DNA from: Melioribacteraceae bacterium
GTDB taxonomy: Bacteria > Bacteroidota > Ignavibacteria > Ignavibacteriales > Melioribacteraceae
NCBI GenBank assembly: GCA_041658245.1
Contig: JBBAAM010000007.1
Location: 4,089-68,088, forward strand
Direction: 5' to 3'
Length of the DNA stretch: 64,000 nt
Shown: in pieces, positions 1 to 64,000 of the stretch
How the letters are laid out: every line of letters starts with the position of its first letter
Position numbering within the stretch: the stretch's first letter is position 1
Notes under the pieces: model-generated
What the model was told of the DNA's origin: nothing
What the model saw: the letters and a program-made list of their open reading frames with translations, nothing else
Databases searched by the model: none
Made by a program: the position numbers and the translations under genes

Positions 1-35
1 GTTTAGGTTTATTTCTTTCCCTCCGCCAATCTTAA

Positions 36-680
36 TTAATAGCATTGAATCTCCGTTAATGAATTATTTTGAATCGGTACCCAATCATTTTCATCTGATA
101 ATTTTTCTGAACAGACAATTAACATGTTATCATTTTTTTTAAGCTTCATTGTAAAGTAGTCGTCATCTTCGTTGAAATGGGAATAGACATAAGCTGATCT
201 CTCGTCTGTCAGAATTATATTCATAGCACGGATATAATTAGATTTATTTTTTATGATCTCTGCCCCTTTGCTTAAAGCGTCTTTGATGTTACCTTTATCA
301 AATCTTTTTATATAATTGAAAATTTTTTCCGCACCGATCTTCCCTTCTTCCTTTATTTTTACGCCTCTAAGTTCGCCGTTAAAAATAAAAATATACTTGT
401 CATTATAGAACGGCATATTATTTTCGACAACTATACCTTCATCTTTGAATGCACTTCTGGCATGTGCAATCAAGCGGTTTGATTCACTGAATTGCGAAAG
501 ATCATCTTCCCAAATCGGTTTTACATTTTTATAATAATTCCATTTTCCATTTTGAAAATATGCACACCCCCAGCCGTGTCCTTGAAACTCTTTACTATTC
601 TTGGAAATCTCTGCAAACTTGTTAAGATACTCTGCACATGAAAATCTATTTTTTGAATTAACGTAAAGTAATCTGCACAT
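36..680 (-). CDS. Standalone class-II (Ntn-type) glutamine amidotransferase-like hydrolase (YafJ/EgtC-like)
   Basis: N-terminus MCRLL places Cys2 as the nucleophile after Met removal. HARSA...NNMPF motifs fit the GATase-2 fold. No synthase domain is fused. It is the last gene of the lysW-lysY string. Confidence 0.7.
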   Translation of the reverse strand: MCRLLYVNSKNRFSCAEYLNKFAEISKNSKEFQGHGWGCAYFQNGKWNYYKNVKPIWEDDLSQFSESNRLIAHARSAFKDEGIVVENNMPFYNDKYIFIFNGELRGVKIKEEGKIGAEKIFNYIKRFDKGNIKDALSKGAEIIKNKSNYIRAMNIILTDERSAYVYSHFNEDDDYFTMKLKKNDNMLIVCSEKLSDENDWVPIQNNSLTEIQCY

Positions 681-699
681 ATTTCAAATCTTGCTCATG

Positions 700-758
700 C
701 TCTTACTCATAATCTTAATCTCTGTTGAGTAAGAGTAAGATTATGATTAAGAGTAAGA
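700..758 (-). promoter_or_regulatory. Intergenic repeat / alternative stem-loop element between lysY and the GATase-like gene
   Basis: CTCTTACTC (700-708) can pair with GAGTAAGAG (727-735) or GAGTAAGA (751-758). TCATAATCTTA (707-717) pairs perfectly with TAAGATTATGA (736-746). GAGTAAGA occurs three times. No T-run follows. Confidence 0.3.
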
Positions 759-761
759 TTT

Positions 762-1805
762 TTAGATAGGATGAAGCCCCGGAAATTCTAATCCGGTTCG
801 TTCATCAAAACCATTCATTAAATTAAATGCTTGAAGCGCCTGTCCTGCAGCGCCTTTCATTAAATTATCAATCGCACTTATAACAACAAGGCGATTAGAA
901 AACTCATCTTTCTTAAATCCAATATCGCAATAATTTGTGCCGATCAATAATTTCGGTTCTGGATAACGGTAAATACCTTCACTCTCTTTAACAATCCTAA
1001 TGAACGGCTCATTACCGTATGCATCGCGGTAAACTTTCCAAATATCTTTTTCTTGAAGATCGTTTTTCAAAAAAACATGACAAGTAGCAAGCAGCCCGCG
1101 AACCATATCTATCGCAGTTGCAGAAAAGTGAATTGTAAGTTTTTGTCCGAATGAAAGCTCTTGAAGCATCTCGGCCGTATGACGGTGCTGAGTCGGCTGA
1201 TAAGAACGTACAACATTAGCCCTTTCCGGATGATGCGATCCTTCGTTTCCTTTATTACCCCCTTCACTTGATCCTACTTTAACTTCGATTACAGTTCTAT
1301 CTAATTCAACTAAATTATTTTTATAAAGCGGATATAAACCAAGTATGCTTGCTGTAGCATTACATCCTGCACTCGAAATATAATTTGCTTTTTTCATCTC
1401 TTCGCGGTGAAGCTCGGGAATACCATAAACAAATTCGTTCAGTAAATCGGGACGGGCATGTTTATGTCCGTACCATTTTTCATATTCGTTAGCATCTTTT
1501 AAGCGAAAGTCGGCACTGAGATCAATAATTTTTGGCGCTAAATTTTTATATTCATCAATTTTATTTTGGGATCTGTTATGAGGCAAACATAAGAATAATA
1601 GATCGCACGGCTGCATCTCGTTTGCCGAAGTGAATTTAAGCATTGTAGTTTTACGTAAGTTTGGATGGATCTTGTAAACAAATTTTCCGGTATAGCTTTC
1701 AGATGTAACTTGATTTACTTCAACATTAGGATGAAATAGTAAAAGTCTTAGTAACTCTCCACCTGTATAACCGGAAGCGCCAATGATCGAAACTTTTAAT
1801 TTCAT
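762..1805 (-). CDS. lysY: LysY/ArgC family reductase ([LysW]-aminoadipyl-phosphate / N-acetyl-gamma-glutamyl-phosphate reductase)
   Basis: N-terminal Rossmann motif [16 protein letters not shown] and active-site Cys context SSAGCNATA. ArgC-like length. 4-nt overlap with upstream lysX. Confidence 0.85.
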
Positions 1806-2650
1806 TTTCTACCTTCAGCAACTTGTAAAATATATTCAACCATTTTCTGTGGAATGTTTACTCCGGTTGTTGTGATACTGTTTTTATATTCCATTGTATA
1901 GTTCACTTCGTTAACCATCAATCCTTGTGCAGTTTCAAAAACATCTATTGCAACAATTCCTCCTCCTACAGCTTTTGCTGCTCGAATTGAGATATCATTT
2001 AATTCATCTGTAACGGGACAATTAGTTGCGACACCGCCTCGTGCTGTGTTTGTAATCCAGTGAGGAGAAGTTCTGTAAATAGCGGCAATACATTTATCAC
2101 CTACAACAAATGAACGGATATCTTTTCCTTTTTTCTCAACATACTTTTGTATGTAAAAGATCGAATGATGATATGAACCAAGAACTGCTTTATGTTCCAA
2201 GATTGCTTCTGCGGAATCACGGTCATTTACTTTTGAAAGCAATCTTCCCCAAGAACCTACAGCAGGTTTTAGAACTACGGGGTAACCCATCTCTTCAATT
2301 GTTTTAAGAGCAGATTCTTCTGTGAATGCTACTCTCACCTCCGGCTGTGGTACTTTATGGTCAGCTAATGCACATGAAGTTAAAAGTTTATCGCCGCAAA
2401 TGGTTGCTATACTATATGTGTTAACGCATTTAATTCCGGCTGATTCAAATAATTTCAATCCATGCAATGCTCTTGAGTGGTTGATACATCGTTCAACAAC
2501 AACATCAAGATCAAATTTATCTTTTCCGATATTAAATTTAATTTCACGATCATCTATCATTACTAATTCAAGTCCTTTTACTTTATTGAATTCATCAATA
2601 AGAAATTTTTCATCTTTTCTAATCAACGAATGAAGCATCCCGATTTTCAT
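1802..2650 (-). CDS. lysX: RimK-type ATP-grasp ligase, LysX/ArgX family
   Basis: 282-aa ATP-grasp protein ([17 protein letters not shown] motifs). It sits between a homocitrate-synthase-like gene and lysY, immediately downstream of lysW. Confidence 0.85.
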
Positions 2651-2703
2651 TTTTACTCTCCTAATTCAAAATATTTTAAAAAGGCAGAACCGAGAAAATT
2701 ATC

Positions 2704-3870
2704 TCAGCTATTGAATGTCTTGTGATGTTTAACTGCATCAACGATATGTTTAAGTTCTGCAAGATCAACAGTACGACCGCGCTGACCAACTGATTTTACT
2801 TCTTTAAGAACATCCATTTGATGCGGTTCATCTAATGAGTTTTCATCAATCATTTTTAATGCATACCTCAAAGAAGCTATACCGGACATATGATCAAGCG
2901 AAAAATTTCTTGACCGTCCAAGAATTTCCGGATTCAAACTTTCATAGTGCATTGGATTGATTGAAGCCGCATGTGTATGAACGCCTGCACAATGCGTGAA
3001 AGCATTTTTCCCAGTGACCGGAAAGTTTGCTGGAATTGGAATCCCGGAGTGTTTACTAACTAAATCGTAAAGTTCAACTAGTTTTGAAAGATTCCATCTT
3101 GTTTCATTATAATCTACATTTAACACAACTAAAAGCGAAGCAAGATCAACTATACCTGCTCTTTCGCCCAAACCTAAAGCTGCTGCATCAATTATACTTG
3201 CACCGGCTCGATACGCATCTAATGCATTAGCAAGAGCTAAACCGCGATCGTTATGGCAATGTACAGCAATTCTTGGATGTAAATTTAATTTGTCTAATTC
3301 TTGAATCAATCGTGATATATAATCATACATACTTCTAGAAGTGCCTGGAACCATATAACCTGTTGTATCAGCAACACTAATAATATCTGCACCGGCTTCA
3401 ACAGCAGCAGCGGCAGCTTTAACAACATTTTCAAATTGAGAACGAACCGTGTCCTCAGGAGTGTAACGAATTAATAAATCCGGTTTCTGTGATTTTGCAT
3501 ATTTGATAACATCAGTAATTTGTTTGATGGCAGAATCAAGATCTTTTTTAAACACAGTACTTAAGCGTTCATCAGAGACACAATAAAAAATTCCAAGGAA
3601 TCCAACACCGCATTCAAGAGCAAGATCAACATCGCCCTGAAGTGAACGTGAGTGAGCACCAACTATTGCTTTGTATCCTTTTTGTGCAATTGATTTTACA
3701 GCGGCATGAATCTCCGGTGTAACCATCGGGTGACCTGATTCGATAATATCAATACCAATTTCCTCCAGCAGGCTTGCAATCGCAAGTTTTATATGTTTAT
3801 CAAAATAAACACCCGGAGTTTGTTCACCTTCACGCAAAGTTGAATCTAATACCCAGATCAACTTACTCAC
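2704..3870 (-). CDS. Homocitrate synthase / 2-isopropylmalate synthase family enzyme (short form, no LeuA regulatory domain)
   Basis: DRE-TIM metallolyase motifs DSTLREGEQ and HCHNDRGLALANAL. 388 aa. GTG start overlaps the lysW stop (GGTGAGTAA). Confidence 0.75.
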   Translation of the reverse strand: MSKLIWVLDSTLREGEQTPGVYFDKHIKLAIASLLEEIGIDIIESGHPMVTPEIHAAVKSIAQKGYKAIVGAHSRSLQGDVDLALECGVGFLGIFYCVSDERLSTVFKKDLDSAIKQITDVIKYAKSQKPDLLIRYTPEDTVRSQFENVVKAAAAAVEAGADIISVADTTGYMVPGTSRSMYDYISRLIQELDKLNLHPRIAVHCHNDRGLALANALDAYRAGASIIDAAALGLGERAGIVDLASLLVVLNVDYNETRWNLSKLVELYDLVSKHSGIPIPANFPVTGKNAFTHCAGVHTHAASINPMHYESLNPEILGRSRNFSLDHMSGIASLRYALKMIDENSLDEPHQMDVLKEVKSVGQRGRTVDLAELKHIVDAVKHHKTFNS

Positions 3871-4030
3871 CCCAGTCTTCTTCTTCTTGAGGAGCTTCTT
3901 TTACTTGAGGAGGATTGACAGATACGACCTCCAGTTCAGTTCCGCAATCGGGGCACTCAATTAACTCACCTTGAACTGCATCAGAAGCTAATTCGATCTG
4001 CACTCCGCATACCGGGCATTCTGTTTTCAT
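3863..4030 (-). CDS. lysW: LysW amino-group carrier protein (55 aa, absent from ORF track)
   Basis: Manual translation: MKTECPVCGVQIELASDAVQGELIECPDCGTELEVVSVNPPQVKEAPQEEEDWGE. Two CxxC pairs (zinc ribbon) and an acidic tail ending EDWGE. AAGGAAG lies 5 nt upstream of the ATG. Confidence 0.85.
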   Translation of the reverse strand: MKTECPVCGVQIELASDAVQGELIECPDCGTELEVVSVNPPQVKEAPQEEEDWGE

Positions 4031-4058
4031 TTTACTTCCTTCAATTTATAAAGTGTTG

Positions 4059-4089
4059 CAAAACTATGAAACTAATTTTTTCAATGCAA
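4059..4089 (-). promoter_or_regulatory. Candidate Bacteroidetes-type promoter for the lysW operon (TTG - 20 nt - TAGTTTTG)
   Basis: The minus strand reads cattgcaTTGaaaaaattagtttcaTAGTTTTG. TAGTTTTG fits the TAnnTTTG -7 motif and ends about 29 nt before the lysW ATG. Motif match only. Confidence 0.25.
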
Positions 4090-4157
4090 TGATTTTGATG
4101 TGAGATTAAAAAAAATTAATCAGAAGGGTTGAGAGGTAAATTTTAACAAATTGATAA

Positions 4158-4173
4158 ATGAATAATTATTCAT
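4158..4173. promoter_or_regulatory. ARG-box-like perfect palindrome (candidate ArgR operator)
   Basis: ATGAATAATTATTCAT is a perfect 16-bp palindrome. With its flanks, aaTGAATaattATTCAta matches wnTGAATwwwwATTCAnw at every specified position. It lies 128-143 nt upstream of the lysW ATG. Confidence 0.45.
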
Positions 4174-4222
4174 AATGATGCAAGAAGATGCAGAGCAGAT
4201 TTCGGCAGTCAGTTATCAGCTT

Positions 4223-5485
4223 TCAGCTTTTTGTTTTCGGTTGAATGGCAATACCTGAAAAGTTATTTTCGGTTGATATTAGTTTTTTCATCCAATCATT
4301 TTTGACTACATCATATTCTTGTTTGTATTTTTTACCAACCGGACCGGATGATTGATATTTTTCTCTTAATGGATTTACCTGTCTTCCGTTTTTCCAAAAA
4401 CGAAAACATACATGCGGACCGTTTGCTAGCCCGGTGCTTCCGACATAACCAATAACTTGACCTTGAGAAACTGAAACTCCGCGGTGAATTCCTTTTGCAA
4501 AACGCGACATGTGTAAATATTGGGTTGTGTAAGTAGCGTTGTGTTTAACTTTGATATAATTTCCATTATCGCTTGTATAACTTGCTTCAATAACAACTCC
4601 GTTGCCGACTGTCATAATCGGTGTTCCAGTAGGAGCGGCGTAATCTGTTCCAAGGTGTGCTTTTGCTCTATGAAGTATTGGATGATAACGGTTCATGGAA
4701 TAACGCGAACTAATTCTGCTGTATTTCAGTGGCGCCTTCAAGAATAATCTTTTAAGACTATTCCCTTTTTCATCGAAATAGCTTTCGCCTTTTTCTTTAT
4801 CAAAGTAAAAAGCGAAATGATTTTCCTTATTGGAAAAGAAATTTGCAGCACGGATTTTTCCAACACCAACGGATTCTCCGTCAACAAGTATTTGCTCGTA
4901 AATAACTTTGAAACTGTCTGTAGGTTGAATTCTAAAGAAATCAATCTGCCATGCATAAATATCTTCCAGTCGTGCAGCAACTTGTAATTCAATATTTTTT
5001 TCTTGGAGTGTTTGATATAAAGAATTACTGATCACTCCTGAGACTGTTCTTTCTCTAATCGTAACCGGTTTTTGTTTTTTGTAAATATTAACAGAGTCGC
5101 CAATATCAAAAACAACATAGTTCACCGGATCCTGCACATAAACAAAATATTTAACTGTTTCTACAGAATCCCACTTTGCATAAACATACAATTCGTCATC
5201 GGCTCTAAATTTGCGAAGCGGAAATATATCGCGAGCCGCTTTTTCTATTTGATTGATTTTTTGCTGAGTTACTCCATGAGGGATCAAAATATCTGAAAGA
5301 GTTTGATCTGCATCTATTGTATCTCGTACTTCAATAAGGTTTGCAACACTTAGTCCAAATTGATTTGGTTTTAGTTCTTCGTTCTTAATTTTTTGTTCTT
5401 CACTCTTACAAGAATTGAGCGAAATTAAACCAATGGAGAGAAAAAATATTTGAGTATAAAAAAGAAACTTACTTCGCATTAGCAT
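4223..5485 (-). CDS. M23 (LytM-type) peptidoglycan metalloendopeptidase, secreted or lipoprotein
   Basis: Signal/lipobox-like N-terminus (LISLNSC). HLGTDYAAP (HxxxD) and a GSTGLANGPHVCF block, where the usual HxH reads HVC. Confidence 0.85.
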   Translation of the reverse strand: MLMRSKFLFYTQIFFLSIGLISLNSCKSEEQKIKNEELKPNQFGLSVANLIEVRDTIDADQTLSDILIPHGVTQQKINQIEKAARDIFPLRKFRADDELYVYAKWDSVETVKYFVYVQDPVNYVVFDIGDSVNIYKKQKPVTIRERTVSGVISNSLYQTLQEKNIELQVAARLEDIYAWQIDFFRIQPTDSFKVIYEQILVDGESVGVGKIRAANFFSNKENHFAFYFDKEKGESYFDEKGNSLKRLFLKAPLKYSRISSRYSMNRYHPILHRAKAHLGTDYAAPTGTPIMTVGNGVVIEASYTSDNGNYIKVKHNATYTTQYLHMSRFAKGIHRGVSVSQGQVIGYVGSTGLANGPHVCFRFWKNGRQVNPLREKYQSSGPVGKKYKQEYDVVKNDWMKKLISTENNFSGIAIQPKTKS

Positions 5486-5551
5486 CTTCTCGCATTAAAC
5501 CGAATAATGTTCCTTCAACATATTTGCAGTAAAGGAGGATATCGTTCGCGA

Positions 5552-5579
5552 GTATTTCAAAATGTATAATGCGGTTCAT
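5552..5579. repeat. Direct repeat copy A flanking methyltransferase 1
   Basis: GTATTTCAAAATGTATAATGCGGTTCAT matches 6544-6571 at 27 of 28 positions. Weaker similarity extends on both sides (tatcgttcg / tatcggttcg upstream; a T-rich tail downstream). Confidence 0.85.
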
Positions 5580-5593
5580 AGTATTATCCTTCT

Positions 5594-6436
5594 TCATAAT
5601 TGTTCTTTATTTATTTTTATTTCTTCATAAGTTTTTAATTCTTTAATCAGCTTCTCACCTTTGTATTCATCCGATAGCTTTAATCTCCTCAACCCAATCT
5701 TGATATAGTCTTCTTGCAGCTCGATAGAAATTGATTTACGACCAAGTTGCTGTGCTACATATGCAGTTGTAAAACTTCCTGCGAAAGGATCTAATACTGT
5801 ATCGCCAGGATTGGAACTTGCTTTGATTATTCTCTCCAATAGTGCGATTGGCTTTTGTGTAGGGTGGTTTTCATACTCATCCATTCTATAACGTACACGC
5901 GGAAATTCCCAAACATTACCGGGTACTTTTTTTGAATTATAAACTTGTGGTGGGTTTTTCCGGTAATCAATCAGCTTACGTTCAGCACCGGTTCTTGCAT
6001 CAACCAGAATTTCATCAATATTAAAAGTGTAATTATTTTTATCCTTAACACAAAATAAAATTGGTTCATAGAGCGAGCCGTAATAATTTTTTGCTTGAAC
6101 ACCAGAGCTATCATAATACCAAACAATTCGAGAAAGAATATGTAACTTATCTCTTAAGAAAATATCAAAGTAAGGCATAAATTGTGTAGAAGTCATTACA
6201 TATAAACTTCCACTTGGTTTTAGTTTTTTGATGCAAAGCTGTAACCAAGTATATGACCACTCTAAGTAGTCTGAATCATTTTCCCATTTATCTTTATGCC
6301 CATTGAAATTCTTACCAATGTTATATGGCGGATCAATAAAAATTAAATCAACAGAAGAATCTTTGATTTCACTCGCAAGTGCATCAATTGCATTGCCGTG
6401 AATTATTTTATGATATTTATTATCAAATATTTCCAT
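5594..6436 (-). CDS. Orphan DNA methyltransferase, beta-class N6-adenine/N4-cytosine type (motif IV before motif I)
   Basis: IFIDPPYNIG (DPPY catalytic motif) is N-terminal. HPTQKP...VLDPFAGSFTT (AdoMet-binding FxGxG-like) is C-terminal. No endonuclease gene is adjacent. Confidence 0.85.
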   Translation of the reverse strand: MEIFDNKYHKIIHGNAIDALASEIKDSSVDLIFIDPPYNIGKNFNGHKDKWENDSDYLEWSYTWLQLCIKKLKPSGSLYVMTSTQFMPYFDIFLRDKLHILSRIVWYYDSSGVQAKNYYGSLYEPILFCVKDKNNYTFNIDEILVDARTGAERKLIDYRKNPPQVYNSKKVPGNVWEFPRVRYRMDEYENHPTQKPIALLERIIKASSNPGDTVLDPFAGSFTTAYVAQQLGRKSISIELQEDYIKIGLRRLKLSDEYKGEKLIKELKTYEEIKINKEQL

Positions 6437-6543
6437 AAATAAATTATGTAGTTAAAATTTATTACAAATGTGTCAGACAAAATCTATGAAAATCAATTGA
6501 GGTAGTAAACAAAAAAACACTTATCGGTTCGAACCTTTTATTC

Positions 6544-6571
6544 GTATTTCAAAATGTATAATGCTGTTCAT
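6544..6571. repeat. Direct repeat copy B flanking methyltransferase 1
   Basis: GTATTTCAAAATGTATAATGCTGTTCAT lies 992 bp from copy A. Like copy A, it begins about 13-15 nt after the stop codon of the upstream minus-strand gene. Confidence 0.85.
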
Positions 6572-6583
6572 TGTTTTTCTTTC

Positions 6584-7570
6584 TTAGATTAACTTTTTTA
6601 TTATCTCAACCGAATTAATACCTTCTGCTTCTGCTGAGAAGTTTGGAATAATACGGTGACGAAGAACCGGGATTAAAAACGATTTAACATCATCAATCGC
6701 CGGTGTAAATCGTCCTTCAATAACTGCTTTCGTTTTAGCTGCTAATATCAAATATTGAGAAGCGCGCGGACCGGCGCCCCAAGCAACGTGTTCTTTTATA
6801 AAACTATGTTGGTTTTTTGTTGTGGGCCGTGTGTTGTTCACAAAATTAACAGCAAATTCAATTACGTTTTCAGCAACCGGAACTCTTTTAATTAAATTTT
6901 GAAAATTGATCAGCTCACCTGAACTGAGTACTTTTTTTAATTCTGGTTTGTAATCACTGGTTGTTGATTTAATAATTTCTACTTCTTCCTTAAAGCTTGG
7001 ATAATCTAACCACAAATTGAACATGAAACGATCAAGTTGAGCTTCCGGTAAAGGATAAGTTCCTTCCTGCTCGATAGGATTTTGTGTAGCTAGTACAAAG
7101 AACGGTTCATCAAGTGTTCGTGTTACACCTGCGGCAGTTACTTTGTGTTCCTGCATTGCTTCAAGAAGAGCGCTTTGAGTTTTTGGCGGAGTTCGGTTGA
7201 TCTCATCAGCTAAAATAATATTAGCAAAAACAGGACCCTGAATAAATCTGAATATACGTTTCTTAGTAACGGGATCTTCATCAATAATTTCTGTGCCTGT
7301 TATATCGCTGGGCATTAAATCCGGTGTAAACTGAATTCGGCTGAATTTAAGATCGAGAACTTCCGAAAGTGTTTTAATCAATAAAGTTTTCGCGAGACCG
7401 GGAACACCTACAAGCAGACAGTGACCTCTAGATAGAAGACTAATAAGAAGATCATTAACAACTTGATCCTGACCAATAATTACTTTTGCAATCTCCTGTT
7501 TGATTTGTTTTACTGAATGAGCTAATTGCTCAACAGTCTGTACATCATTTGTGTTTTTTTGATCTAACAA
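6584..7570 (-). CDS. MoxR-family AAA+ ATPase
   Basis: Walker A GVPGLAKT, Walker B/sensor ILADEINRTPPKTQSALLEAMQE, and typical MoxR length and C-terminal lid. Confidence 0.9.
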   Translation of the reverse strand: MLDQKNTNDVQTVEQLAHSVKQIKQEIAKVIIGQDQVVNDLLISLLSRGHCLLVGVPGLAKTLLIKTLSEVLDLKFSRIQFTPDLMPSDITGTEIIDEDPVTKKRIFRFIQGPVFANIILADEINRTPPKTQSALLEAMQEHKVTAAGVTRTLDEPFFVLATQNPIEQEGTYPLPEAQLDRFMFNLWLDYPSFKEEVEIIKSTTSDYKPELKKVLSSGELINFQNLIKRVPVAENVIEFAVNFVNNTRPTTKNQHSFIKEHVAWGAGPRASQYLILAAKTKAVIEGRFTPAIDDVKSFLIPVLRHRIIPNFSAEAEGINSVEIIKKLI

Positions 7571-7616
7571 TATTTTTCCTATGATTATACTTTATTTAAT
7601 GAAAATATCTTTGTTT

Positions 7617-8885
7617 CTATAATTTAACATCCCAATAAATTTTATTTTTTAATTCATCCATCCACTTTGCATACAATTTTTGTTTCTTGTAATACTCAGC
7701 AATTCGTTTTATTTCCGGATAGTCAATATTTAAGTCTGCTTTATGAGCCGGAATTCTTTTTTTCAATTTAACAATATGATAACCGTAAACATTTCTATCT
7801 ACTTCAAGTCGTTTTGGAAAACTTACCTCGCCTTCCTTTAATTTATAAATAACATCAAGAAGAGATTTGTCAAGCTGGCTCGTCTCAAACGTTCCAAGCT
7901 CTCCACCGAACTTAGCAGATTCTTTATCATCACTATACTGCCGTGCATAGTATTCTATATTATTTTTACCACGAACAATACTATCTCTTAAATCTGTTAA
8001 AAACTCAATTGCCTTTAGATCAGATTCTTCATCACTCTTAACTTTAATAAGAATATGTCTGCAATGGATTGATTCGCCGCGTCTTTCTAAAAGTTGAATT
8101 ATATGAAAGCCAAAAACAGTTTCTACTACACCGGAAATTTGATTTGGAGCTAATGCAAATGCAGCCGCTTCAAACTCAGTCACCAACGCTCCTCTTTTAA
8201 CGGAACCAAGATCGCCGCCTTGCGATGCGTTGCCGGTATCATTAGAATATTTTTTTGCAAGTGCAGCAAAATCAGCGCCTTGCTTAAGTGAATCCAACAA
8301 GGATATAGCAAAATCTTTTGCTTTCTTTTTTATACGTTCTCCTGTTTTAGGATTTTGGAAGACATGCTGTATAACAAATTTCTCCTGAACATCCGGCAAT
8401 GAATCACGGAAAGTTTCAAAAAAATCTTCAACTTCTTTTCTTGTAGCATCAAGTTGGCCGAATTTCTTCTGCTGAAGCATATAAGACATTAATCCTTTAC
8501 GAGTATCATCTTGGAGTGATCGTTTTATTTTTTCATACGGCATACCGTAAATTTGTTCAAGCCGATCACGCGAGCCATATTGCTGAATAAAATAATTCAT
8601 CTGGTCTTCAAGGCGCTGTTTCACTTGATCATCAGTAACAGTTATCGAATCAAGTTCTGCCTGAGCAAAAAGCAGTTTTTCTTCTATCATTGCATTTAGA
8701 ATCTGACGGCGTAAATTAACATCAGCCGGATTTAGATTCTTTTGGGCAGCTTCCATATTAGTTCTGAAATCAAGTTCTGATTGTAAAATGATTTCATTAT
8801 CAACAACAGCAACAATTTTATCTATTGCTTGCTGTGCATTTATTACTCCGGCAATTACCAACAGGATAAAAAATATTTTCTTCAT
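7617..8885 (-). CDS. SurA-like periplasmic chaperone / parvulin-type peptidyl-prolyl isomerase
   Basis: Signal peptide, SurA-N-like region (IVAVVDNEIILQSELD) and two parvulin-like blocks (GGDLG...GFHIIQL; GGELG...GYHIVKL). Confidence 0.8.
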   Translation of the reverse strand: MKKIFFILLVIAGVINAQQAIDKIVAVVDNEIILQSELDFRTNMEAAQKNLNPADVNLRRQILNAMIEEKLLFAQAELDSITVTDDQVKQRLEDQMNYFIQQYGSRDRLEQIYGMPYEKIKRSLQDDTRKGLMSYMLQQKKFGQLDATRKEVEDFFETFRDSLPDVQEKFVIQHVFQNPKTGERIKKKAKDFAISLLDSLKQGADFAALAKKYSNDTGNASQGGDLGSVKRGALVTEFEAAAFALAPNQISGVVETVFGFHIIQLLERRGESIHCRHILIKVKSDEESDLKAIEFLTDLRDSIVRGKNNIEYYARQYSDDKESAKFGGELGTFETSQLDKSLLDVIYKLKEGEVSFPKRLEVDRNVYGYHIVKLKKRIPAHKADLNIDYPEIKRIAEYYKKQKLYAKWMDELKNKIYWDVKL

Positions 8886-9727
8886 TCTAAATACCTCTCA
8901 ATTTCCAAATTATGATCTGCGATTAATTTATCTATATACTCTTTTATATACTGACTTCTTTTTACAATTGATAATCTTTCTTTTACTTCATTCTTAACCA
9001 TATCCAGCGGCGGGATAAGATCTTTACCAAGCTTTTCAAGAAGTTGAACAACTGTGAATTTCATCGGTTCCGTTTCTAAAACAACACTTACTTCGTTTAC
9101 ACCTAAAGTTGTGATAACGCGAAGCAATGTAGTCGGTTGGATCTGATATTTTAATAACAATTTTTGAGGATGTAATTCGATTACTGATTGATCATCACGA
9201 TATTGATTTAATGCCCGATTCCATTCGGTTTCGAGTAAAGAATTTCTGAATTCAACCGCTTTATTATAATCGTTAAATTTAATTTCATTTAATCTGTAAG
9301 CATCATCAACCAGTTTAAAATCATCTTTATTGTTATCAAAATATTTTTTTATTTCGTCTTCAGTCGGTTCGATTCTATTCTCATCCACTATTTTCCTAAT
9401 GAATAAGGCGGAAGCTAATTCTTTTTGAGTCCGGTCCAGCAATGATTTGAATTCTTTGTCATCTAATAATCCTTTATCAGCCGCTTCTTGAAATAGAATT
9501 TCGGTTTGTATCCAGTTGTTGATATACTCTTCTCTATATATCCCTTTATTACGTTCTTCCGTTAAAGCTAATTTTACATCATCTTCCGTTAATACGGACT
9601 TATTTACTTTTGCAATATGCTTGGATGGTTTTTCTTCTTTAGAACAACCATACTGAGTTAATGCAAAAGCAAAAAATATTATTATGTAATTATTGTTACT
9701 GCTTAAATGCTTTGCTAAGTTCTTCAT
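8882..9727 (-). CDS. SurA/PpiD-like chaperone lipoprotein (no clear intact parvulin motif)
   Basis: Lipobox LTQYGC and SurA-N-like text (IAKVNKSVLTEDDV...NWIQTEILFQEA). Located between two PPIase genes with a 4-nt overlap downstream. Confidence 0.5.
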   Translation of the reverse strand: MKNLAKHLSSNNNYIIIFFAFALTQYGCSKEEKPSKHIAKVNKSVLTEDDVKLALTEERNKGIYREEYINNWIQTEILFQEAADKGLLDDKEFKSLLDRTQKELASALFIRKIVDENRIEPTEDEIKKYFDNNKDDFKLVDDAYRLNEIKFNDYNKAVEFRNSLLETEWNRALNQYRDDQSVIELHPQKLLLKYQIQPTTLLRVITTLGVNEVSVVLETEPMKFTVVQLLEKLGKDLIPPLDMVKNEVKERLSIVKRSQYIKEYIDKLIADHNLEIERYLE

Positions 9728-11678
9728 AATATAGTTTTGGTTTATAAACTTTTTTAAGCTTATTCAAATATTCATCCTCCAGGCGTTTGCTTTCGCTTTC
9801 CTGTAATTGACTGCTTGCTTCTGCTTTTGCTTCATCAAAAGTTTTTATGCGAGCTGAATCGCGTTTAACTAGTTTTACAATTGACCAACCGTTATCAATT
9901 CGGAAAGGTTTGGAAATATCACCTAAGTTCTTCAATTCGTTTGATTGTTTTGATAATTCATTGATATCAATATTTACTAAACCGTGATAACCGGGAGTGT
10001 TATCATATCCGGTTCTTTGATTATACTTTGCAAACAAAGTATCATAGTTAGCATTTGACGCTACTAATGAATAACACTTGTTCATCAAAGAATCTGTTTG
10101 ACAGTAGATCTCTTTGAACTCAACTCGATCTTTCCATTTATAGTTTTGTTTATTTTGTTCCCAAAAAGAATAAACTTTCGCACTGTCTATAGAAATTTTA
10201 GACCATACTTCTTCTTCAAGAATTTGGAATAAATAAATTCCTTTTTCGTATTCGTCAATCAGTTTTGCAAATTCGGGATTCTCATTATCGTATGTTAAAG
10301 CTTTTTCTTTGATCAATAAGTCGCCGGAATATATTTTCAGAGATTCATCAAGGATCAATGAATTAATAATCATATTTAAGCTAATATTACGTTTGATCAT
10401 AAATGCGAACAAACTATCGCATGGATAAGATTTATTATTAATTCTAAAAAGCTCCTGGCTTCCAACTACTTTCTGCAGATTACTTTTCCAGTAACTCTCG
10501 GTGATTCTTGTTGTATCGCTGTTAGCCAATATCTTAGCAAATGTTTCTCCATTTAAGGAATACTTCAATTCCGTTTTTAATTTTTCCCCTAATTGTTCAT
10601 AGTCTGTTTTATAACGCATCCGGTCGTAAATCGTTTTAAGTTCTTCTTTCTCTTGTTCGTAGGTTGGATATGAAAATTCGTCGGCTAATCTTATTAAGTG
10701 AAAACCAAATTGTGTTTTAACAATAGGAGAAATTTCACCTTTCTTTAGTTTGAATGCAGTTTCATCAAATTCTTTTACAGTACGTCCGCGTTGAATGGAT
10801 CCGATAGAACCTCTCTGAATAGCGCTTCCTTTATCTTGAGAATATTTTAGCGCCATTTCGCCAAAGTCAGCTCCTTTTTTAATTTGTAATTCTATATCCT
10901 GAATTGTTTTGTATGCTTTGGCAGTATCGGTTTGACTTGTTGAATCAGCAAAAGGAATTAATATATGTTCAACTGCGATTGATACCCTACGTGGATGTTT
11001 TTCGGTAATTTTGATTATATGATAACCTGAACCGGAGAAAACTAATTCGGGATAAATTTTTCCTAGCTCTGTTCCATAGACAGCATCTTCAATAGCAATA
11101 TTGTTTACTAAACCGGCAGTAAAATAGTAAACATCTCCGCCGTTGTTTTTTGAATAAGTATCTTTGGAATATTGTTTAGCTAGTGTTGCAAAATCTTCTC
11201 CGTTTTGAATACGCTTTATAAGCTCTTTACCCAATTCTTTCACTTTACTTTCGCTCATAGAAGAATCGGGAAGAAGAAAAATATGACTTGCTCTAAATTC
11301 AGTTTTTCTTTTTTCATAAAGCTTATGCATATTCGGTTCATATAATTTATCGTTTAAATATAGAGTAGAGCCAATATTCATTTTATAATCACGTAATTCT
11401 TTTTGCATATCGGAGTCTTTTGTATAACCACGTACTTCAGCATCGCGTAATTTTAATTTATAGTTAAGATAGAGATTGAGAAATTTTTGATAAGAACTCA
11501 ACGAATCTGTTTTAACTTTTTCATATCCGCCAGAATTTCTTTCGTATGCCTTCTCAAAATCATCTAAATAAATTTTGTAATTGCCGTATTCTGCAACAAC
11601 TATCCTCTGGTTTTGGGATGCGCATGAGATGAAAATAAATAATGGTAAAATGAGTAAAAGTAATTTCGTCCTATGCAT
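9696..11678 (-). CDS. PpiD/SurA-like large parvulin-type peptidyl-prolyl isomerase
   Basis: Signal/lipobox (FISCAS). Parvulin blocks ASHIFL...GGDVYYF...GYHIIKI and VEHILI...GSIGSIQRG...GFHLIRL. Confidence 0.75.
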   Translation of the reverse strand: MHRTKLLLLILPLFIFISCASQNQRIVVAEYGNYKIYLDDFEKAYERNSGGYEKVKTDSLSSYQKFLNLYLNYKLKLRDAEVRGYTKDSDMQKELRDYKMNIGSTLYLNDKLYEPNMHKLYEKRKTEFRASHIFLLPDSSMSESKVKELGKELIKRIQNGEDFATLAKQYSKDTYSKNNGGDVYYFTAGLVNNIAIEDAVYGTELGKIYPELVFSGSGYHIIKITEKHPRRVSIAVEHILIPFADSTSQTDTAKAYKTIQDIELQIKKGADFGEMALKYSQDKGSAIQRGSIGSIQRGRTVKEFDETAFKLKKGEISPIVKTQFGFHLIRLADEFSYPTYEQEKEELKTIYDRMRYKTDYEQLGEKLKTELKYSLNGETFAKILANSDTTRITESYWKSNLQKVVGSQELFRINNKSYPCDSLFAFMIKRNISLNMIINSLILDESLKIYSGDLLIKEKALTYDNENPEFAKLIDEYEKGIYLFQILEEEVWSKISIDSAKVYSFWEQNKQNYKWKDRVEFKEIYCQTDSLMNKCYSLVASNANYDTLFAKYNQRTGYDNTPGYHGLVNIDINELSKQSNELKNLGDISKPFRIDNGWSIVKLVKRDSARIKTFDEAKAEASSQLQESESKRLEDEYLNKLKKVYKPKLYYEELSKAFKQ

Positions 11679-11769
11679 TAGGAAACCTCCATTAGTGTGA
11701 TTTTTTAGTGTGCTATTTTACCCATTGAGGGTTTGAAAATCAAGGAATGAAGCGGTTGTTCTTTAAATG

Positions 11770-12729
11770 CTAATGCTTCTTTCGCTGAGTTTTTATACTG
11801 ATTGGCGCGGTATTGCGTTCCCAGAAAACACCAAATTCATATCCTTGAATAGTTTTATTTTTTTCTGCTTCTACGAGCCGTTTTTCAGCGATACAAGCAT
11901 AAAATAAGTCTAATTCGATACCAACAAATGTGCGGTCTAACTTCTTGGCAACAACCGACGAAGTTCCCGAGCCAAGGAAAGGATCAAATACCAAATCCCC
12001 TTTGTTGGAACCGGCGAGAATTAACTTAGCAATCAGCTTTTCCGGCTTCTGAGTAGGATGAGGTGTGTTCTCGCCCATAGACCAGAACGGAACTGAAATA
12101 TCATTCCAAATATTAGAAGGAAAAGTTAAACGGTAATCGCCATTCTTAAGTGAACTCCAATCTTTCGGTTTCCCATTTGAATCGCGATACGGGGCAAGAA
12201 CTCTTCTGTTCAATTTAACAGTATCAGTGTTGAAAGTATATTTATTTGAGTTAGTGCAGAACCAAATATCTTCCGAATTATTCTTCCAATTTTTATTAGC
12301 GCCCCTTCCTTTCTCTCTTTCCCAGGTAATTCGGTTTCTAACAATAAAATATTTTTCCAGAACTAGAGGAATTGAAATCGAAGTATGCCAGTCCCCGCAA
12401 AAATAAATTGAAGCAGTAGGTTTCAAAATCCGTTTTAGTTTGGAGATAAAACTCTCAATCCACTCGGCATATTCAAGAACGGATCTTTCTTTAAATGAAT
12501 TTGAATTAAATGTTTTAGTAAGATTATATGGCGGATCAATAATAATCAGATCAACAAATTTTTCCGGTAAAAAGTCTAAAACATCAAATAAATTTTGGTT
12601 GATAGTTTTATTAATGATTTCCGTAAGTGAAGTTTTGTTGTCCAGTTTTATTAATCGTTTAGAATAATCGGATATTTCTTTACGGCTTAATGTGATTGTT
12701 TTATTTCGAGGAGATTTTGGTTTATTCAA
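11770..12729 (-). CDS. Second orphan DNA methyltransferase, beta-class N6-adenine/N4-cytosine type
   Basis: IIIDPPYNLTKTF (motif IV) then HPTQKPEKL...VFDPFLGSGTSS (motif I). Clearly a paralog rather than a copy of 5594-6436. No endonuclease gene is adjacent. Confidence 0.85.
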   Translation of the reverse strand: MNKPKSPRNKTITLSRKEISDYSKRLIKLDNKTSLTEIINKTINQNLFDVLDFLPEKFVDLIIIDPPYNLTKTFNSNSFKERSVLEYAEWIESFISKLKRILKPTASIYFCGDWHTSISIPLVLEKYFIVRNRITWEREKGRGANKNWKNNSEDIWFCTNSNKYTFNTDTVKLNRRVLAPYRDSNGKPKDWSSLKNGDYRLTFPSNIWNDISVPFWSMGENTPHPTQKPEKLIAKLILAGSNKGDLVFDPFLGSGTSSVVAKKLDRTFVGIELDLFYACIAEKRLVEAEKNKTIQGYEFGVFWERNTAPISIKTQRKKH

Positions 12730-12771
12730 TGTCTGTTATTTTTATTTTTAAACTTAACTTAAATGGAGCGC

Positions 12772-12828
12772 TGATTATTATGATTGTTTATGATTTATTA
12801 TGATCATAACGAATCATAATCATCATAA
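12772..12828. repeat. Phased heptamer array / long AT-rich imperfect palindrome upstream of methyltransferase 2
   Basis: TTATGAT starts at 12778, 12788 and 12798 (10-bp phasing). The inverted ATCATAA starts at 12803, 12813 and 12822. The centre is TTATGATCATAA, which contains GATC. Confidence 0.6.
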
Positions 12829-12853
12829 AAATCCGTGTTCTATTCTTACAAAA

Positions 12854-14896
12854 TCATTTTGCTGTTTTGCCTACTTCGATCGCTTCGTCTATTTCAATGA
12901 TCTTTACTTTTCCTTCTTCCGGAGTATCAACAGCTAAGATCATTCCTTGAGATTCAATCCCAAATAATTTTGCCGCTTTAAGATTAGCAACAATTAAAAT
13001 TTTCTTACCAATAAGCTCTTCCGGTTTATAGCTTTTCGCTATTCCTGCAACTAATTGACGCTGTTCATTTCCTAAATCAATTTGAAGTTTAAGAAGTTTA
13101 TCACTCTTCTTCACACTTTCGGCGGCAATAATTTTTGCAACCTTTAACTTTATCCGCTTGAATTCATCAATTGTTATTTCTTCTATTGATTCTATTGGCT
13201 TATCTGCCATTGGTTCGAGTTTATTAATTTGTTCTTCTATCACTTTATCTTCAATTTTTGTGAATAAAATTTCTGCTTCATTAAGTTTTTGTCCGGGATG
13301 TAAAATTGAATCTCCGCATTTTGACCATTCAGTTGGTCTCGCATTCAGCATTTTCAAAATTTTAACACTAGTATTTGGAATTACCGGTTCAAAAATTACT
13401 CCAAGAGTGTAAATTGTATTCAAGCAAATATTGATTGTGGTTGCGCATTGCTCTTTATTTTTCTTTGAAGTTACCCAAGGTTCTGAGTCGTTAAAATATT
13501 TGTTACCGGCACGAGCAAGATTCATCATTTCGAAGATTGCATCCTTAATTTTAAAACGCTCCAATAAATCTGCAATCTTTTGAGGTTGAGATTTTAGATA
13601 ATCAAGCATCTCTTCATCAATTTTTTGGAGATTATTTCTTTCCGGAACTTTACCATCAAAATGTTTGTGTGCAAAAGTAAATGTTCGGTTTACAAAATTT
13701 CCGAGTATATCGGCAAGTTCACCATTCGTCCGTCCTTGAAATTCCTTCCAGAAAAAATCAGTATCCTTATTCTCCGGTAGATTTGCCGCAAGTGTATAAC
13801 GAAGAAGATCAGCAGGAAATAACTGAAGAAATTCTTCTAGATCAATTCCCCATCCACGGCTTTTAGAAAATTTCTTACCCTCAAAATTTAAGAATTCATT
13901 TGCCGGAACATTCTGCGGCAGAATAAATTTATCTTTGTTAGCATCGTTCCATGCCATTAAGATGGCGGGAAAAATAATTGTGTGAAAAACAACATTATCT
14001 TTTCCAATGAACGCAATATACTTCGTATCAGCACCTTGCCAATATTCTTTCCACAAATCCGGTTCACTGCGCTGATGAGATAATTCTTTTGTAGCTGAGA
14101 TATAACCAAGAACTGCTTCAAACCAAACATAAAGAACTTTGTTTTCCACTCCGTCAAGTGGAACTTTAACACCCCAGTCAAGATCGCGGGTTATTGCGCG
14201 GTCTTTCAAACCATCATTGAACCATCCTTTGCAATATTGAAGAACATTATCTTTCCAACCATATTTTTCATTCATCTCATCAATATATTTCTTTAACCGG
14301 TCTTGATATTTTCCCAATTGGAAATAATAATGAGATGTTTCTTTCAATACAGGAGTCTGACCGCTGATCTTACTCTTTGGATTTTTCAATTCAGATGGAT
14401 CATAAAGCGAACCGCATTTCTCACATTCATCACTTCGGGCTTCTTCGTTTCCGCATCGTGGACAAGTTCCTTCTACATAACGATCCGGTAAAAACATTTT
14501 TACTTTCTCATCGTAGAATTGCATCGTTTTCTTTTCTACAAGAATTCCTTGATCATAGAATGATTTGAAAAAAGATTGCGCTGTTTCATGATGGATTGGT
14601 AAGCTCGTTCGTGAATAAATATCAAAGCTCATTCCAAATTTTTCGAAAGCGGATTTGTTTGCATCATGGAAATGGTCTATAACTTCTTTTGGTGTGATCT
14701 TTTCTTTATCGGCTGTAATTGTAATCGGTACGCCATGTTCATCTGAGCCGCAAATGTAAAGGATATCATCGCCATTCAATCTTTTGTATCGAACATAAAT
14801 ATCAGCCGGCAGATATGCGCCGCTTAAATGCCCTAGATGAATATTCCCATTTGCATACGGTAGTGCTGAAGTAACTAAAACTTTTTCCTTAGCCAA
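12854..14896 (-). CDS. metG: Methionyl-tRNA synthetase with C-terminal tRNA-binding domain
   Basis: HIGH motif (NGNIHLGHL), KMSKS motif (KFSKSRG), zinc knuckle CPRCG...CEKCG and an EMAP/Trbp111-like C-terminal domain. Confidence 0.95.
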   Translation of the reverse strand: MAKEKVLVTSALPYANGNIHLGHLSGAYLPADIYVRYKRLNGDDILYICGSDEHGVPITITADKEKITPKEVIDHFHDANKSAFEKFGMSFDIYSRTSLPIHHETAQSFFKSFYDQGILVEKKTMQFYDEKVKMFLPDRYVEGTCPRCGNEEARSDECEKCGSLYDPSELKNPKSKISGQTPVLKETSHYYFQLGKYQDRLKKYIDEMNEKYGWKDNVLQYCKGWFNDGLKDRAITRDLDWGVKVPLDGVENKVLYVWFEAVLGYISATKELSHQRSEPDLWKEYWQGADTKYIAFIGKDNVVFHTIIFPAILMAWNDANKDKFILPQNVPANEFLNFEGKKFSKSRGWGIDLEEFLQLFPADLLRYTLAANLPENKDTDFFWKEFQGRTNGELADILGNFVNRTFTFAHKHFDGKVPERNNLQKIDEEMLDYLKSQPQKIADLLERFKIKDAIFEMMNLARAGNKYFNDSEPWVTSKKNKEQCATTINICLNTIYTLGVIFEPVIPNTSVKILKMLNARPTEWSKCGDSILHPGQKLNEAEILFTKIEDKVIEEQINKLEPMADKPIESIEEITIDEFKRIKLKVAKIIAAESVKKSDKLLKLQIDLGNEQRQLVAGIAKSYKPEELIGKKILIVANLKAAKLFGIESQGMILAVDTPEEGKVKIIEIDEAIEVGKTAK

Positions 14897-14971
14897 GATT
14901 TAACTCAATATTGTGGTTTATTTGCGGGTAAATATAAGAAAAATAAGAGAAAGGATTGAGTGGAATGAAAT

Positions 14972-15017
14972 ATTCTTGCTCTCAATCTATAATGATTATA
15001 AGACTGAGAGCAAGAAT
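14972..15017 (-). terminator. Stem-loop terminator candidate downstream of the acyl-CoA synthetase gene
   Basis: ATTCTTGCTCTCA (14972-14984) pairs perfectly with TGAGAGCAAGAAT (15005-15017), giving a 13-bp stem and 20-nt loop. On the minus strand it is followed by ATATTTCATT. Confidence 0.55.
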
Positions 15018-15026
15018 AGTATAATT

Positions 15027-16850
15027 TTATCCTTCAAGACCTTTGTACATATCTTCAATTAAATCCTTGTATCGTTCTTCAACAAATTTACGTTTTATCT
15101 TAAGCGAAGGAGTAAGTTCACCGGTTTCGATTGTAAATGGTTTATCTAATATTGCAAACTTGCGAACGCGTTCAAAGTTGGCAAGTTTTTTCTGGAATTG
15201 ATCAAGTTCTCTATCAAGTAGTTCATAAATCTGTTTCATCTCCACGAGTTCATCAATTGATTTGTATTGGATTCTATTTGCATCGGCATACTCTTTAAGT
15301 GCTTCATAATCCGGTACAATAAGAGCACTCACGAACATTCTGCGATCACCGATCAAAATAAATTGATCAATGTATTTGCTTGCCAAGAACATGTTTTCAA
15401 TTGGTGTCGGTGCAATATATTTTCCGCCGGATGTTTTGAACAAATGTTTCTTTCTATCGGTAATAATTAAAAATCCTTCGGCATCAAAAACACCGATATC
15501 ACCTGTGTAAAGCCAGCCGTCTTTAATTGTTTCTTCAGTTTCTTTTTTGTTCTTGTAGTAACCTTGCATAATGTTAGGACCGTAAGCTAGAATTTCACCA
15601 TCCTTAGCAATTTTAATTTCAACACCGGGCATTGGTTTGCCAACTGTTCCAAATTTGTAATCATTTACTCTATTTGCAACGATAACCGGAGAAGATTCTG
15701 TTAATCCGTATCCCTCAATAACTAAAATACCGGCAGCTTCAAAAAATAAACCGAGTTCTCTTGCGAGTGCCGCGCCACCGGAGATAAAAAAGCGTAATTT
15801 CCCGCCGGTTTTTTCTCTTAATTTATGAAAGACTAGTTTATCTGCGAGTTTATGTTTGAGCGAAAGAAAAATTGGAATTGGATGACCGGATTTTTTTGCA
15901 ACGCAGTATTCTTTACCAATTTCTATAGCCCAATTAAATATTTTCTGTTTCTTTTCCGGTTGTGACTCAACATTTCGTTTTATCTTACTATACATTCTCT
16001 CAAACAATCGCGGTACAGCAGTTATGATTGTCGGGTGAATATCTTCCATATTGCTTGCAATTTTTTCTATGCTTTCGGCATAAACTATAGTGCCGCCGCA
16101 AGAAAACGCAGTATAGTATCCGCCCATTCTTTCAAAGATATGGCAAAGCGGAAGGAACGATAGGAATATATCATTCTCTCCAATATCAAAAATTTCATGT
16201 GCTGCTTTTATATTGGATACAATATTTTTATGAGTCAGCATTACTCCTTTAGGTACACCGGTCGTACCCGAAGTATAAATAATTGTGCAAAGCTCATTCT
16301 CTTGAGTGAGTTTAGAACTCTCTTTAAAATAATTCGGATGATCTTTACCGAACTCCATTCCTTTTGCCTGAACATCCGAGAAATTGAAAACATCTTTTTC
16401 TGTTACTTTATCTTCATTATTCATTATAACTATGAACCGTAGAGTTTTACATTCATTCCTCACCTTCAATACTTTATTTAGCTGAAATTTATTCGATACT
16501 ACTATTCCAACAGATTCCGAGTTGTTAAGACAAAACTCTATTGTTTCTGAAGTGGAGATCGGATAGAGTGGAACATCAACACCGCCAAGTCCAAGAACAG
16601 CCATATCGGAATAAACCCACTCGGGACGGTTCTCTGCTATAATAGCTACCTTATCGTTCCGTTTAACACCCAATGCAGCAAGACCTAATGCTAAGTTTTC
16701 TGTGTCTCTATAAACTTCATCATACTTAATTCCTAACCACTGATCATTAGCTTTATATTTAAGTACCGGCCTTTCTTTCCCCCTTCCAAAATCCTGAGTA
16801 ATAATTTGAAAAAGTTGTGGGATTGTTTTGAAGTCTTTATAGATTGGCAT
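15027..16850 (-). CDS. Long-chain fatty acid-CoA ligase (AMP-forming acyl-CoA synthetase)
   Basis: AMP-binding signature IIYTSGTTGVPKGVMLTHKN, YGLTE and GWLYTGDIG motifs. 607 aa. Confidence 0.9.
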   Translation of the reverse strand: MPIYKDFKTIPQLFQIITQDFGRGKERPVLKYKANDQWLGIKYDEVYRDTENLALGLAALGVKRNDKVAIIAENRPEWVYSDMAVLGLGGVDVPLYPISTSETIEFCLNNSESVGIVVSNKFQLNKVLKVRNECKTLRFIVIMNNEDKVTEKDVFNFSDVQAKGMEFGKDHPNYFKESSKLTQENELCTIIYTSGTTGVPKGVMLTHKNIVSNIKAAHEIFDIGENDIFLSFLPLCHIFERMGGYYTAFSCGGTIVYAESIEKIASNMEDIHPTIITAVPRLFERMYSKIKRNVESQPEKKQKIFNWAIEIGKEYCVAKKSGHPIPIFLSLKHKLADKLVFHKLREKTGGKLRFFISGGAALARELGLFFEAAGILVIEGYGLTESSPVIVANRVNDYKFGTVGKPMPGVEIKIAKDGEILAYGPNIMQGYYKNKKETEETIKDGWLYTGDIGVFDAEGFLIITDRKKHLFKTSGGKYIAPTPIENMFLASKYIDQFILIGDRRMFVSALIVPDYEALKEYADANRIQYKSIDELVEMKQIYELLDRELDQFQKKLANFERVRKFAILDKPFTIETGELTPSLKIKRKFVEERYKDLIEDMYKGLEG

Positions 16851-16971
16851 GAATATCTCCTTTTTAAGTTGCGGTTCAAGATAATTTGAGGTCGGATAAA
16901 ATGCAATAATGAGAGACTAACTATTTTTAATGAAAGTATTTATAAGAAGACTTTTGGTCGGAATTGATTCG

Positions 16972-17298
16972 TTATTGTGCCCAGATTTCTCCATTAACAA
17001 CAGGAGTTACACAGATAAGCGGTTTTTCCGGCACATGGAGTTTTTCAAATATCTCTTCAAACAATTTGTATTGTAATCCTTGAGATTCGATTTTAGAGAA
17101 TTTTTTGTAAGACATGAATTCGCCATTCTTATTCTGCGGCGCATTAAAATGAAATGAAGTACTTAGATCTTCCTTTGCGCGTCCTTTTAGAAATTTTATT
17201 TTTTCTTCGTCGCTTCCTTCCATTTGATATGACTTTGCTTTGAAGGCTGTAACAAAATTATTATCAATGATCAGATAAATATTTAGGATGGTTTCCAA
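16972..17298 (-). CDS. Hypothetical protein (108 aa)
   Basis: ORF only. It starts 8 nt after the upstream membrane-protein gene. I recognise no motif. Confidence 0.4.
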   Translation of the reverse strand: METILNIYLIIDNNFVTAFKAKSYQMEGSDEEKIKFLKGRAKEDLSTSFHFNAPQNKNGEFMSYKKFSKIESQGLQYKLFEEIFEKLHVPEKPLICVTPVVNGEIWAQ

Positions 17299-17306
17299 TA
17301 AAAATC

Positions 17307-17966
17307 TTATTTAGTTATAGTTTTGTTTTTCAGTACAAAGATCATTAAGAATGTTGCAAAAACAAATGCAAGTTTACACAATAAACTATCAACTGCTGTT
17401 AAGAATGTTGGGATCGCTATTGCAAGAATCATAGACGGAATGAATGTGAAAAGATACCCGAATAGAAATGTACGAGTGAGAGTTTTTTGGAGCGGATCGG
17501 TTTCAGCGCCCCATTTCTTGTTAAGGATGATCATTGAAAAAATAATCGGTAAGTAATAGAATATTCCATACAACTCTCCTAGCGGGTAATGATAGGATGC
17601 ATACAACACCGTACATTTTGTAACTGCAAATTGATCAACAACAAAAAGGTAATAAATGATGAAGAATAATGCCGGAATGAAAACAAGTTTGCTGTATTGA
17701 GATTCTTTTACAGAGAATTTAATTACAGTATACAATCCAAGCGGCGGAAGAAGTGATATATCTAAGAATGCGAGATATATTAATATTTGCTTCTGCAAAC
17801 CTACAAAGCAAATCAAGAACTCGATGAACTGATAACCGAACAAAAGGAAAATCATCCCAATGACAAGTTTGTTAATTGAGTTTTTCTCTGAAAAGATCAG
17901 CATGTTGATAATGTAAAGTAATTCAACACAAGCGATCAATAAAGAAATTATGCCGTCTAGATTCAT
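17307..17966 (-). CDS. Hypothetical polytopic membrane protein (about 6-7 TM segments)
   Basis: Hydrophobic segments span the whole 219 aa. No family-specific motif recognised. Confidence 0.5.
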   Translation of the reverse strand: MNLDGIISLLIACVELLYIINMLIFSEKNSINKLVIGMIFLLFGYQFIEFLICFVGLQKQILIYLAFLDISLLPPLGLYTVIKFSVKESQYSKLVFIPALFFIIYYLFVVDQFAVTKCTVLYASYHYPLGELYGIFYYLPIIFSMIILNKKWGAETDPLQKTLTRTFLFGYLFTFIPSMILAIAIPTFLTAVDSLLCKLAFVFATFLMIFVLKNKTITK

Positions 17967-17991
17967 GATGTAACTCTTAGTTTTTTAAAAT

Positions 17992-18819
17992 CTATTTGTT
18001 GTTGTTAAACCAATCAGCATATAATTCCGGTCTTCTATCTCTCATGAATAATCTCTTTGCGTGAGACTTGCTACATTCACTCAAATCAATATCGCAAATC
18101 AAAATTTCTTCCGTACCCAAACCGGCGCGCGTTATTACTTCTCCTTCCGAATTACAGACAAATGATTCTCCTGAGAAAGTTAAACATTCTTCTTCTCCCA
18201 CACGATTGCATAATGCAGTAAAATATCCGTTCTGAAATGCGGCTACTCTCATCTCTGCTTCGTATAATCCTTCCGGCCATTCGCCAACAGAACCTGCTTG
18301 CGGAATAAATACAATCTCAGCGCCGTTTAATGCCAGTGCTCTCATGTATTCCGGGTAATGACGATCATAACAAATGGCTACACCAACTTTTCCATATTTA
18401 GTTTCGTAAACCGGCGCGCCGCTATTACCGGGTGTGTAAAAATCTTTTTCATGAAAGCATGCGTAATCCGTAATGTGAATCATTCTTGTTGTGCCAAGAA
18501 TTTTTCCGTCTGTATTAATTACGGGTGATGAATCGTAAGTAGCGTCTCCATCTTTTTCATACAGATTCAAAATGATAACAACATTTAACTCTTTAGCAAG
18601 TTGTGAAAAAATATCTGTCGTAAGCCCGGGGATTGTCTCCGCAATATCTAATGGTTTTTGTGCAGATGATCTTTGCGGGAAGAATGGGATAAACGCCAAT
18701 TCCGAAAATGAAATGATCTTTGCACCAGACAGTGCAGCTTTTCTAACCGCTTCAATTCCATTTTGAATATTTTGTTCTTTACTGCTTGACGATTTTTGTT
18801 GAACTAAGGCAATTTTCAT
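17992..18819 (-). CDS. Carbon-nitrogen hydrolase (nitrilase superfamily amidase)
   Basis: Nitrilase-superfamily Glu/Lys/Cys pattern: ISFSELAF (Glu) and GVAICYD (Cys). 275 aa. Confidence 0.85.
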   Translation of the reverse strand: MKIALVQQKSSSSKEQNIQNGIEAVRKAALSGAKIISFSELAFIPFFPQRSSAQKPLDIAETIPGLTTDIFSQLAKELNVVIILNLYEKDGDATYDSSPVINTDGKILGTTRMIHITDYACFHEKDFYTPGNSGAPVYETKYGKVGVAICYDRHYPEYMRALALNGAEIVFIPQAGSVGEWPEGLYEAEMRVAAFQNGYFTALCNRVGEEECLTFSGESFVCNSEGEVITRAGLGTEEILICDIDLSECSKSHAKRLFMRDRRPELYADWFNNNK

Positions 18820-18853
18820 TAAACACCGACCCGTATAAAATCTAAATAGCTAA

Positions 18854-19123
18854 TCAAATTTTAGAAATAGTTTTTTCATAATCTGTATGAGATCCTATCC
18901 AAAACCAGATCAAAGTTTCATCTTCTTTTATACCAAGTGCACGCCATCCCCTATTTATTCTGACAGAGTAAATTGGTTTGCTAGGATGTACTTGTTTGAA
19001 TCTTATGCTAGGATGCAATGGATTACTCTGCCATTTCTCAAAAACCTTTTTGGCAGAAACCTGAATTTGTGGCGGAAGTTGATCATACAATTTTCGAAAC
19101 GACTCAGTTGTGTAAGAAATCAT
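18854..19123 (-). CDS. RelE/ParE-superfamily type II toxin (putative)
   Basis: 89 aa. Pattern F..LP..IQ....F..W..NP.HPSIRFK......YSVRI...WRALG......IWFWIGSH.DY is typical of RelE/ParE-like toxins. It sits 10 nt downstream of a small acidic partner gene. Confidence 0.6.
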   Translation of the reverse strand: MISYTTESFRKLYDQLPPQIQVSAKKVFEKWQSNPLHPSIRFKQVHPSKPIYSVRINRGWRALGIKEDETLIWFWIGSHTDYEKTISKI

Positions 19124-19133
19124 TATTATTTTA

Positions 19134-19340
19134 CTATTTCAATGGCTTGGTCATGCCGCTCTGATATTCTGCAAGCGCTTCTTTAGCTAGTAATTCCAAT
19201 CCTTTTTTTGATGCAAGAAATGATTCTTCCCACTTTTTCTCATCGGATATTTCTTCAAGAATAACAGCAGCTATTGAATCTTGTTCAGTTCTCGACAACT
19301 TTGAAATTTCTTCAACTGCCTTTTCTAATAACTGGGTCAT
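19134..19340 (-). CDS. Putative antitoxin partner of the RelE/ParE-like toxin
   Basis: 68 aa and acidic (LSRTEQDSIAAVILEEISDEKKWEESF...LAKEALAEYQSG). It lies directly upstream of the toxin in classic antitoxin-toxin order. Confidence 0.55.
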   Translation of the reverse strand: MTQLLEKAVEEISKLSRTEQDSIAAVILEEISDEKKWEESFLASKKGLELLAKEALAEYQSGMTKPLK

Positions 19341-19383
19341 ATTTGATCCATATTGTTTGTAAATAAGTTAACTGATACATAAA

Positions 19384-19403
19384 CAAACTGCAATATCAGT
19401 TTG
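19384..19403. promoter_or_regulatory. 7-bp inverted repeat upstream of the antitoxin gene (operator or weak terminator)
   Basis: CAAACTG-caatat-CAGTTTG lies 44-63 nt upstream of the antitoxin ATG and downstream of the preceding gene. Confidence 0.3.
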
Positions 19404-19458
19404 GAATTCCAATTAAGTAAATTATTACGAATACTTTGTTTAACACTTCTGACTATTT

Positions 19459-19770
19459 CTATTTCAGTCCGCTGATTTCTATAATTTCTACAATTGTTCC
19501 CCACATATGAATGCTTGCCATATCTTTTTTTTCTACATACTTAAAGGAGATTCGTTTACCATCAACTTGAAATTCTTTTGAAAGATTAAGCGGGTCAAGA
19601 TTTTTATTATCATCCGTTGTGATTCCGTAAAATCCGCCTTCAAGAGAAATATACTTTACTGTTCCGATAGCAGAAATTGATTTCATGTTTTCAGACTCTG
19701 TTCCGAGACATGTAATTGCAATGAATGAAAGGATTGTTATAATAATAATATTTTTGATAATGTTTTTCAT
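19459..19770 (-). CDS. Small secreted or lipoprotein of unknown function (103 aa from the internal ATG)
   Basis: From Met37 of the tracked ORF: MKNIIKNIIIITILSFIAITCLG, a signal peptide with a possible lipobox. The longer tracked ORF would run through the GC-rich hairpin and overlap fumC. Confidence 0.45.
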   Translation of the reverse strand: MKNIIKNIIIITILSFIAITCLGTESENMKSISAIGTVKYISLEGGFYGITTDDNKNLDPLNLSKEFQVDGKRISFKYVEKKDMASIHMWGTIVEIIEISGLK

Positions 19771-19806
19771 TTGTGTAATGATCAAGTTTATGTCAATTTT
19801 CAACCT

Positions 19807-19849
19807 CCCCCATGTCCCCCTCCTTAGTAAGGAGGGGAAAAAAAGGGGG
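19807..19849 (-). terminator. GC-rich nested stem-loop just downstream of fumC
   Basis: CCCCTCCTT (19817-19825) pairs with AAGGAGGGG (19829-19837), giving a 9-bp stem and 3-nt loop. CCCCC (19807-19811) and GGGGG (19845-19849) flank it. On the minus strand the T7 run precedes the inner stem rather than following it. Confidence 0.45.
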
Positions 19850-19861
19850 TGATCAAAAATA

Positions 19862-21253
19862 TTATTTTTTTGTACCAATCATTTTTTCAGGACGAACAAC
19901 TTCATCAAATTTTTCTGCAGTTATAAGACCGAGCTCAAGTGCAGCTTCTTTCAAAGTTTTATTTTCCTTGTGAGCTTTCTTGGCAACTTTCGCTGCATTA
20001 TCGTAACCAATAACCGGATTCAAAGAAGTAACCAGCATCAATGAATTTTCGAGGTGTTTCTTGATATTGATTTCATTGGCTGTAATGCCTTCCACACAAT
20101 GTTCGCTGAAACTTTCGCAAGCATCGGCAATTAATTTTATTGATTGAAGAACGTTGAATGCTATAACCGGCATGAAAACATTAAGCTCAAAATTTCCACT
20201 TGAACCCGCAATGTTTATAGTTACATCATTCCCGAAGACTTGAGAACAAACCATCGTCATAGCTTCGCATTGCGTGGGATTAACTTTCCCGGGCATGATA
20301 GAACTGCCGGGTTCGTTTTCCGGTAAAGAGATTTCACCTATTCCGCATCTCGGTCCGGAACCAAGCCAACGGATATCATTTGAAATTTTTAATAACGAAG
20401 CAGCAAGAGTTTTTAACACACCGCTCATTTCTACTAAAGCATCTTTTGCAGCCATCGCTTCAAATTTATTCGGCGCTGTTTTGAACGGCTTTCCGGTAAG
20501 TTTAGAAATTGTTTCTGCAACTTTAACTGCATAATCAGGATGAGCATTTAATCCAGTACCGACAGCAGTTCCGCCAAGAGGAATTTCGTATAATCTTTTT
20601 AATGAATCGTTAATACGTGCTAACCCGTTTGTTAATTGCTGGGCATAACCAGAAAATTCATCTCCAAGTGTAAGTGGAGTTGCATCCATTAAATGTGTTC
20701 TGCCGATTTTGATTATGTTCTTAAATTCTTTTGCTTTTGCATCCAATGAATCGCGCAACTTTGTAACCATAGGAATTAACCGGCGGTAGATCTCTTCTAC
20801 CGCTGCAACATGAATTGATGTTGGGAATGCATCATTAGTGGATTGAGCTTTGTTTACATCATCATTCGGATGGATCGGTTTTTTACTTCCCATAACTCCG
20901 CCCGCTATTTCGATCGCACGATTGGAGATAACTTCGTTTGCATTCATGTTCGTTTGAGTACCGCTTCCGGTTTGCCAAACAACTAAAGGAAAATGATCAT
21001 TCAATTTTCCTTCGATAACTTCATTAGCTGCTTTTACAATCAAATCAAGTTTGTCCTTAGGTAAAATTCCTAATTCATTGTTAGTGATTGCTGCAGCTTT
21101 TTTTACAATACCAAGCGCTCTAATCATCTCAGCGGGAAATCTCTCTCCTCCGATTTTAAAATTCATTAACGATCTTGCTGTCTGTGCGCCATAATACTTA
21201 TCAACGGGGACTTTCATTTCACCCATAGTATCGGTTTCAATTCTGTATTCCAT
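19862..21253 (-). CDS. fumC: Class II fumarate hydratase
   Basis: Fumarate lyase signature [17 protein letters not shown]. 463 aa with full-length FumC-like sequence. Confidence 0.95.
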
Positions 21254-21325
21254 TGTATTCTCCAGGTTATTTTATTTGCATGAACAAATTAGGTGAATGA
21301 GTTTTTATTTGCAATCCGGTTGGTA

Positions 21326-21364
21326 GATATTGGATACTGGATGCAGGATATTTGATTCTGGATG
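21326..21364. repeat. Two 18-bp direct repeats with 21-bp period upstream of fumC
   Basis: GATATTGGATACTGGATG (21326-21343) and GATATTTGATTCTGGATG (21347-21364) match at 16 of 18 positions. They lie 73-111 nt upstream of the fumC ATG. Confidence 0.6.
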
Positions 21365-21382
21365 TTAGATTGAGAATTGTTA

Positions 21383-21700
21383 TTAGTTAATTTCAATTCC
21401 TTCTTTTTTAACAATTCCAATTAATGGCGAGTAATCGTCTTCTAAAAAGCGCTTCAGACCAACAGCGTGAGGTTCAATTTTATAATCGGAAATTTCAGTA
21501 GCTCTCCAGATTTTTCCAACATATTTCAATTTGTTTTCATCAAACAATGAAGAAACTATCATAACATCAATATCACTATCTTGTTTAGCTGTTCCACGTG
21601 CTTGACTACCAAAAAGGAATGCTAAATCAATTTGAATATTGTTTCTACGCAATTCGTCCAAATATAGTTTTACAACATTTATAACAGCTTGACTAACCAT
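21383..21700 (-). CDS. Minimal nucleotidyltransferase (MNT) domain protein
   Basis: GSQARGTAKQDSDIDVMIV matches the GSxxRGxxxxxSDIDl nucleotidyltransferase motif. 105 aa. It overlaps the upstream HEPN gene by 22 nt. Confidence 0.8.
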   Translation of the reverse strand: MVSQAVINVVKLYLDELRRNNIQIDLAFLFGSQARGTAKQDSDIDVMIVSSLFDENKLKYVGKIWRATEISDYKIEPHAVGLKRFLEDDYSPLIGIVKKEGIEIN

Positions 21701-22059
21701 TCAACACATTCCTTTGTTTTTTTCAGAAGAACATCTACATCGTTATTATTTGGAATCTCTAAAAAAATTTCCGGATATCTGCCTTCGAGATTAAAATCAT
21801 TTATTGTTCCTAGAAAATCCATTGTATCTTCACTTGATTTAAGGTTAGTTTTAGAAAGCAAATAAAGAAGTTCATGCGCTTTAGGAGCGAAATCATTCTG
21901 AGTTTTAACAAAATGCGCTTTCAACAATTTTTCGATTGTTAAATGGCAGAAGAACAAACATTCACGATATTTTCCTTTTTCAAAAAGAATTTCTGCAGTC
22001 TCCATATTATCGAGTGCAGTCGTTTTCCAGTACACTATTTGTTTCTTTTCATCAAACAT
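21679..22059 (-). CDS. HEPN domain protein (partner of MNT)
   Basis: 126-aa helical protein with HEPN-like layout (AEILFEKGKYRECLFFCHLTIEKLLKAHF...GRYPE), paired with the MNT gene. Confidence 0.7.
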   Translation of the reverse strand: MFDEKKQIVYWKTTALDNMETAEILFEKGKYRECLFFCHLTIEKLLKAHFVKTQNDFAPKAHELLYLLSKTNLKSSEDTMDFLGTINDFNLEGRYPEIFLEIPNNNDVDVLLKKTKECVEWLVKLL

Positions 22060-22061
22060 AT

Positions 22062-22787
22062 TTACTCTTCCACAAAACTTTCGACTCTTCGTGCACCAAC
22101 ATAACGCTTTTTATAATAAGCTGCTTCAAGCGATGATACAGTAACACCAAGTGAGCGGCTTGCATGAGCAAATTGATTTTCACCAAGATAAATACCTACA
22201 TGACCCGGAAAAGATCTTTTGGTAGTATTGAAGAAGACAAGGTCGCCGAATTTCAATTCATCCATAGAAACTTTTTCTCCAGCAGAATATTGTTCACGTG
22301 CTGAGCGTGGGATTTCGATTGCTAGAGAATTTTGAAAAACCTGTAAAGTAAAGGCAGAACAATCCATTCCTTTTTGTGTATTGCCGCCATACTTGTAAGG
22401 TGTTTCTAAAAATTTAATAACTTCAAATAACACTTTCTCTCGTGGTGTTAATGCAACATTGAATGTTTTTAATTTTTCAAAGTGAGATACAAAATTTGTT
22501 TTATCAACAGGATTTTCTTCAACGGGTGCTTCATCAAATTCATCAGAAGTATCTGCCGGTAAATCATTAAAAACAATTCTCTCGTTTTTAGGTGTTGTGC
22601 GTGTAGATCTTTTTGTTGTGTCGGCTTTTTCAAAACGGGGATTGGGATTAATTGTTCTACCATTTTTACTTTGACCGAATCTTTGTGTACTAGACGAGGA
22701 TGAGCAGCCGCTGAAGATCATAAATACAAGAATTGCACAAAAAATTTTTTTTAAAAGTCTGTTGAGTAATATAATAAGCATACTCAA
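22062..22787 (-). CDS. NlpC/P60 family peptidoglycan hydrolase lipoprotein
   Basis: Lipobox FSGCSS, catalytic Cys block GMDCSAFT and His block PGHVGIYLG. 4-nt overlap with the sigma factor gene. Confidence 0.85.
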
Positions 22788-23638
22788 CCTAGGTAAGATC
22801 TTAAATTTTTACTGCGAGTTGCATGGCGTAATCTTCTAATTGCTTTTTCTTTTATTTGACGAACACGCTCACGAGTAAGATTAAATTTTTCGCCAATCTC
22901 CTCTAGCGTAAGTGAATGTTCTTTATTCAAACCAAAATAAAGTTTTATTACTTCACCTTCTCTTTCAGAAAGAGTAGAAAGTGCCCGTTCAATTTCACTT
23001 CGAAGAGATTCCGACATTAGTGTGAAATCCGGTGATGGCTGTTCTTCATTTTCAAGAATATCAAGCAGCCGATTTTCGTCACCTTGATTAAACGGCGCAT
23101 CCATTGAAACAGCGCGGCCTGCAATTTTCAGAGTATCTGAAACTTCACTAATATCCATATCAAGTTCTTGTGCAAGTTCTTGCGCATTCGGTTCACGTTC
23201 ATATTCCTGCTCAAGATTGCTGTAAGCTTTCCCGATCTTGTTTAATGCACCTACTCTATTTAAGGGCAAACGCACAATTCGTGATTGTTCAGCCAATGCT
23301 TGAAGAATAGATTGACGAATCCACCAAACAGCATAAGAAATAAATTTGAATCCGCGCGTTTCATCAAATCTTTTTGCGGCTTTAATTAATCCTAGATTAC
23401 CTTCATTAATCAAATCACCAAGAGAAAGTCCTTGATTTTGATATTGTTTAGCAACCGAAACAACAAACCGTAAATTTGCTTTTACTAATTTTTCTAACGC
23501 TAACGAATCATTTTTTCTTATTCTAATAGCTAATTCTATTTCTTCATCCGGTGTTAATAGATCAACTTTACCAATTTCTTGAAGATATTTATCTAAAGAT
23601 TGACTTTCTCTATTCGTAAACTGTTTTGTGATTTTCAA
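22784..23638 (-). CDS. rpoD: Sigma-70 family sigma factor, short RpoD-like form (probable primary sigma)
   Basis: Regions 2-4 recognisable ([64 protein letters not shown]). 284 aa with no region 1.1. Confidence 0.85.
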
Positions 23639-23652
23639 GATTAGATCTCCCG

Positions 23653-23922
23653 CTAGGATTCTAGATTAATTGAATCAACAATTCCAACGATTGAAGCATC
23701 AACCGGAGCCATATCAACATCAAGAGGTATTACAGCTTCGCTTGCTGTTACGTAATAGATTATTTCTCCCGTCCCGGCTCCAACCGTATCTAAAGCAATA
23801 ATCGGTTCTCCAATATTTTTTCCCTCGGAATTAATTGGCTGGACAAATTGCATTTTATAGCCGGTAACAGCTTCATATTTTCTTGTTGCCCAAATAGTCC
23901 CTATGATTTTACCAAGCTGCAT
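23653..23922 (-). CDS. EutN/CcmL-family (BMC-P, pentameric vertex-type) protein, copy 2
   Basis: [15 protein letters not shown]...[13 protein letters not shown]...[11 protein letters not shown] closely parallels E. coli EutN (..VAIDNIGAGTGEWV..SPVDLCVIGIVD). Confidence 0.85.
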
Positions 23923-24221
23923 CAGAGCACAACCGTTTCTTTTTGTTTTTCTTTAATTGAGATATCAAGTTTATCAACAATAGCCATAATCACAGCATCC
24001 ACGGGTTTATTTTTTGTAAAAGTTGTTTGGCGGGCGGAACTACCTTGTGCAACAATGACTATTTCACCAACTCCGGCACCAACAGAATCAACGGCAATTA
24101 CTGTTGCTTCTTTTGGTTTATATTCCAAATCAATGTGACGAACAATTAAAAATTTGGCACCGACAAGATTTTCATCTTTACGCGTTGACCATACAGTTCC
24201 AATAACTTTGCCGAGTATCAA
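23922..24221 (-). CDS. EutN/CcmL-family (BMC-P, pentameric vertex-type) protein, copy 1
   Basis: MILGKVIGTVWSTRK...AVDSVGAGVGEIVIVAQGSSARQ...KPVDAVIMAIVD. 1-nt overlap with copy 2. Confidence 0.85.
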   Translation of the reverse strand: MILGKVIGTVWSTRKDENLVGAKFLIVRHIDLEYKPKEATVIAVDSVGAGVGEIVIVAQGSSARQTTFTKNKPVDAVIMAIVDKLDISIKEKQKETVVL

Positions 24222-24222
24222 A

Positions 24223-24615
24223 TTACCCTCTCAATTCTAATGATGTAATTATTTTTATTCTGCTCTCATTATATCTGTAACTATCGTTTGTAAAAATAGG
24301 AAGTTTATTGTTTTTTGCAACAGAACAAACAATCGCGTCGCGTGTGGTCGCAACTTTATTAAAAAAATCTGTAATGGTCAAACTATATCTCGGATGAATA
24401 CCTAAAACTTTCATGGCACGCATAACGGAATCAACACCATGTTTCTCAAGCGGATCGGAAGCATAAAAATATAATTCGGATGCTTGTACAACAGAAGTGA
24501 AACACATTCCTGTTGACATAGCGGCTTCAAGATCAGATAAAGCAGAATCATCTTTTTGAGTAAGATAATCTACAAAAATATCTGTGTCAATCAAGTATTC
24601 AATCTTATTTGGCAT
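24223..24615 (-). CDS. PIN-domain (VapC-like) protein
   Basis: From the internal ATG: MPNKIEYLIDTDIFVDYL (Asp), ASELYF (Glu), TRDAIVCSVA (Asp), IFTNDSYRY (Asp), which is the PIN acidic quartet layout. The tracked ORF extends 14 codons further to a GTG. Confidence 0.7.
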   Translation of the reverse strand: MPNKIEYLIDTDIFVDYLTQKDDSALSDLEAAMSTGMCFTSVVQASELYFYASDPLEKHGVDSVMRAMKVLGIHPRYSLTITDFFNKVATTRDAIVCSVAKNNKLPIFTNDSYRYNESRIKIITSLELRG

Positions 24616-24793
24616 GTGGGAGAAATTTACTCTTAAAACTTGTTGTACGAAGGACACTCTTGCAATTCAAGAAGTCGTGAATGATTTCATCCGGCAATGA
24701 TTGTAATAACTTAATTTTTTGGAATAGTGTTTTGTCCTTGATTTCATTGGGTATATTGCTTGTAACGATTTTTTTTATTCCTTTTTTACTCAT
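24605..24793 (-). CDS. Small ORF (62 aa) of unknown function, possible antitoxin-like partner of the PIN protein
   Basis: Its ATG overlaps the end of deoB by 8 nt and its stop overlaps the PIN ATG by 11 nt. No recognised DNA-binding motif. LFQKIKLLQSLPDEIIHDFL faintly resembles the start of a cNMP-binding domain. Confidence 0.3.
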   Translation of the reverse strand: MSKKGIKKIVTSNIPNEIKDKTLFQKIKLLQSLPDEIIHDFLNCKSVLRTTSFKSKFLPHAK

Positions 24794-25949
24794 TTAAGAA
24801 ACTTGTTCCTTTCAAATCATTATTGATCTTAAAATAATGTGCAACAGTTTGCGCGACATCAGAAAAAGTTTTACGTGTACCTAAATTCTTACCTTGAATA
24901 TTTTTTCTATAATAGAGAAGCGGTACATATTCCCGTGTATGATCTGTGCTAATATCAGTTGGGTCATTACCGTGATCTGCGGTTAGGATTAAACGGTCTG
25001 TTTCATCAAGATAATTTACGATCTCTGGTAATCGTGTATCAAATTCTTTAAGAGCGTTGTGAAGTCCTTCGGGATCGTTTCTATGGCCATAGTAAACATC
25101 AAAATCCACAAGATTGGTGAAAATGAAAGATCCTTTAACATTTTTTGCTGTCTCGATAATCTTTTCAATTCCCTCTTGATTAGATTTTGTTTTCAGTTTG
25201 TGTTTTATCCCCTTGTAGTTGAATAGATCATTTACTTTCCCGATTGCATAGGTCTCTATTCCTTCATTCAAACAAAAATCCAAAATTGTCGGTGAGGGCG
25301 GATCAAGAGAAAAATCTTTTCGATTTGTTGTACGGGTATAATTTCCTTCTGTCCCAATAAATGGTCTAGCTATAATTCTTCCAACGGCGTCTTTACCGAC
25401 TAAAACTTTTTCGCGTGCAATCGTACAAATTTCGTAAAGTTTATTTATGGGTATTACTTCTTCATGAACCGCGATTTGAAAAACTGAATCTGCGGAAGTG
25501 TAAACAATCGGATAGCCGGTTCTTTCATGTTCTGCACCAAGGTCTTTAATAATTTCTGTTCCCGAGGCGGCATAATTACCAAGAATATTTTTCAGACCGG
25601 TGGCATTTAAAAATCTGTTGATAAGTTCTTGCGGAAATCCATCAGGATAAAACGGAAATCCAATCTCAACTTTTAACCCGCCTAATTCCCAATGTCCGGT
25701 TGTAGAATCTTTTCCCGGAGAGATCTCTGATAACTTTCCATACGAAGCTAATGGTTGGTTTTGTGCTTGAATACCAAGGATGGGATTAATATTTCCTAAT
25801 CCAAATTGTTCAAGATTAGGTAAATTCAAACCGCCGAGACGATTTGCCATATTGCCAAGTGTATTGCTTCCTTGATCAGAATAATTTTTAGCATCGGGCA
25901 GTTCACCAATCCCGACACCATCGAGAACTATAACAAAGAAATTGTTCAC
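24786..25949 (-). CDS. deoB: Phosphopentomutase
   Basis: VIVLDGVGIGELPDA...GSNTLGN N-terminus, metal-binding TADHGNDPT block, 387 aa. Confidence 0.9.
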   Translation of the reverse strand: MNNFFVIVLDGVGIGELPDAKNYSDQGSNTLGNMANRLGGLNLPNLEQFGLGNINPILGIQAQNQPLASYGKLSEISPGKDSTTGHWELGGLKVEIGFPFYPDGFPQELINRFLNATGLKNILGNYAASGTEIIKDLGAEHERTGYPIVYTSADSVFQIAVHEEVIPINKLYEICTIAREKVLVGKDAVGRIIARPFIGTEGNYTRTTNRKDFSLDPPSPTILDFCLNEGIETYAIGKVNDLFNYKGIKHKLKTKSNQEGIEKIIETAKNVKGSFIFTNLVDFDVYYGHRNDPEGLHNALKEFDTRLPEIVNYLDETDRLILTADHGNDPTDISTDHTREYVPLLYYRKNIQGKNLGTRKTFSDVAQTVAHYFKINNDLKGTSFLNE

Positions 25950-25965
25950 AGGGTACTTTCGAATG

Positions 25966-27843
25966 TTAGCTGATACTTTTTACCGTGTTGCCGCCTTTTT
26001 CTAATGCTTTTTTAAGTGCAAGTTCCGCATTAGATAAGATCTCTTGAACATCGGTTTTGTTTGTTGTTGAAGCAACTCCGATCGAAACAGTAAATGTTGT
26101 TTGCTTAGAAACTATAGCAATCGGTTTGCGGGCAATTTTAATCCGTATTTTTTCCGCCCATAGAAAAACATCTTTCGGTGACATATTGAAAAAATATACT
26201 GCAAAAACTTTTTGGCTTAATCGCCCGATTAAATTTAACGGTGTCATTTCATCTTTAATGATCTGTGAAACTACACGTACAATTTTAGGGAACGGATCGC
26301 TTTCAAATAATGAATCTTGTTCCAGAAATTCATCAATTTTGATCATTGCAATTGCACCTTGAATTCCTAATTCTTTACTGCGGACAAGATCAACGGTAAA
26401 CCGTTCGAGGAACGAATCATAATTCAAAGTTTTTGTTTCTGCATCAACTGAAAGCAAACTTTTTAGAACACTAATGGTTGAATACGAATGAAGTATGAAA
26501 GCAAATATCTTCGTTGCGTTCTTGATAAAAGTAACTTCATTATTTGAATAAACATTTTTTTTCAAACTTTCGAAGCACAGAACTCCAAAGTTTTGCTCAT
26601 CATAAACTAAAGGAATTGCTAAGAAAGAACCATCGAAACTAACATCTTCACTTTTTGCAAAGCGAGGAATTTCTGAAATTGAAGTATCATCAATCTTAAC
26701 AGGAGTTGCACTTAATATAGCTCTTCCGATCAAAGTTCCGGAAAGATCAATTTCTAAATTTTCACCGACATACTTTAAGGAAGTTTTATTAATAATCTTT
26801 GAAGTCTTAAATTTATGTTCCGACGGATAATAAGAAACAAAAGTAAAAGAATCCCAATCTATTAACCCCTGGACTGCATTCTCAATAGTTCTATGAAGAT
26901 CGGACTCAGATTCAATTTTTTTATCGTGACTCAACATGTTAAGCAAAGTATTTAATCTCATCTCTGCTTGAGATTCGGAAAATTTTTCTTCGAATAATGT
27001 TATTATGATTGAAATGACTCGAACAATTCTGCCGAGTGCATAAACTTGTTCAATTCCGAACGCATCATTTACTTTAGAATCGAGAACAAGAATACCGGTT
27101 AATGATTTACCATAGAATAATGGCACACCGACAAAACTCTTAATTCCCTGTGGGGCGCTGTAATATCTTATCACATCTATTTCAGCATTTGAAGAAATGT
27201 CAGTCAATAACTCGGGTTCTTCTTTTTGGACAATCTTCCCGAGTATATCATCTTCAAGATCATATTTTTGTTGTGTAATTTGAGATGAACTTGTTACATA
27301 ACGTTCAAGCGTTAATCGTTTTCTATTTTTATTGTACCAGAAAAAAGCTGCTGTGTGAGCCATGAAAGAATCTTTTACTACACTTAAAATTTTTTCAAGA
27401 ACAAAACCGAATTGTTCATCATGATTAACGTCTTCCGGAAGCTGTTCGTGAACAATCTTTTCAAAATTTTGTTTGAAGTCAGGCGGCTTAAAAAGATCTT
27501 TATTGCTACGGTTAATACCCGAAGCAAAATTATCAGCTGTAATTACTTCAATATTTTTTGTCGGAGAAATTATTTTGAAATCTTCACCGGCATCTGTTCC
27601 ATATCGGTACTGCTCATTTGCTTTATCTTCTTCAAAAAGATCTGATTGCAAATCAAAATCAGTTTCAATTGAATTATTTTTCATGGAATCGCGCAGGAAA
27701 ATAATGAATCCTGAATAAACAAGAAGAATAACACCGGAAATAATTTTGAGGGTAAAATCATCGGTAAAAAATGGAATTACTACAAGAATTGGAATAAATA
27801 AGAAAATGAAAATTCTCTTTCTGATTTTTTCTGTAATTCCCAT
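25966..27843 (-). CDS. Membrane-anchored GAF-domain signalling protein with degenerate GGDEF domain
   Basis: Two N-terminal TM segments and GAF-like repeats. The C-terminal GGDEF fold is present (LNYDSFLERF, MIKIDEF, TVSIGVAS), but the GGDEF site reads GRLSQKVFAV. Confidence 0.7.
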   Translation of the reverse strand: MGITEKIRKRIFIFLFIPILVVIPFFTDDFTLKIISGVILLVYSGFIIFLRDSMKNNSIETDFDLQSDLFEEDKANEQYRYGTDAGEDFKIISPTKNIEVITADNFASGINRSNKDLFKPPDFKQNFEKIVHEQLPEDVNHDEQFGFVLEKILSVVKDSFMAHTAAFFWYNKNRKRLTLERYVTSSSQITQQKYDLEDDILGKIVQKEEPELLTDISSNAEIDVIRYYSAPQGIKSFVGVPLFYGKSLTGILVLDSKVNDAFGIEQVYALGRIVRVISIIITLFEEKFSESQAEMRLNTLLNMLSHDKKIESESDLHRTIENAVQGLIDWDSFTFVSYYPSEHKFKTSKIINKTSLKYVGENLEIDLSGTLIGRAILSATPVKIDDTSISEIPRFAKSEDVSFDGSFLAIPLVYDEQNFGVLCFESLKKNVYSNNEVTFIKNATKIFAFILHSYSTISVLKSLLSVDAETKTLNYDSFLERFTVDLVRSKELGIQGAIAMIKIDEFLEQDSLFESDPFPKIVRVVSQIIKDEMTPLNLIGRLSQKVFAVYFFNMSPKDVFLWAEKIRIKIARKPIAIVSKQTTFTVSIGVASTTNKTDVQEILSNAELALKKALEKGGNTVKSIS

Positions 27844-27935
27844 CCGTCCTTCTTAAGATCTAGTGAAAGAAATATGTCCTAAATTATTATTCCTTACAAC
27901 TTTACATTCAATAATAAGAAAGATTTAAGTGATTT

Positions 27936-28517
27936 TCATATAAGGAAGAGAGAGGTCAACAACTTTACTACTTCTTTTTTACCGGTACCTTTAATAGTTG
28001 AATAGAAAAGCATATTCTCGCCGTATATGAGCTCCGGGAAGAATTTATTGATTTGCTTTTGTGCTGAAGCCAGTTCGGATTGTTTTAGTTTATCAGATTT
28101 GTTCAGAATAATAAAATACGGGATATTCTGTTTGTGCAGGAATTCATTTAGTTCGATATCCAACTGCATTGGATCATGGCGGCTGTCAATTATATGAACA
28201 GCAAGATCAATATTTTTATTAAGTGAAAAATATTTTTCCAGCAAATACTGCCATGCGTCCCGTTCACTTTTTGAAACCCTTGCATAACCAAAACCAGGTA
28301 AGTCTACTAAAAAAAATTTATTTTCTACTAAATAGTAATTAATGGAACGTGTTTTACCCGGGTGAGAAGAAGTCTTGGCTAATTTTGTATTAAACAAGGA
28401 ATTAATAAATGAAGATTTACCCACATTTGAACGACCGCAAAGAACAACCGTAGATAAATCTTGTTTCGGTAATTCGTTTAGATTATAAACCGGTTTTATG
28501 AATTCAATTTTTTTCAT
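27936..28517 (-). CDS. engB: Ribosome-biogenesis GTPase EngB/YsxC
   Basis: G1 motif GRSNVGKSS, DLPGFGYA, NKSDK. The start is set at the ATG (MKKIEF...) rather than the upstream TTG of the tracked ORF. Confidence 0.85.
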   Translation of the reverse strand: MKKIEFIKPVYNLNELPKQDLSTVVLCGRSNVGKSSFINSLFNTKLAKTSSHPGKTRSINYYLVENKFFLVDLPGFGYARVSKSERDAWQYLLEKYFSLNKNIDLAVHIIDSRHDPMQLDIELNEFLHKQNIPYFIILNKSDKLKQSELASAQKQINKFFPELIYGENMLFYSTIKGTGKKEVVKLLTSLFLI

Positions 28518-28580
28518 AGAAACAAAAAAGAGTAACCGAAGATCGATTACTCTTTTCAAAATAATTTATGATTTATCTTA

Positions 28581-29153
28581 TCAACTGCCTTTTTTCTGCG
28601 GAGTTTTTGTAGTTTTAATTTTTTTCTCTTTTACATCCGGTTTTTCTTTAGGCGATTTTTCTCTTTTGGATTTTGGAGCTGATTTCTTTTTCAGTTTTTC
28701 AGCTTTCTTTTCTTCTGCTTTAGTTTCTTCTACTTTTGAATCTGTAGGCTTCTCTTCATCTTTAGTTTTCTTTGGTGCTTTAGGTTTTACTATTCCACTG
28801 AAATCTACTAATTCAATGATTGCCATTTCAGCGCCATCGCCTTTCCTTCGTCCTAAACGAACAACGCGAGTGTAACCACCTGCTCTATCACCAATTTTAG
28901 AAATAATGTCTGAAAATAATCCTGACACAATTTCTCTATCGTTAATTTGTGCGGAGACATATCTTCTTGTATGAACAGAATCTGTTTTTGCTTTTGTTAT
29001 TAGAGGTTCAACAAAACCGCGCAGTTCCTTAGCTTTTGCTGTAGTGGTTGTAATCTTTTTGTGCTTTAATAAAGATGCAGCTAATGATCTCAATAATGCA
29101 AGTCTGTGACTTGCTGTTCTGCCTAATTTTCTACCTTTAACTCTATGTCTCAT
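28581..29153 (-). CDS. rplQ: 50S ribosomal protein L17 with long Lys/Glu-rich C-terminal tail
   Basis: MRHRVKGRKLGRTASHR core, syntenic after rpoA. The last roughly 65 aa are a low-complexity K/E/P-rich tail. Confidence 0.95.
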   Translation of the reverse strand: MRHRVKGRKLGRTASHRLALLRSLAASLLKHKKITTTTAKAKELRGFVEPLITKAKTDSVHTRRYVSAQINDREIVSGLFSDIISKIGDRAGGYTRVVRLGRRKGDGAEMAIIELVDFSGIVKPKAPKKTKDEEKPTDSKVEETKAEEKKAEKLKKKSAPKSKREKSPKEKPDVKEKKIKTTKTPQKKGS

Positions 29154-29173
29154 TCTTTAACCTTCTGGAAATA

Positions 29174-30169
29174 CTAGTTGTTTTCTGGTTTATCTTTTAT
29201 ATACTTGTCAACATCCATACCGAACTCAAGTCCGTAATTTTCAACGATCTCGATCAACTCAGCCAAAGATTTTCTTCCGAAATTTCTAAACTTAAGCATT
29301 TCGCTTTCATCTCTCTTAACAAGATCGGATAAGTTTTTGATGTTTGCAGCTTTTAAGCAATTATGTGAACGGACACTCAACTCAAGATCGTCAACATTTG
29401 TTAAAAGAATCTTTTTGATTCTTTCTGCTTCAGCATCTTTTTCATTTTCAACTTTTTCTTCTTCAGGCTCAGCATCAAAGTTGATGAATATTTGAATATG
29501 ATCTTTCAATATTTTTGCTGAACCGGAAAGAGCTTCTTCCGGTGTTATTGATCCGTCAGTATGAATATCAATTGATAATTTTTCATAATCATTTTTTTCA
29601 CCGATACGTACGTTTTCAACATTGTAATGAACATTAATGATCGGTGTAAATATCGAATCAATCGGGATTGTACCAATAGTCATTTCCGGAATTTTCTGTT
29701 CATTGGAAGGAACATATCCTTTTCCAATTCCGAACTTTAATTCCATATTTAACTTTGCATCAGAGTTCAAGCGCGCAATGTGAAGATCCGGGTTTAATAT
29801 TTCAATATCCGGACAAGCTTTTTGAATATCTCCGGCTCTAAATTCTTTTGAACCGTTAAAAGTAATTTCACAACCGGTAACTTTCTTATTAACGATTCTC
29901 ATTCTTACTTTTTTCAAATTAAGAATAAGTTCTGTAACGTCTTCAACTACACCGGGAACTGTTGAAAACTCGTGTAAGACTCCCTCAATCTTAATAGCAG
30001 TTACTGCAGCTCCGGTAAGGGATGATAACAACACTCTTCTTAAAGCATTGCCTAATGTAACTCCAAAACCTCTCTCAAGAGGTTGGATCAGAAATCTTCC
30101 AAAATTTTCTTTACTTGAAGATTCGTCGAGAACGACACCATCGGGCATCTTTATGAATGGATAACTCAT
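29174..30169 (-). CDS. rpoA: DNA-directed RNA polymerase subunit alpha
   Basis: FGVTLGNALRRVLLSS motif and C-terminal domain ELSVRSHNCLK. Alpha-operon synteny. Confidence 0.95.
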   Translation of the reverse strand: MSYPFIKMPDGVVLDESSSKENFGRFLIQPLERGFGVTLGNALRRVLLSSLTGAAVTAIKIEGVLHEFSTVPGVVEDVTELILNLKKVRMRIVNKKVTGCEITFNGSKEFRAGDIQKACPDIEILNPDLHIARLNSDAKLNMELKFGIGKGYVPSNEQKIPEMTIGTIPIDSIFTPIINVHYNVENVRIGEKNDYEKLSIDIHTDGSITPEEALSGSAKILKDHIQIFINFDAEPEEEKVENEKDAEAERIKKILLTNVDDLELSVRSHNCLKAANIKNLSDLVKRDESEMLKFRNFGRKSLAELIEIVENYGLEFGMDVDKYIKDKPENN

Positions 30170-30195
30170 TTAGTATCCTCTTTATAATTTTATAA

Positions 30196-30822
30196 TTACT
30201 TAGAATACAACTCAACAATCAATTGTTCGTTTGCATTCAATGGAATATCTTCTCTTTCAGGAACATTTAAGAATGTACCGGATAGAGTAGCTTTATCTAC
30301 TGACAACCAACTGTAGACGTTGTCTTTTGTTCTTCTTAAGGAATTGTGAATAGCATCAAGCTTTTTACTTTTATCTCTAACAGAAATTACATCGCCGGAA
30401 GAAAGTGAGAATGAAGGAATATTAACAATTTGCCCATTAACGGTAAAGTGCCTGTGAAGAACTAATTGACGGGCAGATTTTCTTGAAGGTGCAAACCCAA
30501 GACGGAAAACTGTATTATCCAATCTCTTTTCTAAAAGTTTAATTAAGTTACCACCGGTAACACCTTTTTGACGAATTGCATTATCAAAATAATTATGGAA
30601 CTGAGTTTCCTGCAACCCATAAATTCTTTTTACCTTCTGTTTTTCTCGAAGCTGAACGCCGTATTCAGAAAATTTTGTTCTTCGTGTTAAGCCGTGTTGC
30701 CCAGGTGCATAGTTCTTCTGTTCCAACGGGCATTTTTCGGATAAGCACTTAGATCCTTTTAAAAATAATTTTGTCTTTTCCCTTCTGCATAATCTGCAAC
30801 TCGGGCCAGTGTATCTTGCCAT
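30196..30822 (-). CDS. rpsD: 30S ribosomal protein S4
   Basis: [16 protein letters not shown]-terminus and S4 domain. Synteny. Confidence 0.95.
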
Positions 30823-30838
30823 CTAAAGTTTCTCCTGA

Positions 30839-31225
30839 TTAAACTCTTCTGCGTTTTGGTGGTCTGCAACCGTTATGAGGAATTGGCGTTTGATCTTTGA
30901 TTGATAGAATATCCAATCCTGCTGTATTTAAAGCTCTGATTGCTGCTTCTCTTCCTGAACCGGGACCTTTAACAAGCACATCAATTTTTCTTAGTCCTAA
31001 ACCATGCGCTTCTTTACCGGCAGCTTCTGCGGTAACTTGTGCAGCAAATGGAGTATTTTTTCTTGAACCCTTAAAACCGTTTTTACCGGCTGAAGACCAA
31101 GAAATAGTATTTCCATAAATATCTGTAATCGTAACTATCACGTTGTTGAAAGTGGCTTTAATATGTGCAACACCAACAGCATCAACATGAACTTTCTTTT
31201 TAGTCTTTTTAACAACTTTTGCCAA
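30839..31225 (-). CDS. rpsK: 30S ribosomal protein S11
   Basis: [15 protein letters not shown]...[13 protein letters not shown]...[13 protein letters not shown]. Confidence 0.95.
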
Positions 31226-31252
31226 TTTAACTCCTCAATAAAAAATAATTAA

Positions 31253-31636
31253 TTACTTCTTAGCCGGTGTTTTCTTTTTGCCGGCAACTGTTTTACGTTT
31301 TCCTTTACGCGTTCTTGAGTTAGTTCTAGTACGCTGTCCGCGAACAGGTAAACTTCTTCTGTGGCGAAGACCGCGATATGAACCAATATCCATTAATCGT
31401 TTAATATTCTGTTGAACTTCACTTCTTAATGAACCTTCAACTTTATAATCGGCAGTCATTACAGAACGAATCTTTGCAATTTCTTCTTCTGTTAATTCAC
31501 TAACTTTTTTATTCGGATTAACATTCGCTCTAGTAAGAATTTCCATTGCCGATTTATCACCGATACCGAAAATGTAAGTAAGACCGATGAAAGCTTTTTT
31601 ATTTTTTGGTAAATCAATACCTGCTAAACGAGCCAA
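31253..31636 (-). CDS. rpsM: 30S ribosomal protein S13
   Basis: [13 protein letters not shown]...[20 protein letters not shown]. Confidence 0.95.
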
Positions 31637-31654
31637 ATCTATAACCTCCTAAGT

Positions 31655-31768
31655 TTAACCTTGTCTCTGTTTATGTTTAGGGTTTTTACAAATAACTCTA
31701 ACAACCCCTTTTCTTTTAATTATCTTACAGTTTTCACAAATCTTGCGAACAGATGAGCGAACCTTCAT
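31655..31768 (-). CDS. rpmJ: 50S ribosomal protein L36 (37 aa, absent from ORF track)
   Basis: Manual translation [37 protein letters not shown]. Canonical position between infA and rpsM. Confidence 0.95.
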
Positions 31769-31778
31769 TTCTACTCCG

Positions 31779-31997
31779 TTATTTATATCTGTATGTAATT
31801 CTACCTTTTTTCAAATCGTAAGGTGAAAGTTCTATGGCAACTTTATCACCAACCAAAATTTTTATGAAATGCATTCTCATTTTACCGGAAATATGAGCAA
31901 GAATTTCGTGGCCGTTATCGAGTCGGACTTTAAAATGTGCATTAGGTAAAGTTTCAGTAACTATTCCGTCAACCTTTATCGGTCCTTGTTTAGCCAT
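31779..31997 (-). CDS. infA: Translation initiation factor IF-1
   Basis: 72-aa S1-like OB protein ([29 protein letters not shown]). Synteny. Confidence 0.95.
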
Positions 31998-32000
31998 TTA

Positions 32001-32762
32001 TCAGCACTTTGTTAATATTTCTGGTTTACCATCAATAATTACAACAGTATGTTCAAAATGTGCAGAAGGTTTTCCGTCTGCTGTTAAAACTGTCCATCCG
32101 TCTTCAGCAACAATAACTTTATAAGATCCCATATTCACCATCGGTTCAAGAGCGAGTGTCATAGCATTCTTTATCAAAGGTCCGTTTCCCTTTTTTCCGT
32201 AGTTAGAAATTTGCGGATCTTCATGAAGATGTTTACCAATTCCGTGGCCGCATAGATCTCGTACTACTGAGAATCCGTTTTCTTCAACAAGTGACTGAAC
32301 AGAACTGGAATAATCACCAAGTCTGCTTCCTTCTTTCAATTGTTCAATACCTAAGTACAATGATCTTTCAGTTACATCCAACAATTTTTGTTTTTCATCA
32401 GAGATTATTCCAACTGCTACTGAAAGAGCTGCATCTCCAAAGTATTTATTCTTTTCAACACCAACATCAATCGAAAGAATTTCACCTTCTTTTAGAACTC
32501 TGTTGCCGGGAATCCCGTGAACAACCTCATCATCAATTGAAGAACAAATAGAACCGGGAAAATCAAAAGAACCTGCTTGAGAATATCCTTTAAATGCCGG
32601 TCTTCCATTATTACTTAATATATAATCTTCAGCAATCTTATCCAGTTCAATAGTCGTTATACCAGGTTTGACATAACGCTTCAATAATTGTAGAACTTCA
32701 GCAACTATAACACAGCTTTCGCGAATTAAATCAATCTCTTTTTTGCTTTTTATTAGGATCAC
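32001..32762 (-). CDS. map: Type I methionine aminopeptidase
   Basis: MILIKSKKEIDLIRES..., metal ligands in the DVGV, GHGIG and EHTV blocks, GTG start. It follows secY directly, with no adk between. Confidence 0.95.
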   Translation of the reverse strand: MILIKSKKEIDLIRESCVIVAEVLQLLKRYVKPGITTIELDKIAEDYILSNNGRPAFKGYSQAGSFDFPGSICSSIDDEVVHGIPGNRVLKEGEILSIDVGVEKNKYFGDAALSVAVGIISDEKQKLLDVTERSLYLGIEQLKEGSRLGDYSSSVQSLVEENGFSVVRDLCGHGIGKHLHEDPQISNYGKKGNGPLIKNAMTLALEPMVNMGSYKVIVAEDGWTVLTADGKPSAHFEHTVVIIDGKPEILTKC

Positions 32763-32775
32763 ATCAAAAACTTAA

Positions 32776-34116
32776 TTAGAATCTTCTACCTTTTAACTTA
32801 CCGGATTTCATGAAACCGTCGTAATGTCTCATCAATAAGTGTGATTCGATCTGCTGTAATGTATCAAGAGCAACACCAACAATAATAAGCAAACTAGTAC
32901 CGCCAAAGAATGACGCAAAACTACCGCTGACACCAAATTTTGAAATGAACGCCGGAAGAATTGCAACGATTGCCAAGAAGAATGATCCCGGCAATGTAAT
33001 CTTTGTTAAAATATTATCTATAAAATCTGCAGTTTGTTTTCCTGGTCTTATGCCGGGAATAAATCCGCCCTGCTTTTTCATATTCTCTGCAACGTCCTGC
33101 GGGTTGAATGCAATTGCTGTATAGAAATACGTAAAGAAAATAATCATCAACGCATAAATAATTGAATATGTTACAGACTGATAATGAAAATAATTAGCAA
33201 TGTATCCAATAAACTCGCTGTTAGGAAAAAATGAAAACATAGTACTTGGAATAAACATAATTGATTGAGCAAAAATAATCGGCATAACTCCGGCTGTGTT
33301 AACTCTCAATGGTATATATTGAGTAACACCGCCGTAAACTTTTCTTCCGACAACTCTTTTAGCATATTGAACAGGAATTCGCCTGGTTCCTTGTGTAACA
33401 AGTACAACACCTGCAATAATCAACACCATCAAAGAAATAATAACAACTTCTATAACTAAATTGCGTTGTCCGGCTGCAATTAATCTATATTCATCAAGTA
33501 ACGCAAAAGGAAATCTGTTAATTATACCAATAAAGATTATTAATGAGATTCCGTTACCAATTCCTTTTTCAGTGATCTGTTCACCCATCCACATAGTAAA
33601 CATAGTACCTGCAACAAGAAGTGTTACGGACGATAAACTCCAGACTACACCTCTAACAGCTTCCGGAACAATTGGTCCGCCTGCAGATACTGTCATGTTC
33701 ATTAGATGAATTGTAACACCCCAAGCTTGAAGAGCAGAAATAAGAACAGTACCATAACGGGTAAGCTGTGTTAATTTCTTTCTTCCTTCTTCGCCTTCTC
33801 TCTGCAATTTTTGAAAATATGGAATTACCGCGCCGGCAATCTGCAATATAATTGATGCAGAAATGTAAGGCATAATTCCAAGCGCAAGGATAGCAGCATT
33901 AGAAAACGCACCGCCTACAAAAAGATCATAAAGACCGAACAAATTGTCAGTGCCTGAATTCTTAGTTGCTTCATGTAATAATGTGGTATCAATACCTGGC
34001 AGCGTGATGTGAGTTCCAATTCTAACGATTACGAGCAGAGCAAGAGTGTAAAGAATTCTCTGTCGTAATTCATGAATCTTAAAAATATTCCGGAATGTTT
34101 CTTGAATTTTTGCCAT
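32776..34116 (-). CDS. secY: Preprotein translocase subunit SecY
   Basis: 10-TM SecY sequence (LALGIMPYISASIILQ...) at the end of the spc operon. Confidence 0.95.
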   Translation of the reverse strand: MAKIQETFRNIFKIHELRQRILYTLALLVIVRIGTHITLPGIDTTLLHEATKNSGTDNLFGLYDLFVGGAFSNAAILALGIMPYISASIILQIAGAVIPYFQKLQREGEEGRKKLTQLTRYGTVLISALQAWGVTIHLMNMTVSAGGPIVPEAVRGVVWSLSSVTLLVAGTMFTMWMGEQITEKGIGNGISLIIFIGIINRFPFALLDEYRLIAAGQRNLVIEVVIISLMVLIIAGVVLVTQGTRRIPVQYAKRVVGRKVYGGVTQYIPLRVNTAGVMPIIFAQSIMFIPSTMFSFFPNSEFIGYIANYFHYQSVTYSIIYALMIIFFTYFYTAIAFNPQDVAENMKKQGGFIPGIRPGKQTADFIDNILTKITLPGSFFLAIVAILPAFISKFGVSGSFASFFGGTSLLIIVGVALDTLQQIESHLLMRHYDGFMKSGKLKGRRF

Positions 34117-34580
34117 TAAAATTTAATCTCTTTAATAGTTCCACCGACAGATTCAATTTTTTCTTTTGCAGAGACACTAAAAAAATGAGCTTCGATATTT
34201 AACTTTGCTTTTAGTTCTCCAAAACCAAGAATTTTAAAAGGAGCTGCGGCTTTAGAAATTACTCCATTCTTATATAAAGAAACTGCGTTGATTACTCCAT
34301 CTTGAACTTTCTTATCATCAACTAATTTTTGTAATCTTGCAAGATTAATAACTTGATTAACAATTTTGAACGGGCTGTGAAATCCTCTTTTGGGAATTCT
34401 TCTTTGAAGCGGCATCTGACCGCCTTCAAACCAAGCAGGAAATTTTGCACCGGAACGTGAACGCTGACCGTTTTCACCGCGCGTAGCCGTACCTCCGTGC
34501 CCGGAACCTTCGCCTCGTCCTATTCTTTTAATTTTATTATGAGAACCTTTTGCAGGTTTTAGATTACTTAGAATATCCAT
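34116..34580 (-). CDS. rplO: 50S ribosomal protein L15
   Basis: RIGRGEGSGHGGTATRG...MPLQRRIPKRGF. Confidence 0.95.
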   Translation of the reverse strand: MDILSNLKPAKGSHNKIKRIGRGEGSGHGGTATRGENGQRSRSGAKFPAWFEGGQMPLQRRIPKRGFHSPFKIVNQVINLARLQKLVDDKKVQDGVINAVSLYKNGVISKAAAPFKILGFGELKAKLNIEAHFFSVSAKEKIESVGGTIKEIKF

Positions 34581-34588
34581 TTCTTCCT

Positions 34589-34777
34589 CTATGCTTCAAT
34601 TTCTTCTACTTTAACAAGATGATGAACTTTTTTTACCATTCCTCTAATTTGAGGAGTATCATTGTGAACAACAAAATGATTTGGTCTGCTAAGACCTAAC
34701 GCTTTAATAGTTAACTTTTGCGGAACAGGTCTGTCAATAACACTTCCTACTTGAGTAATTTTTATTTTCTTTGTCAT
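34589..34777 (-). CDS. rpmD: 50S ribosomal protein L30
   Basis: MTKKIKITQVGSVIDRP...LGL. The start is set at the ATG preceded by GAGGA, not the TTG of the tracked ORF. Confidence 0.9.
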   Translation of the reverse strand: MTKKIKITQVGSVIDRPVPQKLTIKALGLSRPNHFVVHNDTPQIRGMVKKVHHLVKVEEIEA

Positions 34778-34789
34778 TATAATCCTCAA

Positions 34790-35302
34790 TTACAAATTGA
34801 ATAACTCGGAAACTTTTAATCCGCGTTTACGAGCCATTGCTCTAGCATCAACAAGATTGAGCAAAGCATTCAAAGTTGCTTTTACTTGATTGTGCGGATT
34901 ACTTGAACCGAGAGATTTTGTCAAAATATCTTGCACGCCTGCAGCTTCAAGAACAGCACGAACACCGCCGCCTGCTATTAATCCTGTACCGGGAGTAGCT
35001 GGTTTTAACAAAACTGAACCGGCTCCAAACTTGCCAATAATAGTATGAGGAATTGTTCCTTTTAATAGATGAACACGGTAAACATTTTTCTTTGCATCAT
35101 CTACGCCTTTTGAAATAGCATCGGTAACTTCGTTTGCTTTACCAAGACCAACGCCAACATGACCGTTTCCGTCTCCAACAACAACAATTGCATTAAAGCT
35201 GAATCTTCTACCACCTTTAACAACTTTTGCAACTCTGTTAATGTGAACAATTTTTTCTTTTAAATTCTCAAGACCGGATACTTTTTTGTACTTGAAATTC
35301 AA
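34790..35302 (-). CDS. rpsE: 30S ribosomal protein S5
   Basis: [43 protein letters not shown] Shine-Dalgarno upstream. Confidence 0.95.
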
Positions 35303-35360
35303 TTTTAACTCCCTTGTTTACAGACTTTGTTAATCAACTTTTTTATTGAACCGTCTAACC

Positions 35361-35434
35361 TGGCTGCCGGGAGAGGAGTCGAACCTCTACAGACGCCTCC
35401 AAAGGGCGTTGTCCTGCCATTAGACGACCCGGCA
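35361..35434 (-). tRNA. tRNA-Gln (anticodon UUG), CCA encoded, inside the spc operon
   Basis: TGCCGGG-TC-GTCT-AATGGCA-GGAC-A-ACGCC-CTTTGGA-GGCGT-CTGT-AGAGG-TTCGACT-CCTCT-CCCGGCA-G-CCA. 7/4/5/5-bp stems; U8, A14, GG, U33 and TTCGA present; U1:A72 and G73 as in bacterial tRNA-Gln. Confidence 0.9.
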
Positions 35435-35438
35435 GTTT

Positions 35439-35804
35439 CTATAATTTTAATCCGCCTTCGCGGGCTCCCTCGGCAACAGCTTGAATTCTGCCGTGGTACT
35501 CATAACCGCTTCTGTCAAATACAACAGTGGTAATACCTTTTTCCAATGCTTTCTTTGCTATTAATTTTCCGACCATTTTACTTTTCGAAACTTTTCCTTT
35601 TAAACTTTTTACTTCTTCAACAATTTCTTTAGAAAGTGAAGAAGCTGCAACTAACGTTACACCTTTTACATCATCAACCAACTGAGCATGCATGTTGTTC
35701 AAACTTCTAAACACAGTTAAACGCGGACGATCTGCAGTCCCGGAAAGTTTTTTACGAACTCTAACTTTTTTTCTTGTTCTTCTTTTATTGTCTTTCAAAA
35801 ACAT
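35439..35804 (-). CDS. rplR: 50S ribosomal protein L18
   Basis: RKKVRVRKKLSGTADRPRLTVFRSLNNMHAQLVDD...YHGRIQAVAEGAREGGLKL. The TAG stop lies 4 nt before the tRNA-Gln 5' end. Confidence 0.95.
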   Translation of the reverse strand: MFLKDNKRRTRKKVRVRKKLSGTADRPRLTVFRSLNNMHAQLVDDVKGVTLVAASSLSKEIVEEVKSLKGKVSKSKMVGKLIAKKALEKGITTVVFDRSGYEYHGRIQAVAEGAREGGLKL

Positions 35805-35820
35805 TTTTCAAATTCTCCTA

Positions 35821-36357
35821 TTACTTACCTGCAGTTTTGCCAGCTTTGCGGACAATAACTTCTCCGGTATACTTAATACCTTTACCTTTGTAAGGTTCAG
35901 GTTTCTTGAATGATCTAATTTTAGCTGCAATTAATCCCACTAACTCTTTATCGCTTCCGAATATTTTTATTTGTGTAGGAAGAGGAATTTCAAATTTAAT
36001 TCCTGGTGGAGGCATAAGAAGAATCGGGTGAGAATAACCCAAATTAAATAATGCTGATTCTCCTTTTGCTTCAACTTTATAACCTACGCCAACTATTTCT
36101 AGAGATTTAGAATATCCTTCGGTAACACCTTTAACCATATTTGCAATAAGTGCACGTGTTAAACCGTGAAGCGCTCTATTTTGTTTTTGATCATCCGGTC
36201 TTGTAACAATAATTTCATCCTTTTGAATATCAACTATCATATTAGGATGAATTTTCATTTGAAGTTCGCCGAGTTTACCTTTTACTTTCAAGATACCGTC
36301 GGTCTTCGTTACAGTTACACCTTGGATCGGTACTGGTTTTTTACCTATACGTGACAA
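35821..36357 (-). CDS. rplF: 50S ribosomal protein L6
   Basis: MSRIGKKPVPIQGVTV...KGKGIKYTGE. Confidence 0.95.
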   Translation of the reverse strand: MSRIGKKPVPIQGVTVTKTDGILKVKGKLGELQMKIHPNMIVDIQKDEIIVTRPDDQKQNRALHGLTRALIANMVKGVTEGYSKSLEIVGVGYKVEAKGESALFNLGYSHPILLMPPPGIKFEIPLPTQIKIFGSDKELVGLIAAKIRSFKKPEPYKGKGIKYTGEVIVRKAGKTAGK

Positions 36358-36380
36358 TTTCTATTCCTTGATTAAAATTT

Positions 36381-36776
36381 TTACCAAACGTGGCAGACTA
36401 CTTCTCCGCCAACAGCTTCTTTTTTTGCTTGTTTATTTGTTAATAAACCTTTTGGTGTTGAAAGAACCGCCATTCCAAGTCCGTTTAATACTCGCGGAAG
36501 TTCATCTTTACCAACATAACTTTTCAGTCCCGGTTTAGAAATCCTTTTAATTCCGGTTATTGATGGAGTGCCGTTAATATATTGAAGATGTACTCTAAGA
36601 ATATTCTGTTTATTATCTTCAACTACGTTATAGTCTCTAATAAATTTATTGTTCTTTAAAATCTCTGCTAAGCTAATCTTCATTTTTGAAGAAGGAATAT
36701 CTACAAATTTCTTTTTAGCTTTAACAGCATTTCTAATTCTTGTCAAAAAATCCGCAATCGGATCGGTAGTATTCAT
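36381..36776 (-). CDS. rpsH: 30S ribosomal protein S8
   Basis: [13 protein letters not shown]...GGEVVCHVW. Confidence 0.95.
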
Positions 36777-36793
36777 TTACATTTCTCCTTCGA

Positions 36794-37063
36794 TTACCAA
36801 CTTGCTTTTTTTAAACCGGGAATTTCACCTCGCAAAGCCATTTCGCGAAGCACTAAACGAGAAATACCAAATTTTCTATAATATGCTCTTGGTCTTCCGG
36901 TCATTTTACATCTATTATGTAAACGGGTGGGTGAAGAATTTCTTGGCAGAAGTTGTAATCCTTCATAGTCACCCTTTTCTTTTAATTCTTTTCTCTTCTG
37001 TGCATACTTTTCGTAAAGTTTTCTTCTTTTATCTTCACGAGCTAATAAACCTATTCTTGCCAT
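36794..37063 (-). CDS. rpsN: 30S ribosomal protein S14 (long, non-zinc form)
   Basis: [39 protein letters not shown]. Confidence 0.95.
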
Positions 37064-37072
37064 GATTTACCC

Positions 37073-37726
37073 TTAATTAATTTCCTTTTTTCTAAATGGT
37101 AATCCAAAAGCTGTTAAAAGTTCGAATGCTTCTTTATCAGTTTTTGCAGTTGTTACAAACGTTATATCCATCCCTAAGATTTTTGTTACTTTATCGGGAT
37201 TTATTTCCGGGAAAATAATTTGTTCTTTAATTCCCATTGTATAATTACCGCGTCCGTCAAATGATTTATCAGGTACACCGCGGAAATCGCGAACTCGAGG
37301 TAAAGCAAGAGAAACGAAACGATCTAAAAATTCATACATCATTTCTCTACGTAAAGTTACCTTTGCACCAATTTTCATTCCTTCGCGCAACTTGAAATTG
37401 GATATTGATTTTTTAGAAATCCGTACGGATGCTTTTTGTCCGGTTATAGTTTCAAGATCTTTAACTGCTTCATCTAATATTTTAGGATCTTGAACAGCCT
37501 GACCAACACCCATATTAACAACTATTCTATCTAATCGAGGAACCTCCATAATACTTTTGTAGCTGAATTGCTCTCTAAGTTTTGGAATTATCTCTTTAGA
37601 ATATTTTTCTTTTAACCGAGCAGGAATTTTAGGTCCAGCAACTTTAGGTTCAGCAGGTTTTTTAACTTCTGCTTCTTTACCTTTTTTTTCTTTCTGCTCT
37701 TTTTTCACTTTTTGTTCTTTTGCCAT
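37073..37726 (-). CDS. rplE: 50S ribosomal protein L5 with Lys-rich N-terminal extension
   Basis: The L5 core begins near PARLKEKY...[14 protein letters not shown]. About 35 extra K/E-rich residues precede it. Confidence 0.95.
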
Positions 37727-37750
37727 TGCGATTATACGTCCTTAAAATTG

Positions 37751-38077
37751 TTAACCAAGCATTTCGCCGCTTGATCTGCTGACTCTTGCACTTTTCTTTT
37801 TACCGGTTTTTTCATCTATAATTAATTTAGAACCGATTCTTGTTTTTTCATTTGTTTTAGGATCAAGAATCATAACATTAGAAACATTAACTGGAGCTTC
37901 TTTTTCTGTAATTCCACCTTGAGGATTTTTCTGAGTCGGTTTTGTATGACGTTTACGTAAATTAACACCTTCAACAATAACTCTATTAATCTGAGGAAAT
38001 ACTTTTAAAACTTTTCCGGTTTTACCTCTGTTATTTCCGGCTATTACAATTACATTATCGTTTTTTCTGATCTTCAT
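37751..38077 (-). CDS. rplX: 50S ribosomal protein L24
   Basis: [26 protein letters not shown] (KOW motif). Confidence 0.95.
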
Positions 38078-38086
38078 TTTCTATCC

Positions 38087-38455
38087 TTATAAAACTTCTG
38101 GTGCTAGAGAAATTATCTTCATAAATTTTTTATCTCTTAGTTCTCTTGCAACCGGGCCAAAGATACGTGTTCCTTTCGGTTCGCCTTGAGGATTTAAAAG
38201 TACTGCTGCATTTTCATCAAAGCGTATATATGAACCATCTTTTCTTCTAACTTCTTTTTTAGTCCTAACAACAACGGCACGTGATACTTCCCCTTTTTTA
38301 ACGCCGCCACCGGGAATAGCGGATCTAACACTGACAACAATAACATCACCAACACTAGCATAACGACGGTTACTTCCGCCAAGTACTCTAATGCATCTGA
38401 CTTTCTTGGCTCCGGAATTATCCGCCACTACTAAATTTGTTTCTTCTTGTACCAT
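38087..38455 (-). CDS. rplN: 50S ribosomal protein L14
   Basis: [27 protein letters not shown]... Confidence 0.95.
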
Positions 38456-38482
38456 GATCTATCAGCTCCTCATCAAACTTTT

Positions 38483-38740
38483 TTACTTGGCTTTTTCAAC
38501 AACTTCAACCAAGCGCCATTTTTTTCTTTTACTCAAAGGACGAGTTTCCATAATCTTAACAACATCTCCGATTGTGCATTCATTTTTCTCATCGTGTGCC
38601 ATCAATTTTGTGGTCTTCTTAAAATATTTTTTGTAAAGCGGATGAGCAATGCGTCTCTCAATTGCTACAATAATACTTTTCTGCATCTTATTGCTAACAA
38701 CAGTACCGATCCTTGTCTTTCTTATACTTCTTTTCTCCAT
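38483..38740 (-). CDS. rpsQ: 30S ribosomal protein S17
   Basis: [28 protein letters not shown]...[14 protein letters not shown]. Confidence 0.95.
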
Positions 38741-38757
38741 AGGAACTCGAATACTCC

Positions 38758-38976
38758 TTATTTATTTGCCTTTGAGTTTTTTGTTTCCTGCATCTCTCGT
38801 TCTATTAGAATAGTTTTCATCTTTGCAATATCTTTTCTAACAAGACGCAGTTTTGCTGTGTTAGTTAATTGTTTTAATTCCTGTTGAAATTTCAAATCCA
38901 CTAGATTTTTTTGATCTTCAAGAATTCTTTTCTTGATCTCATCAGTAGACATTTCTCTTATTTCAAAAATCTTCAT
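38758..38976 (-). CDS. rpmC: 50S ribosomal protein L29
   Basis: [27 protein letters not shown]... Synteny between rplP and rpsQ. Confidence 0.9.
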
Positions 38977-38992
38977 TTTCTCTTAAATCCTT

Positions 38993-39412
38993 TTATGATT
39001 CTAAGTCCGGACGTTGAGTAACTTTTGTTTTGATCGGTAGTTTATGAGATGCAAGGTTTAAAGCTTCAATTGCCGTTTTCTTATCAACACCGCCAATCTC
39101 AAACATAATTCTACCGGGTTTTACAACAGCAACCCAAAATTCCGGTGGACCTTTTCCTTTACCCATTCTTGTTTCAAGAGGTTTCTTAGTAACTGGTTTA
39201 TCCGGAAAAATTCTAATCCACATTTTTCCATCTCTTTTCATATGACGTGATAAAGCAACACGGCAAGCTTCGATCTGACGGCTGGTAATCCAAGCCGGTT
39301 CCAATGCTTTCAATCCGTAATCACCAAAGTTTACAAGGTGGCCGCGTGTAGCTTTTCCGGCTCTTCTACCTCTATGTGCTTTACGAAACTTTACTCTTTT
39401 GGGCATTAACAT
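38993..39412 (-). CDS. rplP: 50S ribosomal protein L16
   Basis: [16 protein letters not shown]...RMGKGKG. Confidence 0.95.
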
Positions 39413-39431
39413 TAGAAAAACTCCTCAAACC

Positions 39432-39447
39432 TGCCTGCCGGCAGGCA
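39432..39447. other. GC-rich 16-bp perfect palindrome in the rpsC-rplP spacer
   Basis: TGCCTGCCGGCAGGCA folds as a 6-bp stem (TGCCTG/CAGGCA) with a CCGG loop, inside a 41-nt intercistronic spacer in an otherwise AT-rich region. Confidence 0.6.
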
Positions 39448-39453
39448 AGCTCT

Positions 39454-40095
39454 TTATTCGGATGAACGTTTACCTAAAATTTCTCCGCGGCAAATCCAAA
39501 CTTTAACACCAATTGAACCATAAATTGTATGCGCGGTTGCCGTTGCGTAATCTATATCTGCTCTAATTGTGTGCAACGGAATTCTACCTTCTTTATATTG
39601 TTCAGTACGGGCCATTTCAGAACCGGCTAATCTTCCTGCGCACATAATTCTTATACCTTCGGCACCCATTCTCATAGCAGATGTAATTGATTGCTTCATG
39701 GCTCTTCTAAATGAAACTCTTCCTTCGATCTGACGTGAAATATTTTCTGCAACTAATGCTGCATCAAGTTCAGGTCTTTTAATTTCTGTAATTTGAATCT
39801 TAACTTCTTTCTCTGTTAATTTTCTTAATTCTTCTTCGATCTGTGCAATTTCTTTTCCACTCTTGCCTATCACTACACCGGGTCTTGATGTATGAATAGT
39901 CAAGATTATATTCTTGGAAGTTCTATCAATTATAATAGATGAGATACCTGCATTCTGTAATCTTTTTCTAACGTAGGTTCTAAGCTTTTTATCTTCAACA
40001 AGTTTTGTAGCATAACTTTTATTTTCGTACCAATTCGAATCCCACCCTCTAATGATACCTACTCTAAAACCAATTGGATTAACCTTTTGACCCAA
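39454..40095 (-). CDS. rpsC: 30S ribosomal protein S3
   Basis: [14 protein letters not shown]...KH domain...[10 protein letters not shown]. Confidence 0.95.
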
Positions 40096-40110
40096 AACTT
40101 CCTCCTCAGA

Positions 40111-40455
40111 TTACTTTTTTGTAGCAACTACAATTGTTACGTGATTAGATCGTTTTCTTATTCTATATGCTCTCCCCATTGGTGCGGGAGAAATTCTTTT
40201 TAGTGTTGGTCCTACATTTACAAAAGCTTCTTTAACAAATAGATCAGAGACTTCATGCTTAGTATTATCATCTTTGTTCATCAAATTAGAAACAGCGGAA
40301 CGTAAAACTTTTTCTGCATCCTTTGAAGAATGTTTTGGTGAAAAGTGAAGTATCTCAATTGCTTGATCTACAGATTTACCTCTAATTATATCAACCACCA
40401 ATCTCATCTTACGGGGAGACGTTCCAATATATTTATGAATTGATTTTGCTTCCAT
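40111..40455 (-). CDS. rplV: 50S ribosomal protein L22
   Basis: MEAKSIHKYIGTSPRKMRLVVDIIRGKSV... The start is set at an internal ATG, 14 nt after the rpsS stop; the tracked N-terminal extension overlaps rpsS. Confidence 0.9.
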   Translation of the reverse strand: MEAKSIHKYIGTSPRKMRLVVDIIRGKSVDQAIEILHFSPKHSSKDAEKVLRSAVSNLMNKDDNTKHEVSDLFVKEAFVNVGPTLKRISPAPMGRAYRIRKRSNHVTIVVATKK

Positions 40456-40468
40456 TATTCTATCCCTA

Positions 40469-40759
40469 TTAAGCTTTAACTTTAGATGCTTTTTCTGCTT
40501 TGGTACCCGGATGACCTCTGAAAATTCTTGTCGGTGAAAATTCCCCGAGCTTATGGCCAACCATATTTTCAGAAATGTAAACAGGAATCATTTTATTACC
40601 GTTATGTACGGCAATTGTATGTCCCACAAAATCCGGTGTAATAGTACTTGTACGCGACCAGGTTTTGATTATTTTTTTCTGATTAGTTTCGTTGAGCTTT
40701 TTTACTTTTGCCATCAACTTGATGTCGATGTATGGACCTTTTTTTACTGACCTTGGCAT
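40469..40759 (-). CDS. rpsS: 30S ribosomal protein S19
   Basis: [12 protein letters not shown]...[24 protein letters not shown]. Confidence 0.95.
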
Positions 40760-40772
40760 ATTTTATTCTAAC

Positions 40773-41597
40773 CTATTTTCTTCTTTTAACAATGTATTTG
40801 TTAGTTCTATTTTTTTTCTTTCTTGTTTTTAATCCTTTTGCTTTCTGTCCCCAAGGTGAAACCGGATGCCCGCCGCCAGATGTTTTACCTTCGCCGCCGC
40901 CCATCGGGTGATCAACCGGATTCATTGCAACACCACGAGTATGTGGACGAATACCTAACCATCTGCTTCTTCCTGCTTTACCAAGACTTATATTTTCATG
41001 ATCAATATTTCCAACAACACCGTAAGTAGCCATACACTCAACACTAATCATTCTTACTTCGCCGGAAGGCATTTTTAATTGAGCAAACTTTCCTTCTCGT
41101 GCCATTAATTGAAGAGATGCACCGGCTGACCTTCCAAGCTGTCCGCCTTTACCGGGTTTCATTTCAACATTATGAATAAAACTTGCAAGCGGAATTTCTT
41201 TTAATGGTAATGCGTTACCAACTTTTATTTCTGAACCGCTACCTGAAACAACAGCATCACCAACTTTCAAACCGTCTGGAGCGATAATATATCTTTTTTC
41301 TCCATCTGCATAATTAAGAAGAGCTATTCTTGAAGTTCTATTAGGATCATATTCAATTGAAAAAACTTTTGCCGGAATTCCACTCTTATCACGTTTAAAA
41401 TCAATTATTCTATAACGTCTCTTATGACCACCGCCGCGATGACGTGATGTAACTCTACCAAGATTATTTCTTCCACCGGATTTTTTTATTACGCCGGTCA
41501 AAGATTTTTCCGGAGTAGATTTCGTAATCTCTTCAAAAGAAGAGATACTCATAAATCTTGTTCCAGGAGTATTTGGTTTTAATTTTCTAATTGCCAT
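40773..41597 (-). CDS. rplB: 50S ribosomal protein L2
   Basis: [15 protein letters not shown]...GGGHKRRYR...[15 protein letters not shown]. Confidence 0.95.
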
Positions 41598-41623
41598 TTA
41601 ATTTAAGCTCCGATTCGGTAATA

Positions 41624-41920
41624 CTATGCATGACCAAAAATATCTATTGTTTGACCTTCTTTTAAGGTAATAACTGCTTTTTTGAATTTTGCTGTTCTTC
41701 CAGAAAATCTACCTTTTTTAGTAAACTGGGTTTTCATTTTCCCTTTATATCGAATTGTATTGACGGAAGTAACATCAACATTAAATTTTTCTTTGAGGGC
41801 TTTTGCGATTTGAATTTTATTAGCATCTACTGCAACAATAAATCCAAATTTATTAGAATATTTTTCGCTGATACCACTCATCTTTTCAGTAATTAAAGGG
41901 CGTATTAAAACACTTTTCAT
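41624..41920 (-). CDS. rplW: 50S ribosomal protein L23
   Basis: IRPLITEKMS...FIVAVDANKIQIAKA. Synteny. Confidence 0.9.
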   Translation of the reverse strand: MKSVLIRPLITEKMSGISEKYSNKFGFIVAVDANKIQIAKALKEKFNVDVTSVNTIRYKGKMKTQFTKKGRFSGRTAKFKKAVITLKEGQTIDIFGHA

Positions 41921-41933
41921 TTTTTAAACCAGT

Positions 41934-42560
41934 TTAATTAATTGAGCTTTCTAAAAGATTAACTGCACTTTTTTGTAAAACTAAAACTTGATTATTCAAC
42001 AGATCATATGCTGAAGCTTTGTTTGCTTCAAGAATATTTATCCTAGGAACATTTCGTCCTGATTTATATACATTTTCCAGCGTACCGTTTGTAAGTAGTA
42101 AAGTCCTTTTACCTTTTACATTCAAAGCATTCAGAATGGAAATGAATTTTTTTGTCTTTGGCGCTTCAAAATTGAAATCTTCAACAATAAGAATTTGATT
42201 AGCTTTCGCTTTGTATGATAATGCTGATCTTCTTGCAAGAGCTAAAACTTTCTTATTGAGTTTCTGTCTGTAATCTCTCGGTTTAGGACCAAATATTGAT
42301 CCGCCGCCAATCCAAAGAGGAGAGCGTATTGTACCTGCACGAGCTCCGCCACGACCTTTTTGTTTCCAAGGTTTTTTACCGCCGCCGCTAACTTCACTTC
42401 TTTCTTTTGCTTTGTGAGTTCCTTGACGTTGATTTGCAAGGTAAGCTTTGACAGCTAAGTAAATCACATGATCGTTCGGTTCGATTTCGAAAATCTCTTT
42501 TGAGAGTTCAACAGTCTCACCAGATTTTGTACCGTCTTTTTTATAAACTTCTAATTTCAT
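41934..42560 (-). CDS. rplD: 50S ribosomal protein L4
   Basis: SGGGKKPWKQKGRGGARAGTIRSPLWIGGG. The start is set at the ATG (MKLEVY...) rather than the upstream TTG. Confidence 0.9.
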   Translation of the reverse strand: MKLEVYKKDGTKSGETVELSKEIFEIEPNDHVIYLAVKAYLANQRQGTHKAKERSEVSGGGKKPWKQKGRGGARAGTIRSPLWIGGGSIFGPKPRDYRQKLNKKVLALARRSALSYKAKANQILIVEDFNFEAPKTKKFISILNALNVKGKRTLLLTNGTLENVYKSGRNVPRINILEANKASAYDLLNNQVLVLQKSAVNLLESSIN

Positions 42561-42572
42561 TTTATTCAATAA

Positions 42573-43193
42573 TTATTTATTGATAGCAACAATTGAATTA
42601 ATAGAGCCGGGAACTGCTCCTTTTACCATAACAATATTTTTATCGGCAATTACTTTTACAACTTTAAGATTGGAAATAGTTGTATTCTCAAAACCCATTC
42701 TTCCGGCCATACGTTGACCTTTAAAAACTCTTGATGGATAAGAACTTGAGCCAATAGATCCGGGAGCTCTTAATCTATCGCTTTGGCCGTGTGTAGTACC
42801 TCCGACACCGCCGAAGTTATGTCTTCTCATTACACCTTGGAAACCTTTACCTTTATTCTTACCGGAAACTTTAACTTTATCACCGATTTGAAAAATATCT
42901 ACTTTAACTTCATCACCAATTTTAAATTGTGAAGATTCAAAGTTTCTAAACTCTTTTAGAGTTTGTGGAATTTTCAATCCGTGTTTTTTATAATAATCGA
43001 GCTGAGGTTTACTTGTTCTCTTTTCTTTCTTTTCGCCGAAACCAAGTTGAACAGCTTCGTAGCCATCCTTTTCTTTTGAACGCACAGCATAAACATTACA
43101 CGGACCGGCTTCCAAGATAGTTACGGGAATAATTTGACCGTTTTCCGAGAATATATTTGTCATTCCTAATTTTTTTGCTAGCAAGCCAGGCAT
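42573..43193 (-). CDS. rplC: 50S ribosomal protein L3
   Basis: MPGLLAKKLGMTNIF...GKGFQGVMRRHNFGG. Confidence 0.95.
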   Translation of the reverse strand: MPGLLAKKLGMTNIFSENGQIIPVTILEAGPCNVYAVRSKEKDGYEAVQLGFGEKKEKRTSKPQLDYYKKHGLKIPQTLKEFRNFESSQFKIGDEVKVDIFQIGDKVKVSGKNKGKGFQGVMRRHNFGGVGGTTHGQSDRLRAPGSIGSSSYPSRVFKGQRMAGRMGFENTTISNLKVVKVIADKNIVMVKGAVPGSINSIVAINK

Positions 43194-43204
43194 TTCTATG
43201 ATTC

Positions 43205-43513
43205 CTATAACTTAATCTCTATATCAACGCCGGCAGGAATATCTAACTTGCTCAATGCGTCAACTGTTTTGTTGTTTGAGTTATGAATATCTATAATTCT
43301 TTTATGAGCCCTGATCTCAAATTGCTCACGTGATTTTTTATCAACATGCGGAGATCTTAAAACTGTAAAAACTGTTCTGCGTGTTGGCAGCGGAATCGGA
43401 CCGGATACAATAGCGCCGGTACTTTTTACAGTCTTGATAATCTTTTCAGTTGATTTATCAATAAGAATATGATCGTAAGACTTCAACTTGATTCTAATTT
43501 TCTGACCAGGCAC
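43205..43513 (-). CDS. rpsJ: 30S ribosomal protein S10
   Basis: [17 protein letters not shown]...[29 protein letters not shown] start. Confidence 0.95.
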
Positions 43514-43541
43514 TTTTTCTAATCTCCTTGTTCAACATAAT

Positions 43542-43559
43542 GCCCCGTATTAGCGGGGC
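43542..43559 (-). terminator. Short GC stem-loop between tuf and rpsJ (attenuator or partial terminator candidate)
   Basis: The minus strand reads GCCCCG-ctaata-CGGGGC, followed by ATTATGTT. It lies 14 nt after the tuf stop. Confidence 0.4.
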
Positions 43560-43572
43560 TCAAATAATTTAT

Positions 43573-44778
43573 TTACTCTACAATCTTTGTTACGAAACCT
43601 GCACCAACTGTTCTACCGCCTTCACGAATAGCGAATTTCAATCCTTCTTCCATAGCAATCTCAGAAATCAGATCAATCTTAAGTTGTACGCTATCACCAG
43701 GCATAACCATTTCTGTACCTTCAGGTAATGTTGCAATACCAGTTACGTCAGTTGTTCTGAAATAGAACTGTGGTCTGTAACCATTGAAGAACGGTGTATG
43801 ACGTCCGCCTTCATCTTTTGAAAGAATATAAACTTTACCTTCAAATTTCTTATGCGGAGTAATAGAACCGGTTTTTGCTAAAACCATTCCTCTTTCAATT
43901 TCATCTTTATCAATACCTCGTAAAAGAATACCGGCATTATCACCAGCTATAGCTGCATCAAGTTCTTTACGGAACATTTCGATACCGGTAACAACTGTTT
44001 TCTTATGAACTCCTAAACCGATCAATTCAATTTCTTCTTGAATCTTAACTTGACCTCTTTCAACTCTACCGGTAGCAACAGTACCACGACCAGTAATTGA
44101 AAATACATCTTCAACAGGCATCAAGAATGGTTTTTCAACACTTCTTTCAGGAATAGGAATGTAAGTATCAACAGCATTCATTAATTCCCAAATACAATTA
44201 TATCGCGGATCTGAAGGATCAGCACCAGATGCACCTGCTTCTAATGCATGCAAAGCAGAACCTTTAATAATCGGTATTTCATCACCAGGGAATTCATATT
44301 TGGTTAGAAGTTCTCTTAATTCCATTTCAACTAAGTCAATCAACTCTTGATCATCAACTGCATCAACTTTATTCATGAACACAACGATTTTTGGTACACC
44401 TACCTGACGAGCAAGAAGGATGTGTTCGCGTGTTTGAGGCATAGGACCATCAGTAGCAGCAACAACTAAAATAGCACCGTCCATTTGAGCAGCGCCGGTG
44501 ATCATGTTCTTAACATAATCTGCGTGACCGGGACAGTCTACATGAGCATAGTGCCTGTTTGCAGTTGAATATTCAACGTGAGCAGTAGCGATAGTAATAC
44601 CTCTTTCTCTTTCTTCAGGTGCATTATCAATACTGTCAAATGTTCTTATTTGAGATAAACCTTTTTTAGCCAGTGCCATGGTGATAGCTGCAGTAAGAGT
44701 AGTTTTACCATGGTCGACGTGTCCGATAGTACCAATATTGACGTGAGGTTTACTACGGTCAAATTTTTCTTTTGCCAT
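43573..44778 (-). CDS. tuf: Elongation factor Tu
   Basis: [18 protein letters not shown] and NKVD motifs. 401 aa. Confidence 0.97.
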
Positions 44779-44829
44779 CTTAAATACTCTCCTTAATGTG
44801 TTTTATTTTTTTAATGATTTATTTATTGT

Positions 44830-46929
44830 CTAATAGGATTCAACATGTTTCTTTGCTTGAGATTTTTCCTGAATCTCTTCGGCAACAGATTTTGGTACTT
44901 CGGAATAATGTGCAAATTGCATTGTGTAAATTGCACGTCCTTGAGTCATAGATCTTAGTGTAGTAGCATAACCAAACATTTGTGCTAATGGAACCATCGC
45001 TTTGATAACCTGTGCATCTTTTCTGGAATTGAATCCTTCAATTTTTCCTCTCCTGGAATTTAGGTCGCCCATAACATCACCTAGGTAATCTTCAGGAGTA
45101 ATAACTTCAACACTCATCATTGGTTCAAGTAAAATAGGACTAGCTTTTAGTGCACCTTGTTTAAACGCCATAGAAGCAGCAACTTTAAATGAAATTTCAT
45201 CCGAATCAACATCATGGTAAGAACCATCGTATAATCTTGCTTTTACATCAACAACGGGGTAACCAGCCAATACACCATTTCTCATAGAATCTTGTAAACC
45301 ATGCATAATAGGATTAATATATTCTTTTGGTACTACTCCACCAACAATATCATTTTCAAATTCAAAACCTTTTCCTGGTTCATTCGGAGAAAGTTCAATC
45401 CAAACATGTCCATATTTACCACGACCACCGGATTGTTTAACAAACTTACCTTCAGCCTGAACTGTTTTAGAGATTGTTTCTCTATAAGCAACCTGAGGTT
45501 TACCAACATTAGCTTCTACTTTAAATTCGCGTCTCATTCTATCAACAAGAATTTCGAGATGTAATTCACCCATTCCGCTAATTAGTGTCTGACCAGTTTC
45601 ATCATCAACTTTTACCTTAAATGTTGGATCCTCATCAGAAAGCTTTGCTAACGATTCAGAAAGTTTATCCTGATCCGCTTTAGTTTTAGGTTCAATTGCA
45701 ATTTGAATAACAGGTTCTGGGAATACCATTTTTTCGAGAACAATAGCATCATCTTCAGTACAAAGAGTATCTCCGGTTCTTGTGTGTTTCAAACCAACAA
45801 TTGCAGCAATATCACCACATCTAATTTCTTCTAAATCTTCTCTTGTGTTAGCATGCATCTGAAGAACACGACTAACTCTTTCTTTTTTATCGGAGACAGA
45901 ATTAAAAATATAAGACCCAGCTTTTAATTCACCTGTGTAAACTCTAATAAATGTTAACTTTCCTACATACGGATCTGTCATAATCTTAAAAGCAAGAGCA
46001 GCAAATTTTTCATTGGAAGCTATTTTTCTTTCAACGTGATCATTCTTAAAAATATGATGAGCAGAAAGTGATCCGGAATCTAAAGGAGAAGGAAGAAAAT
46101 CTACAACAGCATCAAGTAGTTGCTGAACGCCTTTATTCTTAAACGATGATCCGCACAATACTGGAATTATTTTCCCTTGAATTGTAGCTTGACGTAATAC
46201 GTTTTTAATTTCTTCTTCTGAAATTTCTTTGCCTTCAAGATATTTTCCCAACAAGGTATCATCAACATCAGAAACAGCTTCCAACATTTCGGTTCTATAT
46301 TTCTGAGTTAATGGTAATAAATCTGCCGGGATGTCAACAACTTCGTATTCAGCACCGAGCGATTCTTCAATAAACATTATTGCTTTCATTTTCATCAAAT
46401 CAATAATACCTCTGAAGAGATCCCCTTCTCCTACAGGTAAATTAATTGGAACAGCAGGCGCTCCTAATTTTTCCTTCATCATTTGAACTGCATGAAAAAA
46501 ATCAGATCCAACTCTATCCATCTTATTTACAAAAGAAATTCTTGGAACATTATATTTATCAGCTTGTCTCCAAACCGTCTCTGATTGTGGTTCCACTCCG
46601 CCAACAGCACAAAAAAGTGCAATAGCACCATCAAGGACTCTTAGTGATCTTTCAACTTCAACAGTAAAATCAACATGCCCAGGAGTATCAATAATATTTA
46701 TTTGATGATCTCTCCAAAATGTGGTAGTGGCAGCACTCGTAATTGTAATGCCTCTTTCTTTTTCCTGTTCCATCCAGTCCATAGTTGCTGCACCATCATG
46801 AACCTCGCCCATTCTGTGTAATTTTCCAGTATAATATAGAATGCGTTCAGTTGTAGTGGTCTTACCAGCATCAATATGAGCCATAATTCCAATATTTCTT
46901 ACTCTATTTATTTCGACACGTTTTGACAT
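44830..46929 (-). CDS. fusA: Elongation factor G
   Basis: [21 protein letters not shown] and NKMD motifs. 699 aa. str-operon synteny. Confidence 0.97.
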
Positions 46930-46951
46930 CTAACTTAATAATTCCTTTCAA

Positions 46952-47419
46952 CTACCATTTAAAATGTGCAAAAGCTTTATTCGCTTCAGCCATACGATGT
47001 GTATCATCTTTTTTCTTAACTGCAGAACCTTCGCCATTAGCGGCGGCCATTAATTCAGAAGCAACCTTTAATGCCATAGATTTATCTTTACGATCTCGTG
47101 CATATGTTTTAATCCAACGAAATGCTAATGCAGTTCTTCTTTCAGGTCTTACTTCCATTGGTACTTGATAAGTAGCTCCACCAACTCTTCTACTTCTAAC
47201 TTCTACCAACGGCTGAACATTCTGTACCGCTTTCTTAAAAACATCCAAAGCAGGTTTCTTTGTTTTTTGTTCAATCAAACCGAAGCTATCGTAAACGATA
47301 GTTCTTGCTGTAGATTTTTTACCATCCCACATCAAATAGTTAATAAATTTCGAAACAAGTATATCATTATACTTTGGATCTGGTTTTAAATATCTTTTCT
47401 CTGATCTTTTTTTTCTCAT
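46952..47419 (-). CDS. rpsG: 30S ribosomal protein S7
   Basis: [19 protein letters not shown]...AHFKW. Confidence 0.95.
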
Positions 47420-47424
47420 AGTAA

Positions 47425-47802
47425 TTATTTTGCTTTAGGTTTTTTAGTACCGTATTTAGATCTGCCTTTTTTTCTATCTTCAACACCACTTGTATCTAAT
47501 GTACCTCTGATAATATGATAGCGTACTCCTGGTAAATCTTTAACTCTACCGCCTCTAATTAAAACAATAGAATGTTCTTGTAAATTGTGACCTTCGCCAG
47601 GAATATATGCAGTAACTTCCATTCCATTTGTTAATCTTACTCTTGCAACTTTTCTTAAAGCTGAATTTGGTTTTTTAGGAGTTGTAGTATAAACTCTTGT
47701 ACAAACACCTCTTTTCTGCGGACATGCATCTAATGCCGGAGCCTTATTTTTCGAGGTTACAACTACTCTTCCTTTTCTAACCAACTGGTTTATCGTTGGC
47801 AC
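47425..47802 (-). CDS. rpsL: 30S ribosomal protein S12
   Basis: [11 protein letters not shown]...[20 protein letters not shown] start preceded by GGAGG. Confidence 0.95.
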
Positions 47803-47848
47803 GCAAATTCCTCCAAAATTATTCTTTTTGATAAAAATTCAGACTTGA

Positions 47849-47877
47849 AATTTATTGATAATCGTTTGAATTGTCAA
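47849..47877 (-). promoter_or_regulatory. Candidate sigma-70-type promoter upstream of rpsL (TTGACA-17-TAAATT)
   Basis: The minus strand reads TTGACAattcaaacgattatcaaTAAATT, ending about 46 nt before the rpsL start codon. Motif match only. Confidence 0.3.
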
Positions 47878-47910
47878 GTAAGCCTGTTCTAATTCTTTAA
47901 CTATTATACA

Positions 47911-50900
47911 TTATACTGATTCTTTTTCTGCATCTACTTCTTCTTTAACAACTGTTGATTCAATCTCATCACTAGTTAATATTAAGCTTCGGTATTTCTT
48001 CAATCCAGTTCCAGCAGGTATAAGATGTCCCATAACAACATTTTCTTTCAAACCAATTAAATGATCAACTTTAGCTTCAGTTGCTGCATTTGTTAATACT
48101 TTTGTTGTTTCTTGGAATGATGCTGCTGAAATAAAACTCTCAGTTGAAAGCGCTGCATGAGTAATACCTAACAAAATATTATCAAATGTTGCAGGTTCTG
48201 CATCGCGAGTTTTAATTAGCTTTTTACTTTTTCTAGTTAAATCAGAATTAATTTCTCTTAGTTTCGTTTTAGTAAGAAGCTGAGCCATTTTGAACTTTGA
48301 TTGTCCAGGATCTTCTATATAAACCATTTGTTTCACTTTATCATTTTCATCAATGAACTTATTACGATCAACTAAATCCTCTTCGATGAAAATAGTATCA
48401 CCTGCAGAAATTACTTGAAGCTTTTGTAGCATTTGTCTTACGATAACTTCAATATGTTTATCGTTGATCTTAACACCTTGTAAACGGTAAACATCTTGAA
48501 TTTCATTTACTAAATATTCTTGTACTGCATTAGTCCCTTTTATTTTTAATATATCGTGAGGATCAATTGGACCGTCTGTAATTTTTTCCCCTGCAGGAAT
48601 TTCATCACCCTCTTGAACAAGGATATGTTTACCATAAGAAACATTGTAAATTTTCTGAATTGAACTGTCTAATGATTCAATAATAATTTCACGCGAACCT
48701 TTCTTGCGAGCACCAAATTTAACTTTGCCTTCAATCTCAGAAACGACTGCTGGATCATGCGGACTTCTTGCTTCAAAAAGTTCTGTAACTCGAGGTAAAC
48801 CACCAGTAATATCACGTGATTTAGTTGATGATTTTGAAATCTTAGCAAGGATTGTTCCTGCTTGAATCTCTTCACCTTCTTCTACAGAAAGATATGCACG
48901 TGTTGGAATATTAAATGCTTTTTCATTTCCCTTATTATCTTTGACAAGAATACTTGGTGTTAAAGTTTTATCTTTTGATTCGATTACAACTTTTTGAACG
49001 TGACCAGTTTGTTCATCAGCAACTTGTTGAATTGTAATGTTATCTAATAAATCGATAAATGAAATTTTACCTGCATTATCAGCAACGATTACAGAGTTGT
49101 AAGGATCGTGGTTGTAAAGCGGCTGACCTTTTTTAATTTCCTGTCCTTCAGAAACCAATAATTCTGCACCATAAGGAATTTCAAATTTCTTAATCTGTCT
49201 ATTATCTTCATCGTAAAGTCCGATTGATCCTCTACGACCAATAACAACTTTTACTTTCCCGAAGAAATCAGTTTTTTCAACAAATGTAATTCTATCAAAC
49301 TTAACCGTACCGTTTACATTTGCTTCAACTTGTGATTGAGATGCAATACGTGATGAAGTTCCACCCAAGTGGAATGTACGTAATGTTAATTGTGTACCAG
49401 GTTCACCAATTGATTGAGCCGCAATAATTCCTACAGCTTCGCCGTTTTCCACAAGCTGACCAGTAGTTAAATTACGTCCATAACATTTTGCACAAACACC
49501 ACGTTTAGCTTCGCATGTTAAAACTGTTCGGATATAAACTTGATCAATATTTGCTTCATCTATTTTTTCTGCGATATCTTCAGTAATCACTTCGCTTGCT
49601 TCTATCAACAAATCATCCGTACGAGGATCATAAATATCTTCTTGTGCTACACGGCCGATAATTCTTTCTGCCAACGGTTCTCTTTCGAGTTCTATATCTT
49701 TAAGAGCAGAAATGTAAACACCTCTAATAGTACCGCAATCTAATTCAGTAATAATAACATCTTGAGCAACATCGCATAAACGGCGAGTTAAATAACCGGC
49801 ATCTGCTGTTTTCAATGCTGTATCTGCAAGACCTTTACGAGCACCGTGAGTAGAAATGAAATATTCAAGTACAGACAATCCTTCTTTGAAATTCGCGACA
49901 ATCGGATTCTCAATAATTTCTCCGGATTGACCAGTTAAACTCTTTTGCGGTTTCATCATCAAACCGCGCATACCTGCAAGCTGACGAACTTGATCTTGCG
50001 AACCTCTTGCACCTGAATCAACCATCATATGCAATGAATTGAATCCGCCTTGATCGGTTTTGATTCTATCCATTAATGATTTTGCTACGTTATTAGTAGT
50101 ATGGGTCCAGACGTCAACGATCTTATTATATCTTTCTGCGTCTGTAATCAAACCTTGTTCGTGTTCACTAAGAATGCCGGATACTTTTTTGTTTGAATCG
50201 TCAATCAATTTTACTTTTTCATCAGGAACAATCATATCGCTGAAGCTGATAGAAATTCCTGCTGCTGTTGCATAACGGTAGCCAAGCTCTTTAAGATCAT
50301 CTAAGAATTTGGCTGTAGCTTCGTTACCGATCTTAATAAACATTTTATAAATAAATCCTGAGAAACTTTTCTTAACAAGTAACTCGTTAATGTAGCCCAT
50401 TTCTTTAGGAACAATTTCATTATAAATTACACGCCCTACTGTAGTTTCTACAAATTCTTTATCAATTTTAACTTTTACCTTTGCATGAAGATCAACTACT
50501 TTAGAATTGTATGCGATCTGCACTTCTTCAATACTGCCAAATATTTTACCTTCACCTTTGGCACCAGTACGAACTTTAGTTAAATAATAGAGTCCTAAAA
50601 CTATGTCTTGAGACGGAAGAACGATAGGCAAGCCATTTTGCGGAGATAAAATATTATGACTACTTAACATTAAAATTGAAGCTTCAAGTTGTGCTTCGTA
50701 TGATAACGGAATGTGAACAGCCATTTGATCGCCATCAAAATCTGCATTGAATGCAGTACAAACTAACGGATGCAGTTGAATAGCTTTTCCATCTACTAAA
50801 ATTGGTTGGAATGCTTGTATACCCAGACGGTGCAATGTAGGAGCGCGATTCAACATAACCGGATGACCGTCAATCAATTTTTCAAGAATATCCCAAATAG

Positions 50901-52152
50901 TTGCATCTTTTCTATCAACAGCTTTTCGCGCACTCTTTACAGTTTTGAAATTTCCACGTTCAATAAGTTTACGAATAATAAATGGTTTGAAAAGTTCAAC
51001 AGCCATATCTTTAGGTAAACCGCACTGATGTAATTTCAATTCAGGACCAACAACAATAACAGAACGGCCTGAATAATCCACACGTTTACCAAGTAAGTTC
51101 TGACGGAAACGACCTTGTTTACCTTTCAACATATCACTGAGAGATTTCAACGGTCTATTGCCGTCACTACGGACTGCACTTGCTCTACGAGAATTATCGA
51201 ACAATGCATCTACAGCTTCTTGAAGCATTCTCTTTTCGTTTCTCAGAATTACTTCCGGCGCTTTGATATCAATTAATCTTTTTAAACGATTGTTACGAAT
51301 AATTACTCTTCTATAAAGATCATTTAAATCTGATGTAGCAAATCTTCCACCTTCAAGAGGAACAAGCGGACGAAGTTCAGGTGGAATTACCGGCACAACA
51401 TTTAATACCATCCATTCCGGTTTGTTTGGAACTTTTCCTTCATATTCACGAAAAGCTTCAAGAACTCTTAATCTTTTTAATAGATCAGCGCGCTTTTGTT
51501 GAGATGTGTCAGGTCCAAGTTGAGATTTCAAATCTGCAAAAGTAACTTCAATATCAATCTTCTTTAATAATTCTTTAATTGCATCGCCGCCGATTCTAGC
51601 TACAAATTTTTTCGGATCTTCTTCTTCGAGTGAATCATTATCATGTGGAAGTGAACCCATAATTTCATAATACTGATCTTCAGAAATCAAATCCTTTTTA
51701 CTCAAACCTGTTGGCCCGGGATTAATTACAATATAAGATTCATAGTAAATAACCTTTTCAAGTTCTTTTGTTGTCATTCCAATTATGTTACCAATCTTTG
51801 ACGGCAGCGCTTTGAAAAACCATATATGAACAACAGGAACAGCAAGCTGAATGTGTCCCATTCTTTCACGACGCACACTTTTTAACGTAACTTCAACTCC
51901 GCAGCGGTCGCACACAATTCCTTTATAGCGTATTCCTTTATACTTTCCGCATGCACATTCCCAATCTTTAACGGGGCCAAAAATTTTCTCGCAGAATAAA
52001 CCATCTTTTTCAGGACGAAATGAACGATAGTTTATTGTTTCCGGTTTGGTTACTTCTCCGTGAGATCTTGATAAGATATCATCAGGACTTGCCAAACTGA
52101 TCGTCATTTTTTCGATCTGTCTAATTTTATTTTCTTGCGGTTTAAATCGCAT
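47911..52152 (-). CDS. rpoC: DNA-directed RNA polymerase subunit beta'
   Basis: Zinc-binding CxCGK...CDRCG and catalytic [12 protein letters not shown]. 1413 aa. Confidence 0.97.
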
Positions 52153-52214
52153 TTTCTACTCCTTTAGTCAAACTCTTGGTTGATCCCGATTAAGTTAAAC
52201 TCAATCGGAATAGC

Positions 52215-55200
52215 TTAGTTAATTTTTATATCAAGACCGAGACCTTGAAGCTCTTTAATCAACACATTAAATGCTTCGGGAATATTTGGTTCAGGTAAAT
52301 TTTCACCTTTAACGATAGCCTCGTAGGTTTTTGCTCTTCCTGTTACATCATCGCTCTTCACTGTTAAGATTTCCTGAAGAACATGCGCAGCACCATAACC
52401 TTCGAGAGCCCAAACTTCCATTTCTCCAAATCTCTGACCGCCAAATTGTGCTTTACCGCCTAGAGGTTGTTGAGTAATAAGCGAGTATGGACCAATGGAA
52501 CGAGCATGAATCTTGTCATCAACCATATGGGCAAGCTTCATCATATATATGTAACCACATGTAACTTTCTGATGGAATTTTTCTCCACTTCTTCCATCGT
52601 AGAGCCATGTCTTACTGCCTTCATCTAGCTGAGCATTTTTTAACCAGTCTTCAACTTCGCTAACTTTTGCGCTATCGAAGATAGGTGTTTCGAACTTAAC
52701 GCCAAGTTTATGACCAACCCATCCAAGAGCTGTTTCATATAATTGACCTAAGTTCATACGTGAAGGTACACCAAGCGGATTTAAAACTATATCAACCGGA
52801 GTTCCGTCTTCATGATGCGGCATATCTTCAACAGGAACAACTTTTGCAACAACACCTTTGTTACCGTGACGGCCAGCCATTTTATCACCAACAGAAACTT
52901 TTCTCTTCTTAGCAACATAAACTTTTGCAAGTTGAGTAATTCCCGGAGGTAATTCATCGCCGCTTTGTATTTTCAATTTTTCGCGTTTGTAATCTTCTTC
53001 AATCTCTGCAAGAAGTGTGAAATAGTTTGAATATAAATGCTTGATTAATTCGTTTATGTTTTTTCTTTCGAACCAATCTTTTGTGTAATCTAATTTTGAA
53101 ATATCATCTATTTCTGCAAATGTTTCATCTTTGATTGATGTACCGCTTCTCAATACAACGCTGCCGTCCAAATCGCGAATACCCGAAGTTGTTTTTCCAT
53201 GAGTAATGCGAGTTAGCTTAGTTACCAGTTTGTTGTAATGATTTTCTTTACGTTTTTTATATTCAGTTTCAAGATTATCCATCAATTTTTTTTCAACTTT
53301 CTTTGAATCGGCATCTTTTCTTTTGCGGCTGAATAATCTTGTTTTAATTACAACACCTTTCAATCCTGGAGGTGCTTTCAAAGATGCATCTTTCACATCG
53401 CCGGCTTTATCACCGAAGATTGCTTTTAATAATTTTTCTTCAGGAGTAGGATCTGTTTCACCTTTTGGTGTAATCTTACCTATCAGAATATCGCCTTCTT
53501 TAACTTCGGCGCCTTCCCTAACAATACCATGCTCATCCAAATCCTTTGTAGCTTCTTCACTAACGTTCGGAATATCTCTAGTTAATTCTTCTTCTCCACG
53601 TTTTGTTTCGCGAACTTGAAGTTCAAATTCTTCAATATGAATAGATGTAAACACATCATCACTAACAAGACGTTCGCTTAGTACAATAGCATCTTCAAAA
53701 TTATATCCGCGCCAAGGCATGAACGCAACCGATACGTTTCTTCCAAGTGCAAGTTCGCCTTTATCAATTGCAGGGCCATCAGCTATAACTTCACCTTTTT
53801 TCAAACGTTGACCGGTTACTACAATCGGTTTTTGATTAAAACATGTTTCCTGGTTGGTACCATTAAATTTTGTAAGAATATGTTCAACTCTTCTCTCGTC
53901 ATCAAAACTTACTAATGTTTCAGGAGCGCTTTCATCAACATCATACTTAACAATAATTCTCTTAGAATCTGCATACTCAACAACTCCGTTATCTTCGGCA
54001 ATAATAATAGAACGTGAATCACGAGCAATTTTTTGTTCCATACCGGTTCCAACAATAGGAGCTTGAGGAACAAGAAGCGGAACTGCCTGACGTTGCATAT
54101 TAGATCCCATCAATGCTCTGTTTGCATCATCGTGCTCTAGGAATGGAATTAATGCAGCACCGGCTGAAACAATTTGAGCAGGAGCTACATCCATATAATG
54201 AACTTCTTCCGGAGCAACTACAGGGAAATCACCGCGCTCTCTACATTTAACTCTATCTAAGACATAACGACCCTGCTCATCTAAAGGCGCATTGGCTTGA
54301 GCAATAATAAATTCATCTTCTTGATCAGCGCTTAAAAAATCAATGCTGTTCGAAACTTTTCCTTCTTTAACTTTTCTATATGGTGTTTCTAAAAATCCGT
54401 ACTGATTAACACGTGCATAAATTGTAAGTGAAGAAATAAGACCGATGTTCGGACCTTCAGGCGTTTCGATTGGACATAAACGGCCATAATGAGAATGGTG
54501 AACATCGCGTACTTCGAATCCTGCACGCTCACGTGTTAAACCGCCAGGCCCTAAGGCAGAAATTCTTCTTTTGTGTGTAAGTTCTGAAAGCGGATTAGTT
54601 TGATCCATGAATTGCGAAAGCTGGTTTGTACCGAAGAACGCATTTATCACACTGCTTATAGTTCTTGCATTTACCAAATCTTGCGGCTGCATATTTTCGT
54701 TATCGCGCATGTTCATTCTTTCTTTTATTGTGCGCGCCATTCTTGCTAAACCAACATTATATTGCTGCATTAACTGTTCACCAACAGTTCTAACTCTTCT
54801 ATTTCCTAAATGATCAATATCATCAACATTAACATTACCGTTTTTCAGTTTAATGATATTGTTCATGATTGCAATAATATCTTCAACTGTTAAAACCTTA
54901 ATATTATCAGGAACATTAAGATTTAATCGGTCATTCATTCTAAAACGACCAACGTCACCCAGATCATATCTTTTTTCATTAAAAAATAATTTATCTATTA
55001 ATCCCATTGCTGTATCAACATCAGGAGCTTCACCCGAACGTAGTTGTCTGTAAATTGCATATAGAGCTTCTTCTTTATTTGTTGAAGTGTCTTTTTTCAA
55101 TGTATTAATAACGAGATCTTGCTCAAATGTGGTTTCAATACTAAGTAGTTGAACTTTAGATACACCTGAACCTTTTATACTCTCAATAATTTCTTCTGTT

Positions 55201-55994
55201 AATTCGGCATCTTTGGATGCATAAATTTCACCGGTAGCTGTATCAATCACATCGTTGGCAGCAATTCTTCCGATATGTTTATCAATGCTTAAATGTTTAA
55301 CTGTTACTTCTTCAATAAGATTGAACAAATTTAAAATTTGTTCATCTGTTTCATAACCAAGAGCTCTTAATAAAGTTGTTGAAGGGAATTTTTTTCTGCG
55401 GTCTATATAAACATAAAGTATATTATTAATGTCTGTTGCAAATTCAACCCATGAACCTCTGAACGGGATAATTCTTGCGGAGTAAATCGGGGTTCCGTTT
55501 GGATGTACAGTTTGAGCGAAAGCAACACCGGGTGAACGATGTAATTGACTTACAATTACTCTTTCAGCACCGTTAATAATAAATGTACCTCGTCCTGTCA
55601 TATAAGGAAGATTACCAAGATAAACTTCCTGTTCTACAGAATTTACGTATTCACCGGTTTCATCATCTTTTGTTGAAAGACGAAGTTTTGCTTTTAAAGG
55701 TGCAGAGTACGTTAATCCTCTCTCTTCACATTCTGCCATTGAAAAGCGGGGCTTCTCAATGTAATACTCAATAAAATCTAATCTGTAAAATTCTTTATTG
55801 TCGAAGATTGGGTAGTTGGTATTAAATACCGCTTGTAAACCTTTGTTTTCTCTTTGCGCCGGTAAAACTTTTAATTGAATAAATTCTTCAAATGAATCTA
55901 ACTGAATATTCAGAAGATCCGGAACTTTAACAGTCTGAGAAATTTGAGCAAAGGTAATTCTTCCAGTGCTTTTGTTAATTTTTTGTTTTTCCAA
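52215..55994 (-). CDS. rpoB: DNA-directed RNA polymerase subunit beta
   Basis: Conserved blocks GRHGNKGVVAKV and GGQRFGEMEVWALE. 1259 aa. Apparent TTG start 6 nt after GGAGG. Confidence 0.97.
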   Translation of the reverse strand: MEKQKINKSTGRITFAQISQTVKVPDLLNIQLDSFEEFIQLKVLPAQRENKGLQAVFNTNYPIFDNKEFYRLDFIEYYIEKPRFSMAECEERGLTYSAPLKAKLRLSTKDDETGEYVNSVEQEVYLGNLPYMTGRGTFIINGAERVIVSQLHRSPGVAFAQTVHPNGTPIYSARIIPFRGSWVEFATDINNILYVYIDRRKKFPSTTLLRALGYETDEQILNLFNLIEEVTVKHLSIDKHIGRIAANDVIDTATGEIYASKDAELTEEIIESIKGSGVSKVQLLSIETTFEQDLVINTLKKDTSTNKEEALYAIYRQLRSGEAPDVDTAMGLIDKLFFNEKRYDLGDVGRFRMNDRLNLNVPDNIKVLTVEDIIAIMNNIIKLKNGNVNVDDIDHLGNRRVRTVGEQLMQQYNVGLARMARTIKERMNMRDNENMQPQDLVNARTISSVINAFFGTNQLSQFMDQTNPLSELTHKRRISALGPGGLTRERAGFEVRDVHHSHYGRLCPIETPEGPNIGLISSLTIYARVNQYGFLETPYRKVKEGKVSNSIDFLSADQEDEFIIAQANAPLDEQGRYVLDRVKCRERGDFPVVAPEEVHYMDVAPAQIVSAGAALIPFLEHDDANRALMGSNMQRQAVPLLVPQAPIVGTGMEQKIARDSRSIIIAEDNGVVEYADSKRIIVKYDVDESAPETLVSFDDERRVEHILTKFNGTNQETCFNQKPIVVTGQRLKKGEVIADGPAIDKGELALGRNVSVAFMPWRGYNFEDAIVLSERLVSDDVFTSIHIEEFELQVRETKRGEEELTRDIPNVSEEATKDLDEHGIVREGAEVKEGDILIGKITPKGETDPTPEEKLLKAIFGDKAGDVKDASLKAPPGLKGVVIKTRLFSRKRKDADSKKVEKKLMDNLETEYKKRKENHYNKLVTKLTRITHGKTTSGIRDLDGSVVLRSGTSIKDETFAEIDDISKLDYTKDWFERKNINELIKHLYSNYFTLLAEIEEDYKREKLKIQSGDELPPGITQLAKVYVAKKRKVSVGDKMAGRHGNKGVVAKVVPVEDMPHHEDGTPVDIVLNPLGVPSRMNLGQLYETALGWVGHKLGVKFETPIFDSAKVSEVEDWLKNAQLDEGSKTWLYDGRSGEKFHQKVTCGYIYMMKLAHMVDDKIHARSIGPYSLITQQPLGGKAQFGGQRFGEMEVWALEGYGAAHVLQEILTVKSDDVTGRAKTYEAIVKGENLPEPNIPEAFNVLIKELQGLGLDIKIN

Positions 55995-56024
55995 CCCTAA
56001 CCTCCAATGTGGTTTTTGTCAGTT

Positions 56025-56080
56025 TTTCTTTCATCTAAAAATGAAAGAAAGTGGTAAGACGGATTTTACCTTCTTACCAC
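56025..56080 (-). terminator. Intercistronic attenuator/terminator between rplL and rpoB
   Basis: The minus strand reads GTGGTAAGA-aggtaaaatccg-TCTTACCAC (9-bp stem, 56051-56080), followed by TTTCTTTCATTTTT. Its position matches the known E. coli rplL-rpoB attenuator. Confidence 0.6.
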
Positions 56081-56115
56081 TTCAATTTATATCGAATGAA
56101 GGGAATTGAATCAGT

Positions 56116-56493
56116 TTATTTAACTTGAACAGTAGCGCCTGCTTCTTCAAGTTCTTTTTTGATTTTTTCAGCTTCATCTTTTGAAACTGCTTCCTTAACC
56201 GATTTCGGTGCACCATCAACTAAATCTTTAGCTTCTTTTAAACCAAGTCCTGTATGTGCACGAACAACCTTGATTACATTTATTTTGGTTGCGCCAGCTG
56301 CTTGAAGAATAACATCGAACTCAGTTTTTTCTTCAACAGGAGCTGCTGCTGCGCCTGTAGCTGGTCCAGCCATCATCATCGGAGCTGACGCGGTTACTCC
56401 GAATTCTTCTTCTAATGCTTTTTTTAATTCAGAAGCTTCAACAAGTGTAAGCGCTTTAATTTTTTCTACAATTTCAACAATTTTCTCTGACAT
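56116..56493 (-). CDS. rplL: 50S ribosomal protein L7/L12
   Basis: Ala/Pro hinge, then [27 protein letters not shown]... Confidence 0.95.
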
Positions 56494-56539
56494 TTTACTA
56501 CTCCTATTACTTTAATTAATTATTCAAATTTATGATTGA

Positions 56540-57061
56540 TTATGCAGCTTTCTTTTTTCCAACCTCATCAATTACACTAACGAGATCTCTAATAACTGCA
56601 TTGATTGCACCGACAATTCCACTAGCCGGAGCTGCAATACTACCAACAATTCCTGACATGATTTCTTCTTTAGTAGGCATTGATGCAATAGTATCTAATT
56701 GATCTGCACCGTAAAATGCTGAATCAATATAGCATCCTTTGAAAGCAAATTTTTTCGATTCATCAAAATATTTTTTTATGATCTTTGCAGGTGCAACAAA
56801 ATTTTCGCCAGCAAAAGCAATACCTGTCATACCAACAAGTTGCGAATTGAATTTTTCAAATCCGCCAACCTGTTCTAAAGCTTTTTTGAACAGAGTATTT
56901 TTTAAGACTTTGTAATTAATTCCATCTTTTCTAAAATTAGATCGCAGTTTATTAATATCGGCAACATTAACACCACGGTAATCAACAAGAAACATTGCAG
57001 AGGAATTTTTCACCAGCTCTTTTATCTGTTTAATTCTTTCGGCTTTTTCTTCTTTTTTCAT
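56540..57061 (-). CDS. rplJ: 50S ribosomal protein L10
   Basis: L10-like sequence (FLVDYRGVNVADINKLR). Synteny upstream of rplL. Confidence 0.9.
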   Translation of the reverse strand: MKKEEKAERIKQIKELVKNSSAMFLVDYRGVNVADINKLRSNFRKDGINYKVLKNTLFKKALEQVGGFEKFNSQLVGMTGIAFAGENFVAPAKIIKKYFDESKKFAFKGCYIDSAFYGADQLDTIASMPTKEEIMSGIVGSIAAPASGIVGAINAVIRDLVSVIDEVGKKKAA

Positions 57062-57130
57062 CGTACTCCCAATCGGTTATAACTGCACACTTAATAATGT
57101 AGAAGCATTTATGAGTGCGTAAAATTTTAT

Positions 57131-57838
57131 TTAATCGTGCTTTGTAGCAACGGTTGTTTCATCTTTAGTAATTTTTAAACCGGGACCCATAGTGGAGGAG
57201 AGATATAAACTTTTTACATATATTCCTTTAGCAGATGAAGGTCTCATTTTTATAATAGTTTGAAGAAAAGCTCTGGTATTTTCAGCAAGTTGTTCAACGT
57301 TAAAATTCATTTTGCCAAGCGATGTATGAATTATTCCGGCTTTCTCAACTCTGAATTCGATTTTACCTGCTTTAACTTCCCTAACAGCTTTTGCTACATC
57401 ATTAGTAACTGTTCCGCTTTTAGGATTTGGCATTAAACCTTTTGGACCTAAAACACGGCCAAGTTTACCAAGCTCACCCATTGAATCCGGTGTAGCTACA
57501 ATAACATCAACTTCAGCCCAGCCGCCTTTAATTTTCTCAAGATATTCTTCAAATCCGGCATATTCTGCACCGGCTTTTAAAGCTTCTTCTGCTTGAGCAC
57601 CTTTTGCAATTACAAGAACAGTAACTTTTTTACCGGTACCATGCGGTAGTGAAACTGTTCCTCTTACCATTTGGTCTGCATGGCGGGGATCAACACCAAG
57701 TCTGATTGCACAATCGAGTGATTCGGTAAATTTAACTTTTGCATTATCTTTTAAAAGTTTGATTGCTTCTTCAACTGTGTATTCTTTTGTTCTATCAATA
57801 TTTTTATTGACAGCTTTAATTCTTTTGGTAACTTTCAT
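57131..57838 (-). CDS. rplA: 50S ribosomal protein L1
   Basis: [34 protein letters not shown]. Confidence 0.95.
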
Positions 57839-57867
57839 TTTGATTCCGATAAAAAATTATTTTAAAA

Positions 57868-58293
57868 TTAGTCTTCGACTGTAAAACCCATACTACGTGC
57901 AGTACCAGAAACCATACTCATTGCATGATCAACATCATGAGCATTTAGATCCGGCATTTTTATCTGTGCAATTTCACGAACTTGAGCTTTTGTTACTTTA
58001 GCAACTTTTGTTTTGTTTGGTTCAGCAGAACCTTTTTCAACCTTTGCCGCTTTCTTTAATAAGATTGCAGCCGGAGGTGTTTTTGTAATAAACGTAAAGG
58101 ACTTGTCGGAAAAAACTGTTATCACAACAGGAATAATTAACCCTTGTTTATCAGAAGTTCTTGCATTGAACTGCTTGCAAAACTCCATAATGTTGACACC
58201 TTTCTGACCTAAAGCAGGACCCACCGGTGGTGAAGGATTTGCTGCACCAGCGGATATTTGCAATTTAATATAACTATCAATTTTTTTTGCCAT
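57868..58293 (-). CDS. rplK: 50S ribosomal protein L11
   Basis: [35 protein letters not shown]. Confidence 0.95.
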
Positions 58294-58311
58294 CGTTTAA
58301 CCTATATCAAT

Positions 58312-58857
58312 TTATTTTTCAAATTCAGCTTGAGCAAAATCAATTTCGACAGGAGTTTTTCTTCCAAAGATCGAAACCATGACTTTGATTTTTAATTTTT
58401 CTTCATTCACTTCTTGTATAAAACCAGAAAAATTATTAAAAGGACCGTCAACAATTTTTACAAAATCGCCTGTCCTAAAAATAGTCTCAGTTCTTTCTGT
58501 TTCATTATCCTGAGATAATCTACCAACGATTCTTTTTACTTCTTCAGGTTGAAGTGGTACAGGATGATTTACAGATCCGAGAAAGCCCATAACAGACGGT
58601 GTGTTGATAATAAAATCTTTTGCTTTAATATCTAGATCAACACAAACCAATATATAACCGGGGAAAAAATTTTTCATTTTAGTTTTTTTCTTGCCGTCTT
58701 TTACTTCAAAAACTTTCTCGGTTGGAACAAGTACATCAAAGATTCTTGAACGAAGTTCTTCATTTTCTTTTAATTCAGCATCTATCAATGTCTTAACTTT
58801 ATTCTCATGACCAGAAAAGGTTCTGACAACATACCATCTAGCTTTTTCGTTTTCCAA
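58312..58857 (-). CDS. nusG: Transcription termination/antitermination factor NusG
   Basis: WYVVRTFSGHENKV (NGN domain) and KOW motif GDFVKIVDGPFNNFSG. Confidence 0.95.
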   Translation of the reverse strand: MENEKARWYVVRTFSGHENKVKTLIDAELKENEELRSRIFDVLVPTEKVFEVKDGKKKTKMKNFFPGYILVCVDLDIKAKDFIINTPSVMGFLGSVNHPVPLQPEEVKRIVGRLSQDNETERTETIFRTGDFVKIVDGPFNNFSGFIQEVNEEKLKIKVMVSIFGRKTPVEIDFAQAEFEK

Positions 58858-58859
58858 GA

Positions 58860-59042
58860 TTAAAAAATTCCTTGTAATATTTTATTTACAGCCATATCAA
58901 CTATATAAGTAAAAGCTGCAAGGACTAAACAAACTATGATCACAACTGAAGTTGATTCTTTCAATTCTTCACGAGTTGGCCAAGTAACTTTTTTCATTTC
59001 TTTTACAACATCATTAACAAAGTTGACTATTTTTTCTTTCAT
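58860..59042 (-). CDS. secE: Preprotein translocase subunit SecE (60 aa)
   Basis: MKEKIVNFVNDVVKEMKKVTWPTREEL plus a single TM. The start is set at an internal ATG because the tracked extension overlaps tRNA-Trp. Confidence 0.85.
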   Translation of the reverse strand: MKEKIVNFVNDVVKEMKKVTWPTREELKESTSVVIIVCLVLAAFTYIVDMAVNKILQGIF

Positions 59043-59066
59043 GAAATTTTTCTTTTTTATTGGTTG

Positions 59067-59139
59067 CACGTCAGGAGGGACTCGAACCCCCAACCTGCGG
59101 TTTTGGAGACCGCTGCTCTACCAATTGAGCCACTGACGT
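59067..59139 (-). tRNA. tRNA-Trp (anticodon CCA)
   Basis: ACGTCAG-TG-GCTC-AATTGGTA-GAGC-A-GCGGT-CTCCAAA-ACCGC-AGGTT-GGGGG-TTCGAGT-CCCTC-CTGACGT-G. Canonical position upstream of secE. Confidence 0.9.
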
Positions 59140-59140
59140 A

Positions 59141-59308
59141 TTATTTAGTTTCCTTAAAAACTACATGTTTGCGAACTACTGGATCATATTTCTTAAACTC
59201 AACTCGATTTGGATGTTCCCTTTTATTTTTTTTAGTTGAGTAACGAAATCCTGTATTAGCAGTGCTTTCCAATACAATTATTTGTCTAACGTTTTTTGAT
59301 TTTGCCAT
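59141..59308 (-). CDS. rpmG: 50S ribosomal protein L33 (54 aa)
   Basis: [55 protein letters not shown]. The tracked ORF's N-terminal extension overlaps tRNA-Thr and is rejected. Confidence 0.9.
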
Positions 59309-59356
59309 TTCACCTTTCCTTATTAAAACTATTTCCCGAATTATTATTCGGTATTG

Positions 59357-59429
<73 letters not shown>

Positions 59430-59435
59430 AGTTAG

Positions 59436-59509
59436 AGCGGGAGACGGGACTCGAACCCGCGACCAACAGCTTGGAAGGCTGTGACTCTAGCCAACTGAGT
59501 TACTCCCGC
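59436..59509 (-). tRNA. tRNA-Gly (anticodon UCC)
   Basis: GCGGGAG-TA-ACTC-AGTTGGCTA-GAGT-C-ACAGC-CTTCCAA-GCTGT-TGGTC-GCGGG-TTCGAGT-CCCGT-CTCCCGC-T. Confidence 0.9.
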
Positions 59510-59534
59510 AATAAAACATAACGTAAAGAACTCG

Positions 59535-59618
59535 TGGGCGGCGAGGGATTCGAACCCCCAAAGGCGTATGCCAACGGATTTACAGTCCGCCCCGGCTCTC
59601 CAACTCCGGCGTCCGCCC
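59535..59618 (-). tRNA. tRNA-Tyr (anticodon GUA), long variable arm
   Basis: GGGCGGA-CG-CCGG-AGTTGGAGAG-CCGG-G-GCGGA-CTGTAAA-TCCGT-(14-nt variable arm)-GGGGG-TTCGAAT-CCCTC-GCCGCCC-A. There is one A7/G66 mismatch in the acceptor stem. Confidence 0.85.
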
Positions 59619-59654
59619 AGACGTATTTCACCCGTTTTTGTAAAAACCGAGCTT

Positions 59655-59686
59655 CAAATATAGAATGACTTGGTTAAAAAAGCAAT
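59655..59686 (-). promoter_or_regulatory. Candidate Bacteroidetes-type promoter for the tRNA-rpmG-secE-nusG cluster (TTG - 20 nt - TATATTTG)
   Basis: The minus strand reads ttaTTGcttttttaaccaagtcattcTATATTTG. TATATTTG fits TAnnTTTG and ends about 36 nt upstream of the tRNA-Tyr 5' end. Motif match only. Confidence 0.3.
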
Positions 59687-59719
59687 AAATGTTAGTAATA
59701 ATTCTTCCAAAGTGTGGTA

Positions 59720-61258
59720 TTAATGACCCCAAAGTTCACGGTCTAAGCTTCTGTACTGTATTGCTTCGGAAATAAATTGGGGTAAAATGTCTTTGGAGTT
59801 TTCAAGATCTGCTATTGTACGACTAACTTTTATAATTCTATCAAAAGCACGCGCTGATAAACCAAGTCGTGTCATAGCCATCTTAAGTAGTTCTTCACTT
59901 TTAGAATCTAGTTTGCAGAATTTACGTAATTCTTTTGATGACATATCAGCATTCTTAAAAATGTTTTTCAATCCGATAAATCTTTCCTGCTGGATTTCTC
60001 TGGCTATTATTACTCTTTTCCTAATGTCGGTTGATCTTTCTCCAACAGAACTAGATGCCAGATCTTTGAATTTTACTGCAGGTACTTCAATGTGAATATC
60101 AATACGATCTAAAAGCGGCCCTGAAATCTTTGCCATATATTTTTGAATCTGCATCGTATTACATGTACATTCTTTTGACGGATCGGTGAAGAAACCACAC
60201 GGGCACGGATTCATAGCTGCAGCAAGCATAAAATTTGCGGGAAATTCTAAAGACATTTTCGAACGGCTGACCGTTACTTTGTAATCTTCTAATGGTTGCC
60301 GTAAAACCTCTAATACATTTTTTTTAAACTCAGGTAATTCATCTAAGAAAAGAACACCGTGATGTGCATACGAAACTTCACCAGGACGCGGTATAGTCCC
60401 ACCTCCAATTAAAGCTGCATCAGATATTGTATGATGAGGGCTTCGAAATGGACGTTCTGTAATAAGTGCTTTATCTTTAGCTAATATTCCAGCAACAGAA
60501 TGTATCTTTGTTGTCTCAAGAGCTTCTTCGAAGTTGAGCGGCGGAAGTATTGAAGGAAATCTTTTAGCTAACATTGTTTTGCCTGAGCCTGGCGGACCAA
60601 TCATTAAAATGTTATGACCTCCGGCAGCTGCTATCTCTAAAGCGCGTTTAACATTCTCTTGTCCTTTCACATCTGAAAAATCGAGTGCATAAGTATTGAC
60701 TTGTCCAAACACATCATCTTTGTTCGTATAAACCGGTGTAAATTTTTCTTCTTCATTTAGAAATTGAATTACTTCCATAAGATTATGAAGTCCGAAGACT
60801 TCAATACCATCAACAATAGAAGCTTCTTTCACTGAATCAGTCGGTAAAATTATTTTTTTAATTCCTTTCCCTCTTGCTTCAACAGTTATAGGAAGCGCAC
60901 CTTTTATTTTTCTTAGAGAACCATCTAAAGAAAGTTCCCCCAATAATATTGTTTCATTTAATAAATCTTGTTTTACAATTTCATTTGAAGAAAGAAGTCC
61001 AATAGCAATTGCAAGATCAAATGCACTTCCTTCTTTTTTGATATCTGCAGGCGCAAGATTAATTGTATGTTTTCTGTGAGGTAATTCAATGCCTGAGTTT
61101 TTTATGGCAGCAGTAACCCGCTCGCGGCTTTCTTTAACTGCGTTATCAGGTAAACCTACGATAGTAATGGATGGAATCTGTTTTTCGGAATGAGTTTCAA
61201 CTTCTACTAAGAAAGCATCAATACCAAATGTTGCCCCGGATAAAACTTTTGAAAACAT
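59720..61258 (-). CDS. comM: Mg-chelatase-like AAA+ protein YifB/ComM
   Basis: Lon-protease-like N-terminal domain, Walker A GPPGSGKT, VLFLDELPEF, and a Cys cluster NPCPCG...CTC. Confidence 0.9.
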   Translation of the reverse strand: MFSKVLSGATFGIDAFLVEVETHSEKQIPSITIVGLPDNAVKESRERVTAAIKNSGIELPHRKHTINLAPADIKKEGSAFDLAIAIGLLSSNEIVKQDLLNETILLGELSLDGSLRKIKGALPITVEARGKGIKKIILPTDSVKEASIVDGIEVFGLHNLMEVIQFLNEEEKFTPVYTNKDDVFGQVNTYALDFSDVKGQENVKRALEIAAAGGHNILMIGPPGSGKTMLAKRFPSILPPLNFEEALETTKIHSVAGILAKDKALITERPFRSPHHTISDAALIGGGTIPRPGEVSYAHHGVLFLDELPEFKKNVLEVLRQPLEDYKVTVSRSKMSLEFPANFMLAAAMNPCPCGFFTDPSKECTCNTMQIQKYMAKISGPLLDRIDIHIEVPAVKFKDLASSSVGERSTDIRKRVIIAREIQQERFIGLKNIFKNADMSSKELRKFCKLDSKSEELLKMAMTRLGLSARAFDRIIKVSRTIADLENSKDILPQFISEAIQYRSLDRELWGH

Positions 61259-61335
61259 TAATTGCCCCCAGTTTTATGATTTCAATCTACAAAAAAATCA
61301 TCCAACTAAAACATGTGACAGAGAACTAAAAAATT

Positions 61336-61830
61336 TTATTTAAACTTTCTTAAAAATTCCAATCTATCTTTTAAGTTTTCAACAGGAACAAGTAATTTAT
61401 CTTTTCCAAAAATTGCATCATTTCTGTTTTTGAAAACCAACTCGTAATCTTTGCTCATTACAATTGCTTCTTCGGGACAAACTTCTTCGCAGAAACCACA
61501 GAAGATACAGCGCAGCATATTAATTTCAAATTTTACCGGATATCTTTCTTTTTCCAAATCAGTTTCGGAAGCTTGCACTTCAATTGCAAGTGCGGGACAA
61601 ACTCGAGAACATAACCCGCAAGCTACACAACGCTCAACTCCATTATTTTCTTGAACAAGAACCGGACGACCTCTGTATGACGCCGGTGGTTCAAATTTAA
61701 CTTCAGGATATTGTAAAGTAACATTTGGCCGGAACATACTTTTTAGGGTGAGCGCCATTCCTTTTGCAATTTCAGGAATGTACAATTTCTCAAAAATGTT
61801 CAAATCTTTTTCTCTTTTTTGCCCAGCCAT
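61336..61830 (-). CDS. nuoI: NADH-quinone oxidoreductase subunit I (2x[4Fe-4S] ferredoxin)
   Basis: [12 protein letters not shown] and [12 protein letters not shown] motifs. It follows nuoH. Confidence 0.9.
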
Positions 61831-61850
61831 CTTATTCCTTTAAAACTTTT

Positions 61851-62882
61851 TTATAAGTTGAATATCATTATCAGTACCGCAACCCAAATTAAATTTGCAA
61901 GTGCTAACGGAAACATAACTTTCCAACCAAGATTCATTAACTGATCATATCTAAACCGGGGTATTGACCATCTTACCCAAATAAAGAAAAACAATATTGC
62001 GCCCATCTTAAATAAAAATGCAGCTACTTGAATTATCGTTGTTATTGTTGTACTCAAACTAAGTTTATCAATATAAGGAACTTGCCAACCGCCAAGATAC
62101 AACGTAACTATCATTCCGCTTGCAATAATCATATTGGCATATTCTGCAAGAAAGAATCCGGCAAATTTAAATGAACTGTACTCAGTATGATACCCTCCTA
62201 CTAATTCCGGTTCGGCTTCGGGCAGATCGAATGGCAGTCTATTTGTTTCTGCAAATGCGGATACAACAAATGTAATAAACCCTATCGGTTGAATAATTGC
62301 ATTCCACATCCAACCGTACTGAGATTCAACAATTTTCATAGGACTTAATGATTGCGACATTAATAAAACGCCGGCAATCGAAAATCCCATTGATACTTCA
62401 TAAGAAATCATTTGAGCGGAAGAACGAATTCCGCCAAGCAAAGAATATTTACTTCCGGAAGACCAACCGGCAAATGTAATTCCATAAACACCTAGAGACG
62501 TTAAAGCGAAAACATAAAGCACACCAATATTTACATCAGCAACAACTAAATTAATTTTATAACCAAAAAGTTCTATTGGCGGACCAATTGGGATAACAGC
62601 ATAAGTAGCAAAAGAAACAAATAGTGCAATGAATGGTGCTAGTGTGTGCAACGGTTTGTTGGCAGCATCAGGAACAATATCTTCTTTAAGAAGCAGCTTA
62701 AAGACATCAGCAAACGGCTGTAGTAATCCCAACCAGCCAACTCTATTTGGCCCAACTCGATTTTGGACCCATGCGCTGATCTTTCTTTCAAAGTAAACTA
62801 AGTAAGCAACTGATAACAGCATTAGAACTACAATGATCAAAATCTTGATCAGCGAAATAATTATAATTTCCCAAATGTTCAT
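61851..62882 (-). CDS. nuoH: NADH-quinone oxidoreductase subunit H
   Basis: Polytopic membrane protein with NuoH/ND1 blocks (ERKISAWVQNRVGPNRVG, FAETNRLPFDLPEAEPELVGGYHTEY). Confidence 0.95.
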   Translation of the reverse strand: MNIWEIIIISLIKILIIVVLMLLSVAYLVYFERKISAWVQNRVGPNRVGWLGLLQPFADVFKLLLKEDIVPDAANKPLHTLAPFIALFVSFATYAVIPIGPPIELFGYKINLVVADVNIGVLYVFALTSLGVYGITFAGWSSGSKYSLLGGIRSSAQMISYEVSMGFSIAGVLLMSQSLSPMKIVESQYGWMWNAIIQPIGFITFVVSAFAETNRLPFDLPEAEPELVGGYHTEYSSFKFAGFFLAEYANMIIASGMIVTLYLGGWQVPYIDKLSLSTTITTIIQVAAFLFKMGAILFFFIWVRWSIPRFRYDQLMNLGWKVMFPLALANLIWVAVLIMIFNL

Positions 62883-62897
62883 AAAACCAAACTCCGT

Positions 62898-64000
62898 TTA
62901 TGCATTTGCTGTTTGTTTGATTTTCAATTGCGCACCATGTTTTCCAATTTCATCGTAATCTAATCCTTTGAATGCAGAATTTGAATTTGCAATTTCAGAA
63001 AATATTTCTTCAGCCATATTAAATTTTATTTTAAAATCAAGCAGTTGAGAAAGAGCTACAAAGATTTTCCAGCTTGGTTTAGAATCATATTTATGTCCTT
63101 GCATCCAACGGTCGAACTCAGTTCCAAATTTATCCCAGCGGCTCATTTCCATTCCATCCAAAGCACGATCCATCTCTTCGGTTGCAACAGCAGGATAAAT
63201 TCTCTGAACTCTTCCTTGAAAATTTACGAATGTGCCGTTCTTTTCTGCAAATGTTGATGCCGGAAAAACTATATCGGCTAACACTGTTGTTCTATTTTCA
63301 TTTGAAGCATGCACAATTAAGAGATCAAGCTTTCCAATTGTTGATTCCCACTCTTCATTAAATGAAGCAGCATCTTCCTCCATTACATACAGCGCTTTTA
63401 TTTTTCCTTCTTTAATTCCTTTTAAGATTGCTGAGATATTCATTCCGCTTGAACCAGGATGAACTCCGACTAATTCTGCACCAAATGAATTTGGAGTTTT
63501 ATCTTCGCGAATTAAAATATCATCTTGATCACCTGAAATAATGTGATCAGCGTAATCAATATTTGTAACACCAAGTAACTTAGCAAACTTTACAAGCGCA
63601 TAATTGTCTTCACAAGTTGCATAAGCTGAACCTATGAATGCGATCTCTCCGCTTTTATAATCTTTCAAACTTTTTGCGGTAACACTTAACGCTTCATTCC
63701 ATGAAACTTTTTGAAGCTGACCTTCTCTACGAATATAAGTTCCATCAATTCGATTTTCAGCGTTCACATTTTTAAATGTATCAAGTCTTCCTTTATCGCA
63801 CATCCAATAGCTGTTAACATCTTTGTTATGTCTTGGTGTTAATCTTAAGATCTCGTTATTTCGAACCCAAACTTCCGTATTGCATCCGCGTGAACATCCG
63901 ACACAAATAGAATCTGTCTTAGACATTTCCCATACGCGCGATTTAAATCTAAAATCTTGATTTGTAAGTGCTCCGACAGGACAAATGTCAGTTGTATTTA
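62898..64000 (-). CDS. nuoG: NADH-quinone oxidoreductase subunit G-like (molybdopterin-domain part), 5'-truncated by window edge
   Basis: The frame stays open upstream of the tracked Met to position 64000 (...NTTDICPVGALTNQDFRFKSRVWEMSKTDSICVGCSRGCN), which is the NuoG [4Fe-4S]/molybdopterin junction. Confidence 0.8.
   Translation of the reverse strand, partial: NTTDICPVGALTNQDFRFKSRVWEMSKTDSICVGCSRGCNTEVWVRNNEILRLTPRHNKDVNSYWMCDKGRLDTFKNVNAENRIDGTYIRREGQLQKVSWNEALSVTAKSLKDYKSGEIAFIGSAYATCEDNYALVKFAKLLGVTNIDYADHIISGDQDDILIREDKTPNSFGAELVGVHPGSSGMNISAILKGIKEGKIKALYVMEEDAASFNEEWESTIGKLDLLIVHASNENRTTVLADIVFPASTFAEKNGTFVNFQGRVQRIYPAVATEEMDRALDGMEMSRWDKFGTEFDRWMQGHKYDSKPSWKIFVALSQLLDFKIKFNMAEEIFSEIANSNSAFKGLDYDEIGKHGAQLKIKQTANA

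Follow-up and report, generated by a model that had tools for sequence, protein, structure and literature searches.

A tRNA-Gln(UUG) gene between the L18 and S5 ribosomal-protein genes, conserved in Ignavibacteria

The spacer between the genes for ribosomal proteins L18 (rplR) and S5 (rpsE) in the window, by which we mean the whole 64-kb stretch of DNA analysed here, contains a tRNA-Gln gene with the anticodon UUG. The same gene order recurs in related Ignavibacteria, where the cloverleaf is maintained by compensatory changes. We propose that this tRNA is probably transcribed as part of a long ribosomal-protein operon and cut out of its RNA.

Results

A tRNA-Gln gene in the L18-S5 spacer

According to ARAGORN, positions 35361..35434 of the minus strand encode a tRNA-Gln whose anticodon is ttg. 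Rfam agrees: its model RF00005 matches over the full length (1-71) at 59 bits (E = 3.3e-10), the gathering score being 29. A lineage-specific covariance model built from the copies of the relatives gives the site 101.6 bits (E = 1.7e-21); because of this score we regard it as a genuine tRNA-Gln gene, far beyond chance. The junction is laid out as follows.

35439..35804, minus strand: rplR (L18), NCBIfam TIGR00060 equivalog at 129.9 bits against a cut-off of 87.85; stop codon TAG at 35439-35441
35435..35438, minus strand: gap of 4 nt (AAAC) from the L18 stop to the tRNA; RNase P site predicted between 35435 and 35434
35361..35434, minus strand: tRNA-Gln(UUG), 71 nt through discriminator G73, plus the encoded CCA
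35303..35360, minus strand: tRNA-S5 spacer, 58 nt from the CCA end to the S5 TTG
35309..35315, minus strand: Shine-Dalgarno-like AAGGGAG, 6 nt upstream of the S5 TTG start
34790..35302, minus strand: rpsE (S5), NCBIfam TIGR01021 equivalog at 221 bits against a cut-off of 164.05; TTG start

Read on the minus strand, the tRNA has the acceptor stem TGCCGGG/CCCGGCA, the D stem GTCT/GGAC (the last pair being a U-G wobble), the anticodon stem ACGCC/GGCGT with the loop CTTTGGA, the variable region CTGT and the T stem AGAGG/CCTCT with the loop TTCGACT. Its first pair is U1:A72, its discriminator is G73 and its CCA is encoded; U1:A72 and the purine discriminator G73 are identity elements of bacterial tRNA-Gln. 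The D arm of tRNA-Gln resembles the D arm of tRNA-Glu, which is what charging by a non-discriminating GluRS would lead us to expect. The predicted fold of the 161-nt region containing the gene does not differ significantly in stability from shuffled sequences (z = -1.56), as is usual for tRNAs. A pseudogene or a chance cloverleaf is ruled out by the ARAGORN, Rfam and covariance-model scores together with the covariation in the stems described below.

The L18-S5 spacer has a total length of 136 nt. The tRNA-Gln shares the minus strand with the operon and, according to the ORF list, is the only gene between L18 and S5. A first-pass annotation of this DNA had placed a tRNA-Gln(UUG) cloverleaf at 35361-35434, on the coding strand of the rplR-rpsE spacer with gaps of 4 nt and 58 nt, and had given S5 its own AAGGGAG Shine-Dalgarno; all of this is confirmed on the sequence, each stem and loop, G73 and the CCA being reproduced with no correction needed. 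The tRNA-finding run that it had proposed for the region gave the ARAGORN call reported above. Among the 34 tRNA-bearing relatives described in the next section, S5 starts with TTG in 24 and is preceded by a Shine-Dalgarno-like motif in 23.

Conservation of the gene and its fold in relatives

For comparison we used 80 genome loci of 8.5 kb, which were retrieved via the S5 protein and searched by ARAGORN and tblastn. The sample consists of Ignavibacteria-type metagenome-assembled genomes (MAGs) along with Kapaibacteria, Calditrichia, KSB1, Neomarinimicrobiota and a few Firmicutes and Deltaproteobacteria; Ignavibacteriaceae are represented by MAGs carrying that label rather than by I. album itself. 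A look at the rplR-rpsE spacer of related genomes, suggested by the first-pass annotation, shows that 34 of the 80 loci have a tRNA-Gln(ttg) in the same slot and on the same strand as the operon, and ARAGORN finds no other tRNA anywhere in the 80 8.5-kb loci. The L18-tRNA-Gln-S5 order is also present in the genome of the isolate Rosettibacter firmus and in at least 14 metagenome contigs among 120 listed matches to the tRNA core. It further occurs in contigs whose encoded S5 matches the S5 of Melioribacter roseus P3M-2 exactly, and it is through this identical protein that we assign the order to M. roseus.

We aligned 36 orthologous copies of the tRNA-Gln, 25 of them distinct. Stem cells are paired in 99.8% of cases across the 36 copies, and double (compensatory) changes are seen in 9 of 21 pairs. 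None of 500 shuffles matches these pairing values, and controls with slid partners fall to 46-58% paired. All four stems are kept, three of them through compensatory change, while the D stem is invariant. The anticodon is TTG in every one of the 36 copies, and the anticodon, D and T loops vary little or not at all. U1:A72 is found in 35 copies and A1:U72 in the remaining one, L010 (24 UA and 1 AU among the 25 distinct rows); the discriminator is G in 31 copies and A in 5. CCA is encoded in only 6 of the 34 relatives, with position 74 always C. The stem pairing and the compensatory changes indicate that this tRNA-Gln is under purifying selection as a working tRNA, neither a pseudogene nor a mimic.

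Two peculiarities of the assemblies should be mentioned. In two short-read assemblies of M. roseus-like S5 loci (L206 and L207), the contig ends 91 and 70 nt upstream of S5. Both break within the tRNA-Gln or beside it; the conserved tRNA evidently serves as a breakpoint of assembly and could hide the L18-tRNA-S5 order in fragmented MAGs. At another locus (L016, about 3990-4010), the S5 frame shifts in an A-run near codon 15, which is probably a homopolymer error of a long-read assembly and not biology.

Gain and loss of the tRNA

We built a neighbour-joining tree from nine ribosomal and SecY proteins (1431 columns, 100 bootstraps). The Ignavibacteria and the Kapaibacteria-type lineages are grouped at 94% bootstrap, and all tRNA-bearing loci lie on one side of this clade, at a node with weak support (30%). 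Inside a 99% clade, a tRNA-less group of nine (100%) is nested with two tRNA-bearing groups (100% each). The simplest history to be read from this tree would be that Ignavibacteria gained the tRNA once, early on, and lost it cleanly at least once; it is much less likely that the same tRNA was gained several times independently at this junction. The depth of the gain is uncertain because the tree is a distance tree on few genes.

The L18-S5 spacers of tRNA-less relatives are mostly 0-34 nt long, with 52-60 nt in L076 and L077, and a few Kapaibacterium and other tRNA-less loci have spacers of 105-151 nt of unrelated sequence. Searches with Rfam and with the 36-copy covariance model at E up to 10 found no tRNA remnants in the 47 tRNA-less loci. 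The Kapaibacterium-type loci with spacers of 107-151 nt (L055, L057, L060, L062 and L064, the spacers ending at about 4000) are likewise without a tRNA remnant or any other tRNA or Rfam match (Rfam, lineage model). Three of them (L060, L062 and L064) have TTTTACTGAGTGTTGC in common directly 5' of the S5 GTG start, and the spacer of L055 contains a short direct repeat (GTCATCGTATAT.GTTT).

The surrounding gene cluster

The features of the window that surround the junction are listed here.

29174..47802, minus strand: fused str-S10-spc-alpha cluster, S12 to RpoA, from the ORF list and NCBIfam
about 59041, minus strand: secE start
59066-59139, minus strand: tRNA-Trp(cca), 1 nt after the rpmG (L33) stop and about 24 nt before the secE ATG
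59141-59306, minus strand: rpmG
59356-59618, minus strand: tRNA-Tyr/Gly/Thr cluster

The fused cluster spans 18.6 kb and about 32 genes. Since all its intergenic gaps except the 136-nt L18-S5 spacer are at most 59 nt, there is hardly any intergenic room for promoters. Sixteen cluster genes were named by NCBIfam equivalog models (L14, L24, L5, S14, S8, L6, L18, S5, L30, L15, SecY, Map, IF-1, S17, S10 and RpoA), and the others were assigned from order and length. The S17-L14 gap, where the spc promoter sits in E. coli, is only 27 nt in this cluster. The L5 protein (37073-37726, minus strand) has a Lys/Glu-rich N-terminal extension of about 35 residues, and the NCBIfam L5 model matches from residue 36 only.

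The entire block from the tRNA-Tyr cluster (59.6 kb) through rpoA lies on one strand. The tRNA-Trp is the known rpmG-tRNA-Trp-secE-nusG arrangement and is thus the second tRNA embedded among the protein genes of this super-cluster. Upstream of tRNA-Tyr/Gly/Thr, at 59655-59662 on the minus strand, TATATTTG forms a perfect Bacteroidetes-type -7 box, with ATTG 20 nt further upstream. This suggests that the organism uses Bacteroidetes-like promoters, though its ribosomal-protein genes retain Shine-Dalgarno sequences.

Transcription signals around the tRNA

There is no terminator-like hairpin in the 136-nt spacer of the window or in L18. Scans by consensus, for a lineage in which the promoter rules are not established, gave no sigma-70-like promoter in the L18-S5 spacer of the window and no TAnnTTTG box on the operon strand of 33278-35990. 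In the relatives, the gap between L18 and the tRNA is 4-109 nt (median 17) and at most 7 nt in 13 of 34 loci; the gap between the tRNA and S5 has a median of 53.5 nt over the 34 loci. Because no promoter or terminator motifs are recognisable and little room is left between L18, the tRNA and S5, the tRNA-Gln is probably co-transcribed with the ribosomal-protein genes and then excised by RNase P and 3'-end processing.

At -1, the base just before the tRNA, T is found in 28 of the 34 loci, whereas the T frequency of the spacers is 0.34; the loci are not independent. The window has C at -1. T at -1 is a preferred context for bacterial RNase P, and this preference across relatives would fit an RNase P substrate.

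Some relatives do carry promoter-like boxes with the sequence TATATTTG, at the following positions of their loci.

L033, about 3958-3965: 25-29 nt before an S5 ATG that has no Shine-Dalgarno
L037, about 3958-3965: as in L033
L042, about 3938-3945: as in L033
L056, about 3786-3793: 30 nt before the tRNA

The box is conserved in L033, L037 and L042, which form one divergent Ignavibacteria subclade. Because the boxes precede S5 in these three loci and the tRNA in L056, the transcription architecture, as read from these motifs, clearly varies between lineages, and the tRNA site may be a true promoter-bearing operon boundary in some of them.

A further motif, GCCGGT, repeats the 5' acceptor strand 3-25 nt downstream of the tRNA-Gln in L015, L016, L032 and L043, and recurs more weakly in L013, L014, L038 and L040. 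In L032 it is followed by TTGTTTT, which has a terminator-like look. GCCGGT may pair with the 3' acceptor strand and so form an alternative helix affecting processing or read-through.

tRNA-Gln copies and codon use

Neither ARAGORN nor the lineage-specific covariance model finds a second tRNA-Gln in the 64-kb window. A metagenome scan with the conserved tRNA-Gln core gave at least 120 matching contigs (those listed being L084-L203), mostly from other phyla, so that it is a survey of contexts and not a per-genome gene count. Among these 120, no UUG tRNA of the spc type (at least 68/71 identity) occurs in another context, and a CUG version with an spc-type body outside the spc slot has only one candidate, at 65/71 (L100). 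Many unrelated, often high-GC lineages have the core of the D and anticodon arms (TCGTCTAAYGGYAGGAC..CGSCCTYTGGAGSCG) in their tRNA-Gln genes as well.

The 32 genes of the cluster (29174-47802) use 106 CAA and 59 CAG codons for Gln. The G-ending share is thus 36% for Gln, compared to 13% for Glu and 21% for Lys. Because CAG makes up this share of the Gln codons and M. roseus has 45 tRNA genes (PMC3534657), a separate tRNA-Gln(CUG) elsewhere in the genome is likely, as far as codon use and gene number allow such an inference.

Alternative explanations

Could the tRNA instead mark an operon boundary? It would then either have a promoter of its own in the end of L18 or be the final member of an L14-L18-tRNA unit. 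Transcription of S5-SecY and the genes beyond would begin anew at a promoter in the tRNA-S5 spacer or close to it, and no mRNA would be cut. The TATATTTG boxes before S5 and before the tRNA in the four loci above would suit such an arrangement, as would the Shine-Dalgarno that S5 has of its own in the window and a hairpin with a T-run 3' of the tRNA, found in only 3 of the 34 loci (L002, L016 and L032). A promoter inside the L18 or L6 coding sequence is also possible, the consensus scan having returned weak sigma-70-like matches at 35575-35604 and TAAATTTG at 35991-35998. In the window, however, neither the 136-nt spacer nor L18 contains a TAnnTTTG box or a terminator-like site, and no promoter would fit into the 4-nt gap before the tRNA. 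In L005, L012 and L011 the downstream gap of 28-37 nt is too short for a promoter plus a Shine-Dalgarno leader. Nor do the 200 nt that precede the tRNA contain TAnnTTTG more often than expected (2 of 34 loci against 2.8). We consider an operon boundary at this site unlikely, and co-transcription across it remains our preferred reading.

The tRNA-shaped sequence might also be a cis-acting processing or regulatory signal, or a decaying extra copy, with CAA and CAG being decoded by tRNA-Gln genes elsewhere. The CAG share in the cluster, which makes a CUG isoacceptor elsewhere likely, would agree with this, and the one clade that cleanly lost the spc copy has or had a tRNA-Gln elsewhere. Neither a signal nor a decaying copy is easily reconciled with an anticodon, a first pair (in all copies but one), a G or A discriminator and D and T loops that have been held constant over class-level divergence, or with four stems of which three were maintained via compensatory change. 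Moreover, in the 120 listed metagenome contigs, a tRNA with an identity of 68/71 or more to the spc-type set is always placed between L18 and S5. On this evidence such an explanation is very improbable. We give next to no credence to a recent insertion, a mobile-element attachment scar, an assembly artefact or a chance cloverleaf. Although integration at tRNA genes is common and the relatives include many MAGs, the same order occurs in dozens of independent assemblies including an isolate genome, and the Rfam and covariance-model scores are far above chance; the comparative data refute a recent insertion or artefact. In the window, no second copy of the 3' 22 nt of the tRNA was found with up to 3 mismatches, and there are no notable repeats around the tRNA-Gln. 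A mobile-element scar was rejected, as there is no repeat of the tRNA 3' end and only L18 and S5 adjoin the gene.

A model for expression of the tRNA

Following the reading that we prefer, the tRNA-Gln(UUG) would have become fixed in the rplR-rpsE spacer in early Ignavibacteria, been kept since, and been lost in at least one subclade. Having no transcription signals of its own, it would be transcribed by read-through of the fused str-S10-spc-alpha cluster. The cloverleaf would fold within the long ribosomal-protein RNA, and RNase P would cut at position 1, 4 nt after the L18 stop. Where the gene includes CCA, as in the window, the 3' end would be formed by exonucleolytic trimming or trimming of the RNase E type; in the many relatives that do not encode CCA, RNase Z and the CCA-adding enzyme would do so. 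As a by-product, the polycistronic RNA would be split into a part ending in L6-L18 and a part beginning with S5-L30-L15-SecY, and S5 would be translated from its own Shine-Dalgarno, not through coupling to L18. Co-transcription, the identities of the nucleases and the split of the mRNA are the steps that we infer from sequence.

What the placement does for the cell can be read in several ways. It may be a neutral relocation that was locked in because the tRNA is needed; if it is only that, it is a neat detail of annotation of minor weight. The placement could conceivably have an adaptive role in regulation. That the tRNA site serves to uncouple the two halves of the operon adaptively, as one form of such a role, appears doubtful. 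We would hold it similarly unlikely that this gene is the sole tRNA-Gln(UUG) and at the same time an obligatory processing site put to functional use, splitting the transcript of about 19 kb into two mRNAs of different stability or translation. If that were true, tRNA cleavage would replace the internal promoters and translational coupling of other bacteria, and the output of tRNA-Gln would be fixed at one copy per ribosomal-protein transcript. Termination on L18 and folding of the tRNA would compete, the stop codon being 4 nt from the cleavage site, and the system would represent a bacterial regulatory tRNA punctuation conserved across a class.

Discussion

The rplR-rpsE junction is among the most conserved bacterial gene adjacencies. 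A class-level tRNA within it is a rare genomic change and a possible phylogenetic marker for Ignavibacteria, for which the absence in Kapaibacteria-type relatives and the secondary loss in one subclade are both informative. The cultured Melioribacter roseus and Rosettibacter firmus would offer a natural bacterial system for the effect of tRNA excision from the middle of an mRNA that is polycistronic and essential on the stability and stoichiometry of its halves. To our knowledge, such excision has so far been studied mostly in organelles or with tRNAs at operon ends. We know of no functional link of tRNA-Gln to L18 or S5.

The L18-tRNA-S5 order has been visible in public genome annotations for years. 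In full-text literature searches we found no paper that describes a tRNA within the spc operon or within ribosomal-protein clusters of Ignavibacteria, in agreement with the first-pass annotation, which knew of none. That annotation had also allowed for the arrangement proving both widespread and already documented in the lineage. Widespread it is (34 of 80 loci, M. roseus-type contigs and R. firmus), whereas the searches returned no publication that documents it. That tRNAs are co-transcribed with genes of the translation apparatus is already known (tufB, metY-nusA-infB, secG-leuU and rpmG-tRNA-Trp-secE). What is new, and apparently undescribed, is the slot, the restriction to Ignavibacteria and the depth of conservation.

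Several known systems resemble this one in part. The tRNA punctuation model of mitochondria was reportedly put forward by Ojala, Montoya and Attardi in 1981. As in that model, excision of the tRNA-Gln would create the 3' end of the upstream mRNA together with the 5' end of the downstream one. Mitochondrial tRNAs, however, flank most genes and abut coding sequences, whereas here one tRNA accompanies about 32 genes; it is set off by spacers of 4 nt and 58 nt, and the adjoining L18 and S5 genes have an ordinary stop codon and a Shine-Dalgarno, respectively. The term mitochondrion-like punctuation, used in the first-pass annotation, is therefore overstated for a single tRNA with spacers on both sides in a cluster whose other junctions are tRNA-less. 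A ribosomal-protein operon of the Euglena gracilis chloroplast is said to hold an internal trnI cistron (Christopher and Hallick 1990, reportedly between rpl36 and rps14). It is similar in that a tRNA inside an S10/spc-type operon is released from polycistronic RNA. It differs in being a plastid case with another tRNA in another slot, and there is no evolutionary connection.

In Alphaproteobacteria, the tRNA-Sec gene is nested in selB, which suggests linked expression (PMC8124441). Here, too, a tRNA belongs to the transcription unit of a protein gene with a role in translation; tRNA-Sec is different in one respect: unlike the tRNA between L18 and S5, it lies inside the coding sequence and is functionally paired with the protein. 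For E. coli secG-leuU, it has been shown experimentally that RNase P separates the tRNA from the co-transcribed mRNA (PMC7049720). The tRNA-Gln would share with secG-leuU and with metY-nusA-infB a single mixed mRNA-tRNA transcript and separation by RNase P. In secG-leuU the tRNA comes last and is followed by a terminator, whereas protein genes continue past the L18-S5 tRNA, so that excision would cut the mRNA into two coding parts.

With its shared strand and tight spacing (4 nt and 58 nt), the tRNA-Gln fits the operon-embedded type of tRNA. It is like rpmG-tRNA-Trp-secE-nusG, where rpmG and tRNA-Trp are treated as part of the secE operon (Brandis 2021, PMC8046335), and like thrU-tyrU-glyT-thrT-tufB. 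In all of these, tRNAs on the coding strand stand between or before genes of the translation apparatus, separated from them by a few nucleotides; no signals of their own can be recognised, for the tRNA-Gln as far as motif scans go. The rpmG-tRNA-Trp-secE and tufB types are found at or near the start of their operons and across phyla; unlike them, the L18-S5 tRNA sits deep in the spc operon and is a feature of Ignavibacteria only.
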